Assembly (NCBI GenBank): GCA_964559865.1
Contig: CAZLJD010000025.1
Location: 771-64,770 of the forward strand
Reading direction: 5' to 3'
Origin: an uncultured Synergistota bacterium
GTDB taxonomy: Bacteria; Synergistota; JAGHAJ01
DNA: 64,000 nt
The position numbers were made by a program, and so were the translations under genes. Below the pieces are notes generated by a model. It had not been told where the DNA came from. It worked only from the letters and a program-made list of their open reading frames with translations, and did no database searches. Positions 1 through 64,000 of this stretch are shown here, one piece after another; position 1 is the stretch's first letter; the number at the start of each line of letters is the position of its first letter.

Positions 1-89
1 AGATCCCGCCAGACTTGTATCAGGCTGTAGCAGAGATATTAGCTTTCGTCTATAATATTAAGCACAAAAGTGTAGCTGAGGTGGTTTAG
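1..89 (+). CDS. flhB: Flagellar export protein FlhB, 3' end (partial)
   Basis: Hand translation from nt 3: IPPDLYQAVAEILAFVYNIKHKSVAEVV*. This is the typical FlhB C-terminus and abuts flhA. Confidence 0.85.
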   Translation, partial: IPPDLYQAVAEILAFVYNIKHKSVAEVV

Positions 90-2153
90 TTGAATAATAC
101 CAATGTTTCTACTAACTATGCGTGGTTGAAGTATAGTGACATCCTGGTAGCAGTTGCTGTTGTGATGATTGTTGTGATGATGGTTATCCCTCTTCCTCCA
201 TATGTGTTGGATGTGCTGATCTCTTTTAACATTACATTCGGAGTTTTATCTCTTTTGATGACATTTTATATAGGTAAACCACTGGATTTCTCGGTCTTCC
301 CTTCTCTTCTGTTAGTGGCTACGCTTTATAGGCTTGCCTTGAACGTTTCTACCACGAGGTCCATACTGCTTCATGCGTATGCAGGTAAGGTAATAGTTGC
401 ATTTGGAAAGTTTGTGGTGGGAGGAAATGTAATAGTAGGTATTATTGTATTTTTGATACTTGTCATAATCCAATTCATAGTTATTACTAAAGGTGCTGAA
501 CGAGTTGCTGAGGTTGCAGCGAGATTTACATTGGATGCTATGCCTGGTAAACAAATGAGCATAGATGCTGATTTGAATGCAGGTTTGATAACGGATGCAG
601 AGGCAAGGGCGAGAAGGGCAGAGATACAGAGAGAGGCGGATTTTTATGGTGCAATGGATGGTGCTTCAAAGTTCGTAAAAGGAGATGCGATAGCAGGTAT
701 CATTATTACCATTGTAAACATAGTGGGTGGATTGTCTGTAGGAGTTTTGCAAAAGGGTATGTCTCTGTCGGAGGCGGTTAGCACTTATACGATATTAACT
801 GTTGGAGATGGATTGTCGGCACAAATTCCAGCTTTGATATTGTCTACTGCTACTGGTATAATAGTTACAAGGGCAGCATCTGAGCATAATCTTGGTAGGG
901 ATCTTGTTAAACAACTTACATCTCAGCCCCGACCGTTATTCATTGCATCTGGAATGTTACTCTTCCTTGGGGCAATTCCGGGGTTGCCCACCTTGCCGTT
1001 TTGGGTGTTGGGAGGGGCAATAGGTGCTTTGGCTTACTCTATGAGAAGAGCAGCGTTAAAAGAGAAAGTGATATCTAAGGAAGAAGCTAAGAAGGTTGAG
1101 GAGAAAAGAAAAGGGCCGGAAGATGTTTCTTCGTTAATACAAGTTGATCCTATGGAAATAGATATAGGATATAGTCTAATACCGCTGGTTGACCCGAAAC
1201 AGGGGGGAGATATGCTTGATAGGATAACGATGATAAGAAGGCAGATGGCGATGGAGATGGGTATAATAGTTCCACCTATAAGGATAAGGGATGATATGCG
1301 GTTGGAGCCAGATGAGTATGTTATAAAGATAAAGGGGGCCGATGTAGGAAGGGCAAAGCTGATGGTAGATCATTTTCTCGCCATGAACCCTGGTATAGCA
1401 GAAGGGGAGATAGAAGGTATCCCTACAACAGAGCCAGCCTTTGGCTTACCTGCAATCTGGATTACGGAGGATGTAAAACACAAGGCGGAGAGCCTTGGTT
1501 ATACAGTGGTAGATCCGCCTTCGGTTATGGCTACTCATCTTACTGAAGTTATAAAGAGGTATGCTGCAGACTTGCTTACGCGCCAGGATGTCAGAAAACT
1601 GATAGATATGGTAAAGGAGAACTATCCGGCAGTGGTAGAGGAAATGTCAAAAGTACTGGAGGTAGGGGATGTTCAGAAGGTGCTTCAGAATTTACTCAAA
1701 GAAGGAGTTCCTATTAAGGACATGGTTACGATACTCGAAACGCTTACGGATTATGCTAAGGTAACGAATGATGTTATACTTCTAACGGAATATGTAAGGG
1801 CTTCTTTGGCAAGACACATAACGCAGTTGTATCAATCTCCAGATGGGGTTATACGGGTTATAACGCTTTCTCCGGATGTGGAAGAGGCTGTAGCGTCTGG
1901 TGTTAGCAGAACAGAAACGGGTGTTAACATAGCTATTGAGCCTGCGCTGGCTTCGAAAATAGTTAATAGTCTGGCTAAGGTCATAGAGGATGTTGCGTCT
2001 AAAGGGATTCAACCGATAGTGCTGTGTAGCCCAAAGATAAGATATTATTTCAAGGTGTTCGTACAGCATAATTTCCCAACACTTGTTGTCCTTTCTTATA
2101 ATGAAATTTCTCCGACTGCAAAGGTTGAATCTGTTGGAGTGGTGACGCTGTGA
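90..2153 (+). CDS. flhA: Flagellar biosynthesis protein FlhA
   Basis: FHIPEP motifs RFTLDAMPGKQMSIDADL and FYGAMDGASKFVKGD; 687 aa; TTG start. Confidence 0.98.
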   Translation: MNNTNVSTNYAWLKYSDILVAVAVVMIVVMMVIPLPPYVLDVLISFNITFGVLSLLMTFYIGKPLDFSVFPSLLLVATLYRLALNVSTTRSILLHAYAGKVIVAFGKFVVGGNVIVGIIVFLILVIIQFIVITKGAERVAEVAARFTLDAMPGKQMSIDADLNAGLITDAEARARRAEIQREADFYGAMDGASKFVKGDAIAGIIITIVNIVGGLSVGVLQKGMSLSEAVSTYTILTVGDGLSAQIPALILSTATGIIVTRAASEHNLGRDLVKQLTSQPRPLFIASGMLLFLGAIPGLPTLPFWVLGGAIGALAYSMRRAALKEKVISKEEAKKVEEKRKGPEDVSSLIQVDPMEIDIGYSLIPLVDPKQGGDMLDRITMIRRQMAMEMGIIVPPIRIRDDMRLEPDEYVIKIKGADVGRAKLMVDHFLAMNPGIAEGEIEGIPTTEPAFGLPAIWITEDVKHKAESLGYTVVDPPSVMATHLTEVIKRYAADLLTRQDVRKLIDMVKENYPAVVEEMSKVLEVGDVQKVLQNLLKEGVPIKDMVTILETLTDYAKVTNDVILLTEYVRASLARHITQLYQSPDGVIRVITLSPDVEEAVASGVSRTETGVNIAIEPALASKIVNSLAKVIEDVASKGIQPIVLCSPKIRYYFKVFVQHNFPTLVVLSYNEISPTAKVESVGVVTL

Positions 2154-3340
2154 TGAAGTTTGCAAAGAAGCGCATATTTATAGCCAATACCGAATCTGAG
2201 GCGGTGAGAATGGCTAAGGAGAGTTTGGGTAGCAAGGCTGTTATTATATCCTCCCGCAAGATAAAGAAGGGTGGTTTCTTGGGGCTTTTTGCTAAAAGAA
2301 TGGTGGAAGTTACTGCGGGCGTGCCAGTAGAGGAGGAAAAGAAGAAAGGGGTGGATTTTGATATATTGGCACAGCTTATTGCAAGGAGAAAGGCGGAGGC
2401 AGATCTCGTACCGGGAAATGGTAGTGCTCAAAACAATGATCTTGCTTTACAGATACAAGAGATGAAGGATATGATTGCTACTTTCATAGAGCATTCGCTT
2501 CCATCAAAAGGTGGAGACATGTTTTTCAATACATTGCCACAATCCTTGAAGGGGTTGTATAGCAAGATGCTTGAGAATGAGGTAAATGAGGAAACTGTCA
2601 GAGAGATATTTGGGGAGTTTCTGAAAGAGATCCCCAAAGATGACAAGCTTGAGGATAGAGACGAGATAATAAATAAACTCCTTGAACATGTCAGTAAGAG
2701 GATACCTGTCTCTGGTCCTATAGAGGTAAATGAGAGTAAGGTGCCTATGGTGGTAGTTATGGTTGGTCCTACAGGGGTTGGAAAGACTACCACTATTGCC
2801 AAGTTGGCTGCTATTTATACACTCTACGAGAGAAAGGATGTTGCGCTTGTAACTGCGGATACTTATAGGATAGCTGCAGTAGAACAATTGAAGACTTATG
2901 GTAAAATTATAGGTATACCTGTGGAAGTGGTTTTTACTCCCCAGGAAATAAGGCAAGCAGTGGAGGAACACATGGATGCTGACCTCATTCTGATTGATAC
3001 AGCAGGTAGAAGTCAGCATGACGAGATGAAAATGTCTGAACTTAAGGCATATATTGAAGGAGCAGAACCAACTGAGACTCATCTCGTTTTAAGTGCCACT
3101 ACGAAGTATAAAGACTTAGAGGATGCAGTTGAGAGGTTTAGTTGTGTTCCTCTTGATAAGTTTGTTTTCACGAAGTTGGATGAAACTACGACCTTTGGTA
3201 ACATATTGAACATAGTTGTGAAGTATAAGTACCCATTGTCCTATATAACGAATGGGCAGAATGTTCCTAACGACATAGAAGTTGCAGATTCGATGAAAAT
3301 AGCAAGAGGACTTCTCGGGATGGAAGTATTCCATAGTTAG
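2150..3340 (+). CDS. flhF: SRP-type GTPase FlhF
   Basis: GPTGVGKTTTIAKLAA, DTYRIAAVEQL, DTAGRS, TKLDET; follows flhA. Confidence 0.97.
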   Translation: MMKFAKKRIFIANTESEAVRMAKESLGSKAVIISSRKIKKGGFLGLFAKRMVEVTAGVPVEEEKKKGVDFDILAQLIARRKAEADLVPGNGSAQNNDLALQIQEMKDMIATFIEHSLPSKGGDMFFNTLPQSLKGLYSKMLENEVNEETVREIFGEFLKEIPKDDKLEDRDEIINKLLEHVSKRIPVSGPIEVNESKVPMVVVMVGPTGVGKTTTIAKLAAIYTLYERKDVALVTADTYRIAAVEQLKTYGKIIGIPVEVVFTPQEIRQAVEEHMDADLILIDTAGRSQHDEMKMSELKAYIEGAEPTETHLVLSATTKYKDLEDAVERFSCVPLDKFVFTKLDETTTFGNILNIVVKYKYPLSYITNGQNVPNDIEVADSMKIARGLLGMEVFHS

Positions 3341-3351
3341 GGGAGTTTCAG

Positions 3352-4251
3352 ATGGTGGATCAGGCACAACAATTGAGAAATTTGGTTAAGAAGTCCAATA
3401 AGGTACCGTTCAAGCGTGAGCAGTTTAAGGTAAACTTGTCGAGGGTTATAGCAGTTGCAAGTGGTAAGGGTGGTGTTGGTAAGACGAACTTTGTTGCTAA
3501 TGTAGGTATTACCATGTCTCGGCTTGGGAAAAGGGTAATTATAGTGGATGCTGACTTGGGGCTTGCAAATGTTGACCTTGTTTTTGGTATTAGTTCAAAG
3601 TATCATTTGGGGCATGTGATATCTGGTGAGAAGAAACTTAGTGAGATAGTCATTGATGCGCCTGAGGGAGTAAAGATTGTTGCGGGTGGTGCGGGTATAG
3701 CAGAGCTTGCTAATATGAGTGATGCAGATAGGGTTAGGTTTATAGGAAGCTTAGGAGAGCTTGAGGATATGGCTGATATAATTCTGATAGACACGAGTGC
3801 AGGTATATCTAACAATGTTCTGGGTTTTGTCTTAGCAGCCGATGAAGTCGTTATAATCACAACCACCGAACCTACGGCTATAAGAGATGCCTATGGTGTC
3901 ATAAAGGTGCTTGCAAGAGAGGGTAGAGAGGTAGATATGAAGCTTGTGGTTAATATGGTTGACGATGAGGAAGAGGCGGAAGATGTAGCAAACAGGATAA
4001 AGATGGTTGTCAGTCAGTTTCTTGGCTCCAACATAGAGTATATTGGTTACATACTCAGAGATAGCAGTGTGCAGCGGGCGGTTTTGCAGTCGGAGCCTTT
4101 TGCTATTGCGTTTCCTAAGGCAAAGGCGACGAGATGTGTTGCTGATATAGCTGGTAAGTTGGTGCACCTTGAGAGCGAGGGGCGTGCGCGAGGAAAGGGG
4201 ATTAAGTCATTCTTGTTTAGATTACTGCGACTCAATACCAGGGGGAAATAG
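3352..4251 (+). CDS. flhG: MinD-like ATPase FlhG/FleN
   Basis: SGKGGVGKT deviant Walker A, DADLGLAN; follows flhF. Confidence 0.93.
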   Translation: MVDQAQQLRNLVKKSNKVPFKREQFKVNLSRVIAVASGKGGVGKTNFVANVGITMSRLGKRVIIVDADLGLANVDLVFGISSKYHLGHVISGEKKLSEIVIDAPEGVKIVAGGAGIAELANMSDADRVRFIGSLGELEDMADIILIDTSAGISNNVLGFVLAADEVVIITTTEPTAIRDAYGVIKVLAREGREVDMKLVVNMVDDEEEAEDVANRIKMVVSQFLGSNIEYIGYILRDSSVQRAVLQSEPFAIAFPKAKATRCVADIAGKLVHLESEGRARGKGIKSFLFRLLRLNTRGK

Positions 4252-4260
4252 TTCATCGAC

Positions 4261-4938
4261 ATGGAAATATCTAAGCTTTTGAGACCGGGAAACAAAGTGT
4301 GGCTGGAGGTCCTTGGGGGAAATTACAAAGGTAGTTATCCGAGTGTAGTGGAGGGTGTGAGGGACGATGTCATAGTGGTGGGGCATCCCTTTATAAAGAG
4401 TGCGTTGCTACCGTTAGCACATGGGACAAAGGTCAGGGTTACATTTAAGGGGAAAGGAGCCCTTTATACCTTTGAGAGCAGGGTAAAGGGAAGAGGAAGT
4501 GAAGGTATCTTTGTTTTATACCTGGAGTTACCAGAAAAGGTAGACAGGATCCAGAGAAGGAGGTTTGTTAGGTTAGAGACAATATTGCCTTTTTACTATA
4601 AGGCCAACAGTGAAGATAAGTACAGAAGCGGTATAATAAAGGATATAAGTGGCTCTGGTATAAGGGCAGTTGTCGATAAAGATGTCAATGTAGGTGATAC
4701 ATTGTATGTGTTCATTGATCTTTATGGAAAGAGTAAACCCAATAAAGTGGTAGATGTAACTGGAGTGATATCAGTAAAAGCAAATGTTGTCAGGCAGGTT
4801 ATAAATCCAAGTTTTGATGATAAGAGGAGAAAGGAAGTAGGTATGGAGTTTGTGGAGATATCTGAAAGGGACAGACAGAAGATAGTGAGATTTATATTTG
4901 AGAAGGAAAGGTTATCACGGCAGAAGGGGTTGTTGTAG
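4261..4938 (+). CDS. YcgR-like flagellar brake protein with PilZ domain
   Basis: QRRRFVR and DISGSG c-di-GMP-binding PilZ motifs. Confidence 0.9.
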   Translation: MEISKLLRPGNKVWLEVLGGNYKGSYPSVVEGVRDDVIVVGHPFIKSALLPLAHGTKVRVTFKGKGALYTFESRVKGRGSEGIFVLYLELPEKVDRIQRRRFVRLETILPFYYKANSEDKYRSGIIKDISGSGIRAVVDKDVNVGDTLYVFIDLYGKSKPNKVVDVTGVISVKANVVRQVINPSFDDKRRKEVGMEFVEISERDRQKIVRFIFEKERLSRQKGLL

Positions 4939-4939
4939 G

Positions 4940-5995
4940 TTGTCGAAGATTAAAGTAATGGTAGTTGATGATTCTGCATTTATGAGGAAAGTTATAAGGG
5001 ATATGCTTGAGGAAGATCCAGATATTGAGGTTGTGGCTACGGCAAGAGATGGTATGGATGCCATAAAGAAGCTGGTTGATATAAGGCCAGATGTGATTAC
5101 ATTGGATTTGGAAATGCCACGCCTTAACGGTCTGGATACATTGGGTTACATAATGAGTGAGGTTCCGACCCCTGTAATAATGTTGAGTAGCTATACCCAA
5201 GAGGGGGCTGAAGCTACTTTAAAGGCTTTGGATTATGGGGCGGTAGATTTTGTTCCTAAACCTTCGGGACCTGTTTCTATGGACATAAGGAAGGTAAAAG
5301 ATGAGCTGATAAGGAAGATAAAGTCTGCTGTTGGTATTAACCTTAGTATGATAAAGTTTAAAGAAGTTTCTCCCGTTAAAAGAAGAAAGGAAACCCGAAG
5401 GGAGATCCCTTACCTTAAGAGTGCAGAGAAGATACTGGTTATAGGAACTTCTACAGGTGGACCGCGTGCCCTTCAAGAAGTTGTTCCCAAGATTCCCGCA
5501 GATATAGACTCAGGGATATTGATTGTACAACATATGCCCCCTAAGTTTACAAAGTCACTTGCAGAGAGGTTAGATTCTTTGTCTGAACTTGTAGTGAAGG
5601 AAGCAGAAGATGGTGATAGGATTTCACCTGGGGTTGCGCTTGTTGCACCCGGGGACTACCATATGGTTTTGGAGAGAGGTGATGGGGAGTTTAGAGTAAG
5701 AAATGTAAAGACGCCTCCTATAGGGAAGCTTAGGCCAGCGGTTGATGTTACGATGTTGTCTGTTGCAGAGGTCTGGAATGGTTTTATTGTTGGTGTTATA
5801 ATGACAGGTATGGGGAAAGATGGGGCGAAGGGTATGTTGATGATAAAGAAGAGAGGTGGTAAAACCATAGTTGAGGATAAATCTACGTGCGTTGTGTACG
5901 GTATGCCAAGAGCTGTTGTAGAGATAGGAGCTGCTGATATAATAGTTCCTCTCTATGAAATTCCAAAGAAGATAGTTGAGGTTATAAAAAGCTGA
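4940..5995 (+). CDS. cheB: Chemotaxis response regulator methylesterase CheB
   Basis: Receiver domain (VDDS, TLDLEMP) plus GTSTGGP, QHMP and GMGKDG motifs. Start moved to the TTG at 4940, just after the upstream stop. Confidence 0.96.
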   Translation: MSKIKVMVVDDSAFMRKVIRDMLEEDPDIEVVATARDGMDAIKKLVDIRPDVITLDLEMPRLNGLDTLGYIMSEVPTPVIMLSSYTQEGAEATLKALDYGAVDFVPKPSGPVSMDIRKVKDELIRKIKSAVGINLSMIKFKEVSPVKRRKETRREIPYLKSAEKILVIGTSTGGPRALQEVVPKIPADIDSGILIVQHMPPKFTKSLAERLDSLSELVVKEAEDGDRISPGVALVAPGDYHMVLERGDGEFRVRNVKTPPIGKLRPAVDVTMLSVAEVWNGFIVGVIMTGMGKDGAKGMLMIKKRGGKTIVEDKSTCVVYGMPRAVVEIGAADIIVPLYEIPKKIVEVIKS

Positions 5996-6009
5996 AGGGG
6001 GGAAAAGGT

Positions 6010-8100
6010 ATGGGAATGGACCTTTCTCAGTATATGGATACATATCTGGAGGAGTCTGCTGATCAGCTTCAGAGACTTAATGAATTATTGTTAGATTTGG
6101 AAAAGTCTCCATCAGAACTTTCTATATTGAATGAGGTTTTTAGGGTTGCGCATACATTAAAAGGTATGTCTGCTACGATGGGGTTTAACAACATTGCAGA
6201 GCTTACCCACCAGATGGAGAATGTGTTGGATGCTTTGAGGAATGGGAATATAACCGTTACTTCTGATATACTTGATACTTTGTTTGAATGTTTAGACATG
6301 TTGGAGGTTCTTACGAATGAGGTGAGAGAGAAGGGTAAGGATGAAAGTAGCGTTGACGATGTGGTGGCTAAACTCAAAGCTATACTCTCTGGTGAGGAGG
6401 AAATGGGCGAGCCAGAGCCGATTCACGAGGTTTCGCAGACAGAAAGCGCCATTCAGCCTTCTGCTGGGGGGAAAGTAGATATTGAACTTGATGAACACGA
6501 TGTTGCAGTGATAAAGGAGGCACTTAGTAGGAAGTTTAATGTTTATAAGATAAAGGTAGTTTTGGATGAAAAGACGATGTTGAAATCGGCGAGATCTTAC
6601 ATGGTATTCAGAGACTTAGAGCAATTGGGGGATATAATAAAATCTGTGCCACCAGTGAAGGACATAGAAGAAGAAAAATTTGACTTTGAGTTCAGCTTGG
6701 TGCTTATAACTAAGGAAAGCAAGGAGGAAGTTAGGAATGTCGTTAGCTCTATTGCGGAAGTGAAGGAGGTTGTGGTAGAAGAAGTTATTGTCTCAGAGAA
6801 AGTAGAAGGAGGTTCGGAAACACCGGCGACAGCTAAAGTTGAACCAGCTAAGGAAGAAACAGCCGCTCCTCAGACAATTGAGAAAGATGTGAAGAAAACC
6901 AAGGAAACCAAGAAGGTAGACAAGGCAAAGCTTCTTATGAATAAATTGAAAGGCATGCATACGATAAGGGTTGATATAAAAAGGGTAGATGCGTTGATGA
7001 ACTTGGTTGGGGAGCTGGTTATAAATAAGACACGTTTGGCTCAAATAGGAACTACATACAGAATACCGGAACTTGATGAAACGCTTACTCAGATAGGTAG
7101 GATTACGAGTGATCTACAGACAGTAGTTATGAAGATAAGAATGGTCCCTGTAGAGCAGGTGTTCGACAAATTTCCACGTATGGTCAGGGATTTGGCGAGG
7201 GAAGAAGGGAAAGAGATTGAGTTTATTATAGAAGGTAAGGATACGGAGTTAGACCGTACAGTAATAGATGAAATAGGAGACCCCCTCGTTCACCTTTTGA
7301 GGAACTCTATAGATCACGGCATTGAGAGACCTGAAGAAAGGGAGGCCATGGGAAAGGATCGTAAAGGTAGGTTGTATCTTGGTGCCAGGCATGAAGGAAA
7401 TCATGTTGTTATAGAGGTAGAAGATGATGGTAGGGGGATAAGTGTTGAGAAAGTCAAACAGAAAGCAATAGAAAGGGGTATAATTACAGAGGAAGATGCT
7501 GAGAGGATGAGCAAGGATGAGATAATAGAACTAATAACCTTACCTGGATTTAGTACGGCTGATCAGATCTCTGAGGTTTCTGGTAGGGGAGTTGGTATGG
7601 ATGTCGTTAGAACTACTGTGGAGTCGTTGAATGGTTCTATGGAGCTCTATACAGAAGAGGGGAAAGGAACAAGGGTTGTAATAAAGTTACCGCTGACATT
7701 GGCAATAATACAGGCACTTCTCACCAGTGTGGGAGGCGAGATATACGCCATTCCACTTGAAAGCATAGATGAGACGCTCAGTATAGTGAGGAGTGACATA
7801 AAAACTGTGCAGAATAGAGAGGTTATTGTGCTTCGTGGCAATATACTTCCTCTAATATGGTTGCATGAGAAACTTGACATTACGGAGGGAGATTACCGTG
7901 ATAGAGATGAGTATGCAATAGTGGTAGTTAAGGGTAAGGGGAGGAGAGCAGGTCTTGTGGTGGACAATCTTATAGGACAGCAAGAGATTGTTATAAAGTC
8001 ACTTGGATACTTCCTGAGAGGAATAAAAGGAATTGCAGGAGCCAACATCCTTGGTGATGGTACTGTTGCCCTTATATTGGATGTAATGGCGTTCTTGTGA
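6010..8100 (+). CDS. cheA: Chemotaxis histidine kinase CheA
   Basis: Hpt FRVAHTLKGM, P2 domain, HLLRNSIDHG, SGRGVGMDVV, C-terminal CheW-like domain. Confidence 0.98.
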   Translation: MGMDLSQYMDTYLEESADQLQRLNELLLDLEKSPSELSILNEVFRVAHTLKGMSATMGFNNIAELTHQMENVLDALRNGNITVTSDILDTLFECLDMLEVLTNEVREKGKDESSVDDVVAKLKAILSGEEEMGEPEPIHEVSQTESAIQPSAGGKVDIELDEHDVAVIKEALSRKFNVYKIKVVLDEKTMLKSARSYMVFRDLEQLGDIIKSVPPVKDIEEEKFDFEFSLVLITKESKEEVRNVVSSIAEVKEVVVEEVIVSEKVEGGSETPATAKVEPAKEETAAPQTIEKDVKKTKETKKVDKAKLLMNKLKGMHTIRVDIKRVDALMNLVGELVINKTRLAQIGTTYRIPELDETLTQIGRITSDLQTVVMKIRMVPVEQVFDKFPRMVRDLAREEGKEIEFIIEGKDTELDRTVIDEIGDPLVHLLRNSIDHGIERPEEREAMGKDRKGRLYLGARHEGNHVVIEVEDDGRGISVEKVKQKAIERGIITEEDAERMSKDEIIELITLPGFSTADQISEVSGRGVGMDVVRTTVESLNGSMELYTEEGKGTRVVIKLPLTLAIIQALLTSVGGEIYAIPLESIDETLSIVRSDIKTVQNREVIVLRGNILPLIWLHEKLDITEGDYRDRDEYAIVVVKGKGRRAGLVVDNLIGQQEIVIKSLGYFLRGIKGIAGANILGDGTVALILDVMAFL

Positions 8101-8127
8101 TAAATTCTTGAAGGGAGAGAGTGGAAG

Positions 8128-8748
8128 ATGTTGGACAATCTTTCTGAAAAGGAGCTGGATGCTTTAAAAGAGATTGGTAATATAGGAGCAGGCAATGCGG
8201 CTACAGCTCTTTATCAAATTTTGGGTATGAAGATCGATATGACGGTCCCTCGTGCATCTATAATTCCTTTGCAGGAAGTCCCTGAAGTGCTTGGAGGTCC
8301 TGATGTCTTGGTTATAGGAGTGTACCTTCGAGTATTAGGGGATGCCTCTGGTAGTATATTGTTTGTAATGCCTAAAGATAGTGCATTTTATCTTGTAGAT
8401 TTGTTGATGGGGAAACCTGCTGGTGATACGCAAGTTTTGGGTGAGATTGAGGAGTCAGCACTAAAGGAGATAGGTAACATTATATCGGGGGCATACTTGA
8501 ATGCGCTATCGCAGTTTACGAACATAAGCTTCATTCCAAGTGTTCCAGCGCTGGCATTTGATATGGCAGGTGCTATATTGGATGTTATCCTTGCGGAACT
8601 TGGTCAGCTTGGGGATTATGCCCTGTTGGTGGAAACCCAGTTCTTAGGGGGTGGAGATGGAGGGAGTATAACTGGTCAATACTTTTTGATACCAGACCCA
8701 GATTCACTTGGCACCATACTTGAAGCTATTGGGGTGAAATCTAAATGA
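8128..8748 (+). CDS. cheC: CheY-P phosphatase CheC
   Basis: Two E-x-G-N motifs (LKEIGNIGAG, LKEIGNIISG). Confidence 0.93.
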   Translation: MLDNLSEKELDALKEIGNIGAGNAATALYQILGMKIDMTVPRASIIPLQEVPEVLGGPDVLVIGVYLRVLGDASGSILFVMPKDSAFYLVDLLMGKPAGDTQVLGEIEESALKEIGNIISGAYLNALSQFTNISFIPSVPALAFDMAGAILDVILAELGQLGDYALLVETQFLGGGDGGSITGQYFLIPDPDSLGTILEAIGVKSK

Positions 8749-9233
8749 GTGGCAATCTTATTAAGGTAGGTATGGCGGATTTGAATGCGGCTAAATCTCC
8801 AGCGTCACTTATCACATATGGACTGGGCTCGTGTGTGGGTGTTACGCTGTATGATGAGAGGGTAAAGGTTGGCGGATTGGCTCATATTATGCTCCCGGAT
8901 AGCAAAGCTGCTAAGGAAGTGGGGAATCCCGCAAAGTTTGCAGATACGGCTATACCTATACTTATAGAGAAGATGGAAAAACTGGGTGCTTCCAAGGGGA
9001 GAATGGTGGCTAAGATTGCGGGCGGGGCACAGATGTTTAGCTTTAGTAAGCAGGATCCTAAAAAGAGTATAGGACAAAGAAATGCTGAGGCGGTGAGGGA
9101 AAAACTGAAGGAAGAGGGTATACCAATAGTGGTAGATGAAACTGGAGGAAACTTTGGTAGGACGATAATACTTCATACAGATACAGGCATATTGGAAATC
9201 AAGACCATTGGACATGGAGTGAAGGAGTTGTAA
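8745..9233 (+). CDS. cheD: Chemoreceptor glutamine deamidase CheD
   Basis: GLGSCVG, AHIMLP, KFADTA, AKIAGGAQMF. Confidence 0.96.
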   Translation: MSGNLIKVGMADLNAAKSPASLITYGLGSCVGVTLYDERVKVGGLAHIMLPDSKAAKEVGNPAKFADTAIPILIEKMEKLGASKGRMVAKIAGGAQMFSFSKQDPKKSIGQRNAEAVREKLKEEGIPIVVDETGGNFGRTIILHTDTGILEIKTIGHGVKEL

Positions 9234-9236
9234 ATA

Positions 9237-9635
9237 TTGTTTTTTTTGTGGGCAGTTCTGGGTTTTGGTGTGGTGGGGGGAAGTATAACTGTAATAGTCT
9301 CGTTTCTCTCGCCGGTTAGGATTGATGGGGTAGTGTACAGAGGTATCATTGGTTTTTTTGTTTTTTGTGGGGTTGGAGCTTTTGTTATGTTTGTTCTTAA
9401 GGTTAATAAGGTGTTTGATGTTTGGATGGGAGAAAAAGGTGTGAAATTAGATGTGTTAGAAAGTTCGGATTCGGTGGATATGCTTAAAGATGTGATGCAG
9501 AAGGAAGTAGTCGAGGATGAGGGTAAACTCGAGGAAGAAGAAAAGGCACCAACTGAGAAGATGGTGTTGGAATATGCAGAAAAGCATCCAGAGGAGGTAG
9601 CCAAGGTGTTGGAACAGATGTCTGAGAGTGGATAG
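9237..9635 (+). CDS. Hypothetical two-TM protein with acidic cytoplasmic tail
   Basis: Two N-terminal hydrophobic segments; sits inside the operon between cheD and the next gene. Confidence 0.7.
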   Translation: MFFLWAVLGFGVVGGSITVIVSFLSPVRIDGVVYRGIIGFFVFCGVGAFVMFVLKVNKVFDVWMGEKGVKLDVLESSDSVDMLKDVMQKEVVEDEGKLEEEEKAPTEKMVLEYAEKHPEEVAKVLEQMSESG

Positions 9636-9645
9636 GTGATGTGAG

Positions 9646-10674
9646 ATGGTGGAGGATACCAAGATTTCGGTGGTCGTTGATGCCACAGGTTGCACAGCTG
9701 AAGATGCGGTTAGAGCATTGACGGCTACAGACGGCGATGTTAATGCTGCTATAGACCTTGTGAATCGTGTGGCAAGAAATTTCATAGCTATAAAAGTTTG
9801 GGCACAAGGGAGGCGTTCTGTCAAGATCAATTTTCTTGTATTTGTTTTAGCTGATGGTATTACAGGTGAAGTTAGGAAAATAAATACATTTGCTACTTAT
9901 GATGCTGTTTCCAAGGAAACCGTTTCTGTCGATGCAGACTGGCAGTCCTTTTCCAAGACGATAGATTTCCTCCACGGTGAATTGATCCCGGAGTATGGAC
10001 TTGAAGGTAGGTTTAATAACTATTTGTGGAAGACGCTTTCTCCTTCCCTTGTTAATAGATTTTATAAGTGTGCGAAAGAAAGAGAGTGCACTTTTATAAA
10101 AGAGTTCTTTTCCGATAGTATAAGGAAGAGTACGGAAGAAGAAGTTGTTGTAGAACTTGGAGTCCAGCTTGTGAACTTAGATGAGATAAAGAAATCTACA
10201 GAGCAGCGTGTAGAGGAAAAAAAGAAAGAGGCTGAAAAAGAGTCAGGAAAGGGTGACACAGAGCTTTTCCTTTCTTGCATGCCTGTTATAGAACCGGTTG
10301 GAGGGATCTCTATCAATGATCTGCGTCCCGGAGAGAGGGTGTTTGTCAGGTTGGTGGATAGTACGCCGCTTGGCACAGTGATGAAACAATTTTTCCCCAA
10401 CAACCCTGTAGATGAAGACGGTAATCCGATTATTGTGGTGCCTGTGAGGAAAGTTATGATCACTCAGACGGGTAGAAGGGAAGTGTATGTGGAGATAGGT
10501 AAGGGTGTATTGGGAAGGTTTTTGATGGACGAAGCTTTAAAGATTCGTGTTTATAGGGAAGAGAATGTTAAAACTAAGTTCCCTAAGGATTACGGTTATC
10601 TTATAAATATTGCCATACTGGTGGTTTTGGTACTGATCGTTGTCGTGGTTTTATTTTATCTTTTTGAAAAATAG
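9646..10674 (+). CDS. Hypothetical protein with UBA/EF-Ts-like N-terminus and C-terminal TM anchor
   Basis: N-terminal VVDATGCTAEDAVRALTATDGDVNAAIDLV; hydrophobic C-terminus; 342 aa in operon. Confidence 0.7.
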   Translation: MVEDTKISVVVDATGCTAEDAVRALTATDGDVNAAIDLVNRVARNFIAIKVWAQGRRSVKINFLVFVLADGITGEVRKINTFATYDAVSKETVSVDADWQSFSKTIDFLHGELIPEYGLEGRFNNYLWKTLSPSLVNRFYKCAKERECTFIKEFFSDSIRKSTEEEVVVELGVQLVNLDEIKKSTEQRVEEKKKEAEKESGKGDTELFLSCMPVIEPVGGISINDLRPGERVFVRLVDSTPLGTVMKQFFPNNPVDEDGNPIIVVPVRKVMITQTGRREVYVEIGKGVLGRFLMDEALKIRVYREENVKTKFPKDYGYLINIAILVVLVLIVVVVLFYLFEK

Positions 10675-10695
10675 TATGGTAGGAGAAGATTTTTC

Positions 10696-11487
10696 ATGGA
10701 TGAACACGAGCTTTCTCTATGGAGAAGATATAAGGAGGATGAAGATAAGAAGGCAAGAGAAGAGATAATATTGAAGTATACCCCGTTGGTGAAGCAGGTG
10801 GCGGGTAAGGTTGGGAGCAGTATGCTTAAGAATATAGAGTTTGATGACCTGTTGAGCTACGGTATTATAGGACTGTTGGATGCGATTGAGAAGTTTAACC
10901 CTTACAGAGGTAATGAGTTTTCTGCTTATGCAAGAAGGCGGATATGGGGGGCAATAATAGATGGCTTGAGGAAAGATGACTGGGTCCCTCGAGCGGCTCG
11001 TGATAGGGTGAGGAGGGTAGCAGATGCTCTGATAAAGCTTGAGGATAAACTTGGAAGAGAACCAACTGACGAGGAATTAGCAGAGTATCTTGGGATTTCA
11101 GTAGAGGAGACCAAGAAGTGGTTGATGGACTCTCAGCGGGTTTCTCTGTTGTCGTTGGATGAGATGTTTGGCACTGATGAGCATGAGATGGAGGGCAAAG
11201 ACATTTTGCCAGATGAATCTGCTGTTTCTCCTTATGAGGCTGTGGAAAAGGAGGACATGAAGAGGCTATTGAAGGAGGAGATATTGAAGCTTTCAGAGAG
11301 AGAAAGGCAGGTAATTGCTTTGTACTACTATGAAGAACTGACGATGAAAGAAGTTGGAGAAGTATTGGGTGTCTCGGAGTCGAGGGCTTCTCAGTTATGT
11401 AGTAGGGCTATAATGAAATTGAAGGCAAGGTTTGCGCAGAGGTTGAGAGAGTCCTTTAAAGCAGAGGGTAAGGTTATCCGAAAGTGA
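10696..11487 (+). CDS. fliA: RNA polymerase sigma-28 factor FliA/WhiG
   Basis: DLLSYGIIGLLDAIEKF, RIWGAIIDGLRKDDWVPR, region-4 HTH LYYYEELTMKEVGEVLGVSESRASQ. Confidence 0.95.
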   Translation: MDEHELSLWRRYKEDEDKKAREEIILKYTPLVKQVAGKVGSSMLKNIEFDDLLSYGIIGLLDAIEKFNPYRGNEFSAYARRRIWGAIIDGLRKDDWVPRAARDRVRRVADALIKLEDKLGREPTDEELAEYLGISVEETKKWLMDSQRVSLLSLDEMFGTDEHEMEGKDILPDESAVSPYEAVEKEDMKRLLKEEILKLSERERQVIALYYYEELTMKEVGEVLGVSESRASQLCSRAIMKLKARFAQRLRESFKAEGKVIRK

Positions 11488-11502
11488 AATGGGGGTAGAT
11501 AA

Positions 11503-13092
11503 ATGGGTAGAATATTAGAGGTAGATGTAAGAGGTAATGGGGTGTATTTGACATTACACCCGGAAGCGAAGAGTTCTATAACCATAAAGGATCTATTCTA
11601 CATGCTGGAGGATATAGGTATTAAGGATTACGATCGTAATACACTTGTTGGTGCGCTGGCAAGGTGTGATGGTAAACCGTTGAAGATCTGTGAGTGGACG
11701 CCTGATTTGCAGAGAGACGGAAGTGTAGAAGTAGAGATATCTCCAGACAAGATGGAAGCGTTCGTGAGGCTTCTTCCTCCTATAGGTGGTAGGGATGTGA
11801 GTGTAGAGGATGTGAAAGCGGCACTTGAAAAGGCAGGTGTAAAGTTTGGGATAAACGAGGATGCCGTGAGGTCTGTGGTTGAGGAGAAGAGATACGGGGA
11901 AAATGTTTTAATTGCTAAGGGTATCCCACCTGAGAAAGGTGAGGATGGCTATATAGAGTACAAGTTTAACGCTTTTAAGAAACCAAAACCTATAGACCTT
12001 GAAGGTGGAAAAGTAGACCTAAGGACACTTAACATAGTGGATAATGTGACAAAGGGACAGCTGTTGGCGGTCAGGGTACCCTCTAAGATGGGTAAGGAGG
12101 GCAAGAATGTTTTGGGAGCGGTTATACCACCCCCTCCAGTTAAGGATGCAAGGATACTTGCGGGTAAAAATACCGAGTTTTCTGCTGATGGAAATGAGTT
12201 GTATGCGGGAACCGATGGACATGTTGAAGTGAGGGATGGCAAGATAAATGTTTCTCCCGTTTTTGTTGTGCGTGGAGATGTAGATTACTCGGTTGGAAAC
12301 ATAGATTTTGTAGGAGATGTTGTGATTAAAGGAAGAGTGTTACCGGGCTTTTATGTGAAAGCTGGCGGTAAGGTTGAGGTGGAGGGTTTCGTTGAAGGGG
12401 GTTTTGTTACTGCAGGAGAGGATATTGTTGTAAAGATGGGGATAAAGGGGCAGGGTAAAAGTGTGATTATTGCGAGTAAAGATGTGTTTGCCAAGTTTGT
12501 GGAAAATGCTACGATAGAAGCAGGTGGAAACGTTACCGTAGGTGATTCTATTATAAATAGCAGCGTCAAAGCGAATGCTATCTATGTAAGCGGTAAAAAT
12601 GGTTCTATAGTTGGTGGTGAATGCGTAGCTATTGAGAAGATAGTAGTGAAGTCTGCAGGTTCTAATCTCAGGGTAAAGACATTTCTCGAGGTGGGTGTAG
12701 ACCCAAGGATAAAGGCAGAACATGCTAAGATAGTTAAGGACTTAACGGCTTACGAGAAAAAGTTGTGGGAGATGGAGAAGGGTGTGAACCATATAAAGAA
12801 GCTGAGAGAGGTTCAGGAACAGCTCCCCCAGAAGACCGAGGAGCTCTATGCGAAGCTTACGAGAGCGAGGTTTCAGATGATGGCTACGGTTGATAGGATG
12901 AAGAAACGGAAAGAGGAACTGGAAGAGATGATAGATAGCTTTAAGAGGGAAGGAACAATAGTTGTTACTGGAGTTTGCTATCCTGGTGTTAGGGTTACTA
13001 TAAAGGGCGTATCCATGGTAGTCGATAGTGAGATAAAGGCAGTTAAGTTTTATTACAAAGATGGCAACATTAACATGAGCCCCGCAGATTAG
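11503..13092 (+). CDS. FapA (DUF342) family flagellar assembly protein
   Basis: GDVDYSVGNIDFVGDV beta-helix motif, coiled coil, position after fliA. Confidence 0.88.
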   Translation: MGRILEVDVRGNGVYLTLHPEAKSSITIKDLFYMLEDIGIKDYDRNTLVGALARCDGKPLKICEWTPDLQRDGSVEVEISPDKMEAFVRLLPPIGGRDVSVEDVKAALEKAGVKFGINEDAVRSVVEEKRYGENVLIAKGIPPEKGEDGYIEYKFNAFKKPKPIDLEGGKVDLRTLNIVDNVTKGQLLAVRVPSKMGKEGKNVLGAVIPPPPVKDARILAGKNTEFSADGNELYAGTDGHVEVRDGKINVSPVFVVRGDVDYSVGNIDFVGDVVIKGRVLPGFYVKAGGKVEVEGFVEGGFVTAGEDIVVKMGIKGQGKSVIIASKDVFAKFVENATIEAGGNVTVGDSIINSSVKANAIYVSGKNGSIVGGECVAIEKIVVKSAGSNLRVKTFLEVGVDPRIKAEHAKIVKDLTAYEKKLWEMEKGVNHIKKLREVQEQLPQKTEELYAKLTRARFQMMATVDRMKKRKEELEEMIDSFKREGTIVVTGVCYPGVRVTIKGVSMVVDSEIKAVKFYYKDGNINMSPAD

Positions 13093-13107
13093 TGAGGTGA
13101 ATTAGCG

Positions 13108-13428
13108 GTGTCGATAAGACCGATGGACCTGCAAGTCTTGTTTGGTAAGATGCAGGAGGTAGCTAAGAACCAGCAAAATCAAGAGCACTTACCAAATGTG
13201 AATCAACAAGTTGCAGCTTCTGAATCTCTGAGAGAGGCTGAAAGGCAGACTACGCAGGTTCAACAGACACCTCGTGCAGAGGGTGGAAGAGTTGAGAATA
13301 ACAGAGAGAGTCGTTCGAATCAACAGTATGCTGGTTCGAAGGAACAGAAGAGAGAGAGGCAGGAGTCAAAAGATGAAAAGGCATCTTTTGACCCTATGAG
13401 GGGGAAATTTATTGACATCAAACTATAA
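13108..13428 (+). CDS. Conserved hypothetical protein (flagellar operon tail)
   Basis: IRPMDLQV N-terminus and GKFIDIKL C-terminus; good RBS. Confidence 0.7.
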   Translation: MSIRPMDLQVLFGKMQEVAKNQQNQEHLPNVNQQVAASESLREAERQTTQVQQTPRAEGGRVENNRESRSNQQYAGSKEQKRERQESKDEKASFDPMRGKFIDIKL

Positions 13429-13960
13429 GGCTGTGAAAGTTGGATATCTTCAAGTGAGGGTTGAAGCGGGTAGTTTTATTGGTGGGGTTTTAGTAGTGGA
13501 TGAGAAGGGCATTCCTGTAGACTTCTTTTATACTGATCCTATTAAACCTGATAAGCTGCAATTCATCATATATGGTGACTCTTTGGCAAATTATCTTAAA
13601 GTGGATGTAATGTCTCGGAAACTTGTGGGTATGCCCAAGGAAAAGCCTGCTGTTTGGTTTACAGATGATGATGAGATATTGCAGGGTACGGATAAGCTTG
13701 GTGTTGGTATAGCATTGATAAGAAGTACAAACTTACCTACCCTTGAAAGTGTTGGTAGTGTAAAGCAGGATAAAGAGGATGAACTCCTTGTTCAGGCAGT
13801 GGAACTGCTGCCACCATTGGATATTAGGTTCAAAGGTATATCTGCAGAGGAGATTGCATCTTTGATCGTGGGTTTGTCTAAAACTATGGATATACTTGAA
13901 CCATTCTCAAGGCTGAAAGAGGCACTGCTGTGGATATACAAAAATCACATGAACTCTTGA
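13412..13960 (+). CDS. Hypothetical protein
   Basis: 182-aa coupled ORF with GGVLVVDEKGIPVDFFYTDP motif. Confidence 0.65.
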   Translation: MTSNYKAVKVGYLQVRVEAGSFIGGVLVVDEKGIPVDFFYTDPIKPDKLQFIIYGDSLANYLKVDVMSRKLVGMPKEKPAVWFTDDDEILQGTDKLGVGIALIRSTNLPTLESVGSVKQDKEDELLVQAVELLPPLDIRFKGISAEEIASLIVGLSKTMDILEPFSRLKEALLWIYKNHMNS

Positions 13961-14562
13961 GCAAGCTACTCAGTTGGTGGATAAGGAGACACCTGTTTGT
14001 TCACCATCTTTGTGGGATGAAAATCTGTGTGAGAGAGTCTTTTTCTCCTATCAATTGTGATGATATAAATATCTTTGAAGGATCTTACAGCGTAAGCGGC
14101 TTAGGTGTCTTCTCGGAGAGTTTGAGTGTGAGTAGTGTTGTTATCTCTGAAGTTACTCCAGATTTTCCTTCCGTTGGGGTTTTCCATCTCTTTCTGGATG
14201 TAGAAAAGCCCGTTAGCGTTAACCGGGTGGATACTAAGGTGAGTTCCAGTGTTTATGAGGGAATAGAGTTTATGAGCAGATTACCGATGAGGAGACGTAA
14301 TGTTGTTAGTAGATTGGGTAGCAGAGAACAAGTCGTGTTAAGATGGAGGATTGCTAACTTACTCAGAGTTTCTGCTGAAGATGTTGAGGTATTGGCTGTC
14401 TTCCATAGCATACCCATTGGGTGGCTTAAGAGTGTTATCTGGGATAGTGCCAGCGATGTGCTGTGGATTAGGCTGTTTCCTGAAAGGAAGAGGCAAGAGT
14501 TGTGTGCTACATTGGTATTCTATGAGCTTAACGGTAAGAGAGGGAGGTTGTTTCTTAAGTAA
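13930..14562 (+). CDS. Hypothetical protein (start uncertain)
   Basis: Fills the gap between operon genes; stop overlaps the next ATG. Confidence 0.5.
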   Translation: MDIQKSHELLSKLLSWWIRRHLFVHHLCGMKICVRESFSPINCDDINIFEGSYSVSGLGVFSESLSVSSVVISEVTPDFPSVGVFHLFLDVEKPVSVNRVDTKVSSSVYEGIEFMSRLPMRRRNVVSRLGSREQVVLRWRIANLLRVSAEDVEVLAVFHSIPIGWLKSVIWDSASDVLWIRLFPERKRQELCATLVFYELNGKRGRLFLK

Positions 14563-14957
14563 TGATGGAACTTATCTTGGGAATAGGTATAGGACTTTCT
14601 ATAGCTGGGATATATGCAGTAGTTCAAAGGAATAGACTGATAAAAGATGGGCTGTTCTTTTACTTTAAAAATAAGAATCTCTTTGAGCTGTGTGAAGACT
14701 TAAAAGAGGAGCTCCAGCACTTTAAAGAGGATGTGTATATGAGGTTAGGCTGGATTGAGGATAGATTGGAGGAGTTACAGCAAGGTGGTATGCAAGCTAC
14801 TTCTTCAGGTTGTGGAATGATGTATAGCAAGACGGACGAGATTAAAAGACTTGTTCGTAAAGGTTTGTCGGATAGTGAGATCGTGAAAATAACAGGTTGT
14901 AGTTATAGAGAGCTTGAACTTGTAAGAGAGATATTTAGAGAAAAAGGGAGTGGATAG
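14562..14957 (+). CDS. DUF2802/DUF6115-like protein (N-terminal TM, coiled coil, C-terminal HTH-like)
   Basis: TM helix followed by EIKRLVRKGLSDSEIVKITGCSYRELELV. Confidence 0.65.
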   Translation: MMELILGIGIGLSIAGIYAVVQRNRLIKDGLFFYFKNKNLFELCEDLKEELQHFKEDVYMRLGWIEDRLEELQQGGMQATSSGCGMMYSKTDEIKRLVRKGLSDSEIVKITGCSYRELELVREIFREKGSG

Positions 14958-15300
14958 CGTGGAAAGGGACTCAAGGCCGTGGGGAAGTTATGAAGTTTTA
15001 ACTGAAGGAGAAGGATATAAGGTAAAGAGAATAGTAGTAAATCCTCACAAGAGACTGAGCCTACAGTATCATAACCGTAGAGAAGAGAACTGGGTTATTG
15101 TGAGGGGAGAGGGGTTTATAACACTTGGAGATAAGACTATGCCGTGCAAAAGGGGAGAGAAATTTTTTATCCCTGTTGGGATGCCCCATCGCATTGAGAA
15201 CAAGGGCGATGTCCCACTTGAGTTTATAGAGGTCCAGATAGGAGACTACCTTGGAGAAGATGATATAGTTAGATTGCAAGACGACTATGGTAGGGTGTAG
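14950..15300 (+). CDS. Cupin, mannose-6-phosphate isomerase type II C-terminal-like
   Basis: RPWGSY, LSLQYHNRREENW, HRIEN, EVQIGDYLGEDDIVR. Confidence 0.92.
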   Translation: MDSVERDSRPWGSYEVLTEGEGYKVKRIVVNPHKRLSLQYHNRREENWVIVRGEGFITLGDKTMPCKRGEKFFIPVGMPHRIENKGDVPLEFIEVQIGDYLGEDDIVRLQDDYGRV

Positions 15301-17261
15301 AGTCCGTCACCTGCGTAGTAGATGTTTCTATACTGAATGGTTGCTTTTATCCAGTGAAGCCTTTTCTTTATGGGGGAAGCATAAGACTTATAGTAAAGTG
15401 TGTAGCTTTTTTGGTGATTTATAATGGTGGATTGTAGCAGAGTTGAATTTCTAATAAAACTTGGAGGAAGAAATTCTCCACCAGTAAGTAAAGATATGTG
15501 GGATATTGTGCTGGAGTAAGGATCGGTTTTTATGCCAACTGTGTAGATTGGCAGATTTTCCAATCGGCAGAACAGGACTATCTCACCGAGTGTACGTGTT
15601 TCTGCCCGTGGGAGGTTTCCACCGATGTAAATTATCACACTATCCATGGTTTTCTGAGGTACGAATAAGTCGAGTGCATGTTTAAAGCTTTTCCACGGAT
15701 TTGGCTTCTTTTTTCCTGTGTCTATCCATGCATCCTTTATTAAATATCTTTTGTAGTTTACTGTTAATGCCTTTACAATTTGTTTTTTTAACGATGTAAC
15801 GGCTCTTTTGTATCTCTTGTCCATTATTATGAGTGCGTGGGTGACACGGGGTAGCTTATTGTTTCTCCTTATGCCCCATATGTCTGTGAGTTGTTGGTCT
15901 TCCATTATTACGGTGTTGCCTGCGTACAGAGGAGGGTAGTATGGCACCCACCCTATACTGAATGTTAGTTCTATCTTTACTTTGGGTAACTTTGAGCGGA
16001 TCTTCCTTATGTTGATAAATGCAGGAAGGTTCAGATAAACGGGATATTTGGGTGTGAATCTATATATGTGTGGTGTTGTAAAGCTGGATATGATAATATC
16101 CCGATTTGGCATTATGGTGAACGCTGTAGGAGTATTAATTTGTGAAGGGAGTGTGAATATGTTTATATTTTTAAAGTGGTTGTTTAGCACATATATTACA
16201 TCTGATATTTCGTCCAATATGTATATGTTACCTGCCTTATCTATCCTTATACATCGGGACCTGACATTTGGTAGTAACTCCTTTATGTACTTTCCTTTTA
16301 TATTAAATAACTTTATGGAATGGTGTCCATAATCAGATACAATGATGAATCCCCGTTTGTTTACCACAATGTCAGTTGGTTGGAACAGGACTTTTTCACC
16401 GAAACTTGACACTAATTTCCCCGTTGATATATCGATTTGCTTGATTTTGTTGTCTGCCCAATCAGATACCCATACACTATTTCTACCTTCATCTATGAAG
16501 ATGTTTTGAGGGTACAACAGCACTTTCTTGCCTAATTCTCTTAATTTTAGTAGCTGTTTACTGTACTGAAGTACTCTCCCTTTACCTGATTCTACAACGA
16601 ATATGTCCCCGTTATTTGAAGTCTCTGCATCAGTTGGGTAATACAGGTCCTTTATTATGTGTCTTAGGTACATGTTTGGACTGAAGATGAAGAGTTTTTT
16701 CCCAGTGAGGTCTGTGACAAGCAAATTGTCACCAGCGTGCGATATGTATGCTATGTTGATCGGTTTCTCGAAGAGCTTATACTTTAGCTTTTGGAAGCTT
16801 CCACCTATAATTACGCTGTCTGGGTTGGACAGATCGTAGCTCTTTGCGTATTTATAGTCAGGTACATCCGGGAGAGCGTCCCATGAAGTTTTTAGGTAGT
16901 AGAATACCTGTTTTAAGTCAAATTGTGCCCTTTTGTCATTTGGGTTTACCTGAAGGTAATATCTCCACATTATGGACGCTTGGTCTATCTTCCCAAGCCT
17001 GAAGAGGGCCCATCCCTTGAGATAGTAAGGTTCCAAGAGGAATGGGTTTAACTTCATTGCCTTGTTAAATGTACTAACGGCTCTCAAGTAGTATTTGTTG
17101 AGTAGGTATTTGGTTCCGTCTTTCAAAAGTTTTTGTGCTATTTCTTTCTGCATTGGTGTAACCTTTGGAGGAGAGATGGGGACCTTATACTTGTAGGCAA
17201 AAGCAGGGTTGCATAAACTAATTACTGCTATGAGGAAGATACTACTTACCAACAAACGCAT
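15285..17261 (-). CDS. Exported TPR + NHL-repeat (beta-propeller) protein
   Basis: Signal peptide, TPR helices, repeated YPTDAET/YPQNIF/QPTDIVV/TPTAFTI NHL-like blades. Confidence 0.8.
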   Translation of the reverse strand: MRLLVSSIFLIAVISLCNPAFAYKYKVPISPPKVTPMQKEIAQKLLKDGTKYLLNKYYLRAVSTFNKAMKLNPFLLEPYYLKGWALFRLGKIDQASIMWRYYLQVNPNDKRAQFDLKQVFYYLKTSWDALPDVPDYKYAKSYDLSNPDSVIIGGSFQKLKYKLFEKPINIAYISHAGDNLLVTDLTGKKLFIFSPNMYLRHIIKDLYYPTDAETSNNGDIFVVESGKGRVLQYSKQLLKLRELGKKVLLYPQNIFIDEGRNSVWVSDWADNKIKQIDISTGKLVSSFGEKVLFQPTDIVVNKRGFIIVSDYGHHSIKLFNIKGKYIKELLPNVRSRCIRIDKAGNIYILDEISDVIYVLNNHFKNINIFTLPSQINTPTAFTIMPNRDIIISSFTTPHIYRFTPKYPVYLNLPAFINIRKIRSKLPKVKIELTFSIGWVPYYPPLYAGNTVIMEDQQLTDIWGIRRNNKLPRVTHALIIMDKRYKRAVTSLKKQIVKALTVNYKRYLIKDAWIDTGKKKPNPWKSFKHALDLFVPQKTMDSVIIYIGGNLPRAETRTLGEIVLFCRLENLPIYTVGIKTDPYSSTISHISLLTGGEFLPPSFIRNSTLLQSTIINHQKSYTLYYKSYASPIKKRLHWIKATIQYRNIYYAGDGLYTLP

Positions 17262-17445
17262 GGTATCCTGTGTATATCACTGCTGCAAGGACGAACCCGA
17301 GCAGTACCCTGAGATAGATTATCATAGCTTGTACGCCTTTGTGGTTTACATTGTTTATGCGCTTTATTATTTGGGGTATTCCAAACAGGGGTATCAGGAG
17401 CATCAAGAATACGAGTGCCTGTTGGTTAGCTTCTGGTAATTGCAT
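17242..17445 (-). CDS. Small two-TM hypothetical protein
   Basis: 67 aa with two hydrophobic segments; overlaps the downstream gene start. Confidence 0.55.
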   Translation of the reverse strand: MQLPEANQQALVFLMLLIPLFGIPQIIKRINNVNHKGVQAMIIYLRVLLGFVLAAVIYTGYHAFVGK

Positions 17446-17449
17446 TCTC

Positions 17450-17626
17450 TCACCGATTTTCGTGTTTTTCGTAGATCAGCTTTGTCAACGCATTGTTGAA
17501 GTATATCTTGTTTGGTTTGTAGTTGTACTTCAGATACAAGAATAGATAGAACATGCCTATAAACATGCCGGAGAGCACTAAGAATAGTACGATGATGTTC
17601 TTGAGAGATACTTTCTTCTGGGTCAT
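17450..17626 (-). CDS. Small single-TM protein, 58 aa (not in ORF track)
   Basis: MTQKKVSLKNIIVLFLVLSGMFIGMFYLFLYLKYNYKPNKIYFNNALTKLIYEKHENR*. Its ATG overlaps the upstream TGA (ATGA coupling). Confidence 0.6.
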   Translation of the reverse strand: MTQKKVSLKNIIVLFLVLSGMFIGMFYLFLYLKYNYKPNKIYFNNALTKLIYEKHENR

Positions 17627-18609
17627 GTGATGTTTCCCTCTATTTCTTTTAAGATGTTTAGTGCTACTTCAAGTGCTTTTTTGCCGTTTTCTATTGTGAC
17701 AAGTGGTTCTTTTCCGTCTTTAACGCATTTTATAAAGTGGTTGAGTTCAAGTTTTAAAGGTTCCTCTTTCTTTATAGACGGTCTTTCTATTATTGTAACC
17801 ATCCCACTTGTGCTCTCCTTTAGAAGTGGAAGATGTTGAGAGTCCATTTGTTTATAGATGTTTATACTCTGTTGCCCGTAGTCGAGATAGATGTAAGCTC
17901 CTTTCTGGATTACTTGCAGTTTTCTGACTTTTGCTTCTGTTACTCTGCTGACGAGTATATGAGCTATACACCCGTTTTCGAAGTATATCTGTGTTGAGGC
18001 TATATCTTCTGTTGTAGAAACCACTTTTTGTCCAAAGCTTTTAATCTCTCTGATGGGTGATTTTACGAGGCTTAGTATGACATCGATGTCATGTATCATT
18101 AGGTCCAGCACTACGCCGACATCGTTTATCCTGTGGTTGTATGGTCCCATTCTCTGGGACTGTATGAATATAGGGTCTTTTATAATATTCTTTACCGTTT
18201 GGACTGCAGCGTTGAATCTCTCTATGTGGCCTACTTGGAGTATAAGATTTTTCTTCTTTGCCATTTTCAAGAGTTCCGCAGCTTCTTCGACGGTTCTTGT
18301 TACCGGCTTCTCTACGAGTATGTGAATGTCTCTTTGAAGAAAGTCTCGTGCAACTTCAAAGTGGCTTGTTGTTGGTACGACAATACTTACTGCATCAGGA
18401 GACTCTTTTTCTATAAATGTATGGTGGTCAAAATATGGGGTGGTTTGGTATATCCTTGCGATCTCTTCTGCTCGTTTGTGGTTTATATCGACTACGCCCA
18501 CGAGTTCAACATTGGGCATCTCCGAATATATCCTGGCGTGATGCTTTCCCAGATACCCTACACCTACAACGCCTACTCTGATTCTTTTGTCTGTCACTAT
18601 TAGAGCCAA
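17623..18609 (-). CDS. Gfo/Idh/MocA family NAD-dependent oxidoreductase (GnnA/WlbA-like)
   Basis: GVGYLGKHHARIY, LVEKP, GHIERFN, DLMIHD. Confidence 0.9.
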   Translation of the reverse strand: MALIVTDKRIRVGVVGVGYLGKHHARIYSEMPNVELVGVVDINHKRAEEIARIYQTTPYFDHHTFIEKESPDAVSIVVPTTSHFEVARDFLQRDIHILVEKPVTRTVEEAAELLKMAKKKNLILQVGHIERFNAAVQTVKNIIKDPIFIQSQRMGPYNHRINDVGVVLDLMIHDIDVILSLVKSPIREIKSFGQKVVSTTEDIASTQIYFENGCIAHILVSRVTEAKVRKLQVIQKGAYIYLDYGQQSINIYKQMDSQHLPLLKESTSGMVTIIERPSIKKEEPLKLELNHFIKCVKDGKEPLVTIENGKKALEVALNILKEIEGNIT

Positions 18610-18691
18610 GCCCCCTTTTCTTTCCTGTCTATTATATTATCACAGATTGGGGTAAATTTGAAACCTTGTTTTTGAAAAAATTGTGTTATAA

Positions 18692-20672
<1,981 letters not shown>

Positions 20673-20776
20673 GTTTTATGTATCCCCTCTGCTTTATGTT
20701 GTAGCTTTTGTGAGGTAGATAAGGGGTTGGATACTTGATGTGGGTGGTATAATTTGTTTAGGAGTTGACAACTTCA

Positions 20777-20876
20777 TATGTGCGGGGAGTCCCTTCTTAG
20801 GGGCTGAGAGGATAGGTGTCTAACCTGTCGACCCGTTGAACCTGCTCTGGGTAATGCCAGCGGAGGGAAGCGGTTA
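20777..20876 (+). ncRNA. TPP (thiamine pyrophosphate) riboswitch
   Basis: GGGG...GCTGAGA...ACCCGTTGAACCTG..CTGGGTAATGCCAGCGGAGGGAAG consensus, upstream of thiamine genes. Confidence 0.95.
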
Positions 20877-20885
20877 GGTGTGCGT

Positions 20886-20920
20886 TTGAGCCCCCTGGAT
20901 TCCCAGGGGGCTCAATTTTT
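20886..20920 (+). terminator. Riboswitch-linked intrinsic terminator
   Basis: TTGAGCCCCCTGG-ATTC-CCAGGGGGCTCAA followed by TTTTT. Confidence 0.9.
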
Positions 20921-20933
20921 AGGGGGTGAGAGT

Positions 20934-21434
20934 ATGTCTAGGAGTAAGGATATAGCAGAAATGGGGTTGGTTGCTGGTATTGCATTCGGTCTTTCTTTTG
21001 TAAAGCTTTATCACATGCCGCAGGGTGGTTCTATAACACTCGAAGACATACCTGTGCTCATTTATGCTGTTTTGCGAGGGTGGCGAAGAGGTATGATATC
21101 TGGTGGGATTTTGGGTGTGTTAATAATGATGTCAGACCCTTACTTCGTACATCCTTTGCAGGTGATTCTTGATTATCCTTTACCGTTTGCTCTTCTTGGT
21201 GTGTGTGGATTGTTCTCTAATGTTTACATTGGGATAATATTCTCTATCACTGCTAAATTTTTCTCTCATTGGCTTTCCGGTGTGGTTTTTTTTGCATCTT
21301 ACGCCCCTAAGGGGATGAATCCTATGATTTATTCTGCCATATATAATGGCACTACTGCGTTGCCCAATCTTGTTATAGCACTTGTGCTTGTACCTATTAT
21401 TCTAAGGAGGCTGAAAGGTAGGTGGCATGTTTGA
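20934..21434 (+). CDS. thiT: ECF S-component thiamine transporter ThiT
   Basis: PQGGSIT, HPLQVILDYPL, HWLSGVVFF, YSAIYN. Start moved to the ATG after the terminator. Confidence 0.9.
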   Translation: MSRSKDIAEMGLVAGIAFGLSFVKLYHMPQGGSITLEDIPVLIYAVLRGWRRGMISGGILGVLIMMSDPYFVHPLQVILDYPLPFALLGVCGLFSNVYIGIIFSITAKFFSHWLSGVVFFASYAPKGMNPMIYSAIYNGTTALPNLVIALVLVPIILRRLKGRWHV

Positions 21435-21901
21435 AGAATCTTGTTTTGGCTGGTGTCTTGGTTTCTCTTTGCGTTGTTCTCAGTGGTGTTTACTTTCCTG
21501 TAGGTCCTACAAAAGTTTTTCCATTTCAACATACTATTAATGCTGTGGCTGGTGTCTTTTTGGGGCCTATTTGGGCAGGAGTGATAGCTGCTGTTGCAGG
21601 TGTGATAAGGAATATTCTGGGCACTGGAACTGTGTTTGCCTTTCCTGGAGGAATACCAGGAGGAATCGTGGTAGGGTTGTTTTACATCTGGATAAAAAAG
21701 GATTGGGTGGCTTTGCTCGAACCTATTGGAACAGGACCTGTAGGGGCAACACTCAGTGCCTTTTTGATAGCACCCCATATAGGGCATCCATTGGGATGGT
21801 TTTCGTTACAGATTGCATTTCTTAGTAGCAGTATTCCTGGAAGTGTGCTGGGTTTTTTTGTTATAAAGATTGTTAGGAGGAGGTTTAAACCAAATGCTTG
21901 A
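21422..21901 (+). CDS. thiW: ECF S-component ThiW (thiazole precursor)
   Basis: FPFQHTINAVAG, GTVFAFPGG, LEPIGTG. Confidence 0.9.
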   Translation: MACLKNLVLAGVLVSLCVVLSGVYFPVGPTKVFPFQHTINAVAGVFLGPIWAGVIAAVAGVIRNILGTGTVFAFPGGIPGGIVVGLFYIWIKKDWVALLEPIGTGPVGATLSAFLIAPHIGHPLGWFSLQIAFLSSSIPGSVLGFFVIKIVRRRFKPNA

Positions 21902-23123
21902 CATAAGACCAGTGCCCCCACAAGGGCGTAATCTTGGAGGAATAGACCAGTTCTTCCTCTGGGTGGGAGCTTCAATATCCCTGGCTGAGGTCTGGGCTGG
22001 TGGTATGCTTGCACCCCTTGGAATTGGTATGGGGGTCTTTGTGATACTACTGGGGCACTTTATTGGCAATACACCTTTTGCCCTTGGGGGAGTTATAGGT
22101 GCAAAGTATGGTGTCCCAACTATGGTTGCATTAAGACCATCTTTTGGTATAAGAGGTTCGTATATTGGCAGTGTGTTAAATGTTATTCAGCTTACGGGTT
22201 GGACTGCAGTAATGCTTATAGTTTCTTCCGATGCTGCTGTTAAGATCTGTCCCTATATGGGTAAGAGTGTGTGGATGGTTGTCATTGGAGCTGTTACTAC
22301 TGCTTGGGCGATAGGTGGTTCAAGATATTGGAAGTGGGCTAATAGAATTGGGGTTGGTATTCTTGTCGTAGTATGCTTAATGGTAACTTATTACCTGCTT
22401 AATGGAGATTATACGTTTCGTAGTGAAAAGAATAGTATTTCATTTGGGCTTGCGATGGATATTGTTATAGCTATGCCTGTCTCTTGGCTACCACTGATAG
22501 GCGATTACTCGAGATACTCAAAGGATACGAAAGGAGCATTTTGGGGGACGTGGATTGGTTATTTTGTCGGTAGCTCCTGGATGTACTTTTTGGGGTTGAT
22601 GGCCTTTCTTGCTACTAATTCCTCTGATGTTGTTTCAGTAATGGTCAAGGTGGGGTTTACCGGAATTGCTCTTCTCTTGGTGTTGCTGTCTACCATAACT
22701 TCTACATTCCTTGATATATACTCTACGGCTATATCTTCTTTGAATCTGTTTCCATACCTAAACAGATTCTGGACGATGGTAGCAGCTGGGGTGGCTGGAA
22801 CTCTGGTTGGCCTTATGTTTCCCCCTGATGCCTATGAAGGGTTTTTGCTTTTAATAGGAGGTATGTTCTGTCCCATATTTGGGATAGTGCTTTCTGATTA
22901 CTTTATTTTAAGAAAGGGGAGCCTGCATGTAGATGGATTTTATGAGGTAGGTGGGATATACTGGTATAGAGGAGGTGTTAACTGGATTGCGATCTTGTCA
23001 TGGCTGGGAGGGGTTGGTGTATATGAGTTCATCACCCTTAGAGAGCCGTGGTTGGGTGCATCTATACCAAGTATGATTGCTTCTGCTTTCTTTTATCTTT
23101 TTCTGATGAGGAGGTTGTCATGA
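21894..23123 (+). CDS. cytX: Putative hydroxymethylpyrimidine transporter CytX (NCS1 family)
   Basis: LWVGASIS, RPSFG, SWLPLIGDYSRY; 12-TM protein in a thi operon. Confidence 0.85.
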   Translation: MLDIRPVPPQGRNLGGIDQFFLWVGASISLAEVWAGGMLAPLGIGMGVFVILLGHFIGNTPFALGGVIGAKYGVPTMVALRPSFGIRGSYIGSVLNVIQLTGWTAVMLIVSSDAAVKICPYMGKSVWMVVIGAVTTAWAIGGSRYWKWANRIGVGILVVVCLMVTYYLLNGDYTFRSEKNSISFGLAMDIVIAMPVSWLPLIGDYSRYSKDTKGAFWGTWIGYFVGSSWMYFLGLMAFLATNSSDVVSVMVKVGFTGIALLLVLLSTITSTFLDIYSTAISSLNLFPYLNRFWTMVAAGVAGTLVGLMFPPDAYEGFLLLIGGMFCPIFGIVLSDYFILRKGSLHVDGFYEVGGIYWYRGGVNWIAILSWLGGVGVYEFITLREPWLGASIPSMIASAFFYLFLMRRLS

Positions 23124-23917
23124 ATTACGATGGGACTGCGCTTTCGATAGCGGGTTCGGATTCTGGCGGAGGGGCAGGCATACAGGCAGACTTGAAGACA
23201 TTTGCGGCTTTTAATATATATGGTCTTTCTGTTGTGACATCTGTTACTGCGCAGAATACTGAAGGGGTTTTTGCTGTATTTGACCTCCCTCCTGAAATTG
23301 TTGCAAAGCAGCTTGAGGCCGTGGCAATAGATATCGAGATAGATACTGTTAAGGTTGGTATGCTATCGAATGTGGGTATAATGGAGGTAGTGGCAGAAGG
23401 ACTTGTAAAGTATGATATGGATAAGGTAGTTGTAGACCCCGTTATGGTCTCAAAGAGCGGCTCTACTTTGATGAGGAAAGATGCCATATCGTTTTTTACA
23501 AAACACCTGCTTCCTTTGGCCTATGTTGTAACCCCCAACGTACCTGAAGCAGAGATACTCAGTGGCGTGAAGATTGAAACACCATTGGATATGAAGGAAG
23601 CAGCCAAGATAATTAAGGAAAAAGGTGCAAGGTATGTTCTACTGAAGGGAGGGCACCTCGCTAATTACTCTAAGGTTGTGGATATTCTCTTTGATGGAAA
23701 GAATTCTTATGTCTTTCAATCAGATAGGCTGCATACCAAAAACACGCATGGTACAGGTTGTACATTGTCTTCTGCCATAGCAGCAGGTCTTGCTAAAGGA
23801 AAGGATATATACAGTGCTGTCTCTGATGCAAGTAGATATGTCTATATGGCGATAAGAGAAGCACCTGAAAACATAGGGCATGGATTTGGCCCGCTGTATC
23901 ACAATGTGAGGTGCTAA
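23120..23917 (+). CDS. thiD: HMP/HMP-P kinase ThiD
   Basis: IAGSDSGGGAGIQADLKTF, DPVM, TPNVPEA, HGTGCTLS. Confidence 0.96.
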   Translation: MNYDGTALSIAGSDSGGGAGIQADLKTFAAFNIYGLSVVTSVTAQNTEGVFAVFDLPPEIVAKQLEAVAIDIEIDTVKVGMLSNVGIMEVVAEGLVKYDMDKVVVDPVMVSKSGSTLMRKDAISFFTKHLLPLAYVVTPNVPEAEILSGVKIETPLDMKEAAKIIKEKGARYVLLKGGHLANYSKVVDILFDGKNSYVFQSDRLHTKNTHGTGCTLSSAIAAGLAKGKDIYSAVSDASRYVYMAIREAPENIGHGFGPLYHNVRC

Positions 23918-24690
23918 CGGTGATGGATTTTGCAGAGGTTGAGAGAGCGTTCGTAGATCTTAGGAAAAGGTCACCTGTTGTTGTGCAGATAACGAATTTT
24001 GTTTCTGCTGACTTTCAAGCGGATTGCACCCTCTTTATAGGTGCTCACCCTATTATGCCTGTAAGTGTTGAAGAAATAGGTGAAATTGTTTCCAAGAGTG
24101 ATAGTTTGCTTGTGAACATAGGTAACCTCACTGAGGAGAGGATGTTTGCCATAAGGGAGGCCTTGAAGGTAGCAAATATGTACGGTTTACCAGTAGTTTT
24201 GGATCCGGTTGGCTGCAACGCTTCTTCTTTTAGAAATGCGTTTGTTACTGAGATCCTAAGGCTTTATAGGGTAGATGTATTGAAAGGAAACGCTTCTGAG
24301 GTTTCTTCCATAGCTGGTAAGCAGAGAACCTTTGGGGGTGTAGATGGTGTCGAAGATGTTTCGGATACTGAGATAATTCCGTTGCTTGAGAAGATTTCGG
24401 TTGAGTATGGATGTGTGGTTGTTTCTACTGGAGCAATAGATTTTGTTGTTTCCGTGGATAATATGGTTTCTGTTACCGGCGGAAGTCCGTTTTTAAAGAG
24501 TGTTTCTGGGATGGGATGTTGCTTAGGCTCTATTATGGCAGCCCTCTTGACGGTAAGGGATAGCTTTGCTGCTTCTATAATAGGCTTGGAGGCTGTGAAG
24601 ATGACCTCTGTGCGTGCAGCGGTGGGACTGGATGTACCTGGAAGTTTTAAGGCAAGGTTTCTTGATCAATTGTATATTTTGGGGAGGTGA
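23911..24690 (+). CDS. thiM: Hydroxyethylthiazole kinase ThiM
   Basis: ITNFV, NIGNL, LDPVG, KGNASE, GMGCCLG. Confidence 0.93.
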   Translation: MLTVMDFAEVERAFVDLRKRSPVVVQITNFVSADFQADCTLFIGAHPIMPVSVEEIGEIVSKSDSLLVNIGNLTEERMFAIREALKVANMYGLPVVLDPVGCNASSFRNAFVTEILRLYRVDVLKGNASEVSSIAGKQRTFGGVDGVEDVSDTEIIPLLEKISVEYGCVVVSTGAIDFVVSVDNMVSVTGGSPFLKSVSGMGCCLGSIMAALLTVRDSFAASIIGLEAVKMTSVRAAVGLDVPGSFKARFLDQLYILGR

Positions 24691-25316
24691 GCTTGCTGGA
24701 TTTTGGTTTGTATGTGATATCTGATGAAGGTGTATCTAAGAGATCCCATGTGCAAGTAGTAAAAGAGCTTGTGGATGGTGGTGTTAGGTTTATCCAGCTG
24801 AGAGATAAGCACCGGAGTGATAGGGAACTGCTTCGTACTGCAATAGAGGTTGCCAGGATATGCCATAGAAGTGGTGCGAAACTTATAGTAAATGATAGGG
24901 TGGATATTGCCGTTTTGAGTGGTGCAGATGGCGTGCATCTTGGTCAGGAGGATTTGCCCATTGAATATGTTAAAAGGATCGTACCTGGGGATTTTATAAT
25001 TGGTGTTACCGTACATAGTGTAAGGGAAGCCTTGGTGGCGGCTGCAAGTGGTGCAACCTACCTTGGAGCTGGAAGTGTGTTCCCCACGAAGACGAAGGAA
25101 AATATCAAGCTTATAGGTTTAGATGGACTAAGGGAGATAGCCTCTGCTGTGAACATACCTGTTGTTGCTATAGGGGGTATATCCCTTGATAATGTGGAGG
25201 ATGTTATACGCATGGGTGCAAGTGGTGTAGCTGTGGTTTCTGCTATAATTTCGAAAGATGACATAAGAAGTGCTGCGTTATTGTTCACAGAAAAGTTGCA
25301 TTTATTTACTCGTTGA
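24687..25316 (+). CDS. thiE: Thiamine-phosphate synthase ThiE
   Basis: [31 protein letters not shown]. Confidence 0.96.
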
Positions 25317-27099
25317 TTTTTAGGAATGCAAGAAATGCATCTTGTGGAATACTAACTCTACCTATTTGTTTCATTCTTTTTTTACCTTCCTTTTGTTTTT
25401 CCAGAAGTTTCTTCTTTCTCGTCACATCCCCTCCGTAGCACTTTGCAAGCACATCCTTTCGTAGTGCCTTTATTACGCGCTTGGATATTACCCTCTTTCC
25501 TATTGCTGCTTGAAGGTTCACATCGAATAACTGTCTTGGAATATGTTCTTTTAGTTTGTCCAGGAGCATTTGGGACTTGTGGTATGCATGATCTTTATGC
25601 ACTATAAAAGATAGGGCATCAACTGGTTCTCCATTTATGAGAATATCTACTTTCAGTAGTTCTGAGACCCTATACCCAATCTGTTCATAGTCGAATGATG
25701 CGTACCCTCTGCTGACTGATTTTATTTTATCGTGGAAGTCAAGTATCATTTCCGATAGCGGTACTTCGTATGTTAGCATGGCTCTCGTGGGATTTACATA
25801 TTGCATATCTATGTATGTGCCTCTTTTGTTTTGCACCACTTTCATTATGGGACCAATGAACTCTGAGGGAGTGAATACGGTTACTTTGGTGTATGGCTCT
25901 TTTATGTATTCTATCTCTCCTATGGAGGGAAACATTGCAGGGTTGTTTATCTCTATCTCCTTACCGCTTTTCAGTCCCACTTTGTATATTACATTTGGAA
26001 CAGTTGCTACCAGTTCAAGTCCAAATTCTCTTCTTAACCTTTCCTTCACTATATCCATGTGTAGCATACCAAGAAACCCGCACCGAAAACCGAAGCCGAG
26101 TGCTACTGAACTTTCTGGTGTGTAAGTGAACGCTGCATCGTTGAGTTGGAGTTTCTCAAGGGCATCCCTTAAAGCTGGATAGCTGTCCCTCTCAATGGGG
26201 TAGAATCCACAGAATACAACAGGCTTTACTCGCTTGTAACCAGGGAGCGGTTCTTTAAGTGGCTTTTCTGCTAACATTATAGTGTCTCCAACGCGGGTAT
26301 CTCCTATGTTTTTTATGTTTGCAATTATGTAGCCTACTTCTCCTGCTGACAGCTTATCCTTTGATGACATCTCCGGTTTGAATATACCTACTTCTTCTAC
26401 TTCAAATGTCTTGTGGTTGGAGAATATCTCTATTTTGTCGCCTTTCTTTACGGTCCCGTCGAATATCCTTGCGTACACTATTACTCCTCTAAAACTGTCA
26501 AATACAGCGTCAAATATTAGTGCCTTTAAAGGAGCGTTAGGGTTGCCCTTTGGGGTAGGTATGTACTCTATTATTGCTTCTAATACCTCTTTTACCCCTG
26601 TTCCTTCTTTTGCACTCACCAAGAAACTGTTTTGTGCATCCAGTCCAAGTACATCTTCTATCTCCTTTTTTACCCTTTCTGGATCGGCACTTGGTAGATC
26701 TATCTTGTTTATTACGGGTATAATCTCGAGATTTGCATCCACAGCCAGGTATGCATTTGCCAGTGTTTGTGCTTCTATTCCTTGAGTGGCGTCTATTACC
26801 AGAAGAGCGCCTTCGCATGCAGCCATACTTTTGGATACTTCATACTCAAAATCCACATGTCCTGGCGTGTCTATGAGGTTGAGAATGTATTCTCTACCAC
26901 TTTCTGATTTGTATTGCATACGCACAGGTTGTGCCTTTATTGTTATACCTCTTTCCCTTTCTATATCCATCATGTCCAATACCTGCTCTACCATTTTTCT
27001 CTCGGGAATGGTTTTTGTTATGGATAGAAACCTATCTGCAAGTGTGGACTTGCCATGATCTATGTGTGCAATGATACAGAAGTTCCTTATGTTGTCCAA
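25306..27099 (-). CDS. lepA: Elongation factor 4
   Basis: [55 protein letters not shown]. Confidence 0.99.
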
Positions 27100-27274
27100 C
27101 CTATCAACCTCCTGTTTGCGACGGCTTTCATGGTGAATACAATCGAAGCTTTAACAACCCACAGTATTTTACATCATTGTTACGCATATTCAAAGGGTAA
27201 AGATTGTGAAATATACCTCGCATGGTTTGAATGTTTGGACGATTGGAACTGTTATGTGAGGATCTTTACGGCAC

Positions 27275-27303
27275 TTGACATGTGAATTTAGGACAAGTAT
27301 AAT
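27275..27303 (+). promoter_or_regulatory. Sigma-70 promoter of the Mo/W uptake operon
   Basis: Exact TTGACA-17 bp-TATAAT. Confidence 0.85.
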
Positions 27304-27342
27304 AGCATTTGGTAATATGATCTTTGGATGTTTTCATAAAGT

Positions 27343-27440
27343 TCCTCCGAGCTCATTTGTCCTAAGGGCGTTTGCCTATGGGGATGAGCCAAATAGGGTT
27401 AGTGAGGAAACTCATTAGCCTCCCGTGTTTGGAAAGGAGG
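27343..27440 (+). ncRNA. Moco (molybdenum cofactor) RNA motif / riboswitch
   Basis: CTCCGAGC...CCTAAG...TATGG...GAAA-capped stem...GCCTCCCGTG..TGGAAAGGAG, upstream of modABC. Confidence 0.88.
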
Positions 27441-27452
27441 GGTTTCTGGTAG

Positions 27453-27492
27453 GTCTCCTTTCACGAGGTCAGTGGGAGGGGACTTTTTGTTT
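27453..27492 (+). terminator. Riboswitch-linked intrinsic terminator
   Basis: GTCTCCTTTCAC-GAGGTCA-GTGGGAGGGGAC (12 bp with G-U pairs) followed by TTTTTGTTT. Confidence 0.75.
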
Positions 27493-27533
27493 ATCTAAGT
27501 TATTATTTAGTGTATGCTTAGGAGGTGTTTTAT

Positions 27534-28331
27534 GTGAGAAAAGTAACAATTATTTTTTTGTTAGCAGGTCTTTTAGGATTGTCCTTTGGGTTTGTTTTGG
27601 CTGGTAGTGCGTGGGCGAGTGTATTTGATGGTAAGAGTATATTTGTGTGTTCTGGTGCTGGATTGATGAAGCCTATGAATGAGCTTATAGGTATGTTTGA
27701 ACAAGAGACTGGTGCACGAGTTGAGGTTCATTATGGTGGCAGTGCTGAGATATTTGGTGTGTTAGCAACGATGGGTTGCGATGTCTTTATACCGGGTGCT
27801 TATAAGTATGTGAAAGATGCCATCGATAGGGGTTATGTGCTACCCGAGACGGTGAAGAATATAGTTTTGCATGTACCTGTGATAGCTGTACCAAAATCCA
27901 ATCCTATGGGAATTAAAGGGCTCGATGACATGAAAGAAAAGGGTGTGAAGGTAGTTCTTGGTGACCCAAGAGCATGTGCAATAGGTAAGGTTGCCAAGAA
28001 GATACTGATAAAGAATAAGATATGGAATAGCGTTAAGAGAAACGTTGTGGTATTTACGCCAACTGTCAATCAGCTACTCATATATATTGCTACAGGACAA
28101 GCGGATGCGACAATAATCTGGGAAGATATGACTACATGGGTGCAAGCTAAAGGAAAGATAGTTGTAGTGCAGATACCCAGGGATCAAAATCTCATAAAGA
28201 CAATCCCAACAGCCGTAGCAGTTTATGCTAAGGAGAAAAGCCATATGAAGGTAGCAGAAGCATTTAATAACTTTATTGCAAGACATGTAGAAGTGTGGGA
28301 GAAGTGGGGGTTTAAACCGTGCAAAGATTGA
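27534..28331 (+). CDS. modA: Molybdate/tungstate ABC transporter substrate-binding protein
   Basis: CSGAGLMKP, YGGSAE, GDPRACAIG, PTVNQL. GTG start after GGAGG. Confidence 0.9.
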   Translation: MRKVTIIFLLAGLLGLSFGFVLAGSAWASVFDGKSIFVCSGAGLMKPMNELIGMFEQETGARVEVHYGGSAEIFGVLATMGCDVFIPGAYKYVKDAIDRGYVLPETVKNIVLHVPVIAVPKSNPMGIKGLDDMKEKGVKVVLGDPRACAIGKVAKKILIKNKIWNSVKRNVVVFTPTVNQLLIYIATGQADATIIWEDMTTWVQAKGKIVVVQIPRDQNLIKTIPTAVAVYAKEKSHMKVAEAFNNFIARHVEVWEKWGFKPCKD

Positions 28332-29113
28332 GCTTTAGGAAGATTTGTATATCTCTTTCGTTTGCCTTCACATTTTTCCTGATATTGGCTATAGCGTCTC
28401 TTATTGCTGTCCCTAATGTGAAGGATGTTCTTGAGGCATTAGGAACGAAAGAGATGTTGTTTTCACTTCGGCTTTCCTTGATTACAGCTTCAGCATCTAC
28501 TGCAGTGGTTATGTTAGTAGCAGTTCCAGTGGGATATGCACTTTCTCGCTTTTCTTTTTGGGGTAAGAGTATAGTTAGTTCTATTATAGATTTACCAATG
28601 GCATTTCCTGAGTTGGTTTTGGGATTAGCATTGCTCTTGTTGTTTGGTAAGACTCCTGTTGGGAGCTTCTTAAGTGATATTGGAATAAAGGTGGTGTTCA
28701 CGAAGTTGGGTATAGTAGTTGCACAGGTTTTTACTGCTATGCCGTATGCTACAAGGATATCTTATTCGACATTTGAAACTATAAACCCGAGATATGAACT
28801 TGTTTCAAGAGGACTTGGTTATACTGAGTTTGAAACATTCAGAAAGATTACACTCCCCTTAGCTAAGGGTGGAATATTTGCTTCGATGATAATAACATTT
28901 GCGAGATGTGTAGGTGCGTTTGGTGCAGTGCTTATACTTGCTGGTGGATCTTACATGAATACGGAAATTTTGCCGGTTACGCTCTACCTTAACATTTCCT
29001 ATGGTAACATCGGAATGGCTATAACCAGTGGGATAGTTTTGATAGCTGTTTCTTTCTTGGCTATACTCATTTTTGAGAAGCTGCAGGGAGGGTACGATGT
29101 TTCTCGAACTTGA
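28319..29113 (+). CDS. modB: Molybdate/tungstate ABC permease
   Basis: DLPMAFPELVLG, EAA-like loop, FARCVGAFGA. Confidence 0.88.
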   Translation: MQRLSFRKICISLSFAFTFFLILAIASLIAVPNVKDVLEALGTKEMLFSLRLSLITASASTAVVMLVAVPVGYALSRFSFWGKSIVSSIIDLPMAFPELVLGLALLLLFGKTPVGSFLSDIGIKVVFTKLGIVVAQVFTAMPYATRISYSTFETINPRYELVSRGLGYTEFETFRKITLPLAKGGIFASMIITFARCVGAFGAVLILAGGSYMNTEILPVTLYLNISYGNIGMAITSGIVLIAVSFLAILIFEKLQGGYDVSRT

Positions 29114-30158
29114 GAATTTAAGTATTGACCTTGGTGAGTTTAAGTTATCGGGTGTTTCTCTGGGCGTGGAGGAAGGGGATTATGTTGTTGTGATTGGACC
29201 TACTGGAAGTGGGAAAACGGTGTTGATAGAAACGATAAATGGATTTTATACACCTGAAAGAGGAAGGATACTGATGTGTGGCAAAGATATAACATCTTTA
29301 CCACCGGAGGAGAGGGGCATCAGCGTTGTTTATCAGGACTATGTGCTCTTTCCCCACATGAGTGTTTATGACAACATAGCATATGGATTGAGAAAGAGAC
29401 TAAAAGATGAACATAGAATAGAGATGAAGGTGAAGGAAGTGGCAGAGGTTCTTCGGATAGACCACCTCTTTGAGAGAATACCTACTACTTTGAGTGGGGG
29501 AGAGATGCAGAGAGTTGCGCTGGCAAGGGCTCTTGTTGTAAGACCCCGTCTCCTTCTCATGGATGAGCCATTTTCGGCGTTGGATGTGAGGACTAAGGAG
29601 AAGCTACGAAAGTTGGTAAAGAGTGCAATACGAACCTACAATGCAACAGTTTTACATATCACGCACGACTTTGATGACGTCTTTGGTCTTGCGACGAAGG
29701 TTGCTGTAATGAAGGATGGTAAGGTGTTACAGGTGGGTGAACCGGAGGAGGTCTTTTCTAAGCCTCTGGGAGATTTTGTGGCTGACTTTGTTGGTACAAA
29801 TGTGTTGAGGTGTAAAGTTGAGGAAGTGAGAGATGGTATGACGATTCTTTCCTGTAGTGGAGTAAGACTTTACAGTCTGGATAGTGCATGTCTTGGCGAA
29901 GATGTGGATGTTTCGATTAGACCTGAGAACATCATAGTAGCAAGGGAGATGGTGTCAAGCTCTGCAAAAAATAGCTTTCGAGGGAAGGTTACCGAAGTTG
30001 TGGAGAGTGGACACTTAGTATGGCTTTCGCTTAGCATTGGTGGAGTATCTCTTAAGGTGGTTATTACTCCAAATTCTCGGGATTTGCTTGGTATTGAAGC
30101 TGAAAAGGAACTTTATGTACTCTTCAAAGCTGCCAGTGTGAGGATTTTAAATGGATAA
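29097..30158 (+). CDS. modC: Molybdate/tungstate ABC ATPase with TOBE domain (ModC/WtpC)
   Basis: GPTGSGKT, LSGGE, LMDEP, C-terminal TOBE (FKAASV). Confidence 0.88.
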   Translation: MFLELENLSIDLGEFKLSGVSLGVEEGDYVVVIGPTGSGKTVLIETINGFYTPERGRILMCGKDITSLPPEERGISVVYQDYVLFPHMSVYDNIAYGLRKRLKDEHRIEMKVKEVAEVLRIDHLFERIPTTLSGGEMQRVALARALVVRPRLLLMDEPFSALDVRTKEKLRKLVKSAIRTYNATVLHITHDFDDVFGLATKVAVMKDGKVLQVGEPEEVFSKPLGDFVADFVGTNVLRCKVEEVRDGMTILSCSGVRLYSLDSACLGEDVDVSIRPENIIVAREMVSSSAKNSFRGKVTEVVESGHLVWLSLSIGGVSLKVVITPNSRDLLGIEAEKELYVLFKAASVRILNG

Positions 30159-30159
30159 A

Positions 30160-30188
30160 TTGACTTATCGATGCTTTCACGGTATAAT
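30160..30188 (+). promoter_or_regulatory. Sigma-70 promoter
   Basis: TTGACT-17 bp-TATAAT. Confidence 0.75.
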
Positions 30189-30221
30189 AGTTAGTACTTT
30201 GACAACCGAGGAGGAATTTAC

Positions 30222-30524
30222 ATGGTGAGTAAGGAGCAAGTTTTAGATGCGTTGAGAAATGTGTATGACCCAGAGATACCGATAAACATTGTAGACCTTG
30301 GGTTGATTTATGGTGTAAGTTTACGAGAGGATACAGGTGTTGTGCATATAAAGATGACGCTGACTGCTCCTGGATGTCCGCTTACCAACCTCATACTTGC
30401 AGATGTTAAGAACACGGTGAAGTCGCTTGACGGCGTGAATGATGTGGAGCTTGAATTGGTGTTTGATCCTCCATGGACTCCTGACATGATAAGCGGGGAT
30501 GCCAAGAAGCGTTTGGGATTTTGA
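30222..30524 (+). CDS. Metal-sulfur cluster assembly factor (DUF59/SufT family)
   Basis: DPEIPINIVDLGLIY, TLTAPGCP, DPPWTP. Confidence 0.92.
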   Translation: MVSKEQVLDALRNVYDPEIPINIVDLGLIYGVSLREDTGVVHIKMTLTAPGCPLTNLILADVKNTVKSLDGVNDVELELVFDPPWTPDMISGDAKKRLGF

Positions 30525-30547
30525 CGAGGTAGGGAGGGCTTGATAAG

Positions 30548-31018
30548 ATGAAGATATGTTTTACTGTAGATGACCCAAAAGGGCTTGAAAGCATAGTGAG
30601 TTACCACTTTGGCCATGCGCCGTATTATGTGATGGTGGAGTTGGATGGCAGTGATATTGTGAATGTTGTATCAATCAAAAATCCTATGGGAGGCGAACAT
30701 AATCCGGGAGATTTGCCAACCTTTATGAAGGAGAATGGTGTGGATGTGATTGTGAGTGGGGGTATGGGACCACGGGCGCAGGAGTATTTTGCCAGCCTCG
30801 GCATAAAGGCTATAGTTGGTGCGTACGGTACCGTTAAGGATGTGCTTCAGGAGTATCTAAAGGGGGAAGTAGGATACCAAACGACAAAGGTTTCAGAACA
30901 CCACCATTACTCTGAGAATGAGGAGATAGATAGATTGACTAAGGAAATTAAAGCTATAAGGGAGCAGCTGGCAGAATTAAAGGGTATTGTGAAGATGCTT
31001 GAGGAAAAAATTTCTTGA
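30548..31018 (+). CDS. NifB/NifX family Mo-Fe cluster-binding protein with His-rich linker and coiled coil
   Basis: HFGHAPY, GGMGPRA, EHHH. Confidence 0.85.
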   Translation: MKICFTVDDPKGLESIVSYHFGHAPYYVMVELDGSDIVNVVSIKNPMGGEHNPGDLPTFMKENGVDVIVSGGMGPRAQEYFASLGIKAIVGAYGTVKDVLQEYLKGEVGYQTTKVSEHHHYSENEEIDRLTKEIKAIREQLAELKGIVKMLEEKIS

Positions 31019-31035
31019 AGTTGTTGTTTGAGGGA

Positions 31036-31064
31036 TTGAAAAAAGTAGTATCTCATGGTAAAAT
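31036..31064 (+). promoter_or_regulatory. Sigma-70 promoter of tRNA
   Basis: TTGAAA-17 bp-TAAAAT with extended -10 TG. Confidence 0.75.
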
Positions 31065-31078
31065 CTCACTCGAGTGGT

Positions 31079-31154
31079 GGGCCCATAGCTCAGCTGGAAG
31101 AGCCACCGGCTCATAACCGGTAGGTCCCTGGTTCGAGCCCAGGTGGGCCCACCA
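31079..31154 (+). tRNA. tRNA with CAT anticodon, most likely tRNA-Ile2 (lysidine)
   Basis: Full cloverleaf: GGGCCCA/TGGGCCC acceptor, ACCGG-CTCATAA-CCGGT anticodon arm, GTTCGAGC T-loop, encoded CCA. G1-C72 pairing excludes the initiator; C4-G69/C5-G68 fit Ile2. Confidence 0.92.
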
Positions 31155-31177
31155 TAGTGTTTATGAGGGGTTAATTC

Positions 31178-31966
31178 ATGACCAAGGTAGGAGATATAGC
31201 AGGTTTCCTTGAGGGAATTTTTCCTCTTTCCTGTGAGGAAAAGTGGGATAACTCTGGCTTACAGCTGGGTTCCTTTGATGATGAGGTTTCCTCTGTACTT
31301 ATAGCGTTAGATGTTGATGTCCCAGTGGTAGAAGAAGCAGTAGATAAGAAGGCAAACCTCCTGCTAACTCATCACCCTTTGTTCTTCAAGCCATTAAAGA
31401 AACTGGATTACTCTTCTTATATGGGCAGACTTGTAAGGATGCTTGTCTCCAGTAAAATAAGTGTCTATTCTGTTCATACCAATTTTGATAATGCCTTTGG
31501 TGGGATGAATGATATCTTACTGGAGATGCTCTCTCTTTCGTCAGATGTCCCTTTAGTAAGACATCCAAACCCTGGGTGTGGAGGTGCAGGTAGAGTAGTT
31601 GAACTTCAAGTGCCATGGAAAGTGGCAGATGTTATAAGGAAAGTAAGGGAAAGTTGGGGTATTGATATGCTCTCCTATGTGGGTTCTCTCGATAGGAGTG
31701 TTAGAAAGTTTGCTGTGTGTGGGGGGAGTGGAGCAGATTTTATAGAGAATTGTGTTTCGTTGGAGGTGGAACTTTACATAACAGCTGATGTGAAGCATCA
31801 TGAGGCAGTATTTGCCCGCAGGAACGGTGTCGATCTTCTAATACTAAACCATTTTGAGATGGAAAACGCTTCTCTTGGTGGGTTGAGAAACTTACTTGCG
31901 TCAGAGTTTTCGGGTGTGGACTTTTATCTTTCTACTGTTTATACTAATCCTGTACAATCTTTGTGA
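31178..31966 (+). CDS. Nif3-like dinuclear metal center protein (YbgI family)
   Basis: WDNSGL, THHP, HTNFD, GGSG, TADVKHH, HFEME. Confidence 0.92.
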   Translation: MTKVGDIAGFLEGIFPLSCEEKWDNSGLQLGSFDDEVSSVLIALDVDVPVVEEAVDKKANLLLTHHPLFFKPLKKLDYSSYMGRLVRMLVSSKISVYSVHTNFDNAFGGMNDILLEMLSLSSDVPLVRHPNPGCGGAGRVVELQVPWKVADVIRKVRESWGIDMLSYVGSLDRSVRKFAVCGGSGADFIENCVSLEVELYITADVKHHEAVFARRNGVDLLILNHFEMENASLGGLRNLLASEFSGVDFYLSTVYTNPVQSL

Positions 31967-31975
31967 AGAAAGAGG

Positions 31976-32692
31976 TTGAGGAGTGTGGAGGTCGTAAAGA
32001 GGTTGTTTGAGCTTCAAACAGTGCAAAAAGAGATAGAGAAGTTAACTCACAAGATGCAGAGAATTGATTCTGAAGTGGAAGGTTACAGGCAGAGGTGGAC
32101 TGATGCCAAAAAGGGGCTTCAGGCTGAGGAGTCTTCACTCAAGAAGCTGAGAGAACAGTTGTTTAGTGAGGAGCTCGATCTGAAGGAGATAGAAGAGCAT
32201 ATAGGTGTGCTTAAGGAGAGGTTGTATTCTGGGAGGGGAAAAAGTAAGGAGCTGGCAGGTATGCAGAGAAAGGTGGAGAATCTCTCCAAAAAGAAGGACG
32301 AGAAGGAGACAATTGTGCTGGAATTGATGGATAAGTTATCTTCTGCGGAGGAAAGTTTTGCCAAACTCTCAAAAGATGTTCACTTGAGGATGGACTCTCT
32401 TATGCGTAATATAGAAGAGGCATTGCTGAAGCGCAAGGAGATAGAGCAGGAAATGGAGGGTCTTCATTTGAAGGAAAGAGACATAGAGGCTGAGATAGGG
32501 AGAGAATATCTCTATTTGTACAATGAACTTAGAAAGCTATTAAAGTATCCGGTAGCAGTGGTGAAGGATGGGGTTTGTACTGGGTGTTCCATCTCTTTGC
32601 CTTCAGATACTATAAAGAAGCTGAAAGAGAATAGGGATATCGTAAGGTGTGATAGTTGCGGCAGGATATTGATAATGGAAGGTGAAATATGA
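31976..32692 (+). CDS. Coiled-coil protein with C4 zinc ribbon (DUF164-like)
   Basis: Long coiled coil followed by CTGC...CDSCGRIL. Confidence 0.88.
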   Translation: MRSVEVVKRLFELQTVQKEIEKLTHKMQRIDSEVEGYRQRWTDAKKGLQAEESSLKKLREQLFSEELDLKEIEEHIGVLKERLYSGRGKSKELAGMQRKVENLSKKKDEKETIVLELMDKLSSAEESFAKLSKDVHLRMDSLMRNIEEALLKRKEIEQEMEGLHLKERDIEAEIGREYLYLYNELRKLLKYPVAVVKDGVCTGCSISLPSDTIKKLKENRDIVRCDSCGRILIMEGEI

Positions 32693-33108
32693 CTGTAGAC
32701 GTATTCACTGATGGTGCTTCTAAGGGTAATCCTGGAGACGCCTCTATAGGTGTTGTGTTGAGGTACAATGTTAATGGTGAGGTTCACATTGAGAAGATAG
32801 CCATGGTTATTGGTAGAACGACAAACAACATAGCAGAGTATACTGCACTTATAGTGGCATTACGGCGTATAGTGAAGCTTGGTGCAAGTATAGCGAATGT
32901 GTTTATGGATAGTGAGCTTGTTTACAGGCAGTTAATAGGCAGATACAAGGTAAGAAGTGAGAAGTTGATGCATTTTTACGATGAAGCGCAAAAGTTGATA
33001 AGACAGATACCCCAGGTTAACCTAAACCATGTTATGCGGAACCAGAATAAAGAGGCAGATGCGCTTGCAAACGAAGTTGTGGGACTCTACAAGGATTGTG
33101 TGAAGTAA
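32689..33108 (+). CDS. rnhA: Ribonuclease HI
   Basis: DGASKGNPG, TNNIAEY, DSELVYRQ, NKEADALAN. Confidence 0.92.
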   Translation: MTVDVFTDGASKGNPGDASIGVVLRYNVNGEVHIEKIAMVIGRTTNNIAEYTALIVALRRIVKLGASIANVFMDSELVYRQLIGRYKVRSEKLMHFYDEAQKLIRQIPQVNLNHVMRNQNKEADALANEVVGLYKDCVK

Positions 33109-35015
33109 AATATCACACGACTCAGAAATGCAAGGCTTATTGCTACTACTGTGGTGAGGAAAAATATAAATAGAGTTTTCCTCCATTTAAGTTCCTTCAG
33201 AAGCACTCCCATTGTTGATATGCAAGGCATATAGAAAACTACGAATATTGTGAATACGAATAATTGCTGGTGTGTTAGTAGATTTCCAATGTGTGTTGTT
33301 CCCAGAGCTTGCGAGAGCATAATCATGGATAGCTCTTTCCTAAATATGCCGAACACAAGTGTTACACCTACTTTTGAAGGTAGCCCCAAGATACCAGATG
33401 TTAACCACGAGAACGCAGTATTTATGTCATCTTCTAACCCCATTGCTTGGATAGTGCTCAGTATGATGCTACCTATGATTATTATGGGCCATGCGATTAT
33501 AATAAACTCCTTTATCCTTAGCCAGCTTTTGGACATGACAGATCGCCAAGAGGGTAGTTGGTATCTTGGTATCTCAAGTATGAGTCCGGGCGTGATTTCT
33601 GGGAGCATTATCGACATTATCTTTCCTATTATGGCGATGACTACTATATTTATTATGTATACAGACAGAGCTGCCCCTGCTCCTATGTAGTATCCGACCA
33701 TGGCAAATATTATAGTCATCCTTGCAGAACAGGGTACAAATGTTGCAAGCGTGCCAGCTATGAATCTGTCTCGGGGGGATTCCAGTATCCTTAGCGCCAT
33801 TATTGCAGGTACATTGCATCCGTATCCCAGAATGAATGGGATAATAGCTTTTCCGTGTAAACCTATTCTGTGCATGAATGTATCCATTAGGAAAGCTATC
33901 CTTGGTAGATAACCGATGTCCTCGAGCACTGAAAGTCCTATGAGAAATGGCACAAGGTATGGCAATACTATAGTTATACCACCTGCTATACCCTGAATAA
34001 CACCATTCAACAGGTGAAACAGCAAGGGGTGTATATCCTTTAGTGGTGTTAGTAAGTTTATCCACTGGTCAAATAGGGCAGATAAGGGTTCTTCCATACT
34101 GGAACCCACATAGAATATTGCGACAAAGAAGAGGTAGAGAACTACCGCCAGTATGGGATACCCGAGCCATCTGCTCATAACGATGTTGTCTATGCTTTCT
34201 CGTATGTCCCTTTGGGGTTTGCCTATCTTTACAACCCTTTCGAATATGTTCATACTGAGGGCATGCCTTTCGGAAAACACAACTATGTCAGAACTCCTAC
34301 CGTGGCTCTCTTTGAGCCTGTTTCTACAACTTTCAACTTTGTTTTCCAGTTCTGGTACCAATTGACTGACCTTTTGCGTGATGATAGGGTTACCTTCAAG
34401 TAGCTTGAGTAAGAGGAAGCGTTTTGGTATGTTTACTTTGGTATAAATAGCTTCAGGCAACTTTTTTGAGAGGGCTTGGACAACGCTTTCGACATCTTTA
34501 CTGAATAAAAGTTCGTTTGGTATCTGCCTTTTTTGTAAGGACTTGAGGGCTCTCGAAAACAGTTCTGTTATGCCTTTCCCCTTAGATGCCATTATGGGGA
34601 CTACATCTACACCTATTATGTCTTGGAGTTTTGAATAGTCTATGGACATACCCTTCCTTAGCGCTTCATCTACCATGTTTGCCGCTATTATCATGGGTTT
34701 TCGTAGTTCTGTTAGCTCTATTGTTAGTTCTAAGCTTCTGGACAATAGCGATGAGTCCATCACATTAATGATGATATCTACATCTTCGTACAATAGGTAT
34801 TTCATGGTTTCGAGTTCTGCCATGTCTGTGGTGCTCAAAGAGTAGCTACCAGGTAGATCTACTACGGTTATAGATTGTCCTTTAAACCAGAACTTACTTT
34901 TTGTGAACTCCACAGTAGTACCGGGGAAGTTTGAGGAAATTGACTTGTAGCCCGCAACTTGGTTGAATAAAGTACTTTTCCCACAGTTTGGTTGTCCCAC
35001 TAAGGCGATAACCAT
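33087..35015 (-). CDS. feoB: Ferrous iron transporter B
   Basis: GQPNCGKS, NFPGTTVE, DLPG, NMVD, PCSAR, gate domains. Confidence 0.96.
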   Translation of the reverse strand: MVIALVGQPNCGKSTLFNQVAGYKSISSNFPGTTVEFTKSKFWFKGQSITVVDLPGSYSLSTTDMAELETMKYLLYEDVDIIINVMDSSLLSRSLELTIELTELRKPMIIAANMVDEALRKGMSIDYSKLQDIIGVDVVPIMASKGKGITELFSRALKSLQKRQIPNELLFSKDVESVVQALSKKLPEAIYTKVNIPKRFLLLKLLEGNPIITQKVSQLVPELENKVESCRNRLKESHGRSSDIVVFSERHALSMNIFERVVKIGKPQRDIRESIDNIVMSRWLGYPILAVVLYLFFVAIFYVGSSMEEPLSALFDQWINLLTPLKDIHPLLFHLLNGVIQGIAGGITIVLPYLVPFLIGLSVLEDIGYLPRIAFLMDTFMHRIGLHGKAIIPFILGYGCNVPAIMALRILESPRDRFIAGTLATFVPCSARMTIIFAMVGYYIGAGAALSVYIINIVVIAIIGKIMSIMLPEITPGLILEIPRYQLPSWRSVMSKSWLRIKEFIIIAWPIIIIGSIILSTIQAMGLEDDINTAFSWLTSGILGLPSKVGVTLVFGIFRKELSMIMLSQALGTTHIGNLLTHQQLFVFTIFVVFYMPCISTMGVLLKELKWRKTLFIFFLTTVVAISLAFLSRVIFYFTQSL

Positions 35016-35017
35016 GA

Positions 35018-35245
35018 TTATCTTAAAATCCTTACGTCTATCTTTGCGGCTAAGCCCCTGCCTATTGCAACTTGGGAGCCCCCAACATTTACAAGAATGG
35101 GTCCCCCGAATGCTCCTCGCTTGACAATAGATAACCTTGCTCCTGGTAGGATACCCATGTTACTCAGTGCTGACCTTCTTCCATACCCACAGTAAATATC
35201 TTCTACAATTAGCTCTTTTCCTGTAGGGGCATCTAATAGTGTAAT
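35018..35245 (-). CDS. feoA: Ferrous iron transport protein A, 75 aa, apparent ATT start (not in ORF track)
   Basis: (M)TLLDAPTGKELIVEDIYCGYGRRSALSNMGILPGARLSIVKRGAFGGPILVNVGGSQVAIGRGLAAKIDVRILR*. RBS GAGGTG lies 7 nt upstream. Confidence 0.88.
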   Translation of the reverse strand: MTLLDAPTGKELIVEDIYCGYGRRSALSNMGILPGARLSIVKRGAFGGPILVNVGGSQVAIGRGLAAKIDVRILR

Positions 35246-35272
35246 ACCTTATCACCTCTTATTCTCTTATGG

Positions 35273-35301
35273 CCTAAATAAGGGGGGAAACTCCCCCCTT
35301 A
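35273..35301 (-). terminator. Hairpin between ferredoxin and feoA
   Basis: TAAGGGGGG-AGTTT-CCCCCCTTA followed by TTTAG on the minus strand. Confidence 0.7.
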
Positions 35302-35309
35302 TGACTTAC

Positions 35310-35495
<186 letters not shown>

Positions 35496-35532
35496 TCACC
35501 TCCTAAAGATATTCAGAAGTTCAAGCACCCAT

Positions 35533-35561
35533 ATTTTATCTGAAAAGTTACCTTTTGTCAA
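35533..35561 (-). promoter_or_regulatory. Sigma-70 promoter of ferredoxin(-feoAB)
   Basis: TTGACA-17 bp-TAAAAT on the minus strand. Confidence 0.8.
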
Positions 35562-35587
35562 ATAGAGAAATCGAAGCAGTAGTGAAA

Positions 35588-36241
35588 TTATTCCCTTGTC
35601 TTTGCAGCCTTTAATATTTCTACTATCTGCGTGTAGCCTTTTCTCTCCGCAATGAGTAAAGCTGTCATTCCTCTGTTATCTTTGATGTTTACATCTGCTT
35701 TGTATGTTAATAGTAGTTTCACTGCTTTGACATTTCCAAACCAGGCAGCTTCCATTAGTGCAGTCCTTCCTCTTTTGTTCTGAGCATTTACCTTTGCATT
35801 ATGTTCTAATAGCAGCTTCATTACCTTTGTGCCTTTGTGATCTGCTGCATACATTAAGGGTGTATGTCCATCGTTGCTGGCATAGTTTACCTCGGCACCG
35901 CACTTTAACAACAGCTGTACTATATTAGGATAGTTGTACCATGCCCCATATATAAGGGCAGTTTCTCCAAACAGGCTTTTTGCGTTTACCTTGGCTCCCT
36001 GCCCGATCAAGAGCTTTGCTATTTTTACCTCTCCAATTGAGGCTGCGTACATTAGTGCCGATTTTCCATTTTGATCTGTGCTGTTTGGATCTTCTCCTTT
36101 GCTTAATAGGAGCTTTACCTCATTGAGGTTTTTTGTCTTTACTGCTTTTATTAGGGGTGGAATGTTAGCTGCTGTTGTGTAAGGGGTTAAAATAGCAATC
36201 AACATGAGTGATATCGCAAATCTCTTGGCTATCTTAAGCAT
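35588..36241 (-). CDS. Exported ankyrin-repeat protein
   Basis: Signal peptide followed by about 5 repeats (GKSALMYAA, GETALIYGA, GHTPLMYAA, GRTALMEAA, GMTALLIA). Start moved to 36241 (RBS present; the promoter lies in the extension). Confidence 0.9.
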   Translation of the reverse strand: MLKIAKRFAISLMLIAILTPYTTAANIPPLIKAVKTKNLNEVKLLLSKGEDPNSTDQNGKSALMYAASIGEVKIAKLLIGQGAKVNAKSLFGETALIYGAWYNYPNIVQLLLKCGAEVNYASNDGHTPLMYAADHKGTKVMKLLLEHNAKVNAQNKRGRTALMEAAWFGNVKAVKLLLTYKADVNIKDNRGMTALLIAERKGYTQIVEILKAAKTRE

Positions 36242-36273
36242 AGTTACCTCCTTTTGCTTCTGTGTTGTTGGGC

Positions 36274-36302
36274 ATTTTATCACCTGTTTGAGGTTTTGTC
36301 AA
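36274..36302 (-). promoter_or_regulatory. Sigma-70 promoter of the ankyrin gene
   Basis: TTGACA-17 bp-TAAAAT on the minus strand. Confidence 0.75.
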
Positions 36303-36346
36303 ATTTCTCGTTGTGATATAATCCTTACTATAGGATACCGAGGGAG

Positions 36347-37492
36347 GTGTTAGGTTTGAATATAGCTGAATTTAAGGTGGAGAGATGGTTGAATACCTAT
36401 GAGAGTATGGCTAAATACGAGATGGCAGAAACGGACATCAAACCGTTTACGCTAAGAGAACTACTTGAACTTGGGGACTTTGAAGAACTGAAGGACGAGC
36501 TTTTCAACATGAGGCTCGGTTACAACAACCCTACTAAAGGGAGTGATAGATTACGAGAGCTTGTGGCTACTCTTTACGGTAATGGTACTACTGCAAATAA
36601 TGTCCTTATGACAACTGGTGCAATAGAGGCGGATTTTCTTGTGGCTAATGTGCTTGTTTCTCCTGGTGATAGCGTTGTTGTTCAGTTTCCCGCTTATCAG
36701 GCATTATACTCTACTGCTGAAGCACGGGGAGCAAATGTCAAGTATTGGAAGATGAAGTTTGAAGATGGTTTTGAACCCAAGATAGAGGAACTTGAAAATC
36801 TTATTGATGAAAGAACCAAACTCGTTGTATTAAACATACCGAACAATCCCACGGGGGCAGTTATCAGTGAAGAACAGCTCAGAACCGTACTTAAATGGGC
36901 AGAAGAGGGGGACTTTTATGTGTTGTGTGATGAGGTGTACCATGACCTAAAGCTGAGAGATGGCGTTGTACCTCCGTATGGGAGAAGCTTGAGCGAGAGA
37001 GCAATCAGCGTAGGTAGTATGTCGAAGGCGTATGGTCTTTCTGGGGTTAGGATAGGGTGGGTTGTTGCACCGGAGGAGCTGATAGAGAAAATGTGGTCGT
37101 GGAAGGACTATACTTCTATAAGTAATAGCCCTTTGAGTGATTTTTTGGCTACGGTAGCCTTGAGCAATAGGGAAAAGGTTCTGACGCGTAGCATGGAGAT
37201 AGCCCTTCGGAATCTGAATATCCTCATCGATTGGTTTGAGGAGAATAGCAGATTCTTTGATTATGTTGTGCCGAAGGCGGGAGTCTTGTGTTTTCCGAGA
37301 GTAAAGAATATACCTGTAAGTACAGAGGAGCTTTGTAGGGGTGTGTTTGAAGATAGAAGGTTGCTATTGGTTCCTGGAGAGGCTTTTGATATGAGTGGAC
37401 ACTTGAGGATAGGTTTTGGGGGAGACACCGAAAAGTTTAAGATGGCACTCGGTATTTTATCTGAGTATGTGAGAGAGAATTGGGGAAGGTGA
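36347..37492 (+). CDS. PLP-dependent aminotransferase class I/II
   Basis: NIPNNPTG, CDEVY, SMSKAYGLSGVRIGW. Confidence 0.9.
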   Translation: MLGLNIAEFKVERWLNTYESMAKYEMAETDIKPFTLRELLELGDFEELKDELFNMRLGYNNPTKGSDRLRELVATLYGNGTTANNVLMTTGAIEADFLVANVLVSPGDSVVVQFPAYQALYSTAEARGANVKYWKMKFEDGFEPKIEELENLIDERTKLVVLNIPNNPTGAVISEEQLRTVLKWAEEGDFYVLCDEVYHDLKLRDGVVPPYGRSLSERAISVGSMSKAYGLSGVRIGWVVAPEELIEKMWSWKDYTSISNSPLSDFLATVALSNREKVLTRSMEIALRNLNILIDWFEENSRFFDYVVPKAGVLCFPRVKNIPVSTEELCRGVFEDRRLLLVPGEAFDMSGHLRIGFGGDTEKFKMALGILSEYVRENWGR

Positions 37493-38481
37493 TAAAAGTG
37501 GATCGTAAGTTCCCTGACTTACATGATATTTATATGGCAAGGCAAAATGTTTATTCTGTGGCTAAGGTAACTCCCTTAGTTGAATCTCTGTGGCTCTCGG
37601 AGAGGATTGGTGCAGATGTTTTTCTCAAACTTGAGAATTTACAGGAAACGGGTTCTTTTAAAGTTAGAGGAGCTACTAACAGGCTTTTTAATCTTAGTGA
37701 AGAGGAGAGAACGAGAGGCGTTGTAGCTTCTTCCAGTGGAAATCACGGTCGTGCACTTGCTTTTGTATCAAAAAGGCTTGGCATTAAAGCTACAATATGC
37801 GTGTCTCGGCATGTTCCACAGTATAAGATTGATGCAATGAGGCGATTAGGTGCAGAGGTAGTTGTTGCTGGAGAGACGCAGGATGATGCAATGAATCATG
37901 TCTCTGTGTTGCAGAAGGAAAAGGGTATGGTTAGAGTGAGTCCCTTTGATGATCCTTATGTTATAGCAGGACAGGGTACCATAGGAATTGAGATTATGGA
38001 GCATCTTCCTGATGTGAGAGCTGTTGTTGTTCCTCTTTCTGGAGGGGGCTTGATAAGTGGTATAGCGCTTGCAGTTAAGAGTATAAATGATAGTGTGAAA
38101 GTAGTAGGGGTTTCAATGGAAAAGGGACCTGCTATGTACTATAGCTTAAAGGCGGGTAAACCTGTAGATGTGGAAGAAGAAGTCAGTATAGCAGATGGGC
38201 TATTAGGTGGTATAGGCCTTGATAATAAGTATACATTTGAAATGGTGAAGAGATATGTAGATGAGGTTATCCTCGTTTCGGAAGTAGAAATAGCCCAAGC
38301 AATGGCATTTGCCTTGGATAAACATCACCTCGTAGTGGAAGGGGCGGGTGCTGTGGGCATAGCAGCTGTGCTTTTTGGTAAACTTGGGGAGATAAGTGGA
38401 AAAGTTGCTGTGATTGTTAGTGGCGGTAATGTAGGTCTTTCGAGGCTTTTAGAGATATTCAGGAATTATGACATTTCGTAG
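37480..38481 (+). CDS. PLP-dependent threonine/serine dehydratase family protein, EutB-like
   Basis: TGSFKVRGA, SSGNHG, PLSGGGL, GGIGLDNKYTF. Confidence 0.85.
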   Translation: MGKVIKVDRKFPDLHDIYMARQNVYSVAKVTPLVESLWLSERIGADVFLKLENLQETGSFKVRGATNRLFNLSEEERTRGVVASSSGNHGRALAFVSKRLGIKATICVSRHVPQYKIDAMRRLGAEVVVAGETQDDAMNHVSVLQKEKGMVRVSPFDDPYVIAGQGTIGIEIMEHLPDVRAVVVPLSGGGLISGIALAVKSINDSVKVVGVSMEKGPAMYYSLKAGKPVDVEEEVSIADGLLGGIGLDNKYTFEMVKRYVDEVILVSEVEIAQAMAFALDKHHLVVEGAGAVGIAAVLFGKLGEISGKVAVIVSGGNVGLSRLLEIFRNYDIS

Positions 38482-38546
38482 ATGAAACAGGTTGCGGATT
38501 TTAAGATACAAAATTTGTTGTTTAATTATGAAAAGAGACAGAAATC

Positions 38547-38574
38547 TTGACAAAGGGTGTGTGTCCTGTATAAT
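38547..38574 (+). promoter_or_regulatory. Sigma-70 promoter of the ABC operon
   Basis: TTGACA-16 bp-TATAAT. Confidence 0.7.
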
Positions 38575-38613
38575 TATTATTGGTTCAATAAATACTAAGG
38601 GGGTGTTTGTTTT

Positions 38614-39642
38614 ATGAGGAAGAGGTGGACGGTATTTTTGGCGATGGCACTGATAGTCTTATTCAGTACGACGAGCTTTGCAGCAAAGACGCTTGTTGTG
38701 TATGTTACCTACGACGCAGCAGAGGCCAAGATAATCATTTCACAGTTTGAGAAGGATACGGGCATCCATGTGAAGTGGGTCAGGATGTCTTCTGGGACAA
38801 CGCTGAATAGGTTAAGAGCAGAAAAGAAGCATCCTCAAGCAGATGTCTGGACGGGTGGTCCTTCTGATTCTTATGTAACTGCGGCAGAGTATGGAGTTCT
38901 TGAGCCTTACATTCCTCCAAATGCCAAGAACATTCCGGCAAAGTACAGGGATCCTAAGGGGTATTGGAATGGTATCTACCTTGGTATAATAGGATTTGCC
39001 ACCAATAAGAACTACCTTGCGAAGATGAAGAAGAAAAACAAGTTCTTTGAGGCACCCACAAGCTGGATGGACCTTCTAAATCCGTTTTATGAGAACAACA
39101 TTCAGATGCCCAACCCGGGTTCCTCTGGTACAGCGTTGACGATAGTCTCTACACTGATTCAGATATTTGGATGGGACAGAGCGTTTGAGTACATGAAGAT
39201 GCTTGATAAGCAGATTCAGCTCTATACCGAACACGGTGCGACCGGAGGTACTGCTGCAGGACTGGGTCAGTGTGCAGTAGGGGTGATATTTGGTCAAGAT
39301 ATACTTCATAGGATATACGAGAAGCACTATCCTTTGATACTTACATTCCCGAAGGAAGGAACGGGTTACGAGATAGGTGGAACTGCACTCATAAAGGGTG
39401 CGAAGCATGTAAAGGAGGCTAAAACATTTATCAACTGGATGCTTTCGAAGAGGGCTCAGAACCTTTGGGCAAAGACAGGATTCTTCCACTTCCCTACTGC
39501 TATAGGAGCGACTCCACCAAAGGGCTGGCCTCCACTTAGCAAGATCCACCTTATAAACTACGATGCAAAGTGGACGGGTGAGAACAGGGACAAGATAGTA
39601 AACACATGGACGAAGGAGATATTAGAGAGGCGTAAAAAGTAG
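38614..39642 (+). CDS. ABC transporter substrate-binding protein (AfuA/FbpA/PotD-like)
   Basis: Signal peptide, PQADVWTGG, PNPGSSGT, TGYEIGG. Confidence 0.88.
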   Translation: MRKRWTVFLAMALIVLFSTTSFAAKTLVVYVTYDAAEAKIIISQFEKDTGIHVKWVRMSSGTTLNRLRAEKKHPQADVWTGGPSDSYVTAAEYGVLEPYIPPNAKNIPAKYRDPKGYWNGIYLGIIGFATNKNYLAKMKKKNKFFEAPTSWMDLLNPFYENNIQMPNPGSSGTALTIVSTLIQIFGWDRAFEYMKMLDKQIQLYTEHGATGGTAAGLGQCAVGVIFGQDILHRIYEKHYPLILTFPKEGTGYEIGGTALIKGAKHVKEAKTFINWMLSKRAQNLWAKTGFFHFPTAIGATPPKGWPPLSKIHLINYDAKWTGENRDKIVNTWTKEILERRKK

Positions 39643-39661
39643 AATTTAGTGTTAGAAGCTG

Positions 39662-39697
39662 ACATGGGGGGCAGTATCCTTGCCCTCCATGTTCTTT
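39662..39697 (+). terminator. Intercistronic stem-loop after the binding-protein gene
   Basis: ACATGGGGGGCA-GTATCCT-TGCCCTCCATGT followed by TCTTT. Confidence 0.6.
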
Positions 39698-39716
39698 ATG
39701 GGTAGGAGGGAATGTA

Positions 39717-41378
39717 GTGGATGCAGATGTAAAGAAACGGGATGTCTTGTTCAGTGTAGCTGTATGGTTGATAATTGTATCCATTTTGCTTTTTGTTGTC
39801 TATCCTTTAGCTTATATATTTGTGGAGGTTTTCTTTCCCGAAGGTGTACCTACGTTAAAGCTCTTTAGTGAGATACTACAAAGGCACTACTTTGTGCAAG
39901 GATTTATAAATAGTGTAAAAGTTGCTACTGTGGTAGCTTCTCTTTCGGTAGCTATTGGCTACCTATTTGGATACACGGTTACGAGGGTCGATATATCGAG
40001 GAGAAAAAGGAAAGTATTTGATATCTTAGCAACTCTGCCTATCCTCTCTCCACCGTTTTTGCTTGCACTTTCTGCTGTTTTGCTGCTTGGATACAACGGA
40101 TTGATAACGAAGGGATTGCTGGGTATAACCAATTTCTCTATATACGGTTTTAAGGGTCTTGTGATAGTTGAGACTATAGGACTGTTTCCTATAGCGTACC
40201 TCACGATAAAGGGGACGCTGCAGTCGATAGACCCTTCAATAGAAGATGCGGCTTCGAACCTGGGGGCTACAAGGTGGTATGTGTTCAGGAAAGTTACATT
40301 CCCACTTTCTTTAGCGGGTGTTGCAAATGCCTTTCTTTTGACCTTTTCTTTATCGATGGCAGACTTTGGAAATCCTATGTTACTTGCGGGTAGCAGATTT
40401 CCTGTGCTTTCAGTTCAGGCGTATCTACAGATTACAGCTCAGTTTCACATAGATAAAGGTGCAGCAGTGGCACTGCTGTTATTGCTGCCTGCGCTTGTGA
40501 TATTCTTTATTCAGCAGAAGATAATTCATTCAAGGTCTTATGTTACTGTTACGGGGAAACCTTCTTCTTTGCATCCTCAACCTCACTCGAGACTTGCGAA
40601 GGGGATTTTGGTAACTTTATGCGTAGTTGTATTGGGAATAGTTGCTGTCTTTTATGCTACAGTATTGTGGGGTGCATTCACAGACATATGGATGATAAAC
40701 CATGTATTTACCTTGAGGCATTTTATCTACGTGTGGCAAGCGGGAAAGGAATATCTCTTCGATACTCTCATACTTGCAGGTATAGCTACACCCATTTCTG
40801 GTGTTATAGGGATATTTATAGCATTTTTGATTATAAGAACTAAATTGCGTGCTAATAAGTTCATAGAGATGTCCACAATGCTGAATTTCTTTCTACCTGG
40901 TACGGTTGTGGGTATAGGCTATATGCTTGCCTTTAATCAGTATCCTTTCTTACTTAGTGGCACGGCTTATATAATCATATTTAACTTTATTTTCCGATAC
41001 ATCCCTGTAGGGATAAGAAGTGGTATCTCTATATTGCTACAGATAGACCCTTCTATCGAGGAGGCGTCTATGAATTTAGGGGCTAATAGGATGCAGACAT
41101 TTAGAAAGATCACAATGCCTCTAATCTCACCAGCGTTCTTTTCTGGTTTGGTTTACACATTTGAGAGGTCTCTAACTGCAATAAGTGCTATCGTCTTTCT
41201 TGTTTCTCCCAGTTGGTATATATTCACAGTATTTATATTGGATGAACTATCTATAGGCAGGATAGAAAATGCCTCTGCAGCAGTAGTCATTCTGTTTGTT
41301 ATAATATCTGCATTTATCTGGTTGGCAAAGTTTGTTACTCGCACGATGGGTGAGATTCCTACCGAAATATCTGCATAA
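39717..41378 (+). CDS. ABC permease with two fused modules (AfuB/FbpB-like)
   Basis: Two EAA loops (SIEDAASNLGA, SIEEASMNLGA), DFGNP. Confidence 0.9.
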   Translation: MDADVKKRDVLFSVAVWLIIVSILLFVVYPLAYIFVEVFFPEGVPTLKLFSEILQRHYFVQGFINSVKVATVVASLSVAIGYLFGYTVTRVDISRRKRKVFDILATLPILSPPFLLALSAVLLLGYNGLITKGLLGITNFSIYGFKGLVIVETIGLFPIAYLTIKGTLQSIDPSIEDAASNLGATRWYVFRKVTFPLSLAGVANAFLLTFSLSMADFGNPMLLAGSRFPVLSVQAYLQITAQFHIDKGAAVALLLLLPALVIFFIQQKIIHSRSYVTVTGKPSSLHPQPHSRLAKGILVTLCVVVLGIVAVFYATVLWGAFTDIWMINHVFTLRHFIYVWQAGKEYLFDTLILAGIATPISGVIGIFIAFLIIRTKLRANKFIEMSTMLNFFLPGTVVGIGYMLAFNQYPFLLSGTAYIIIFNFIFRYIPVGIRSGISILLQIDPSIEEASMNLGANRMQTFRKITMPLISPAFFSGLVYTFERSLTAISAIVFLVSPSWYIFTVFILDELSIGRIENASAAVVILFVIISAFIWLAKFVTRTMGEIPTEISA

Positions 41379-41390
41379 GGGTGGTATGAG

Positions 41391-42449
41391 ATGAGTGTAA
41401 CTCTTAAAGGTGTTACGAAGATTTTTAATGATGTGGTTGCTGTTGATGATGTGACGCTTGAGGTTAAAGATGGTGAGTTTTTGACTTTATTGGGACCTTC
41501 TGGCTGCGGAAAGACCACTACATTGAGGATGGTAGCTGGTTTTGAAACACCAACTCGGGGGGAAATCTTTATCGAGAACAAGAAGGTGAATGATATCCCT
41601 CCCTATCAAAGGAATACTGGTATGGTGTTTCAGAGTTACGCTTTGTTTCCGCATTTATCAGTGTTTGAAAATATAGCGTTTGGGTTGAGACTTAAGGGTT
41701 TTAGCGAGTCTGAGATTAAGGAAAAAGTGAAAAGGATTGCAGAGATGCTGGGTTTAGGGGAGCTCACATCGAGGAATCCTTCTCAGCTTTCGGGTGGACA
41801 GCAACAGAGGGTTGCTCTTGCAAGGGCTCTTGTTATTGAACCTAAAGTGTTGTTACTTGATGAGCCTCTGTCTAATTTGGATGCCAAGCTTAGGGTGCAA
41901 ATGAGGGTGGAATTGAGGAGGTTGCAGCAAAGTCTTTCTATAACATCCATATATGTTACGCATGACCAGAGTGAAGCTATGAGTATGGCGGATAGGATAG
42001 TAATAATGGATAGAGGTAGGGTTCAGCAGGTTGGAACTCCTTGGGAAATATATGGGAAACCTGCAAATAGATTTGTAGCTGACTTTATAGGGAGAGTAAA
42101 CATTATCGATGCCAGGATAGTTGAGATGTCTGAGGATTCTACTACTATTGAGATGCTTGGAAAAGAATATACAGTTGATTTTGCTCCTAAGGAGTTTGAG
42201 ATTGGCGAGACGGTGCTTACTATAATCAGGCCGGAGTCCGTTGAGATATGCAGTGTAGATGAAGGAGATATGAATATGGTAGTGGATAGAAGGGTTTATT
42301 TAGGCTCCTCTGTGGAGTATTATCTAAAAGATGGAGAACTTTCTCTGATGGTTACCGAGGCCAACCCTCAACATAAAGGTATACACTCTGAGGGGGAAAC
42401 GGTTGGCATAAGGTTTCTGCGTGACTGCATGCACTTTATAAAGTCATGA
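41391..42449 (+). CDS. ABC ATPase (AfuC/FbpC/PotA-like)
   Basis: GPSGCGKT, LSGGQQQR, LDEP, TOBE domain. Confidence 0.92.
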   Translation: MSVTLKGVTKIFNDVVAVDDVTLEVKDGEFLTLLGPSGCGKTTTLRMVAGFETPTRGEIFIENKKVNDIPPYQRNTGMVFQSYALFPHLSVFENIAFGLRLKGFSESEIKEKVKRIAEMLGLGELTSRNPSQLSGGQQQRVALARALVIEPKVLLLDEPLSNLDAKLRVQMRVELRRLQQSLSITSIYVTHDQSEAMSMADRIVIMDRGRVQQVGTPWEIYGKPANRFVADFIGRVNIIDARIVEMSEDSTTIEMLGKEYTVDFAPKEFEIGETVLTIIRPESVEICSVDEGDMNMVVDRRVYLGSSVEYYLKDGELSLMVTEANPQHKGIHSEGETVGIRFLRDCMHFIKS

Positions 42450-43460
42450 CCCTTTTGCTTCACCCTTTAGATATACGGTTGTTACTGGATATGGGATGAT
42501 TATTCCTTCTTCCTTGTATCTTTTGTGGAGTCGCTTTAAAAATTCGTGTTTTATTAAGTATTGGTCAGTAAACTCTTTTACTCTGAGTATTACAGAAAAC
42601 TTGATGCTGAATTCTCCAAATGTGTGGTATCTAATAAATGGTTGAAATCCTTTTATACCTCCTATTACTTCCTCTTGGATGCTTTTAGCCACTTCGATGG
42701 TTACCCTTTCAACTTTTTCCAAATCACTCTCATAGCTCACGCCAACTTGAATTACTACGGACATCTCAGGTACTGGGAGGTGGTAGTTTACCACGATAGA
42801 GGATGCCAGCTTGGAGTTTGGCACTATGATGAGGTTATTTGACAGCATCCGCACCGTTGTGTTCCTCCAGCCGATGTCTTCCACATACCCTTCTTCACCT
42901 GTGTTCATCTTTATGTAGTCGCCTGGCCTTATCTGTTTCACTGAGAGTATGTACATGCCGGAGAATATGTTTGATAGTGTGTCTTGTAAAGCGAGTGCAA
43001 CTGCTATACCACCTATGCCCAGAGTTGTTATCATCGGTGCTATAGAGACTCCTATTATCTGCAAAACTATTGCAACACCTATGCTGAACAGGAACAGATT
43101 TATGATAAACCTTATGATAGAGCTTCCATATAACACTTTGTCTTCTGTTTCCTGAAGTGCCCTTGAAAGCACCTTCATGAACAGAACTACGACGGATGCT
43201 ACAGCAATTATTATGATCCCTTTGTGTATTAGCTGTTCAAATTTTGCTCCCAGACTTAGATAGGATATGGAGAACTCACCTGCTGCAAGGGTGCTCCAAA
43301 CGACGAACATCTTTCTCATAGATATGCTTAGCACCCTGTAAATTTTCCACCTGCTCCTCGTTGCAAGGTGCTTTAACATCCTTATTAGGGCTATGTCTAT
43401 TACTACCCCTATGCCCAATCCCGCCAGTACTATTAGTATGGCTATGATATAAGATTTCAA
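42444..43460 (-). CDS. Small-conductance mechanosensitive channel (MscS family)
   Basis: LGIGGIAVALALQDTLSNIFSG, EDIGWRNT, VPNSKL. Confidence 0.92.
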   Translation of the reverse strand: MKSYIIAILIVLAGLGIGVVIDIALIRMLKHLATRSRWKIYRVLSISMRKMFVVWSTLAAGEFSISYLSLGAKFEQLIHKGIIIIAVASVVVLFMKVLSRALQETEDKVLYGSSIIRFIINLFLFSIGVAIVLQIIGVSIAPMITTLGIGGIAVALALQDTLSNIFSGMYILSVKQIRPGDYIKMNTGEEGYVEDIGWRNTTVRMLSNNLIIVPNSKLASSIVVNYHLPVPEMSVVIQVGVSYESDLEKVERVTIEVAKSIQEEVIGGIKGFQPFIRYHTFGEFSIKFSVILRVKEFTDQYLIKHEFLKRLHKRYKEEGIIIPYPVTTVYLKGEAKGS

Positions 43461-43469
43461 CTCGATCCC

Positions 43470-44321
43470 TCACTTAAAGGCTCTTAAGATATTTTCTGTG
43501 TCAAACCTTATTAGTGCTATGTAGTTCTTCCTTTCTTTTACGCCCCCGAGTGGGTCAAGGTAGTAAATTTTAAGATTAAGGTCGGATATAAATGATCTAA
43601 CTCTTTCTAACGGTATTTGAGGCTCTACGAAAAACACGGATACATGGTGTTTCCTTATCTCTTCTATGAGTTTCTTTAGGTAGTAAGGTGTTGGACTCTT
43701 TCCTCCAGGTGGTTGAAATGAACCTAATATCTTTAGACCATAGGCTTGTGCAAAGTAGTCGTATGCGCGGTGATATGTAAGAAGTGGTTTGCCTTTCAAT
43801 GGCTGTAGTAGTTTGGCTATATCTTTGTTTAGTAGGAGCAGCTTTTTCCTGAATTTAGACGCATTTCTCTTAAAAGTGTTAGCCTGTTTTGGAAACAGCT
43901 TCATTAGGCGGAGTTTTATGTTTTCTGTCATTGCAATAGCGTTTAAGGGTGATAACCAATAGTGAGGATTTTCTATTCCCTCGTTTTTTATAATCTTTAT
44001 GCCTTTATCTACCGGGATAACATCCATTCCCTTGCCGTAGGCGTATCTTACCTTCAATACCCAATTATCGAGGTTGTGCCCTATGTAAAAGATTGCCTTT
44101 GTCCCTTGTAACCCTGCTATCTCGTGGGGTGTGAACTCAAATGTATGTGGACTTGCCAGTGGTGGGACTATCAGGCTCACGTGTAACTTTTTACCTGCAA
44201 TGTTTCTTACTATGTCATATAGGGGAAAGATAGTTGCTGCTACTTTGGGGTTGGCTAAGGTTGCGGGAGTAGTGTAACTCACCATAATTGCGAAAGTAAA
44301 TATATAAAGATATTTCTTCAT
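43470..44321 (-). CDS. Cluster A-I metal ABC substrate-binding protein (ZnuA/MntC family), orphan
   Basis: SPHTFE, NPHYWLSP, TYHRAYDYF, VEPQ. True start is MKKYL at 44321. Confidence 0.88.
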   Translation of the reverse strand: MKKYLYIFTFAIMVSYTTPATLANPKVAATIFPLYDIVRNIAGKKLHVSLIVPPLASPHTFEFTPHEIAGLQGTKAIFYIGHNLDNWVLKVRYAYGKGMDVIPVDKGIKIIKNEGIENPHYWLSPLNAIAMTENIKLRLMKLFPKQANTFKRNASKFRKKLLLLNKDIAKLLQPLKGKPLLTYHRAYDYFAQAYGLKILGSFQPPGGKSPTPYYLKKLIEEIRKHHVSVFFVEPQIPLERVRSFISDLNLKIYYLDPLGGVKERKNYIALIRFDTENILRAFK

Positions 44322-44344
44322 TTTTCCCCACCCCCTTTTTCTAT

Positions 44345-44407
44345 TGTGCTGCTGTATATTATAGCACAGCTGTGTCACCCTGTGAAATATGACTGTTGTG
44401 GTATAAT
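44345..44407. promoter_or_regulatory. Divergent promoter region with TGTGCT-N12-AGCACA inverted repeat
   Basis: Inverted repeat 44345-44368; extended -10 TGnTATAAT on both strands (minus 44358-44363, plus 44402-44407). Confidence 0.5.
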
Positions 44408-44444
44408 CTTTTGTGAATATGTATTTTGGAGAAAGGGAACATAG

Positions 44445-44999
44445 TTGATATACGAGGCCATAGTTACTACAAAAATGAAGGAGAGGTTTAATATAGCACC
44501 AATGGGTGTAGAGTTTACTGCCGATGGCATGGTTGTTATATCTCCTTATACTACCTCTCACACTTATGTCAATCTCTTGCGAACGGGTGTGGCAGTGGTT
44601 AATTTTGTGGATAATGTTGAGATATTTGCACATGCTGTTGTTACAGATGAAGTTTTCCCTTGGTTTCCTGCAGCTACAGTAGATGGTTGGGTTTTAGAAG
44701 ATGCGTATATGTATCTCGAAGTTGGCGTAAAGATGGCAAGATTAGGTATGGAGAGGAGTAGTTTTTTTTGTGAGGTATTTTGTGATGTTAAGAAGAGGTA
44801 TCCCCGTATGTTCAATAGAGCGCAAGCATTGGTAGTAGAGGCTGCTATTCTTATCAGTAGGTTGAGTATGTATTCGAGGGAAGATATATTGAAATTTTTT
44901 AGGGAGAATGAGAGAGTGGTGTTTAAGACGGGTAGCTTGGTGGAAAGAAGGGCGTGGAAATATCTTAAGAGATTTCTGGAGGAAGGTGAAAGGGTGTGA
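44445..44999 (+). CDS. DUF447 family protein (methanopterin-cluster associated)
   Basis: IYEAIVTT...NIAPMGV, NRAQALVVEAAILISRL. Confidence 0.82.
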   Translation: MIYEAIVTTKMKERFNIAPMGVEFTADGMVVISPYTTSHTYVNLLRTGVAVVNFVDNVEIFAHAVVTDEVFPWFPAATVDGWVLEDAYMYLEVGVKMARLGMERSSFFCEVFCDVKKRYPRMFNRAQALVVEAAILISRLSMYSREDILKFFRENERVVFKTGSLVERRAWKYLKRFLEEGERV

Positions 45000-45940
45000 G
45001 GATAATTACGCCTTCGAGACTGCATTTTGGTTTCATTGACCCTGTGGGAAAGAGCGGAAGGATCTACGGCAGTATGGGTGTTGCTTTAAAGTATCCTGCT
45101 TGGGACCTTAGGTTTTCCCGTGCCGATCGTTTTGTGGTTGATCACCGTGATGATGAGGTTCGTAGGAAGGTTTTAGAAGTAGCAGATAGAGTAAAGGAGA
45201 TTTATGATGTGGATGTTAATCTGAGAGTAGAGATTGCATCAATGATACCTTTGCATAAGGGATTTGGCGCTGGTACACAGTTATCCTTGGCAATTGGTGA
45301 AGGTATGTTGAGGATACTTGGTTTACCTTGTGAAAGAGAGGATATCGTGAAGGTTAGCGGTAGAGGAAAGAGGTCAGGGGTAGGCATAGCTTCATACTTT
45401 GATGGGGGATTTAATTTGGATGTTGGCAGAAAGAGAGATGGTGAAGGTTTGCCATTGTCGGTTTTCCACTTTGGTTTCCCGAGAGATTGGGTGTTTTTAG
45501 TAGTGTTGCCCTCCCTGGATCTGAATATACACGGAGGTGTGGAAGATTCAAAGATAGTGCAGGTTGATGGTATGGGTGTAGAGGAAATCTGTATGCTTGT
45601 TCTTATGAAGCTGATTCCCTCTTTAATAGAGAGAGATATAGCCCTTTTTGGAGAATCGGTGACATTGATTCAGAGACTGGTTGGGAGAATGTTTTCGAAG
45701 CCTCAGGGAGGGGTATTTGCGCACCCTGTATGTGAAATGCTTATAGATTTCATGCTTCAAAGCGGTGCGTTTGGTGCAGGACAGAGTTCGTGGGGGCCCG
45801 TTGTGTATGGTTTGGTTAAGAGACAGGATGCCCTTGGTTTAAAGCGGAGGGTTGAGGAGCATTTACGTGCAGAGGATATTGCCGGAGATGTCTGGGTTGT
45901 TGAGGTTGACAATTATGGAAGAAAATTGGTAGGTGAGTAG
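44996..45940 (+). CDS. mptG: Beta-ribofuranosylaminobenzene 5'-phosphate synthase (GHMP superfamily), first step of methanopterin synthesis
   Basis: TPSRLHFG, HKGFGAGTQL, GRGKRSGVG, FDGGF, GQSSWGP. Confidence 0.9.
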   Translation: MRIITPSRLHFGFIDPVGKSGRIYGSMGVALKYPAWDLRFSRADRFVVDHRDDEVRRKVLEVADRVKEIYDVDVNLRVEIASMIPLHKGFGAGTQLSLAIGEGMLRILGLPCEREDIVKVSGRGKRSGVGIASYFDGGFNLDVGRKRDGEGLPLSVFHFGFPRDWVFLVVLPSLDLNIHGGVEDSKIVQVDGMGVEEICMLVLMKLIPSLIERDIALFGESVTLIQRLVGRMFSKPQGGVFAHPVCEMLIDFMLQSGAFGAGQSSWGPVVYGLVKRQDALGLKRRVEEHLRAEDIAGDVWVVEVDNYGRKLVGE

Positions 45941-47159
45941 TATGAGGATAACAGAAGAGATTGCTAAAGATGTGATTGATAGGATGTGCCCTGTTATAGG
46001 TAGGGATATAAGTATCACCGATGACAGGGGCATTGTGGTTGGTAGTAGCGATCCACAATGGGTTGGTAAGAGTTACAAAGAGGCTATTGCTACTATCCGT
46101 GAGGGCAAGGTGGTAGAGGTTGATACTGAAGACGGTGTTGGTGGAACTAACTTCCCGATATTCCTGGATGGCAAGGTTATTGGGGTGCTATGGATAACGG
46201 GCAGAGGCAGACATATAAGGGATATAGGAAGGATCACATCGGTTACGATAGAACTACTCTTACACAGGCGATTTATAGAGACTATTGGAAGTTTAAAAAC
46301 GCATGCCATGAGTAGCTTTGTTGGAAGTCTGTTGAAAAAGGATAGCCTTGACTGGGAAGATATAGCCTCTTACTTGAGTGTATTAGGGTATGATCCTTCT
46401 TTACCCAGATTTGCTGTTGCCCTTGGGATACCTAAGTATGGGACTGTAATAGGTAGTGCTATAGGTGTTATGCAGAAGAGTGTATCTGGTGGTATGGTAA
46501 GGTATGATGTTAGGGAGAAGGTCTTATCTACCTGCAAGAAGGTTCCTCAAATTGGTGAGCAGGATATAGTGACTGACATAAGTGGAGGGTTGTTTGCTAT
46601 CTTTAAGGTTGGAAGTACATGTGACTCTGAAGAGGAGGCAGAGAATAGAAAGATAGAGTGGAGTTTTGAACTCTCTTCTGTGTTAAAAGACGAGATAAAC
46701 GAAGATGTCTTTTTGGGTATAGGTCCTTGTGCACACTCCATTTCAATGCTGAAGAAGTCCTTTAGAGAGGCAGTTCGGGCACTGGAAGTAGGTGTTCTGC
46801 TCTCTGAGTTTGCTGGGAAAAAAGTTTTCTTCTATGATGAGCCGATAGTGCTTTTGGGAAACCTTATAAGGAGTTCTGGTGGAGATGAGAGGCGCAACTT
46901 TGCTTCTCATGTGCTTGGAAATATAGACCAGAGTAGGATGAGAAAGGAGATACTGCATACATTGAAGACCTATCTCAGTTGCGGGATGAATGCTTCTTCT
47001 GCTGCCAAGAAGCTCTTCATACACAAAAACACTCTGCTGTACAGGTTGGAACGTGTAAAAAATCTTACCAGCCTCGATCCACACGATCCAATAGATGCAT
47101 TTTATCTCTGGTTGGCCCTTCAAGTGGTCTCTGTTGATGGTGTGCTCCACGCACAATAA
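45933..47159 (+). CDS. CdaR/PucR family transcriptional regulator
   Basis: N-terminal sugar-diacid-recognition-like domain, central GGDEF-like domain, C-terminal HTH AAKKLFIHKNTLLYRLERV. Confidence 0.9.
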   Translation: MSSMRITEEIAKDVIDRMCPVIGRDISITDDRGIVVGSSDPQWVGKSYKEAIATIREGKVVEVDTEDGVGGTNFPIFLDGKVIGVLWITGRGRHIRDIGRITSVTIELLLHRRFIETIGSLKTHAMSSFVGSLLKKDSLDWEDIASYLSVLGYDPSLPRFAVALGIPKYGTVIGSAIGVMQKSVSGGMVRYDVREKVLSTCKKVPQIGEQDIVTDISGGLFAIFKVGSTCDSEEEAENRKIEWSFELSSVLKDEINEDVFLGIGPCAHSISMLKKSFREAVRALEVGVLLSEFAGKKVFFYDEPIVLLGNLIRSSGGDERRNFASHVLGNIDQSRMRKEILHTLKTYLSCGMNASSAAKKLFIHKNTLLYRLERVKNLTSLDPHDPIDAFYLWLALQVVSVDGVLHAQ

Positions 47160-47217
47160 GATTTAGATATTTTTGTATTGTGGCACAATTGATTTTGTGT
47201 GCTCCTTATGTTATCCT
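47141..47217 (+). promoter_or_regulatory. Promoter with clustered TGTG/CACAA operator-like motifs
   Basis: TTGATT(47189)-17 bp-TATCCT(47212) with TGn. Palindrome ATTGTGGCACAAT at 47177-47189 abuts the -35; TGTGCTCCACGCACAA at 47141. Confidence 0.55.
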
Positions 47218-47416
47218 CTTTGTGAAAAATAGCGTAGCTCTGTCTCTCTTAGCCTTCTTGAATTTGTCTGTAGTGGCTTTATAGCTTTGATGTTATAGTT
47301 CTTTGTGTAGGGAGGTGGTATTTCGGTAATTGGTTGTGTGCACAAGTAGTATAGTGCTACTTTTGTATCGGATAGTATTATTTTGAGGTGAGGAATTCTG
47401 GAGAGAAGGAGGGGTT

Positions 47417-49198
47417 TTGATGGAGAAGGAGATAATGGCTGCTGTTATGGCAGCGACGGCGGAGCCAGATTATATGACCAATGATAGGTTGGAGGCACTG
47501 GTAAAGGGACACGGTATGTTGAATTTAGCCACCATTGCGGCTGCGAATGTTATAACGGAAGAGATCCTTAGAGGGTTGGATTATAAGCTTAGTGATGCTA
47601 GCGTTTCTGAACTTCCCGTGGAGGATATAATGAAGAAGGCAATAGCTACAGCTAAGCTTGCTGGTGCTGATGGTGCTAATGCTGCTTTGATTGTGGCTTC
47701 TTTGATGTATATAGCAGGTACAGACGCGAGGGCGGGTGTCCCTGCGGGTAATAGGAAGATAGGTGCATTGGCGAGAATGATAGCGGGTGCAGATAGGGCA
47801 GGAGTAGCTGCAATACCTACACCGAAGCTCTCAAATAGAGTGTCGGGCTTTGCTGCTGTTAAGGCGCTTTATGAGGCAATGGAGGACGGTAGGCTTACCA
47901 GTATAGTTGGTAAGAAATTGCCTCCATTCCTTGCGGGTGGAGCTATTTATGGACATAATGTTTTGGGAGAAGATATTGTATTTCCGGAAATAGCAACTAA
48001 TGGTGCAAAGATAGCAACAGAGGCCATGATGAATGCTTATAGTGGTGCAGGCTTGCTGCCAAGTCCGTTTATATCCGCAGTGTTGGGTGCTGCTGCTACA
48101 ATGGAAATAGTTCACTCTGATGGTTTTATAGATGAAAAGTTAGGTGAATTCTTTATTGATACTACTTCTTATCTTGCTGGTAAATCTGCGGCTGAGACTG
48201 CTGGTCTGCCTGAGAAGATGAAGATAAGAGGAACGGATAGGGAGTTTGATACAGCGCACCTCATAGGAGATCTTGCGCTTTTGTTTAAGGATATAGGTGC
48301 ACCTACAGTTGTAGGTATGATGTCATTTAATGAGATTATGGCTGCCTTTGATAATGCGATATTCTATGGTGCAGGTTTCTCTGGGGGTCCAGTTAACCCA
48401 CCGTTGGGTCATGTGACATGTGACGCAGTTGTGGCGATGTGCTTGCTTATAGATAATAAGGGTGATATTGAGGCAGCAGCTGAAGTTATCAGAAAGATCA
48501 AGCAAGAGCAGTGGTTTGACCCTGAGATGGCAACGATCTCAGTGAATACGGTGGCAAGGAAGACGGAGCAGATTAAGAGAGGTCTTGTAACAGATACTCT
48601 GATATTTGCAAGTGAACCTACAAGGACTGCGGGCGTTGCAAAAAGGGCAGAAAGGGCTTATCAGATGCTCAAAGAGGGCAAACCGCTTGAGGAAGTTTCC
48701 AAAACCTTCGATGCAGAGAGGCAGGCGTTCGTCGAGAAGAAGGCTTCCGAGCTCTTGAGTGCTGTTATGGGTAAGAAGATAGAGATAAAGTTCTTGAAAC
48801 TTGCTGGTGCTGCAAGGAGAAGCCACCCGTTTGTAAAGCAATATTGGGGGTTCGATTCTGATATCGATATAGAGGTTAAGATAGATGGTAAGCCTTATAA
48901 GATAGAAGGACTTTCCCACAAGGCTTCTCCAGCCATTGCCAGAGGCGAGCTTTCTGAGGATTGGGCATTACCGATAGGTATTGCGGCTGGTGTAGCTCAG
49001 GAGTTACAGTACTCTGGCCACACCATAATAAATGTAACCATACCTGCTGCAGTTGCGGCTGCTATGGGTAAACATAATTGGAAGGATGCAGGTAAGCTGG
49101 CAGAAAACGGTGCTTACATTACTGGCGCTATTCCTGGTGCAAAGGATACCGCGCGTAAAGTTGCTAAGTTAGCTGCTGAAATTATGAAGGCTATGTGA
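47417..49198 (+). CDS. Uncharacterised 593-aa Ala/Gly-rich helical protein; candidate enzyme
   Basis: Long clean ORF with AAGGAGG RBS, own promoter and terminator; no family motif that I recognise. Confidence 0.9.
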   Translation: MMEKEIMAAVMAATAEPDYMTNDRLEALVKGHGMLNLATIAAANVITEEILRGLDYKLSDASVSELPVEDIMKKAIATAKLAGADGANAALIVASLMYIAGTDARAGVPAGNRKIGALARMIAGADRAGVAAIPTPKLSNRVSGFAAVKALYEAMEDGRLTSIVGKKLPPFLAGGAIYGHNVLGEDIVFPEIATNGAKIATEAMMNAYSGAGLLPSPFISAVLGAAATMEIVHSDGFIDEKLGEFFIDTTSYLAGKSAAETAGLPEKMKIRGTDREFDTAHLIGDLALLFKDIGAPTVVGMMSFNEIMAAFDNAIFYGAGFSGGPVNPPLGHVTCDAVVAMCLLIDNKGDIEAAAEVIRKIKQEQWFDPEMATISVNTVARKTEQIKRGLVTDTLIFASEPTRTAGVAKRAERAYQMLKEGKPLEEVSKTFDAERQAFVEKKASELLSAVMGKKIEIKFLKLAGAARRSHPFVKQYWGFDSDIDIEVKIDGKPYKIEGLSHKASPAIARGELSEDWALPIGIAAGVAQELQYSGHTIINVTIPAAVAAAMGKHNWKDAGKLAENGAYITGAIPGAKDTARKVAKLAAEIMKAM

Positions 49199-49206
49199 CT
49201 ACTTTG

Positions 49207-49243
49207 CAGGTAGGGGGTGTTTTCGCTCCCTACCTGTTTGTTT
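49207..49243 (+). terminator. Intrinsic terminator / stabilising hairpin after the 593-aa gene
   Basis: CAGGTAGGGGGTG-TTTT-CGCTCCCTACCTG followed by TTTGTTT. Confidence 0.8.
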
Positions 49244-49256
49244 GGGGGATTAGTAG

Positions 49257-49745
49257 ATGCTTCTTATGTTGAATCTGGACGATATTGAGGTGGAATTACT
49301 CCCTCTCCACATACAGAAACTCCTCCAGAAAGGTGCAAAAAATACCTACTATGTTCATTCTGTAAATAAGAAGGGAAGAAATGGGATACTCCTTTTTGTT
49401 GATGTGGAAGAAGATTGTGCAGATGCTGTTATTGAGTATCTTGCAGTTGAGGTGGGTACGATAGGGATAAGGATAATTGAGACGAAGCATATTCCTTTTG
49501 ACTATGAGGTGAGGAAAGTAATTTTAACAGTAGGTGATAGAACATTTGGGCTATCTGTGAAGTTTATCTATAGAGGAAGAGGTAAACATGTGAAGGTAGA
49601 GTATGAGGATTTGAGGCAGGTTTCAGAGTCACTCTTTATCCCGGCAGAGGTACTCAAGAAAATAGTAGAAGGCTTTTCTTTTTCAGACGATAGGGTGTGG
49701 GACATTAGCTTAGGTGAATTGAGTCTGCACCTTGAGAAGGAGTGA
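49257..49745 (+). CDS. Stand-alone, divergent LarC C-terminal (LarC2-like) domain protein
   Basis: Aligns by eye with the LarC C-terminus in this window: NLDD/DVDD, NKKGRNG/MKKNRTG, EVGTIGIR/ETTTFGVR, VEYED/PEYES. Confidence 0.78.
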   Translation: MLLMLNLDDIEVELLPLHIQKLLQKGAKNTYYVHSVNKKGRNGILLFVDVEEDCADAVIEYLAVEVGTIGIRIIETKHIPFDYEVRKVILTVGDRTFGLSVKFIYRGRGKHVKVEYEDLRQVSESLFIPAEVLKKIVEGFSFSDDRVWDISLGELSLHLEKE

Positions 49746-49754
49746 ATATAAGAG

Positions 49755-49862
49755 ATGCATGGAGGTTCGTGGTTGCTGTCGCTTTACATCTTGGAGCAGA
49801 TAGGTTTTTGGTTAGCTGTTATCTTTTTTGTTAGGAGTAGGAGGAGAAGGGAGCAAAAGTGA
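49755..49862 (+). CDS. 35-aa single-TM putative symporter accessory peptide (not in ORF track)
   Basis: MHGGSWLLSLYILEQIGFWLAVIFFVRSRRRREQK*. TGA overlaps the symporter GTG. Confidence 0.6.
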   Translation: MHGGSWLLSLYILEQIGFWLAVIFFVRSRRRREQK

Positions 49863-51223
49863 TAGCTGTTACTGTATATCTCGGTTTTCTGTCCCTTATA
49901 GGTTTATGGAGACTTAAGAAACAGCAGACATTTGAAAATTTCTTCCTTTCTACGCAGAAGCTTGGCATGCTTGAAACATCTCTCACCTTGATGTCAACTT
50001 GGGTTGATTCTGCTATAATACTGGGTTTTAGTGGCTATTGCTACATGTTTGGCTACGATACGTTGTGGATAGCTATACCAACCTCTGTCGGTGTTTACAC
50101 CTTCTCCCTGTTCTTTGCTGCGAAAGTCAACAGGATAAGAAGAGGTTTTACGATTGGTGGTGTTATAGAGGAGGCATATGGAACGGGTGTATCTGTGGTT
50201 TCATCTCTATTCACGCTGTTGTATAGCATAACGCTAGTAGCAACGAATGTAATGGCTGCAGGGTATGTAATGCAAGTTATGGTAGGTGTGCCGTTTGTCG
50301 TGGGAGCTTTCCTGATTCTTGGAGTTGCAGTATTATATACGGTGGTAGGTGGGTTTAAAAAGGTTGTGGAGACTGACATAGCGCAGTTTTTCCTCTTGAT
50401 AGTGGGGTTGGGTGTGCTACTTTTGTTTGTATTGAAAGCTGTTGGGGGATTTGGTCATATCCAGAGAATGGCCTTTCGTTACCCAACAGCGTTTTCCGTA
50501 GGTGATGTGGCATCATTCTTTATAGTATTTACTTTCCCTTTTTGGGCAAATCCATCTTTTTATCAGAGATGTAATGCAGCAAAGTCACCTGATGTAGCGG
50601 TTGTTGGGGTTGCTACCGTTGGTTTGGTGGATTCTGTGATGACATTTGTGGCTCTGATCGTTGGGATTGCTGGAGTGATAATATTGGGGAGGGATGTAAT
50701 CCCTGATGCGGTCTTTCCTGGGGTAGTAAAGGCTGTTTTGCCTTGGGGGTTGAGAGACTTTGTAGGTTTGGCAATCCTGTCTGCTATAATGTCAACTGCG
50801 GATAGCTACCTGCTCATTGCTGGAGGGGTGATTGCTCATGATATATTGAAACCCATTAAGAGAGAAGTGATTGATGAACTTGTATATACAAGGGTTGGCA
50901 TAGTGCTTTCTGCAGCTGTTGCGTTGTTTGCAGCTATGATCTTCAAAAACATATTGGATGCTGCGATGTTTGCATTTTCCCTATTTGTTTCAAGCAATCT
51001 TATCCCACTTGTAGTGGCATTCTATGTAAAAGATGCGAAGCGTTTTGTTGCACCTTCGCTTGTTAGTATGTTAGGTGGCGGCTTAACGGTTGTGTTGTGG
51101 AAGATTTTTGATTGGGGTGATGTTTCCCTTTCCGTGATGTATGGACTTTTGGTATCCGGTATCTTGTGGTTACTATTGTACGGTTACAAAAGGGTTGTAA
51201 AGGGGCGTAGGTTGTATGGATAA
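49859..51223 (+). CDS. Sodium:solute symporter (SSS family)
   Basis: About 13 TMs, YTVVGGFKKVVETDIAQ, FYQR, SAIMSTADS. Confidence 0.92.
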   Translation: MIAVTVYLGFLSLIGLWRLKKQQTFENFFLSTQKLGMLETSLTLMSTWVDSAIILGFSGYCYMFGYDTLWIAIPTSVGVYTFSLFFAAKVNRIRRGFTIGGVIEEAYGTGVSVVSSLFTLLYSITLVATNVMAAGYVMQVMVGVPFVVGAFLILGVAVLYTVVGGFKKVVETDIAQFFLLIVGLGVLLLFVLKAVGGFGHIQRMAFRYPTAFSVGDVASFFIVFTFPFWANPSFYQRCNAAKSPDVAVVGVATVGLVDSVMTFVALIVGIAGVIILGRDVIPDAVFPGVVKAVLPWGLRDFVGLAILSAIMSTADSYLLIAGGVIAHDILKPIKREVIDELVYTRVGIVLSAAVALFAAMIFKNILDAAMFAFSLFVSSNLIPLVVAFYVKDAKRFVAPSLVSMLGGGLTVVLWKIFDWGDVSLSVMYGLLVSGILWLLLYGYKRVVKGRRLYG

Positions 51224-52004
51224 GAGGGTTTTAGAAGAGTTGTTGGAGGACTTTTCTGAAGGAAAGGTCTCAAAAGAAGATGTTTTGAAGGTATTTGAGA
51301 GTCTTCCTTATATGGATTTAGGGTTTGCACGGTTGGATACACACAGGCCATTCAGACGAGGATTGGATGAAGTAGTGTTTTGTAAAGGGAAGGCAAAGGA
51401 GCATGTAAAAGGCATTGCGAAGGCACTTTCTACTTCCACTGGTAATGTGGTTTTTACGCATGTTAACGAGGATATGTTTAGGGTTATTCAAGATGAAATT
51501 CCTGACATTGTGTATTACAAGGAGGCACTGATAGCAGCCTCTGTTAGGAGAAATGTTGATAAACCGAGAAAGGGTATAACGGTGGTTACTGCAGGCACTT
51601 CGGATATTAGGGTTGCGGAGGAGGCAGCTGTCATTGCTGAGATTTTGGGCAATGAGGTTGTTAGAATATACGATGTTGGTGTTGCCGGGATACATAGATT
51701 GTTTCCACACCTTGATACCTTGAGAAATTCGAATGTGGTTGTGACTGTTGCGGGTATGGAGGGCGCTTTAGTTACTGTAGTGGCTGGATTGATATCTTCT
51801 CCTGTCATAGCTGTTCCCACGAGCGTTGGCTATGGTGCAAACTTTAATGGACTTTCTTCTCTGCTTGCAATGTTGAATGCCTGTGTACCTGGTATAGGGG
51901 TGGTTAATATAGATAATGGTTTTGGTGCTGGGGTGTTGGCTCACATGATAAACAGTCTTGCGTACAGGGGTGATAGAAATAAAGATAGCGATACCAACCG
52001 ATGA
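51216..52004 (+). CDS. larB: Nickel-pincer cofactor biosynthesis protein LarB
   Basis: RLDTHR, TAGTSD, AEEA, DVGVAGIHRL, AGMEGAL, PTSVGYG, VNIDNGFGA. Confidence 0.93.
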   Translation: MDKRVLEELLEDFSEGKVSKEDVLKVFESLPYMDLGFARLDTHRPFRRGLDEVVFCKGKAKEHVKGIAKALSTSTGNVVFTHVNEDMFRVIQDEIPDIVYYKEALIAASVRRNVDKPRKGITVVTAGTSDIRVAEEAAVIAEILGNEVVRIYDVGVAGIHRLFPHLDTLRNSNVVVTVAGMEGALVTVVAGLISSPVIAVPTSVGYGANFNGLSSLLAMLNACVPGIGVVNIDNGFGAGVLAHMINSLAYRGDRNKDSDTNR

Positions 52005-52326
52005 TGGGGAGAAGGTATGCTCCAAGATGTTTGGTATGGCTGCATTTTATCTCATTTACGAATGTGATAGTGGAAAACTAAAGCTAATTGAAAAAAAGGT
52101 CAACCCCTATGCGAAGGAGATGCCAAGAGGAAAGACCTTTTATGTAATAGAGGTGCTCCGTGATTGTGATGTCTATGTGGTTTCTAGTATAGGAGCAAGG
52201 GGGAGAAGGAGGGTTTTGGAGAAGGGGATAACTATCTATGATGTTGAAAAAGGAATAGATATAAGTATAGTGCTGAAACGTATAGAGCTGGAGCTTTGTG
52301 GTGGACATGCTGTTGGTAGGGTATAG
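51970..52326 (+). CDS. NifB/NifX family cofactor-binding protein (start approximate)
   Basis: KIAIPTDDG...FGMAAFYLIY, DCDVYVVSSIGARG. Confidence 0.78.
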   Translation: MIEIKIAIPTDDGEKVCSKMFGMAAFYLIYECDSGKLKLIEKKVNPYAKEMPRGKTFYVIEVLRDCDVYVVSSIGARGRRRVLEKGITIYDVEKGIDISIVLKRIELELCGGHAVGRV

Positions 52327-53386
52327 CGTGAGGGCTCTGGCAGAATCTGTTGTTAAATACAGCTTTAGAGATGTGGTTGCCGTTGACTTTTTTGGGGATT
52401 GGGATTTGCGACATATTGTGGATAATGTTGAGGTCGTGGAAAGCAGGGAGCATTTGTCTACTATATTGGAAAGATATGCTAAACATGATGTAATCTATTC
52501 CTCCGTGTTGGAAAACGATGTAGTACTCCTTAACCTCTTGGGGGATAGGGTCATCGGTAACGGTGCAGAGGTGGTGGAAATAGTTAGGCCTGGCGAGAAG
52601 TGGTGGAATATTGCAGGGAGACTCCGTATAAGGATACCTAATGTTTTAACTGGGATGCTACCGTGTTGTTCGGGAAGGTGGTTGAAAAAACCTTATAAGA
52701 GTGGTGGTGGAAGAAGTATCTCTTTTTGGAGTGGCGAGAAGTTACCAGCTGGTTTTTATCTTCAAGAGTTTATAGATGGGGAGAGTTTTTCGTTTTTGTT
52801 TGTGAGTAATGGTAAAGATTTGATGCTTTTGGGTGTCACCCTTCAACTTGTTGGAGTGGACTTCCTTGGGGCTCACAGGTTTGCGTGGAGTGGAAATGTG
52901 TATCCAGCTAACCTTGAGCCTGACATCGTTGATGAAGTAAAAGAGTGGATTGCAAGGCTAACTTGTGAGGTAGGGCTTTGTGGTGTGTTTGGTGTAGATG
53001 TGATCGTGAAAGATAGCATCCCTTATGTTATAGAGATAAATCCAAGGTATACCGGTAGCATGGAGCTAATAGAGACTGCGTTGGGAATCAATATCTTTGG
53101 TCTCCACATGGGAGCGTGTAGAGGAAACCTTCCTCTTAATATTCCAGAGCCTTTGGCGTATTTCGGGAAAGGGATAGTTTATGCGGAAGTAGAACTCTGT
53201 GGTTTCAGAAGTGAAGAGATGTGGAATAGGGGTTTTAGAGATATACCGGTAGGTGAAAGCGTTATCCATAAGGGAAGCCCTGTTTGTTCTGTCTTTTCTT
53301 CAGGAGGGAGCATAGGAGAGGTAATAGATGGACTTATTGAGCAGAAGAGATGGTTGTATGAGAAGGGAGTGAGAACTTGTGTATAG
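52298..53386 (+). CDS. ATP-grasp carboligase of H4MPT/methanofuran clusters (COG2232-like)
   Basis: SVRALAES, VDFFGDWDL, KPYKSGGG, QEFIDG, EINPRYTGS. Confidence 0.8.
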   Translation: MVDMLLVGYSVRALAESVVKYSFRDVVAVDFFGDWDLRHIVDNVEVVESREHLSTILERYAKHDVIYSSVLENDVVLLNLLGDRVIGNGAEVVEIVRPGEKWWNIAGRLRIRIPNVLTGMLPCCSGRWLKKPYKSGGGRSISFWSGEKLPAGFYLQEFIDGESFSFLFVSNGKDLMLLGVTLQLVGVDFLGAHRFAWSGNVYPANLEPDIVDEVKEWIARLTCEVGLCGVFGVDVIVKDSIPYVIEINPRYTGSMELIETALGINIFGLHMGACRGNLPLNIPEPLAYFGKGIVYAEVELCGFRSEEMWNRGFRDIPVGESVIHKGSPVCSVFSSGGSIGEVIDGLIEQKRWLYEKGVRTCV

Positions 53387-53753
53387 GCTGATTACTGGTA
53401 GAACTGCAAAACAAGGTGTGGCTCTTCATGTGGGTAAGACCACAAGGCAGTATCAGGAATCGGTTGCTGTTGCCTATTTTAACGAAGAGGATATGCGGAG
53501 AAATGGGATAGCCGAGGGGGGGGCTGTTTTGCTGAGAAGCAAGTTTGGTAGAGTAGTAGTCAGGGCACATAAAGGGAGTGTCCCTAAGGGGATGGTATTT
53601 ATGCCTTACGGTCCTTGGGCAAACCTTTTGACATCTGCTGATACCAATGGGATAGGAATGCCAGATTTGAAGGGTGTAGAAGTTGATGCAACTTCCTCTA
53701 ATGAAGAAATCTGGGATTGGGAACGGGTGCTGAAAGAGGTGAATAGTCAATGA
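53379..53753 (+). CDS. fwdD: Formylmethanofuran dehydrogenase subunit D (molybdopterin dinucleotide-binding)
   Basis: LITGRT..QG, VFMPYGPWAN, GMPDLKG. Confidence 0.9.
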   Translation: MYRLITGRTAKQGVALHVGKTTRQYQESVAVAYFNEEDMRRNGIAEGGAVLLRSKFGRVVVRAHKGSVPKGMVFMPYGPWANLLTSADTNGIGMPDLKGVEVDATSSNEEIWDWERVLKEVNSQ

Positions 53754-55027
53754 GGATACAAAATGTCGTTTGCCCCTTCTGTGGTTGCCTATGTGATGAT
53801 ATAGAAGTGGAAATAGAAAGCGGAAAGGTAGTTAATGTTAAAAAGGCTTGTGGAGTGGGGAGGGCATTGTTTCTTAATCACGAAGAGGACCTTGCTGAAC
53901 CTTTAATGTATGGAAGTGTCGCTTCTATAGAGGATGTTGTGACAGAGGCTGTAAGAGTGGTATCTTCTGCTAAGCATCTTCTTATATATGGGCTTAGCTC
54001 TACATCTATAGAAGCACAAAGAATGGCGATAAGATTGGCGGAATTGGTTGGTGGCAGTATAGATCAGACATCTTCTGTTTGTCACGGACCTACGACTATG
54101 GCAATTCAACAGTCTGGGATTCCTACCTGCACGCTGGGAGAGGCAAAGAACAGGGCAGATGTTGTAGTCTTTTGGGGTTCAAATCCTTTGGAGTCCCATC
54201 AGAGGCATTATGAGAGGTACTCACTGTTTGCAAAGGGTATGTTTGTGCCAGACGGTAGGAAGGGCAGAAAACTTGTAGTTATTGATGTAAGGGATACAGT
54301 TTCTTCTAAGCTGGCAAATCTGTTTGTTCGTGTAGAGTATGGGAGTGATTATGAAGTCCTTACTGCGTTGAGGATGTTGCTCAAGGGGGTAAAACCTTCA
54401 AAAGAATGTGTAGGTGGCGTTTGTATAGATGAATTACAGAAGCTGTTAGATGTGATGCTGTCGGCGAAGTATGGTGTGATATTCTTTGGCATGGGATTGA
54501 CGATGACTGGAGGGAAGTATCACAATATAGAGGCGGCCATATCTCTTGTAAGAGAGTTAAACGCTCATGCAAGGTGGTCAATAGAAGCTATGAGGGGACA
54601 TTATAATGTCAAGGGGGCTGGGAGTGTTTTGGCTTGGCAGACGGGCTTTCCCTTTGCGGTGAATTTCTCTTTGGGATACCCGAGATATATGCCGGGTGAG
54701 TTTTCTGCTGTTGATCTACTTAGGAGGAGGGAGATAGACGCTATGCTGGTTATAGCCTCTGATCCTGTTGCTACATTTCCAAGGTCTGCTGTGAAAACAA
54801 TGATGGAGATCCCACTAATATCTATAGACCCAAAGCAAAGCTTAACAACGAAGGTAGCTGATGTCGTTATACCGACGGCGCAGGTTGGAATTGCAGCGGA
54901 AGGGACGGCTTATCGTATGGATGGTGTCCCTCTGAGGCTGAAAAAGATAGTAGATTCTCCTTTTCCTTCAGACGAGGAGGTCATTTCCTCCATAATAAGA
55001 GGAGTGAAGAAGGTGAAATATCAATGA
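53750..55027 (+). CDS. fwdB: Formylmethanofuran dehydrogenase subunit B (Mo/W-pterin)
   Basis: CPFCGCLCDD...C Fe-S motif, SVCHGP, MRGHYNV. Confidence 0.93.
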   Translation: MRIQNVVCPFCGCLCDDIEVEIESGKVVNVKKACGVGRALFLNHEEDLAEPLMYGSVASIEDVVTEAVRVVSSAKHLLIYGLSSTSIEAQRMAIRLAELVGGSIDQTSSVCHGPTTMAIQQSGIPTCTLGEAKNRADVVVFWGSNPLESHQRHYERYSLFAKGMFVPDGRKGRKLVVIDVRDTVSSKLANLFVRVEYGSDYEVLTALRMLLKGVKPSKECVGGVCIDELQKLLDVMLSAKYGVIFFGMGLTMTGGKYHNIEAAISLVRELNAHARWSIEAMRGHYNVKGAGSVLAWQTGFPFAVNFSLGYPRYMPGEFSAVDLLRRREIDAMLVIASDPVATFPRSAVKTMMEIPLISIDPKQSLTTKVADVVIPTAQVGIAAEGTAYRMDGVPLRLKKIVDSPFPSDEEVISSIIRGVKKVKYQ

Positions 55028-56655
55028 GTAGATTTGTTATAAGAAATGGTAAGATTTACGATCCTGCGAATAATGTGCATGGTGATGTGAGAGACATTTT
55101 TGTTGATAATGGGAAGATTGTTGATGCTATGGATATGGATGGCGTAGAGGTTGTAGACGCAGATGGTATGATAGTAGCCCCTGGTAATGTGGAGATACAT
55201 AGCCATATAGCAGGTCCCAAGCTTACTATAGGCAGGCTCTTGAGACCAGAAGATCATATAAGAGATGTCGTAAAAAGCGAGTATCCATTGAGATCCGGCG
55301 TTGGTTTTTCTATTCCTACTACTTTTATTACTGCTTACAGATACCTTACATTGGGATATACCACACTTATGGAGGCAGCTGTTCCACCACTGGAAGCAAG
55401 ACACACCCTTGATGAGTTAGAAGACATGCCAGTAGTTGACAAAGGTATGTATATCCTTATGGGCAATAACAACATACTGTTTTCTCTACTTAAGGAGAAA
55501 GAGTATGATATGGCAAGAGACTTTGTTGGTTGGTTATTGAAGGCCACGGGTGGTTATGCTATCAAGGTGGTCAACCCAGGTGGTACAGATAGCTGGAAGT
55601 GGGGCAAGATATTTAACTCCTTGAGAGACGAAACAGTATGGGGAATAAGACCTATTGATGTCCTTAAGCTTTTGGTTGAGAGTGTGGAATACTTTCACCT
55701 TCCGCATCCTGTTCACCTTCATACATATAATCTTGGTTCCCCCGGTAGTTATAATGCAGCTTTAGATACTATCCATGCTCTTGGGGATTATTCCTTGCAT
55801 CTTACCCATTTGCAGTATTATTGCTATGGGGGTGATAGTTGGTCCACATTTAGATCTGAGGCTGAAGAAGTTGCTGCTGAATTGAGAGATCACCCTAAGA
55901 TCACTGCAGATATGGGTCAAGTTCTGTTTGAAGATACGACTACTATGACGGCAGATACGCCGTGGCAATACAAGTTACACATGCTCACTGGTAATAGATG
56001 GGTTAGCACAGATGTTGAGGTCGAGGCGGGCTCGGGTATAGTTCCTTATAGATATAAGAGGAGTAGTATAGTTAATGCGGTTCAGTGGGCTACGGGTTTG
56101 GAACTTGCTTTGATGCTTAGCCCTTGGCAGATATTTCTGACAACAGATAGCCCGAATGGTGGACCGTTTTTTATGTACCCAGAGGTTATAAGGTGGCTAA
56201 CCAGTGAGGATGCAAGACAGGATGTGATAAGCTCGCTACCTTCCTCCTTTAAGAGAAGGACTATATTGGGAGATATCCACAGAGAGTTGTCATTAGAGGA
56301 GATAATAGTCATGATGAGTTCAGGTCCTGCTAAGGCTTTAGGTCTCAAGAATAGGGGGCACCTGGGTATTGGAGCAGATGCTGACATAGCAATATACAAA
56401 GAGAGGGGTAGTGTAGCTGATACGCTGTCCCGTGTTCATATGCTGTTTAAAAGCGGGGAGTTAGTTGTGGACGATGGAAAGATAGTTTCGGGGGAACTGG
56501 TGGGCAAACTCTTTGTTGTGGATACCGGGGTAGATGATGAGGTGTTGGGTGATAAAGTGGCAAGAATGTTCGATGAGTTCTATTCCGTTAGCTTTTCTAA
56601 CTATAGGGTAGAAGATGTGTATCTCAGGAATAGGGAGGTAGTCTGCTGTGGATAG
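55024..56655 (+). CDS. fwdA: Formylmethanofuran dehydrogenase subunit A (amidohydrolase)
   Basis: IHSHIAG, KVVNPGG, HPVHLH, TTDSPNGGPF. Confidence 0.94.
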   Translation: MSRFVIRNGKIYDPANNVHGDVRDIFVDNGKIVDAMDMDGVEVVDADGMIVAPGNVEIHSHIAGPKLTIGRLLRPEDHIRDVVKSEYPLRSGVGFSIPTTFITAYRYLTLGYTTLMEAAVPPLEARHTLDELEDMPVVDKGMYILMGNNNILFSLLKEKEYDMARDFVGWLLKATGGYAIKVVNPGGTDSWKWGKIFNSLRDETVWGIRPIDVLKLLVESVEYFHLPHPVHLHTYNLGSPGSYNAALDTIHALGDYSLHLTHLQYYCYGGDSWSTFRSEAEEVAAELRDHPKITADMGQVLFEDTTTMTADTPWQYKLHMLTGNRWVSTDVEVEAGSGIVPYRYKRSSIVNAVQWATGLELALMLSPWQIFLTTDSPNGGPFFMYPEVIRWLTSEDARQDVISSLPSSFKRRTILGDIHRELSLEEIIVMMSSGPAKALGLKNRGHLGIGADADIAIYKERGSVADTLSRVHMLFKSGELVVDDGKIVSGELVGKLFVVDTGVDDEVLGDKVARMFDEFYSVSFSNYRVEDVYLRNREVVCCG

Positions 56656-57532
56656 TATGGTAACCATGGTTGAAGATACATTTGCAGAGGCATTCAAAAT
56701 GTACGGTGTTCGTCTGATAATTACGGCTATTAACAGAGAGTGGGTTATGCACGCAGCAAGGTGTGTGACAGGATTCGCTACATCGGTTATAGGTTGTGGG
56801 TGTGAAGCTGGCATAGAAGGTGATGTGGAAGACGCTCCTGATGGCAGGGTAGGAGTAAGTGTACTCATCTTTTCGATGACCAAAGACTCCCTTGAGAAAC
56901 AGCTTTTGAACAGGATAGGACAGTGCGTTTTGACATGTCCCACTGCATCCTGCTTTAATGGGCTTGACTGTGATGAGATGCTTCCTGTTGGAAAGAAGTT
57001 AAGGTACTTTGGTGACGGGTTTCAAATGAGCAAGTTTATAAATGGTAGAAGGTTCTGGAGGATCCCCATTATGGAAGGAGAGGCATTAATAGAGGAGAGT
57101 TATGGTGTGGCTGAAGCGGTAGGGGGTGGAAATATACTCATTTTGGCAGACTCTGTTGAACATGCGCTATATGCCAGTGAGAAAGCAGTTTCTTCGGCTA
57201 ATGTGGTGAAGGGTGTAATAATGCCTTTCCCGGGAGGTGTCGTGAGGAGTGGCAGTAAGGTGGGTTCTAAATATAAGTTTTTGCATGCCTCTACAAATAC
57301 TGCTTTTGTTCCTCAATTGCGAGCACACACTTCGAAGGATTTGCTGAGTGGTGTCAGATCTGTGTTGGAAATAGTCTTTGATGGATTATCTTTGGATGCT
57401 GTTAAGAAGGCTATGAGGTTGGCTATAGAGAATGCGGTTGGGTGTGAAGGTGTATTGGGGATAAGTGCAGGAAACTATGGCGGTAATCTTGGTAAGTATA
57501 GGATATATCTGAAAGAGGTTTTGGAGGTCTGA
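56648..57532 (+). CDS. ftr: Formylmethanofuran:H4MPT formyltransferase (Ftr/FhcD)
   Basis: EDTFAEAF, GCEAGIE, RIGQCVLTCPT, PFPGGVVRSGSKVGS, SAGNYGG. Confidence 0.96.
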   Translation: MDSMVTMVEDTFAEAFKMYGVRLIITAINREWVMHAARCVTGFATSVIGCGCEAGIEGDVEDAPDGRVGVSVLIFSMTKDSLEKQLLNRIGQCVLTCPTASCFNGLDCDEMLPVGKKLRYFGDGFQMSKFINGRRFWRIPIMEGEALIEESYGVAEAVGGGNILILADSVEHALYASEKAVSSANVVKGVIMPFPGGVVRSGSKVGSKYKFLHASTNTAFVPQLRAHTSKDLLSGVRSVLEIVFDGLSLDAVKKAMRLAIENAVGCEGVLGISAGNYGGNLGKYRIYLKEVLEV

Positions 57533-57536
57533 GAAG

Positions 57537-58349
57537 ATGGTTAGGTTAAAGCTAAAAGAAGAAATTAGTGTGCCTTTGGAGATCCCTGCTGCCAAACCGG
57601 ATGTGATAGTAAAGTGTTCTGGTATTTCAGAAGTAGAACGATTACCTGTATATTACGGTAACGAAACGGCCTTTTTAGGTGATTTTTTTGAGGTGACAGG
57701 GAGAGTAGAGGATGTTGTCTTTTTAGAAGGGGATCTGAAAAAGGTGAAGAGGATTGGTGAAAATATGTCCTTTGGTACTATTGAGGTGTATGGAGATGTT
57801 GGAATGCACCTCGCCAAGGGTATGCGTGGTGGTAAAGTTTTTGTGCATGGAAATGTTTCTGATTGGATGGCATCTGGTATGAGTGGTGGTATTATTAGAG
57901 TTGATGGTAATGTTGGCAACTTTGCTTGTGCATCATACTGGGGTGAGAGAAGAGGAGTAACTGGTGGAGTGGTATTTATAAATGGCTCTGTAGGTGACGA
58001 CCTTGGAAGGAGGATGAGGAGGGGCATTGTCCTTGTATCTGGTAGTGCTGGTAAGTTTGCTGGTTCTGAAGTGATTGCTGGCACGATCTTTATCATGGGT
58101 GAGGTAGGAGATGGGCTTGGGGCAGGTATGAAGAGGGGTAGTATAGTTTTGCGTCATCAACCGGAATTATTGCCTTCATTTTTGTATAGTGGTGAATTTA
58201 AGCCTTATTTCATTTCTGTTTATTTTCGTTACTTCGAAGATGTCTTTTCTTTTGAATTGTCGTCTGTGTTTGGAAAAGGCTATTTCAGGCGATATATGGG
58301 AGACTTTCTTTCTTTTGGTAAAGGAGAGATTCTTGTATGCTTAGATTGA
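57537..58349 (+). CDS. fwdC: Formylmethanofuran dehydrogenase subunit C
   Basis: GXGXXG beta-helix repeats (GXGMXGG, RRMRRG, GAGMKRG). Confidence 0.92.
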   Translation: MVRLKLKEEISVPLEIPAAKPDVIVKCSGISEVERLPVYYGNETAFLGDFFEVTGRVEDVVFLEGDLKKVKRIGENMSFGTIEVYGDVGMHLAKGMRGGKVFVHGNVSDWMASGMSGGIIRVDGNVGNFACASYWGERRGVTGGVVFINGSVGDDLGRRMRRGIVLVSGSAGKFAGSEVIAGTIFIMGEVGDGLGAGMKRGSIVLRHQPELLPSFLYSGEFKPYFISVYFRYFEDVFSFELSSVFGKGYFRRYMGDFLSFGKGEILVCLD

Positions 58350-59266
58350 ACGAAAGGGCTTGGGGTATCCTTTTAGATGTGGTTGAACATGCAGTTGATC
58401 TTCGGGTGAGGACATTTTACTCTAAAGGCGGTGCTATTTTGGTGGATGCGGGGATTGAGGCTGAAGGCTCTCTGAATGCTGGTATACTCATCTCTGAGAT
58501 GTTGCTTTCGGGTTTGGGAGATGTAAATGTCTTTTATGCGTCTGATTGGCTTAGTGTTCAGGTTTCTACAGATTTGCCTGTGGTTGCTTGTCTTGCCTCT
58601 CAGTATGCTGGGTGGAAGATCTCTTTGGGCAGTTTTTATGGCATGTGTTCCGGACCCGGTAGGCTCTTGGGGAGCAAAGAGGAGCTCTTTGATAGGTTTG
58701 GATGGTTGGAAGGTAGCACGAGGGCAGTATTGTTTATAGAGACATCTGATGTGCCTTCTCAGGAGGTAGTGGAGTATGTGTCCGATAGTTGCAAACTACA
58801 CGAGGACAGAATAGGTATAGTATTTTCGTCTTCTAATAGTCTTGTGGGTTCCATACAGGTGCCAGCGAGAGTGGTGGAGACAGGCATCCACAAGCTCATG
58901 GAGGTAGGTTATGATGTTTCAAAGATAAGATCAGCAGTGGGGTCTTCACCTATACCTCCTATAGGTGAGAGTGCTCTGGATGCTATAGGAAAATTGAATG
59001 ATGCTATCATATATGGAGGAAGGACGATATTCTATGTGGATGATGCAGACGACTTGTCAGATGTTATTAAGAAGATTCCTTCGAGTGCTTCTGCAAACTA
59101 TGGTTTACCGTTTTTGGAAATATTCGGGCGAAACAACAATGACTTTTACAGTATAGATCCCCTTTTGTTCAGCCCGGCTGAAGTCTCTATGATATCTCTT
59201 AGAACAGGTAGGCTCTACCGTGCTGGTAGAGTGAATGTTGAGATATTGGAGAACTCTTTCAGATGA
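58337..59266 (+). CDS. mch: Methenyl-H4MPT cyclohydrolase
   Basis: DAGIEAEGS, CLASQYAGW, SGPGR, NDAIIYGG, FYSIDPLLFSPA. Confidence 0.96.
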   Translation: MLRLNERAWGILLDVVEHAVDLRVRTFYSKGGAILVDAGIEAEGSLNAGILISEMLLSGLGDVNVFYASDWLSVQVSTDLPVVACLASQYAGWKISLGSFYGMCSGPGRLLGSKEELFDRFGWLEGSTRAVLFIETSDVPSQEVVEYVSDSCKLHEDRIGIVFSSSNSLVGSIQVPARVVETGIHKLMEVGYDVSKIRSAVGSSPIPPIGESALDAIGKLNDAIIYGGRTIFYVDDADDLSDVIKKIPSSASANYGLPFLEIFGRNNNDFYSIDPLLFSPAEVSMISLRTGRLYRAGRVNVEILENSFR

Positions 59267-60135
59267 GGCTTGGTATTGTGTCTACTGGTGCGGGATGGCA
59301 AGTGGAAGAGTTGAAAAGAGCTGCTGAGGATAGAGGATGGGATGTAGTTATGCTATCTCCCACAAGGTTTTCTGTTACCCTTCCTGAGATCGATCTAAGT
59401 ATTCAGGGGAGAACTGTTACTGATTGTGATGCAGTTCTTGTCCGTAGTGTGCCACTTGGCTCTTTGGAGCAGGTGGTGTTTAGGTTGGATGTGCTGTACG
59501 CATTAGAGAGTAGTGGCATTCCAGTTGTAAATAGGCCATTTACGATAGAAAGAACAGTGGACAAGTTTTACACCTCTGTGGTGCTTTCGGGTATCGGTTT
59601 GCCTACGCCGAAGACAGTGGTTGTTGAGAGACTTTCTGATGCGATGGAATACTTTGACCAGCTTGGTGGTGATGTGGTCGTCAAACCTGTTTTTGGTTCG
59701 AATGGGGTGGGGATAGTTAGAATAAGGGATAAAGATGAGGCCTACAGAGTGTTTAAGGGGTTTCAGCTTTTAAGGTATGTCTTCTACATGCAAGAGTTTG
59801 TGCCGCACGGAGATTATGATGTTAGGGTTTTTTGGGCAAATGGAGATGTGGTTTCTGCGATGAAACGCCTTTCAGGAGGGTGGAAGAATAACATACATCA
59901 AGGTGGCAAGCCCGAATACTATAGAGTGGATGACGAACTAAGAGCGGTGTGCGGCAAGATTGCAGAGGTATTCAAAGCAGATTACCTCGGTATAGACTTA
60001 TTATTTTCGGAAGATGGCAGGATGTATGTCATAGAGGTAAATGGTATCCCCGGATGGAGGGGCTTGCAGAGTATTACGGATGTGAATATAGCAGGTGAAA
60101 TATTGAGATGCATAGAGAAAAGAAAGCTTTTATAG
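59263..60135 (+). CDS. RimK-family ATP-grasp glutamate ligase (Orf5/MptN-like)
   Basis: VDKFYTS, KPVFGSNG, QEF, DVRV, EVNGIPGW. Confidence 0.88.
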   Translation: MRLGIVSTGAGWQVEELKRAAEDRGWDVVMLSPTRFSVTLPEIDLSIQGRTVTDCDAVLVRSVPLGSLEQVVFRLDVLYALESSGIPVVNRPFTIERTVDKFYTSVVLSGIGLPTPKTVVVERLSDAMEYFDQLGGDVVVKPVFGSNGVGIVRIRDKDEAYRVFKGFQLLRYVFYMQEFVPHGDYDVRVFWANGDVVSAMKRLSGGWKNNIHQGGKPEYYRVDDELRAVCGKIAEVFKADYLGIDLLFSEDGRMYVIEVNGIPGWRGLQSITDVNIAGEILRCIEKRKLL

Positions 60136-60965
60136 TGAAGTGTGCTCAGCTTGCGTGTTTGTACGAGGCAAGCTCTCCTAAACCGGGTAATGTGTATCCT
60201 TTTAAAGGTTTCCCTGAAATGAGCTTCGTGGATTTCGTTCTTGCTTCGGTGAACACTGGGATCACATTGTACGATGTGGATAAATTTGGTGTTGGAAAGC
60301 TCATATATAGATCATTAGAGAAAACATATCAGAATCTCAGTGTGAATGTTAATCTTGGTGTGGTTTTACTGATAGTTCCTTTGGCAAGGGCGTTTTGGAT
60401 AAAAGCTGATGAGGAGCCTTTGAGAGATGCTCTTTGTGAGGTTTTAAGCTCTTTGACCGTTGAGGATGCGGAGTGGGTGTATAGGGGCATAAGAATGGTT
60501 TCGCCTGGGGGTATAGGTGAATCTAAGAAAGCAGACGTTAGGAGCACTCCAGATATTACACTCAAGGAGGCTATGAAGATTGCGGAAAGCAGGGATTCGA
60601 TTGCGTATGAGTATGCTAATTGCTATAAGATGACATTTGGTTTTTTGTATCCCCGTTTGCTCAATAATAGACAGGATTTAGGCCTTCAGGATGCAGTAGT
60701 GCACACATTTTTAGAGTTGCTTTCAGAAGTGCCAGATTCGCTTATTGTGCGTAAATATGGTATGGATGTGGCGATGGATGTGGTTAATAGAGCTCGATCT
60801 ACTCTGGCTGCTGGTGGAATGCGGAGTGCCGAAGGTAGGAAAGCTGTCTTAGACTTGGATGATTACCTTCGTAGTGGTAGGAGAAAACTGAATCCGGGGA
60901 CATCTGCTGATCTTATAGCTTCGGCTTTAATGGTCTACTTTTTGGAAGGGAATTCTGTTACATAG
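60108..60965 (+). CDS. CitG-like triphosphoribosyl transferase (Orf7-like)
   Basis: EASSPKPGNV, NLGVVLL, DSLIVRKYG, NPGTSADL. Confidence 0.88.
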   Translation: MHREKKAFIVKCAQLACLYEASSPKPGNVYPFKGFPEMSFVDFVLASVNTGITLYDVDKFGVGKLIYRSLEKTYQNLSVNVNLGVVLLIVPLARAFWIKADEEPLRDALCEVLSSLTVEDAEWVYRGIRMVSPGGIGESKKADVRSTPDITLKEAMKIAESRDSIAYEYANCYKMTFGFLYPRLLNNRQDLGLQDAVVHTFLELLSEVPDSLIVRKYGMDVAMDVVNRARSTLAAGGMRSAEGRKAVLDLDDYLRSGRRKLNPGTSADLIASALMVYFLEGNSVT

Positions 60966-60980
60966 GGAGGGGGTGGTTGT

Positions 60981-62153
60981 TTGAAAGTGGCCTATTTGGA
61001 CTGTTCCTCAGGTGTTAGTGGAGATATGCTTTTGGGTGCCATAGTTGACGGTGGGGTGAGCATTGAGGTGTTGTTTGAGAAGCTTAAAACGCTTGGCATA
61101 GAATTTGAAATGAAGAGCAGGATTGTGTATAAGAATCATGTTAGGGCAACCAAAGTAGATGTTTCTTGGGATGAGGGACACCATCATCACAGACACTTTG
61201 GTGATATCAAGCGGATTATAGCTGATTCTTCGATTCCGAATAGTGTTAAGGAGAAATCCATTGAGATTTTTCGCACTATAGCAGAAGCAGAGGCAAAAGT
61301 TCATGGATGTTCCGTGGAAGAAGTGCACTTTCACGAGGTAGGTGCAGTAGATTCCATTGTAGATGTTGTGGGTTCTGTCTTGGGATTTGAGCTCCTTGGG
61401 GTAGAGGCGTTGTATGTGTCTGCTCTGAATGTGGGTAGTGGGAGGGTGAAGTGTGCGCATGGGGTGATGCCTGTGCCTGCACCTGCTACAAGTGAGATAC
61501 TTCAGGGATTGCCGATATATTCTGATGGCCAAGGTGAACTTGTTACTCCTACTGGTGCTGCCATTGTGAAGGTGCTGTCGAGCAAGTTTGGTAGCATACC
61601 TAATATAAAGCTTGAGAAGGTTTCTCTTGGAGCTGGCGGTAGGGATATACCTGAGTTTCCTAATGTTTTGCGGATGTTTTTGGGGGAATTGGATGCGGCT
61701 GAAGGTTACGATACGGATGAAGTAGTGATCCTTGAGACCGATGTAGATGATCTTACGCCGGAGATGGTGGGTAATCTCTATGACACGCTTCTTGATGCCG
61801 GGGCACTTGATGTAGTAGTTGTTCCGGTCTTTATGAAGAAGAACAGGACTGGTTTCAGGATTTCGGTTACGGTGGGAAATGATGCTGTGATGGAGATCCT
61901 TGGCAAACTCTTTGCTGAGACTACAACCTTTGGTGTGAGGGTTAGTAGAGTTAGAAGGTACAAACTTTTTAGAGAGGAAAGGATTGTGGAGACAAGCTGG
62001 GGTAGTGTGAAGGTGAAAGTTGGTAGTGTAGGTGATAAGGCCGTTACTGTGTCTCCTGAGTATGAATCTTGCAGAGAGGTTGCCTTGAAGAAAGGTGTGC
62101 CACTTAAGGATGTTTATAGGGAAGTTATAGGCAAGGTAGGAGAAAATATTTAG
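60981..62153 (+). CDS. larC: Nickel-pincer cofactor nickel insertase LarC (full length)
   Basis: DCSSGVSGDMLLGA, HHHHRH, HFHEVGAVDSIVD, PVPAPAT, TPTGAA, MKKNR, PEYE. Confidence 0.95.
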   Translation: MKVAYLDCSSGVSGDMLLGAIVDGGVSIEVLFEKLKTLGIEFEMKSRIVYKNHVRATKVDVSWDEGHHHHRHFGDIKRIIADSSIPNSVKEKSIEIFRTIAEAEAKVHGCSVEEVHFHEVGAVDSIVDVVGSVLGFELLGVEALYVSALNVGSGRVKCAHGVMPVPAPATSEILQGLPIYSDGQGELVTPTGAAIVKVLSSKFGSIPNIKLEKVSLGAGGRDIPEFPNVLRMFLGELDAAEGYDTDEVVILETDVDDLTPEMVGNLYDTLLDAGALDVVVVPVFMKKNRTGFRISVTVGNDAVMEILGKLFAETTTFGVRVSRVRRYKLFREERIVETSWGSVKVKVGSVGDKAVTVSPEYESCREVALKKGVPLKDVYREVIGKVGENI

Positions 62154-62172
62154 TATTAGGGGGGGATGTGTA

Positions 62173-63066
62173 ATGCCTAAGAAGGTTGTTTTTTTCTTGA
62201 GTAGTGACAAGTATGCAAGCCCATTTGATGTGCTTGTGCTTTACGATGGTGGGGCAGATGCGGTGGTTACATATGGGGATGTGTCTGTAGATGATGTGAG
62301 GAGCCTCGTGATGGATGCCATGTTCCCGCGGGGTCCCAAGGGGATAGGGGATACTACACTGTTTATAGGTGGCAAGGATGTAGCTAAGTGTGAGGAGATG
62401 CTGAAGGTGGCTAAAAAGACTATGTTTCCTCCGTTTGAGATTTCGGTTATCTTTGACCCGGCTGGTTCCTGCACGACTTCTGCTGCACTGGTTGCCAAAG
62501 TTGCTTACACGGTCAAAGAGAGGCTTGGGGGTACTCTTTCCGGTAGGAAAATTACGGTGTTGGCGGGTGCTGGGAATGTGGGTTCTCGTGCTGCTCATCT
62601 GTTTGCTAAGGAGGGAGCAGATGTTGTTATAGCAGATCTGGCTAATGATGTGGCCAAAAAAGTAGCAAGTGAGGTAAACGAGAAGGTGGGTTTGGGGAAG
62701 GTGAGCGTCTTCGAACTCGAAAGGTCTGATGATTCAGTTTATGAAGCGTGTAAAAATTCTGAGATTGTAGTATCCACTGCTCCTCCGGGTGTGAGAACGC
62801 TTTCTAAAGATGTCCTTGGTAAGCTTTCTGGTTGCAAGTTAGTGGCAGATATAAATGCTGTTCCACCAGAGGGTATAGAGGGGATGAAAGCAACTGCAGA
62901 TGGAGATGAGATAGCGAGCGGTGTCTTTTCTGTTGGGCCGCTGAGTATAGGTGTGGTGAAGTTGCAGGTTGAGTTGAAGTTGGTGGAGGAGGCAGTTTCT
63001 TCTCAGAAGGGTATATTTGGATATGAAGAGGCATATGAGCTTGCTAAAAAGGTGGTAGGTATCTGA
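62173..63066 (+). CDS. mtd: NAD(P)-dependent methylene-H4MPT dehydrogenase (MtdA/B/C family)
   Basis: SPFDV..YDGGAD, MFPRGP, IFDPAGSCTTSAA, DINAVPP.GIEG. Confidence 0.9.
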   Translation: MPKKVVFFLSSDKYASPFDVLVLYDGGADAVVTYGDVSVDDVRSLVMDAMFPRGPKGIGDTTLFIGGKDVAKCEEMLKVAKKTMFPPFEISVIFDPAGSCTTSAALVAKVAYTVKERLGGTLSGRKITVLAGAGNVGSRAAHLFAKEGADVVIADLANDVAKKVASEVNEKVGLGKVSVFELERSDDSVYEACKNSEIVVSTAPPGVRTLSKDVLGKLSGCKLVADINAVPPEGIEGMKATADGDEIASGVFSVGPLSIGVVKLQVELKLVEEAVSSQKGIFGYEEAYELAKKVVGI

Positions 63067-63966
63067 GTGGTGTTAGAAGATAAGTTTTCCGGGGCTCTCC
63101 TGGGATTTTCTGTTGGTGATGTTGTGGGGAGCCCCTACGAAGGTTTGAGTGCTTTTGATATTAAGGATAAGTGGAAGATAGGAGAAGGGAGTATAACGGA
63201 TGATACGGAGCTTATGCTTTCTACATCTGAAAGTTTAATAGAGTGTGGTTGTATAGACCCTGTTGATATGGCTAGGAGGCTTGTAGATTCCTTTGATGAA
63301 GGTAAGTTAAAAAGGATAGGCAGTAGAGTTAAGCACGCTATAGAGAACCTTAAAAGAGGGGTTTTACCTGCTAAAAGTGGAGCAAAGGGCCAGTGGGCAT
63401 CAGGGAGTGGTGGCATACTGAGATCGGTAGCGGTTGCGCTTTTTATGTTTGGATGTGATGAGAAAAAGGTGAAGAGTGGGATAAGATATACTGTTATGAT
63501 TACGCACAACAACGAAGATGCCATAGAAGGAGCATATGTCTTTTCTAAGATATTGCATCTCTTATTGAGAGGCGAGGATGTTCGCAGAGGCATCGAAAGA
63601 GTAGTTGAGGGAATACGGAGTGTTAGGCTAAAAGAGGAGATAAAGAGGCGGTTGGCTTTGTTGGAGACAGCATCGGAGCTTGTGGATGTTTTGCCGGGGA
63701 TTGGTGTAAAATCTGATGTTTATAGTGTTCTTGGAAATGCTATCTGCTGTTTTTTGAGACACTATACCTCTTTTGAAGATAGTATAAGGTGTTCTATTCT
63801 AATAGGTGGGGATACAGATACCACGGCAGCAGTTGTGGGAGCATTTTGGGGTGCTCTGAATGGTGCATCTAAAATTCCCCTTGAGTACAAGGTCGTTTTG
63901 GGAGATTTGGAAGAGCGCATTATCCAGATTGCCACTTCGCTTTATAAAAGGAGAATGTGTAGGTAA
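63067..63966 (+). CDS. ADP-ribosylglycohydrolase (ARH/DraG) family protein
   Basis: GDVVG.P.E, TDDT, GGDTDT.AAVVGA. Confidence 0.9.
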   Translation: MVLEDKFSGALLGFSVGDVVGSPYEGLSAFDIKDKWKIGEGSITDDTELMLSTSESLIECGCIDPVDMARRLVDSFDEGKLKRIGSRVKHAIENLKRGVLPAKSGAKGQWASGSGGILRSVAVALFMFGCDEKKVKSGIRYTVMITHNNEDAIEGAYVFSKILHLLLRGEDVRRGIERVVEGIRSVRLKEEIKRRLALLETASELVDVLPGIGVKSDVYSVLGNAICCFLRHYTSFEDSIRCSILIGGDTDTTAAVVGAFWGALNGASKIPLEYKVVLGDLEERIIQIATSLYKRRMCR

Positions 63967-64000
63967 TGAACAAGAGAGTAGTTTTGCTTACTGGTAGGTT
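63966..64000 (+). CDS. Partial gene, probably a dihydropteroate-synthase-like (DUF6513/Orf20) methanopterin protein
   Basis: Only MNKRVVLLTGR is visible; it resembles the 'LxVTGRLA' N-terminus. Start is coupled to the upstream stop. Confidence 0.4.
   Translation, partial: MNKRVVLLTGR

Follow-up and report, generated by a model that had tools for sequence, protein, structure and literature searches.

A conserved 593-residue protein beside nickel-pincer genes in a methanopterin C1 operon is a candidate pincer client or processing enzyme

Introduction

One of the known systems closest to the locus described here is the LarA-LarB-LarC-LarE lactate racemase system of Lactiplantibacillus plantarum, with its nickel-pincer nucleotide pathway. 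A second point of comparison is provided by methylotrophic bacteria, which carry H4MPT/methanofuran-linked C1 islands in which fae, mtdB, mch and fhcABCD are found with methanopterin-biosynthesis genes. LarC has been studied as a two-domain enzyme from Moorella thermoacetica (PDB 12BI), and the sole known activity of the LarC2 domain is CMPylation of the cofactor's 5'-phosphate, followed by hand-over to the metal-insertion domain (PMC13510736). Published searches for new pincer clients demanded LarE adjacency (PMC13524815), so loci without LarE near LarC, like the one analyzed here, would have been filtered out.

The locus lies in a 64-kb stretch of DNA (the window). Its LarB and LarC are clear orthologues of the L. 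plantarum proteins with the catalytic residues kept, but LarA and LarE are missing, 9 kb of C1 genes lies between larB and larC, and the locus adds a LarC2-only gene (LarC2s) and a 592/593-residue protein (X593) as conserved companions. As in the methylotroph islands, genes for MtdB, Mch, Ftr, FwdA/B/C, MptN-like, CitG-like, DUF447, β-ribofuranosylaminobenzene 5'-phosphate (β-RFAP) synthase and AfpA-like proteins are clustered. In contrast to those islands, the host is an anaerobe (Synergistota-like), no Fae gene is seen at the locus, the window has a FwdB Cys-His pair, FwdD and a riboswitch-controlled Mo/W transporter, and the island includes the X593-LarC2s pair and lar genes.

Results

LarB and LarC are intact. 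The 262-residue LarB scored 275.2 bits against the NCBIfam LarB equivalog (cut-off 175) and 225 bits against L. plantarum LarB (PDB 7MJ0). It keeps the Cys of the 'MLNxC' motif, which we take to be the catalytic Cys221. The 390-residue LarC scored 222 bits for LarC1 (cut-off 90) and 141.8 bits for LarC2 (cut-off 50) in NCBIfam, 473 bits against Pfam Ni_insertion, and 327 bits against Moorella LarC, with which it aligns end to end. The residues D15, H53, R71, H72, E104, H108, H116, H118, E119, D124, D128, H160 and E186 (E187 in Moorella LarC) are all kept; this set corresponds to the positions probed by mutagenesis in the Moorella enzyme, where activity was lowered by every substitution but H72A (PMC13510736). 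With scores above the curated cut-offs and key residues in place, both proteins are canonical and apparently functional by sequence, in agreement with the sequence-only reading that larB and larC are intact. The two genes share an orientation, but because 9 kb of formylmethanofuran/methanopterin genes separate them, the interval 51216-62153 is not a lar operon.

The lar genes lie in a methanopterin C1 operon. One co-oriented gene string extends for more than 16 kb, from 47417 to past 63966, with gaps of at most ∼110 bp (Table 1). It begins with X593 and LarC2s and carries a Mo/W-type formylmethanofuran dehydrogenase, Ftr, Mch, an NAD-type MtdB and methanopterin-biosynthesis genes. The operon runs on past the window: in a metagenome contig that overlaps the window end (L087), the ADP-ribosylglycohydrolase gene is followed by an MptH-like gene, a flavoprotein and an FAA hydrolase before the strand switches.

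FwdB has a Cys-His dipeptide ('SSVCHGP') that can be read as the active-site pair, and the subunit D-like protein matched Pfam Molydop_binding on the identical contig L001. Based on this pair, FwdD and the riboswitch-controlled Mo/W transporter, the formylmethanofuran dehydrogenase is likely redox-active rather than a hydrolase complex. The MtdB-like protein, encoded directly 3' of LarC, is ∼40% identical to M. extorquens MtdA (PDB 6TGE/1LU9, 171 bits), and its canonical GxGxxG and Asp suggest that it uses NAD. The RimK-family ligase scored 261.9 bits against the MptN model, under the cut-off of 350, and the ATP-grasp_3 ligase always comes after MtdB in related bacterial loci. Upstream of the string, the β-RFAP synthase family represents the first committed step of methanopterin synthesis, and the DUF447 family recurs in methanopterin gene islands, including near X593 at other loci. 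The CdaR/PucR-type regulator lies immediately 5' of X593 in the window and is also encoded 5' of X593 in a 95%-identical locus (L005), which has the SSF transporter too; the 3' end of the transporter gene overlaps the LarB start.

Table 1. Features of the X593 locus, in window coordinates
Feature	Position	Strand	Basis
DUF447 (FMN-binding split-barrel type) protein	44445..44999	+	Pfam DUF447_N 69.5 bits, DUF447_C 45.9 bits
β-RFAP synthase family	44996..45940	+	TIGR00144, 155.5 bits, cut-off 113.5
CdaR/PucR-type regulator (Diacid_rec + GGDEF_2 + HTH_30)	45933..47159	+	Pfam
X593, conserved 592/593-aa protein, candidate pincer client or processing enzyme	47417..49198	+	Gene neighbourhood
Strong stem-loop, 14 pairs, 8 G-C, between X593 and LarC2s	49206..49237	+	
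LarC2s, stand-alone paralogue of CTP-binding LarC2 domain	49257..49745	+	NCBIfam, Pfam
Sodium:solute symporter family (SSF) transporter	49859..51223	+	Pfam SSF, 106 bits; under every NCBIfam equivalog cut-off
LarB, pyridinium-3,5-biscarboxylic acid mononucleotide synthase	51216..52004	+	NCBIfam equivalog, PDB 7MJ0 match
NifX/NifB-C-terminal-like small protein (Nitro_FeMo-Co family)	51958..52326	+	Pfam, 47.2 bits
ATP-grasp_3 ligase, weak MfnD-like match	52298..53386	+	Pfam, NCBIfam
Formylmethanofuran dehydrogenase subunit D-like	53379..53753	+	NCBIfam FwdD, 111.5 bits, under cut-off 175
Formylmethanofuran dehydrogenase subunit B	53750..55027	+	TIGR03129, 553.7 bits, cut-off 327.8
Formylmethanofuran dehydrogenase subunit A	55024..56655	+	TIGR03121, 661 bits
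Formylmethanofuran:H4MPT formyltransferase (Ftr)	56648..57532	+	NF002554, 407 bits
Formylmethanofuran dehydrogenase subunit C	57537..58349	+	TIGR03122, 232 bits
Methenyl-H4MPT cyclohydrolase (Mch)	58337..59266	+	TIGR03120, 339 bits
RimK-family glutamate ligase, MptN-like	59263..60135	+	TIGR00768, 205.8 bits, cut-off 143.4
CitG-family (triphosphoribosyl-dephospho-CoA synthase-like)	60108..60965	+	Pfam CitG, 210 bits
LarC, full-length CTP-dependent nickel cyclometallase (LarC1 + LarC2)	60981..62153	+	Pfam, NCBIfam, PDB 12BI match
MtdA/MtdB-type methylene-H4MPT dehydrogenase	62173..63066	+	Pfam Mpt_N, 100.6 bits
ADP-ribosylglycohydrolase family	63067..63966	+	Pfam, 190.7 bits

X593 is conserved and matches no known fold. 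X593, which probably starts at the ATG at 47420, had no sequence match in Pfam, NCBIfam or the PDB. Its AlphaFold model (pLDDT 87, pTM 0.90) is mostly α-helical without a recognisable nucleotide-binding fold, and comparison with PDB structures gave no fold match (best TM 0.19). Homologues across archaea and several bacterial phyla are ∼55% identical; their alignment, with a mean column identity of 74% and many invariant Gly, Pro, Lys, His, Asp and Glu residues, describes a family that is isolated and strongly constrained. No Cys is invariant or nearly so in the 30-sequence alignment; the X593 of the window contains just two Cys residues and lacks a PP-loop. At 50% identity there are ∼15 full-length X593 clusters among 1.84 billion representatives, and 132 matches were obtained when one genome was scanned for each of 185,579 species. 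The cluster representatives listed include no longer fusion forms (the longest is 627 residues), and most well-known methanogen genera have no member among the homologues listed.

LarC2s accompanies X593. LarC2s scored 67.2 bits against NCBIfam nickel_LarC2 (cut-off 50) and covers positions 247-371 of Pfam Ni_insertion. It belongs to the same LarC2 family as the domain in Moorella LarC, and its group retains the family motifs KKGR and E-x-G-T-x-G-x-R, but it is free-standing and paired with X593 rather than LarC1. With 26% identity to LarC C-terminal domains against 38% inside its own group, it is, on sequence grounds, a distinct paralogue group. The best PDB match (32 bits) is MK0293 of Methanopyrus kandleri (3C19), an uncharacterised structural genomics target of ∼186 residues that is also a stand-alone LarC2-like protein. 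Related loci have LarC1-only genes and, in one case, a LarE-LarC2 fusion. In this last locus (L090), the fusion, LarB and a LarC1-only gene occur alongside an X593 that has a LarC2s to itself, so LarC2s is more than the half that a split LarC would lack. LarC2s (49257-49745) is a third Lar-family gene outside the interval flagged by the sequence-only reading, which omitted both it and X593, just 5' of that interval.

The stem-loop that separates X593 from LarC2s is probably a partial terminator or an mRNA-stabilising hairpin. An equally stable hairpin of other sequence occupies the same position in L005, and very stable structures are found at this junction in many further loci. A strong hairpin directly 3' of the X593 gene suggests that X593 is produced in excess over the downstream genes.

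The X593-LarC2s pair recurs near lar and C1 genes. We compared 81 X593 loci from ∼80 species, 42 of them from archaea, chiefly methanogens, and 39 from bacteria of several phyla. LarC2s was directly 3' of X593 in 68 of the 72 testable loci and within ∼4 kb in 3 more. The pair heads an MtdB-Fwd-Ftr-Mch operon, as in the window, in 23 of the 39 bacterial loci, and in most bacterial loci MtdB directly follows LarC2s. LarB and/or LarC were found at most 10 kb from X593 in 29 of the 81 loci; in archaea these were from Methanosarcinaceae plus one Methanobacteriaceae locus, and in bacteria from Thermoleophilia/Actinomycetota, Clostridia, Sporomusa, Desulfobacteraceae and Synergistota. About two thirds of the loci, including those of Methanobrevibacter and many Anaerolineae, have neither gene within this distance; a check for lar genes elsewhere in X593 genomes was made at the genus level for Methanobacterium only. 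Some loci carry a different plausible client close to their lar genes, namely, an AKR-ferredoxin fusion (Methanosarcinaceae) or an ornithine-cyclodeaminase-family gene (L090), so part of the lar-X593 adjacency could be hitch-hiking.

LarE and LarA are absent from the window. The sequence-only reading that neither larA nor larE is present here was borne out. The six-frame translation of the 64-kb window contained no SGGxDS PP-loop motif and gave no phmmer match to three verified LarE queries, and no LarE or LarA was found in the 3.5 kb past the window end (L087). Pfam or NCBIfam scans of ∼45 window ORFs showed no LarA (DUF2088), AKR or OCD-type protein; the other ORFs, assigned from their translations only, are flagellar, chemotaxis, ABC-transport and thiamine genes. 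Among related loci, a bona fide LarE (TIGR00268, 234-304 bits) joins the same module next to LarB/LarC in L035, L058, L084 and L090, and it is of the three-Cys type wherever its sequence was inspected. LarE lies within 10 kb in 3 of the 29 LarB/LarC-bearing loci of the 81-locus set, a count that leaves out L090, which came from a separate look-up. Some X593 genomes may have no LarE, because the best 120 matches to Methanolobus bombayensis LarE included none from a named Methanosarcina or from M. vulcani. Only about half of LarE genes adjoin LarC in general (PMC13082051), and in Methanobacterium petrolearium LarB itself has no lar neighbours in flanks of ∼3 kb (to the contig end) and 8 kb. Together with the four LarE-bearing X593 loci, these observations make the step from absence of larE here to a sulfur-free pincer, which the sequence-only reading had raised, a weak one.

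Discussion

Based on gene neighbourhood, we propose, with a probability of roughly 0.55, that X593 receives the product of the canonical pincer pathway, as a candidate client or final processing enzyme linked to methanopterin C1 metabolism, and that LarE is encoded elsewhere. LarB would convert NaAD to P2CMN, LarE from elsewhere in the genome would thiolate it, and LarC would insert nickel. X593 would then use the nickel-pincer product, either as a pincer-dependent enzyme of a new fold or in the last processing step before one, with LarC2s as its dedicated nucleotide-handling partner. Since CMPylation is the only LarC2 activity described, X593 may accept a CMP-linked (dinucleotide) form of the cofactor. 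Pincer chemistry is hydride transfer and the pair so often lies directly 5' of MtdB-Fwd-Ftr-Mch, so we speculate that X593 could transfer a hydride in a reaction that adds to or draws on the methylene/methenyl-H4MPT pool. An imported, organic-acid-like substrate is suggested, also speculatively, by the transporter and the CdaR-type regulator. Several observations count against the proposal: the many X593 loci with no LarB or LarC nearby, the other plausible clients, the Methanolobus LarE query and the mostly α-helical X593 model, which shows no nucleotide-binding fold. The claim that a candidate client and its metabolic setting can be found at this locus thus holds, but the sequence-only reading named no client, and the best candidate, the X593-LarC2s pair at 47417-49745, lies 5' of the range that it flagged.

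X593 and LarC2s could instead form a cofactor-processing or alternative insertion system, in which X593 replaces LarC1 on the CMP-activated intermediate from LarC2s and yields a modified pincer (for example, a cytidine dinucleotide or one with another metal) that a different enzyme, perhaps the neighbouring MtdB-like dehydrogenase, would use. In LarC, CMPylation precedes hand-over to the metal-insertion domain (PMC13510736), the invariant Asp, Glu and His of X593 loosely resemble the LarC1 acidic pocket and His patch, many loci have the pair with no LarC1 nearby, and MtdB follows LarC2s or, in the window, LarC; the dinucleotide pincer NPAD, bound non-covalently in a Rossmann enzyme, is a precedent (PMC13524815). 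We nevertheless consider this system unlikely. Where a complete LarC is already present, as in the window and Methanosarcinaceae loci, there is no obvious need for a second insertase. The MtdB-like protein has an ordinary NAD site and resembles an NADP-dependent enzyme, and an excess of X593 would be expected of a catalyst more than of a maturase. We regard it as quite unlikely that the cofactor made by LarB and LarC goes to a client of a known type encoded at another genomic site (a homologue of LarA, an NPN-type AKR or an NPAD-type cyclodeaminase) and that the C1-operon and X593 placement is a historical accident. Scattered lar genes are common (PMC13082051; Methanobacterium), unrelated genes lie between LarB and LarC in the window, and other candidates occur near lar genes in some X593 loci. 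Against this, the window encodes none of these client types, and lar genes are found close to X593 repeatedly, across several phyla as well as archaea, in differing gene orders. The X593-LarC2s pairing is also near-universal, and to our knowledge LarC2 has no role outside pincer synthesis.

The bacterial neighbours of the pair (β-RFAP synthase, DUF447, MptH-like, AfpA-like flavoprotein, MptN, CitG-like and HPPK/GTP cyclohydrolase) would also fit a nickel-unrelated pair for methanopterin or methanofuran biosynthesis, in which, for example, LarC2s CMP-activates a ribose-5-phosphate end that X593 transfers to form a phosphodiester; CMP activation of a 5'-phosphate would suit such chemistry. Methanopterin is made by all methanogens, yet the scan of one genome per species gave only 132 X593 matches and most well-known methanogen genera have no member among the homologues listed, and the repeated adjacency of LarB, LarC1 and LarE in methanogens without nearby methanopterin genes would be left unexplained, so we regard this role as very unlikely. 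If LarE were absent genome-wide, LarB, LarC, X593 and LarC2s might together produce a pincer that lacks sulfur or is modified in some other way, with X593 perhaps replacing the missing step. The lack of LarE in and just past the window, its rarity near the other LarB/LarC genes and the Methanolobus query are compatible with this scheme, which is possible but not the default expectation and, in our judgement, highly improbable: LarE is often unlinked to LarC and adjoins LarB/LarC in four X593 loci, the known substrate of LarC is a dithio compound, and X593, given its cysteine content and lack of a PP-loop, cannot work like either known LarE type.

The proposal that X593 is a pincer client or final processing enzyme follows the same discovery logic as the published new clients, namely, a LarA-unrelated family co-localised with pincer-biosynthesis genes, but X593 is not an AKR, a Rossmann or a LarA-like protein. 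Because X593 keeps its own copy of one half of the nickel-insertion enzyme in ∼80 species, it can be put to the test as a candidate nickel-pincer enzyme of a new type.

LarB and LarC are encoded in a co-oriented string with C1 genes

From ∼44.4 kb to the end of the window, all genes lie on the + strand with small or overlapping junctions, and their products were assigned from Pfam and NCBIfam scores. Genes for LarB and LarC of the nickel-pincer nucleotide (NPN) pathway are interspersed there with those for formylmethanofuran dehydrogenase (Fwd), Ftr, Mch, and MtdB. FwdA, FwdB, FwdC, Ftr, and Mch each score above their equivalog cut-offs; FwdD is similar to its family, yet falls under the model cut-off (111.5 versus 175), and the assignment of MtdB is based on a match to Mpt_N and on 171 bits against MtdA. 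Past the window end, an overlapping metagenome contig (L087) continues with an MptH-like gene, an AfpA-like flavoprotein gene, and an FAA hydrolase gene before the strand switches. The ADP-ribosylglycohydrolase gene is translationally coupled to that for MtdB in this C1/methanopterin operon, a position seen in this lineage only.

The window has 43% G+C and a strongly positive GC skew; it carries flagellar and chemotaxis genes and is therefore bacterial. The nearest public relative of the 593-aa protein without a family assignment (X593) is 95% identical and is encoded on a contig of 'Synergistetes bacterium AUK227'. Elsewhere in the window, a Mo/W cofactor riboswitch (85.5 bits) precedes genes for a ModA-like binding protein, a permease, and an ATPase, in keeping with a Mo/W dependence of the formylmethanofuran dehydrogenase whose genes lie 25 kb downstream. 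Another riboswitch, for TPP (63.3 bits), is located upstream of a thiamine block comprising two small membrane proteins, a cytosine/thiamine-type permease, and ThiD, ThiM-like, and ThiE-like genes.

Features of the window and of the loci compared with it
Locus	Feature	Position	Strand
Window	Flagellar and chemotaxis genes	90-13092	
Window	TPP riboswitch	20773-20885	+
Window	Thiamine block	20880-25316	
Window	Mo/W cofactor riboswitch	27333-27455	+
Window	ModA-like protein, permease, ATPase	27525-30158	
Window	DUF447	starts 44445	+
Window	Beta-RFAP synthase family	starts 44996	+
Window	CdaR/PucR regulator	45933-47159	+
Window	X593, 593 aa, no family	47417-49198	+
Window	Hairpin, 14-bp stem-loop	49206-49237	
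Window	LarC2s, LarC2-only, 162 aa	49257-49745	+
Window	Sodium:solute symporter	starts 49859	+
Window	LarB	starts 51216	+
Window	NifX-like protein	starts 51958	+
Window	ATP-grasp ligase	starts 52298	+
Window	FwdD, FwdB, FwdA, Ftr, FwdC (in this order)	53379-58349	+
Window	Mch	starts 58337	+
Window	MptN-like ligase	starts 59263	+
Window	CitG-like protein	starts 60108	+
Window	LarC	starts 60981	+
Window	MtdB-type dehydrogenase	starts 62173	+
Window	ADP-ribosylglycohydrolase	63067-63966	+
L004/L008	AKR-ferredoxin fusion, ∼400 aa	7979-9178	
L086	AKR-ferredoxin fusion, ∼400 aa	5599-6801	
L018/L085	DUF2193, ∼510 aa	6352-9482	
L021, L030, L039, L063, L070, L071	DUF2193, ∼510 aa		
L084	Genes flanking X593 (Sporomusa acidovorans)	5951-8621, 12100-12492	
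L090	LarE-LarC2 fusion, 402 aa	6591-7799	-
L003, L043, L058, L062, L065, L070, L073, L084, L090	LarC1-only LarC, 250-292 aa		

The lar genes of the window are ordinary members of their families. LarB scores 275.2 bits against a cut-off of 175 (NF033503 equivalog) and 225 bits against the Lactiplantibacillus plantarum crystal-structure sequence (PDB 7MJ0). Its MLNAC segment aligns with MLNSC of 7MJ0, so the cysteine of the MLNxC motif, which we take to be the pyridine-adduct Cys221 of the L. plantarum enzyme, is kept. By its sequence, LarB is predicted to be a P2CMN synthase that carboxylates and hydrolyzes NaAD. LarC combines LarC1 and LarC2 in a single chain (TIGR00299, 222 bits versus 90; NF052512, 141.8 bits versus 50) and aligns over its full length with the Moorella enzyme 12BI, keeping H53, H72, H108, H116, H118, H160, D15, R71, E104, E119, D124, D128, and E186 (E187 in Moorella). 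These comprise every residue of the His cluster and acidic pocket that was mutated in Moorella LarC, where activity fell for all substitutions but H72A (PMC13510736). A sequence-only reading had described larB and larC as intact, which is borne out by scores above the curated cut-offs and by the presence of residues known to matter.

LarE and LarA are missing from the window

The same reading had noted that larA and larE are absent, and motif, phmmer, and Pfam searches of the window likewise gave no match. For LarE, the SGGxDS PP-loop motif is found in none of the six frames, three verified LarE queries had no phmmer match in the six-frame translation, and no LarE is encoded in the 3.5 kb past the window end. 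For LarA (DUF2088/Lar_N, ∼420 aa), there was no Pfam match among the scanned ORFs, the other ORFs being identified from their translations only; by the same means, no aldo-keto reductase (AKR) or cyclodeaminase-type protein was seen among the window ORFs. That observation thus holds, but it was incomplete, as a third Lar-family gene (LarC2s, a stand-alone LarC2 paralogue) and the gene for X593, both lying just upstream of the stretch it covered, had gone unreported.

Elsewhere, LarE (TIGR00268, 234-304 bits) adjoins LarB/LarC and X593 in four loci, those of Methanolobus bombayensis, a Desulfobacteraceae MAG, Sporomusa acidovorans, and L090. Of these four proteins, the three whose sequences were read have the three-Cys motif that is linked with [4Fe-4S] LarE. 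Only about 54% of LarE genes in general adjoin LarC (PMC13082051). LarB is widespread in Methanobacterium, where X593 also occurs, and in Methanobacterium petrolearium LarB has no lar neighbors in flanks of ∼3 kb (to the contig end) and 8 kb. Because LarE is often unlinked to LarC and lar genes are scattered in Methanobacterium, the absence of LarE from the window is unremarkable by itself. Among the best 120 matches to the M. bombayensis LarE, most of them without a name, Methanococcoides, Methanohalophilus, and Methanohalobium are listed, and there is no named Methanosarcina or M. vulcani. This listing hints that LarE may have been lost from some X593 genomes.

X593 is a small and strongly constrained family

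X593 has no match in Pfam or NCBIfam, and a 30-sequence profile searched against the PDB found nothing. Its AlphaFold model is mostly helical (pLDDT 87, pTM 0.90), and Foldseek finds no solved structure that matches it (best TM 0.19). In these Pfam, NCBIfam, and PDB sequence and fold comparisons, neither homology nor fold similarity was seen to the known clients LarA, AKR, and OCD. An ORF finder places the start at TTG 47417; ATG 47420, with GGAGG a few bases upstream, better fits the 592-aa length of close homologues.

Nearly all homologues of X593 have 591-605 residues, and their identity to the window protein is ∼55% whichever group they belong to (Chloroflexota, Clostridia, Synergistota, Thermoleophilia, Desulfobacterota, or methanogens). 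An exhaustive HMMER search of 1.84 billion representatives returned only ∼15 full-length clusters plus fragments, with neither distant relatives nor longer fusions among them (longest listed, 627 aa), and a scan of one genome per species across 185,579 species gave 132 matches. From these match, identity, and cluster results, we conclude that X593 is a small, isolated, strongly constrained family. Mean column identity in the alignment is 74%, and there are many invariant Gly, Pro, Lys, His, Asp, and Glu residues, including Lys-114, -137, -198, -291, -362, and -576 and His-180 and -332; no Cys is invariant. In nickel-pincer enzymes, NPN or a variant of it is typically tethered to a Lys, with a His as nickel ligand.

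X593 and a stand-alone LarC2 form a conserved unit

Mapping the window proteins onto 81 non-redundant X593 loci showed LarC2s as the next gene downstream in 68 of the 72 with enough sequence; of the other four, three have LarC2s within ∼4 kb. LarB and/or a LarC1-containing LarC is encoded within 10 kb of X593 in 29 of the 81 loci (17 archaeal and 12 bacterial), in the order X593-LarC2s-LarB-LarC in Methanosarcinaceae and Thermoleophilia and LarC2s-LarB-LarC1-X593 in Desulfoscipio and Gracilibacter. In 23 of 39 bacterial loci, the genes that come right after the pair are those for MtdB, ATP-grasp, FwdD/B/A, Ftr, FwdC, Mch, MptN, and CitG, often with pterin-biosynthesis genes. The window shares this arrangement, except that the transporter and LarB intervene and MtdB is preceded by LarC. 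LarB and LarC of the window are intact and read in the same direction as the C1 genes, and the X593-LarC2s pair is conserved as a unit, with links to lar genes in both archaea and bacteria.

LarC2s is an ORF with its own start and stop, not fused to LarC1, and scores above the LarC2 model cut-off (NF052512, 67.2 bits versus 50). Identity is 38% within the group and ∼26% to the C-terminal domains of neighboring full-length LarC. The KKGR and E-x-G-T-x-G-x-R motifs shared with the LarC2 family are conserved, and LarC2s may bind CTP and CMPylate P2TMN. The best solved relative is MK0293 of Methanopyrus kandleri (PDB 3C19), a stand-alone, uncharacterized protein from structural genomics.

Nine of the 27 neighboring LarC genes encode LarC1 only, and such genes are common beside X593 in Clostridia, Thermoleophilia, Desulfobacteraceae, and Sporomusa. 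They raised the idea of a split LarC with LarC2s as its second half, which is weakened by locus L090. Here, a fusion of LarE (234 bits) and LarC2 (77 bits) adjoins LarB and a LarC1-only gene, and X593 has its own LarC2s. As L090 contains both a fused LarC2 and LarC2s, the latter is best seen as X593's own partner. An ornithine-cyclodeaminase-family gene lies ∼1.5 kb beyond the fusion.

A strong 14-bp stem-loop follows the X593 stop codon directly. At this spot, L005, an X593 locus 95% identical to that of the window, has a hairpin that is just as stable but differs in sequence, which we read as compensatory change; in many other loci, the X593-LarC2s spacer holds very stable structures (down to -85 kcal/mol). 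The hairpin would fit expression of X593 above the downstream accessory genes. No riboswitch or known RNA was found upstream of X593, the CdaR-X593 spacer has only short, unconvincing repeats, and promoter and terminator consensus counts do not exceed those of shuffled sequence, so that only this hairpin stands out.

Several other genes recur near X593. Iron-sulfur-flavoprotein-like FMN reductases occur in seven loci and DUF2193 proteins in eight. The DUF2193 hosts are Anaerolineales, a deltaproteobacterial MAG, and Thermoleophilia; the one C terminus read is Cys-rich, and most of these loci have such an FMN reductase alongside. AKR-ferredoxin fusions lie beside lar genes in several Methanosarcinaceae, between LarC2s and LarB in two loci (L040 and L069); among these cases, Methanococcoides methylutens has LarB-LarC-LarE and no X593 within 10 kb. 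Pincer enzymes of the AKR fold were reportedly described in 2026, which makes these fusions candidate archaeal pincer AKRs.

The transporter and CdaR-type regulator of the window suggest an imported organic acid. In S. acidovorans, the neighbors on the two flanks of X593 are an MFS transporter gene, a gene of the enolase superfamily (mandelate racemase type), and a small Diacid_rec ORF, and the window regulator has a sugar-diacid-recognition domain as in that ORF. An iterative search found no further locus with a sugar-diacid link to X593, which we keep as a hint only.

Discussion

In the known pathway, LarB converts NaAD to P2CMN, which LarE thiolates; the LarC2 domain then CMPylates the 5'-phosphate, and LarC1 inserts nickel and releases CMP (PMC13510736, PMC13524815). 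Only three nickel-pincer scaffolds are known (LarA, one AKR, and one cyclodeaminase), and more are being sought (PMC13524815). A 2026 discovery pipeline kept only LarC genes with both LarE and LarB within 20 ORFs (PMC13524815), so loci like that of the window, without LarE near LarC, would have been filtered out of published searches. In the literature searched, we found no description of the X593 family, of a near-constant LarC2 paralogue partnered with it, or of X593-LarC2s inside an anaerobic tetrahydromethanopterin (H4MPT)/methanofuran operon.

By comparative genomics, X593-LarC2s is a candidate for a new class of pincer enzymes or of systems that process the pincer. X593 co-localizes with pincer-biosynthesis genes (LarC2s, LarB, LarC, and LarE), as is looked for in a pincer client, and would most likely be either a user of the cofactor or its last processing enzyme. 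LarC2s would supply or activate the cofactor for X593, possibly as a CMP-linked dinucleotide; a cyclodeaminase using a dinucleotide pincer (NPAD) provides a precedent (PMC13524815). More speculatively, because pincer cofactors transfer hydride and the bacterial linkage to MtdB, Fwd, Ftr, and Mch is tight, X593 may pass hydride to or from the C1 units carried by H4MPT. The FMN reductases and DUF2193 proteins near X593, the transporter and regulator of the window, and the hairpin are supporting hints. The full proposal is that X593 founds a third, structurally new class of nickel-pincer enzymes, loaded by LarC2s with what may be a cytidine-dinucleotide cofactor. In anaerobic bacteria and some methanogens, its hydride transfer would connect the methenyl/methylene/methyl-H4MPT pool with a substrate taken up from outside or with a flavin/ferredoxin partner, for example as an F420-independent methylene-H4MPT reductase or as a new entry reaction; we give this proposal a probability of roughly one in five.

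Other explanations of the gene linkage were weighed. X593-LarC2s could insert or modify the cofactor by an alternative route and for a different enzyme, for instance the neighboring MtdB, but MtdB has an ordinary NAD-type site and a complete LarC is already encoded in the window; the canonical look of that site is also why we do not favor MtdB as a hidden pincer client. The lar genes could instead serve a conventional client elsewhere, as the AKR-ferredoxin fusions of Methanosarcinaceae and the cyclodeaminase-family gene of L090 would suggest, although this leaves the near-constant LarC2s partner unexplained. The pair could also act in methanopterin biosynthesis, yet all methanogens make methanopterin and the species-level scan matched X593 so rarely. 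A sulfur-free pincer is possible; X593, however, offers neither an invariant cysteine nor a PP-loop to stand in for LarE.

The window locus and its 80-odd relatives point to the highly conserved X593, with a fold that has no known match, as the next pincer-enzyme candidate. They locate pincer biosynthesis in methanogens and, in strict anaerobes, inside a methanopterin/methanofuran C1 operon, and provide a first functional lead for stand-alone LarC2 proteins, 3C19 among them. Organometallic nickel hydride chemistry is suggested to have a part in C1 metabolism beyond the classical enzymes of methanogenesis.

Follow-up and report, generated by a model that had tools for sequence, protein, structure and literature searches.

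The window analysed here is a 64-kb stretch of a contig from an uncultured Synergistota bacterium, and all genes of the module lie on its plus strand. Its core is the five-gene operon fwdD-fwdB-fwdA-ftr-fwdC (53379-58349), whose open reading frames were found exactly at the originally predicted positions, and an ORF check detected no frameshifts or stops. The first gene, fwdD (53379..53753, 124 amino acids), starts with GTG, shares 4 nt with fwdB and encodes the cap ('fourth') domain of a Mo/W-bis-pterin site. It is followed by fwdB (53750..55027, 425 amino acids), which encodes the formate-dehydrogenase-like catalytic subunit (TIGR03129, 554 bits, with a model cut-off of 328 bits), and fwdA (55024..56655, 543 amino acids), encoding the amidohydrolase subunit that interconverts formyl-methanofuran (formyl-MFR) with formate and MFR (TIGR03121, 661 bits). 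The formylmethanofuran:H4MPT formyltransferase gene ftr (56648..57532, 294 amino acids, PF01913 and PF02741) overlaps fwdA by 8 nt, and fwdC (57537..58349, 270 amino acids, TIGR03122, 232 bits), encoding the beta-helix scaffold, begins 4 nt after ftr; neighbouring genes throughout overlap or lie 4 nt apart. The order B-A-ftr-C that had been noted at the outset was confirmed, the full order being D-B-A-ftr-C, followed by mch.

The five genes are part of a larger H4MPT/methanofuran operon. Directly after fwdC, and overlapping it by 13 nt, lies the methenyl-H4MPT cyclohydrolase gene mch (58337..59266; PF02289, 344 bits; TIGR03120, 339 bits), which precedes genes for an mptN-like H4MPT:glutamate ligase (59263-60135; NF040720, 262 bits) and a CitG-like protein (60108-60965; PF01874, 210 bits); these two cofactor genes come after mch in related operons too. 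The entry step of the module is represented by an MtdA/MtdB-like NAD(P)-dependent methylene-H4MPT dehydrogenase (62173..63066; PF09176 Mpt_N, 100.6 bits), the sole match to PF09176 in the genome search (103.1 bits). Upstream of fwdD, as in nearly all related bacterial operons, an ATP-grasp ligase is encoded (52298..53386; PF02655, 83 bits), which resembles the methanofuran biosynthesis enzyme MfnD distantly (NF040722, 44 bits, far under the cut-off). A PucR-type regulator and a solute symporter (SSF) head the operon. At the equivalent operon position, either a 593-amino-acid protein or a DUF2193 protein is encoded, and the two show no similarity to each other. An ABC transporter further upstream was considered as a molybdate/tungstate system and rejected, its binding protein (38614-39642) being PhnS2-like and unrelated.

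Catalytic Subunits

FwdB scored 443 bits against 8rja_B and 440 bits against 5t5i_B, compared with 45 bits against FhcB of Methylorubrum extorquens (6s6y_B). Its translation contains the N-terminal [4Fe-4S] motif C8-x2-C11-x3-C15 ... C34 and the active-site motif SSVC111H112GP, both of which the original prediction had read correctly. In the alignment with 5T5I_B and 8RJA_B, Cys111-His112 matches Cys118-His119, and Arg282 (MRGHYNV) matches Arg288. Residues C8, C11, C15, C34, C111, H112 and R282 are invariant in comparison set A1, and the cluster and Cys-His...Arg residues are retained in all nine Synergistota FwdB proteins, which were found by HMM independently of the motifs. The retention of fwdD was likewise borne out, as the ORF at 53379-53753 matches PF01568 Molydop_binding (3.5e-16), 2ki8_A (6.8e-25) and 5t5i_D (6.4e-21); its score against NF042908 was 111 bits, under the model cut-off of 175. 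FwdA scored 487 bits against 9sw6_I and 481 bits against 5t5i_A versus 315 bits against FhcA (6s6y_A), and the binuclear-metal ligands H59-x-H61, K181, H233 and the Asp of TTDSPN, as read from the alignment, match those of 9sw6_I.

In M. extorquens FhcB, the Fe-S domain, the His, the Arg and the FwdD cap have been lost, Ser62 stands in place of the Cys, and formate is the product set free by the complex (Hemmann 2019, PMC6926001), whereas the features lost there are all retained in the window enzyme. These residues and alignment scores point to a FwdB of the archaeal redox-competent type rather than of the cofactor-less Fhc type. Relative to a same-genus genome, dN/dS was 0.05 for fwdB and 0.13 for fwdD, indicative of strong purifying selection on both genes. 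In FwdB of the cultured Desulfosporosinus lacus (DSM 15449), whose operon is identical, a TGA (selenocysteine) codon stands exactly at the catalytic Cys position (SSYUHGP), and TGA occupies the same position in two Nitrospinota. These presumptive selenocysteine-bearing relatives support a redox function.

Predicted Docking of Ftr on FwdC

[quoted passage not shown] The best PDB match of FwdC was FhcC (6s6y_C, 149 bits), with an alignment reaching residue 267, whereas alignments of archaeal FwdC proteins end near residue 222. FwdC aligns without gaps to residues 210-262 of 6s6y_C, a range that spans the 216-246 docking helices, and its AF2 model (pLDDT 95) contains helices at 224-237 and 243-247. 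Ftr matched NF002554 with 407 bits, FhcD (6s6y_D) with 275 bits and 1ftr_A with 273 bits.

Complex prediction placed Ftr on residues 221-232 of FwdC, within the helix-loop-helix, with an ipSAE of 0.70 (0.68-0.73 between runs) versus 0.00 for the best control, a result that may just reproduce the known Fhc structure 6S6Y. Of 80 solved complexes, 58 reached the mark passed by this prediction, as did 2 of 110 mismatched pairs; contacts agreed to at least 97% between runs, and the pLDDT of the partners was at least 91. By analogy with the methylotroph Fhc and from these models, Ftr probably docks on FwdC. The original prediction of a redox-active Ftr-Fwd complex is accordingly upheld for the redox-competent sequence features and the FhcC-type dock, while the complex itself is to be regarded as plausible only. 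No discussion of the FwdC dock was found in the available text of PMC7325909 or PMC5020050, and the specific addition of the present analysis, made in silico, is that redox-competent enzymes would already bear an Fhc-type Ftr dock. This suggests that Ftr docking may have arisen before the redox site was lost in the evolution of Fhc. Whether the FwdC insertion is statistically associated with ftr adjacency (raw counts 20/3/3/25) was considered and dropped, because the tree shows 2-3 changes and offers 3 independent pairs; the counts mark one lineage and not repeated co-evolution.

Electron Partner and Pterin Supply

The original prediction that FwdF/G is absent was correct for the 64-kb window, where no such polyferredoxin was found. 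The genome search agreed: a scan of all six-frame ORFs for CxxCxxCxxxC detected no FwdF/G-type polyferredoxin in the 94.5%-complete assembly. The maximum was three motifs per ORF, and none of these ORFs lies near the operon. FwdF/G was also missing beside all bacterial or ftr-linked fwd loci compared. Inserts of 2.5-3.5 kb between fwdA and ftr at two related loci (L031, L062) were considered as an electron module and rejected, as they consist of H4MPT biosynthesis genes encoding FolE2-like, HPPK and DHPS-like proteins, with no Fe-S proteins or flavoproteins among them. The genome carries a single [FeFe] hydrogenase and a number of small ferredoxins, among them 2x[4Fe-4S] proteins at C9:17181-17384, C5:27157-27408 and C30:38537-38800. 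As FwdF/G is not encoded, a free soluble ferredoxin, proposed from the start, is the most plausible electron partner; given that the operon encodes no electron-transfer partner of its own, the acceptor is nevertheless a guess.

A search for moa and mob genes, which had also been suggested at the outset, gave a mixed result. A MobA-like gene (86 bits) is present and adjoins an FdhA-like gene, whereas the assembly (41 contigs, 94.5% complete) yielded no MoaA, MoaC, MoaE or MoeA. Pterin synthesis is for this reason not demonstrable from this assembly, which counts against a W/Mo enzyme. On the other hand, the genome encodes two MoCF_biosynth-domain proteins and seven intact AOR-family tungstoenzymes, and these seven, together with the FdhA-like gene beside the MobA-like gene, suggest a tungstopterin-dependent organism and were counted in favour of a W/Mo enzyme. 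Real loss of Moco was therefore set aside as the main reading, and the genes are probably missing through a gap in the assembly. Two same-genus contigs carrying moa/moe genes have about 23 kb without a match in the present assembly (tblastx). Among 40 sampled relatives, all eight FwdB carriers have MoaC and MoeA, and FwdB occurs in none of the ten genomes without MoaC.

Distribution and Relation to Known Systems

The D-B-A-ftr-C order with a Cys- or Sec-type FwdB occurs in at least 10 bacterial phyla as well as in Bathyarchaeia and Hadesarchaea. The layout is neither novel nor unusual, and the locus could not be upheld as a hybrid of a special kind or as a rare intermediate in evolution, since it belongs to a large extant lineage. 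On a FwdB tree from which proteobacterial FhcB was left out, the window FwdB and three sister-family relatives form a separate clade. Among 61 Planctomycetota genomes sampled for true methylotroph FhcB, only two degenerate forms were found.

In sequence, FwdB, FwdD and FwdA resemble the W-FwdABCDFG of Methanothermobacter wolfeii (5T5I) and the archaeal formylmethanofuran dehydrogenases 8RJA, 9SW6 and 7BKB (440-487 bits), with which the window enzyme shares Cys118-His119, Arg288, the N-terminal [4Fe-4S] motif, the binuclear-metal ligands with the presumptive carboxy-Lys and the FwdC beta-helix. In contrast to the M. wolfeii enzyme, the operon lacks FwdF/G and FwdE and has ftr inside it, and the host is a fermentative bacterium. 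FwdF and FwdG, present in M. wolfeii, are absent from some archaeal operons. As described in PMC7325909, citing Matschiavelli and Rother 2015, FwdDBAC of Methanosarcina acetivorans has no F/G subunits and is thought to use free ferredoxin; by that description it matches the window in its D-B-A-C order without F/G and differs in being archaeal and having no ftr in the operon. With FhcABCD of M. extorquens (6S6Y), the window shares the order B-A-ftr(D)-C, its order minus fwdD being the methylotroph order, and its FwdC and Ftr are nearest to FhcC and FhcD.

The same operon, with the same reading, was published for Candidatus Hakubella thermalkaliphila (Merino 2020, PMC7325909), where the same order, the absence of fwdE/F/G, the [4Fe-4S] domain and Cys118 are noted. 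The Hakubella locus (L020) has the order B-A-ftr-C-mptN. The two hosts belong to different phyla, and the H4MPT cofactor genes that lie inside the window operon are reported missing in Hakubella. Retention of fwdD in clusters of Synergistetes, Firmicutes and NC10 is described in Chistoserdova 2016 (PMC5020050), and a 2024 review lists Fhc as the only bacterial structure (PMC11656701). The window operon is a further member of a published operon type, and the discovery is incremental for that reason.

Discussion

According to the textbook view, bacteria have only the metal-free, formate-releasing Fhc, and to our knowledge no bacterial enzyme of the redox Fwd type has been purified so far. Given this, and the wide occurrence of the type in genomes, any tractable source would be useful. 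From the gene content and conserved ligands, we consider it likely that the operon encodes a W/Mo FwdABCD-Ftr complex for the oxidation of formyl groups to CO2, with a general ferredoxin as the electron acceptor. The MtdA/B-like dehydrogenase would convert methylene-H4MPT to methenyl-H4MPT, Mch would form formyl-H4MPT, and Ftr would transfer the formyl group to methanofuran. FwdA would then release formate, held in an internal channel, for oxidation to CO2 by FwdBD, and the two electrons would exit via the single [4Fe-4S] cluster of FwdB, most likely to a soluble 2x[4Fe-4S] ferredoxin that the [FeFe] hydrogenase could reoxidize to H2. Neither Mer nor Fae was found in the genome search, and the pathway would accordingly have no methyl branch.

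The same FwdABCD-Ftr complex might instead run reductively, with ferredoxin driving CO2 via formyl-MFR and formyl-H4MPT to methylene-H4MPT for biosynthesis or as an electron sink, the reduced ferredoxin coming from amino-acid or aldehyde oxidation. Archaeal Fwd is reversible (PMC11656701), AOR enzymes that reduce ferredoxin are numerous in the cell, and a CO2-reducing or CO-linked role was weighed for the Hakubella operon by Merino 2020 (PMC7325909). We nevertheless regard this direction as unlikely: without Mer there would be no onward route to the methyl level, C1 biosynthesis is already served by the THF-linked formate route (Fhs, FdhA-like), a regulator and symporter of the kinds found here are usual at the head of catabolic operons, and NAD(P)-linked MtdA/B-type dehydrogenases are the type that methylotrophs use oxidatively.

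Were FwdBD a structural relic, formyl-MFR would be hydrolyzed and formate released to the FdhA-like enzyme or Fhs, as in a functional Fhc. The Fhc-like gene order and FwdC dock, the separate FdhA-like gene and Fhs in the genome and the early molybdopterin genes missing from the assembly would all fit, yet such a scaffold is highly improbable in view of the Fe-S domain, Cys-His, Arg and FwdD being retained here and across the clade (loss list in PMC6926001), the strong selection on fwdB and fwdD, and the selenocysteine at the site in same-operon relatives, which would be senseless for a scaffold. It is harder still to believe that this strain has an inactive enzyme, encoded by genes that became recent relics after a loss of pterin synthesis. 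The missing MoaA/MoaC/MoaE/MoeA and the 23 kb of unmatched moa/moe contigs speak for such a loss; however, the seven AOR genes, the FdhA-like and MobA-like pair and the two MoCF_biosynth-domain genes would then be useless too, the operon is free of frameshifts and stops, and the assembly is 5.5% incomplete.

A bacterial W/Mo Fwd of the oxidative kind favoured here would, if it works, burn C1 units straight to CO2, with capture of the electrons near -500 mV. In this Synergistota member, as in other strict anaerobes, the process would sustain hydrogen formation as well as syntrophy in digesters and oil reservoirs. More tentatively, and with considerable doubt on our part, redox Fwd and docked Ftr of anaerobic Synergistota that ferment amino acids may form one channelled machine that turns an imported, C1-yielding substrate into CO2 and ferredoxin of very low potential for H2, possibly with a tethered polyglutamyl-methanofuran by analogy with Fhc. 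If true, the H4MPT pathway would have a fermentative, energy-relevant role outside methanogens and methylotrophs. Candidate markers of the C1 substrate are the PucR regulator, the SSF symporter and the 593-amino-acid or DUF2193 protein.

Organization of the fwd locus and its surroundings

The five genes fwdD (53379-53753), fwdB (53750-55027), fwdA (55024-56655), ftr (56648-57532) and fwdC (57537-58349) lie on the forward strand and gave unambiguous family profile scores. fwdD overlaps fwdB by 4 nt, fwdB overlaps fwdA by 4 nt and fwdA overlaps ftr by 8 nt, while ftr and fwdC are separated by 4 nt. All five belong to an operon-like block of ∼20 kb, headed by an RFAP-synthase-like GHMP kinase and a PucR regulator, which are followed by an unknown 593-aa protein, LarC2, an SSF symporter, LarB, a NifX-like protein and, before fwdDBA-ftr-fwdC, an MfnD-like ATP-grasp ligase. 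Directly after fwdC come mch (13-nt overlap), mptN, a CitG-like gene and larC; within the window the block ends with an MtdA/B-like dehydrogenase and an ADP-ribosylglycohydrolase-like gene, and an MptH-like dihydropteroate-synthase homologue and AfpA are encoded shortly past the window end. The NifX/NifB-C-terminal-like protein (122 aa, 51958-52326, forward strand; PF02579, dinitrogenase FeMo-cofactor-binding family) immediately precedes the mfnD-like gene, itself followed by fwdD; it overlaps the genes on either side and is missing from the corresponding operon of the relative G007.

The remaining window carries ordinary bacterial housekeeping genes (flagella and chemotaxis, LepA, FeoB), and the nearest FwdB relatives are MAGs labelled Synergistota. 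The genome comprises 1.74 Mb in 41 contigs with a completeness of 94.5%. Over positions 1-64000 (43% GC), the GC skew of 2-kb bins stays between about +0.25 and +0.41, which is unusually strong and uniform, and nearly every gene is on the forward strand.

Catalytic features of a redox-type enzyme

The original observation of a methanogen-type Fe-S motif and catalytic cysteine in FwdB, together with a retained fwdD, was confirmed. FwdB scored 443 and 440 bits against archaeal FwdB structures (8RJA_B and 5T5I_B) but only 45 bits against FhcB of M. extorquens (6S6Y_B). [quoted passage not shown] FwdA likewise retains the HxH, Lys, His and Asp metal ligands.

All nine Synergistota FwdB detected by HMM share the cluster and active-site residues. 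Two FwdB motifs served to retrieve a broader set of 80 loci, and their conservation in that set is built into the search; the Cys-His dyad lay outside the search pattern. Among 92 tabulated FwdB hits, a total that counts the Synergistota loci and the window gene fetched more than once, this position reads Cys-His in 88, TGA-His in three and Arg-His in one. Compared with a same-genus genome, dN/dS was 0.05 for fwdB and 0.13 for fwdD, rough values because dS is saturated.

The search for pterin cofactor genes gave a mixed result, as a MobA-like gene was found but MoaA, MoaC, MoaE and MoeA_N were not detected in the assembly. True loss would agree with the finding that the moaC/moeA-bearing contigs of the same genus (about 23 kb) match nothing anywhere in this assembly. 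However, the genome encodes seven AOR-family tungstopterin enzymes (one on the window's contig), a 922-aa FdhA-like protein beside the MobA-like gene and two MoCF_biosynth-domain proteins (examples at C25:73894-74496, C21:72850-73470 and C11:481-3809), which makes a gap in the assembly much the likelier explanation. MoaC and MoeA are present in 8/8 other FwdB-bearing relatives sampled, and FwdB occurs in none of ten sampled genomes without MoaC. The abundance of AORs suggests that the metal is tungsten.

FwdC and the association with Ftr

The Fhc-like side of the locus goes beyond gene order. In PDB comparisons both FwdC (149 bits to the Fhc subunit versus 138) and Ftr (275 versus 273) were marginally closest to Fhc. 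FhcC has two helices (residues 216-246), the docking site of the formyltransferase in Fhc, where archaeal FwdC has a beta-hairpin; the window FwdC aligns with FhcC without gaps through this segment, whereas its alignments with archaeal FwdC stop near residue 222. The AlphaFold2 model (mean pLDDT 95) places helices at 224-237 and 243-247, joined by a loop.

Ftr and FwdC were predicted to form a complex with an ipSAE of 0.70 (runs 0.68-0.73) versus 0.00 for the best control, a contact agreement between runs of ≥97%, partner pLDDT ≥91 and an interface on FwdC residues 221-232. This ipSAE mark was attained by 58/80 solved complexes and 2/110 mismatched pairs. Because a structure of the homologous Fhc complex exists, the score indicates likeness and not binding by this copy, and the proposed Ftr-Fwd complex is supported to that extent. 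What this adds is modest: a predicted Fhc-type Ftr dock on a putatively redox-competent enzyme.

The fetched loci yielded 51 FwdC, and the insertion occurs in 20/23 of those encoded beside ftr and in 3/28 of those encoded elsewhere. This pattern requires just 2-3 changes on the FwdC tree, and the insertion therefore marks one lineage (bacteria and Bathyarchaeia). Repeated co-evolution with ftr adjacency was rejected on this count.

Electron partner and direction

FwdF/G, noted as absent from the window, have no counterpart elsewhere in the assembly: a motif scan detected no polyferredoxin, CxxCxxCxxxC occurring solely in small ferredoxins and larger Fe-S enzymes. Nor was a 7Fe ferredoxin with an NADPH reductase found at this locus. 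FwdF/G-like ORFs flank fwd in some archaeal loci only, never in bacterial or ftr-linked loci. The genome encodes one [FeFe] hydrogenase, Fhs and an FdhA-like gene. Neither Fae nor Mer was found in the genome search, so the module covers only methylene-H4MPT to CO2. Given this span, and a PucR regulator and symporter heading the operon here and in G007, we favour an oxidative reading, in which CO2 is the product and ferredoxin accepts the electrons; both direction and C1 source are inferences.

The operon of G007, from a sister family, reads pucR-SSF-DUF2193-mfnD-like-fwdDBA-ftr-fwdC and continues beyond. Its DUF2193 protein (506 aa, L099:15088-16608, reverse strand; 'conserved in archaea') occupies the place of the 593-aa protein and lar genes and shows no BLASTP relationship to the former; each of the two proteins is a candidate for the enzyme feeding the pathway. 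In a Desulfobacteraceae MAG (L062:1133-5009), larB, larC and a homologue of the 593-aa protein (54% identity) lie directly upstream of mtdAB-mfnD-like-fwdDBA, and the nickel-pincer/unknown-enzyme link thus recurs beyond Synergistota.

Distribution, precedent and degenerate relatives

The view of the locus as a rare hybrid did not hold, and the original interpretation is thus partly supported, its redox-type features included. Among the fetched loci, D-B-A-ftr-C occurs in Clostridia, Desulfosporosinus, Halanaerobium, Methylomirabilota, Acidobacteriota, Desulfobacterota, Actinomycetota, one gammaproteobacterial MAG and Bathyarchaeia, often preceded by mtdAB and an mfnD-like gene and followed by mch-mptN-citG-like. 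Hadesarchaea loci (D-B-A-ftr) are truncated after ftr, and several Anaerolineales loci end before it.

Judged by sequence, the locus belongs to a kind of enzyme already published. Merino et al. (2020, PMC7325909) described fwdDBA-ftr-fwdC of Hakubella as Fhc-like in layout, missing fwdE and fwdFG and keeping the [4Fe-4S] domain and Cys118, and an earlier survey lists Synergistetes as carriers of H4MPT genes and among fwdD-keeping lineages (Chistoserdova, 2016, PMC5020050). Bacterial FwdB homologues have been counted at 149 (Wells et al., 2023), and the enzymes listed in a 2024 review include no purified bacterial one of the redox Fwd type (PMC11656701).

A quick ML tree separated bacteria from archaea (SH-aLRT 98%). 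The window FwdB groups with three relatives from a sister family (L004, L006, L008), and four other Synergistota sequences (L007/L009 and L010/L011) fall into a separate bacterial clade; with at least two bacterial clades, the operon has more than one history in the phylum. FwdB of a Candidatus Desulfaltia MAG (L019) is nested among Bathyarchaeia sequences in one clade, a placement suggestive of transfer or mis-binning. Two degenerate planctomycete forms are nested among the bacteria, and the tree, which is unrooted and was built without proteobacterial FhcB, fits a derivation of Fhc from Ftr-linked Fwd enzymes such as these. Both (L102 in G087, L103 in G047) keep the four Fe-S cysteines but have a partly eroded active site: in L102, Ser stands in place of Cys and Phe in place of the His after Arg, and L103 reads RMRHYGD. 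They represent graded steps between FwdB and FhcB.

The cultured Desulfosporosinus lacus (DSM 15449) has two FwdB copies with a TGA at the catalytic position. In its operon mtdAB-mfnD-like-fwdD-B-A-ftr-C-mch-mptN-citG-like, the in-frame TGA of fwdB falls exactly there (SSYUHGP; L046:8001-9290), as it does in two Nitrospinota loci (L074 and L077, SSV*HSP). These are probably selenocysteine-containing FwdB in bacteria, and selenocysteine at this site would fit poorly with a purely scaffolding role. FwdB of Desulfosporosinus sp. SbF1 (L029), in which the catalytic residue is Arg and the active-site Arg is replaced by Pro, may be a degenerate or mis-sequenced copy of this type.
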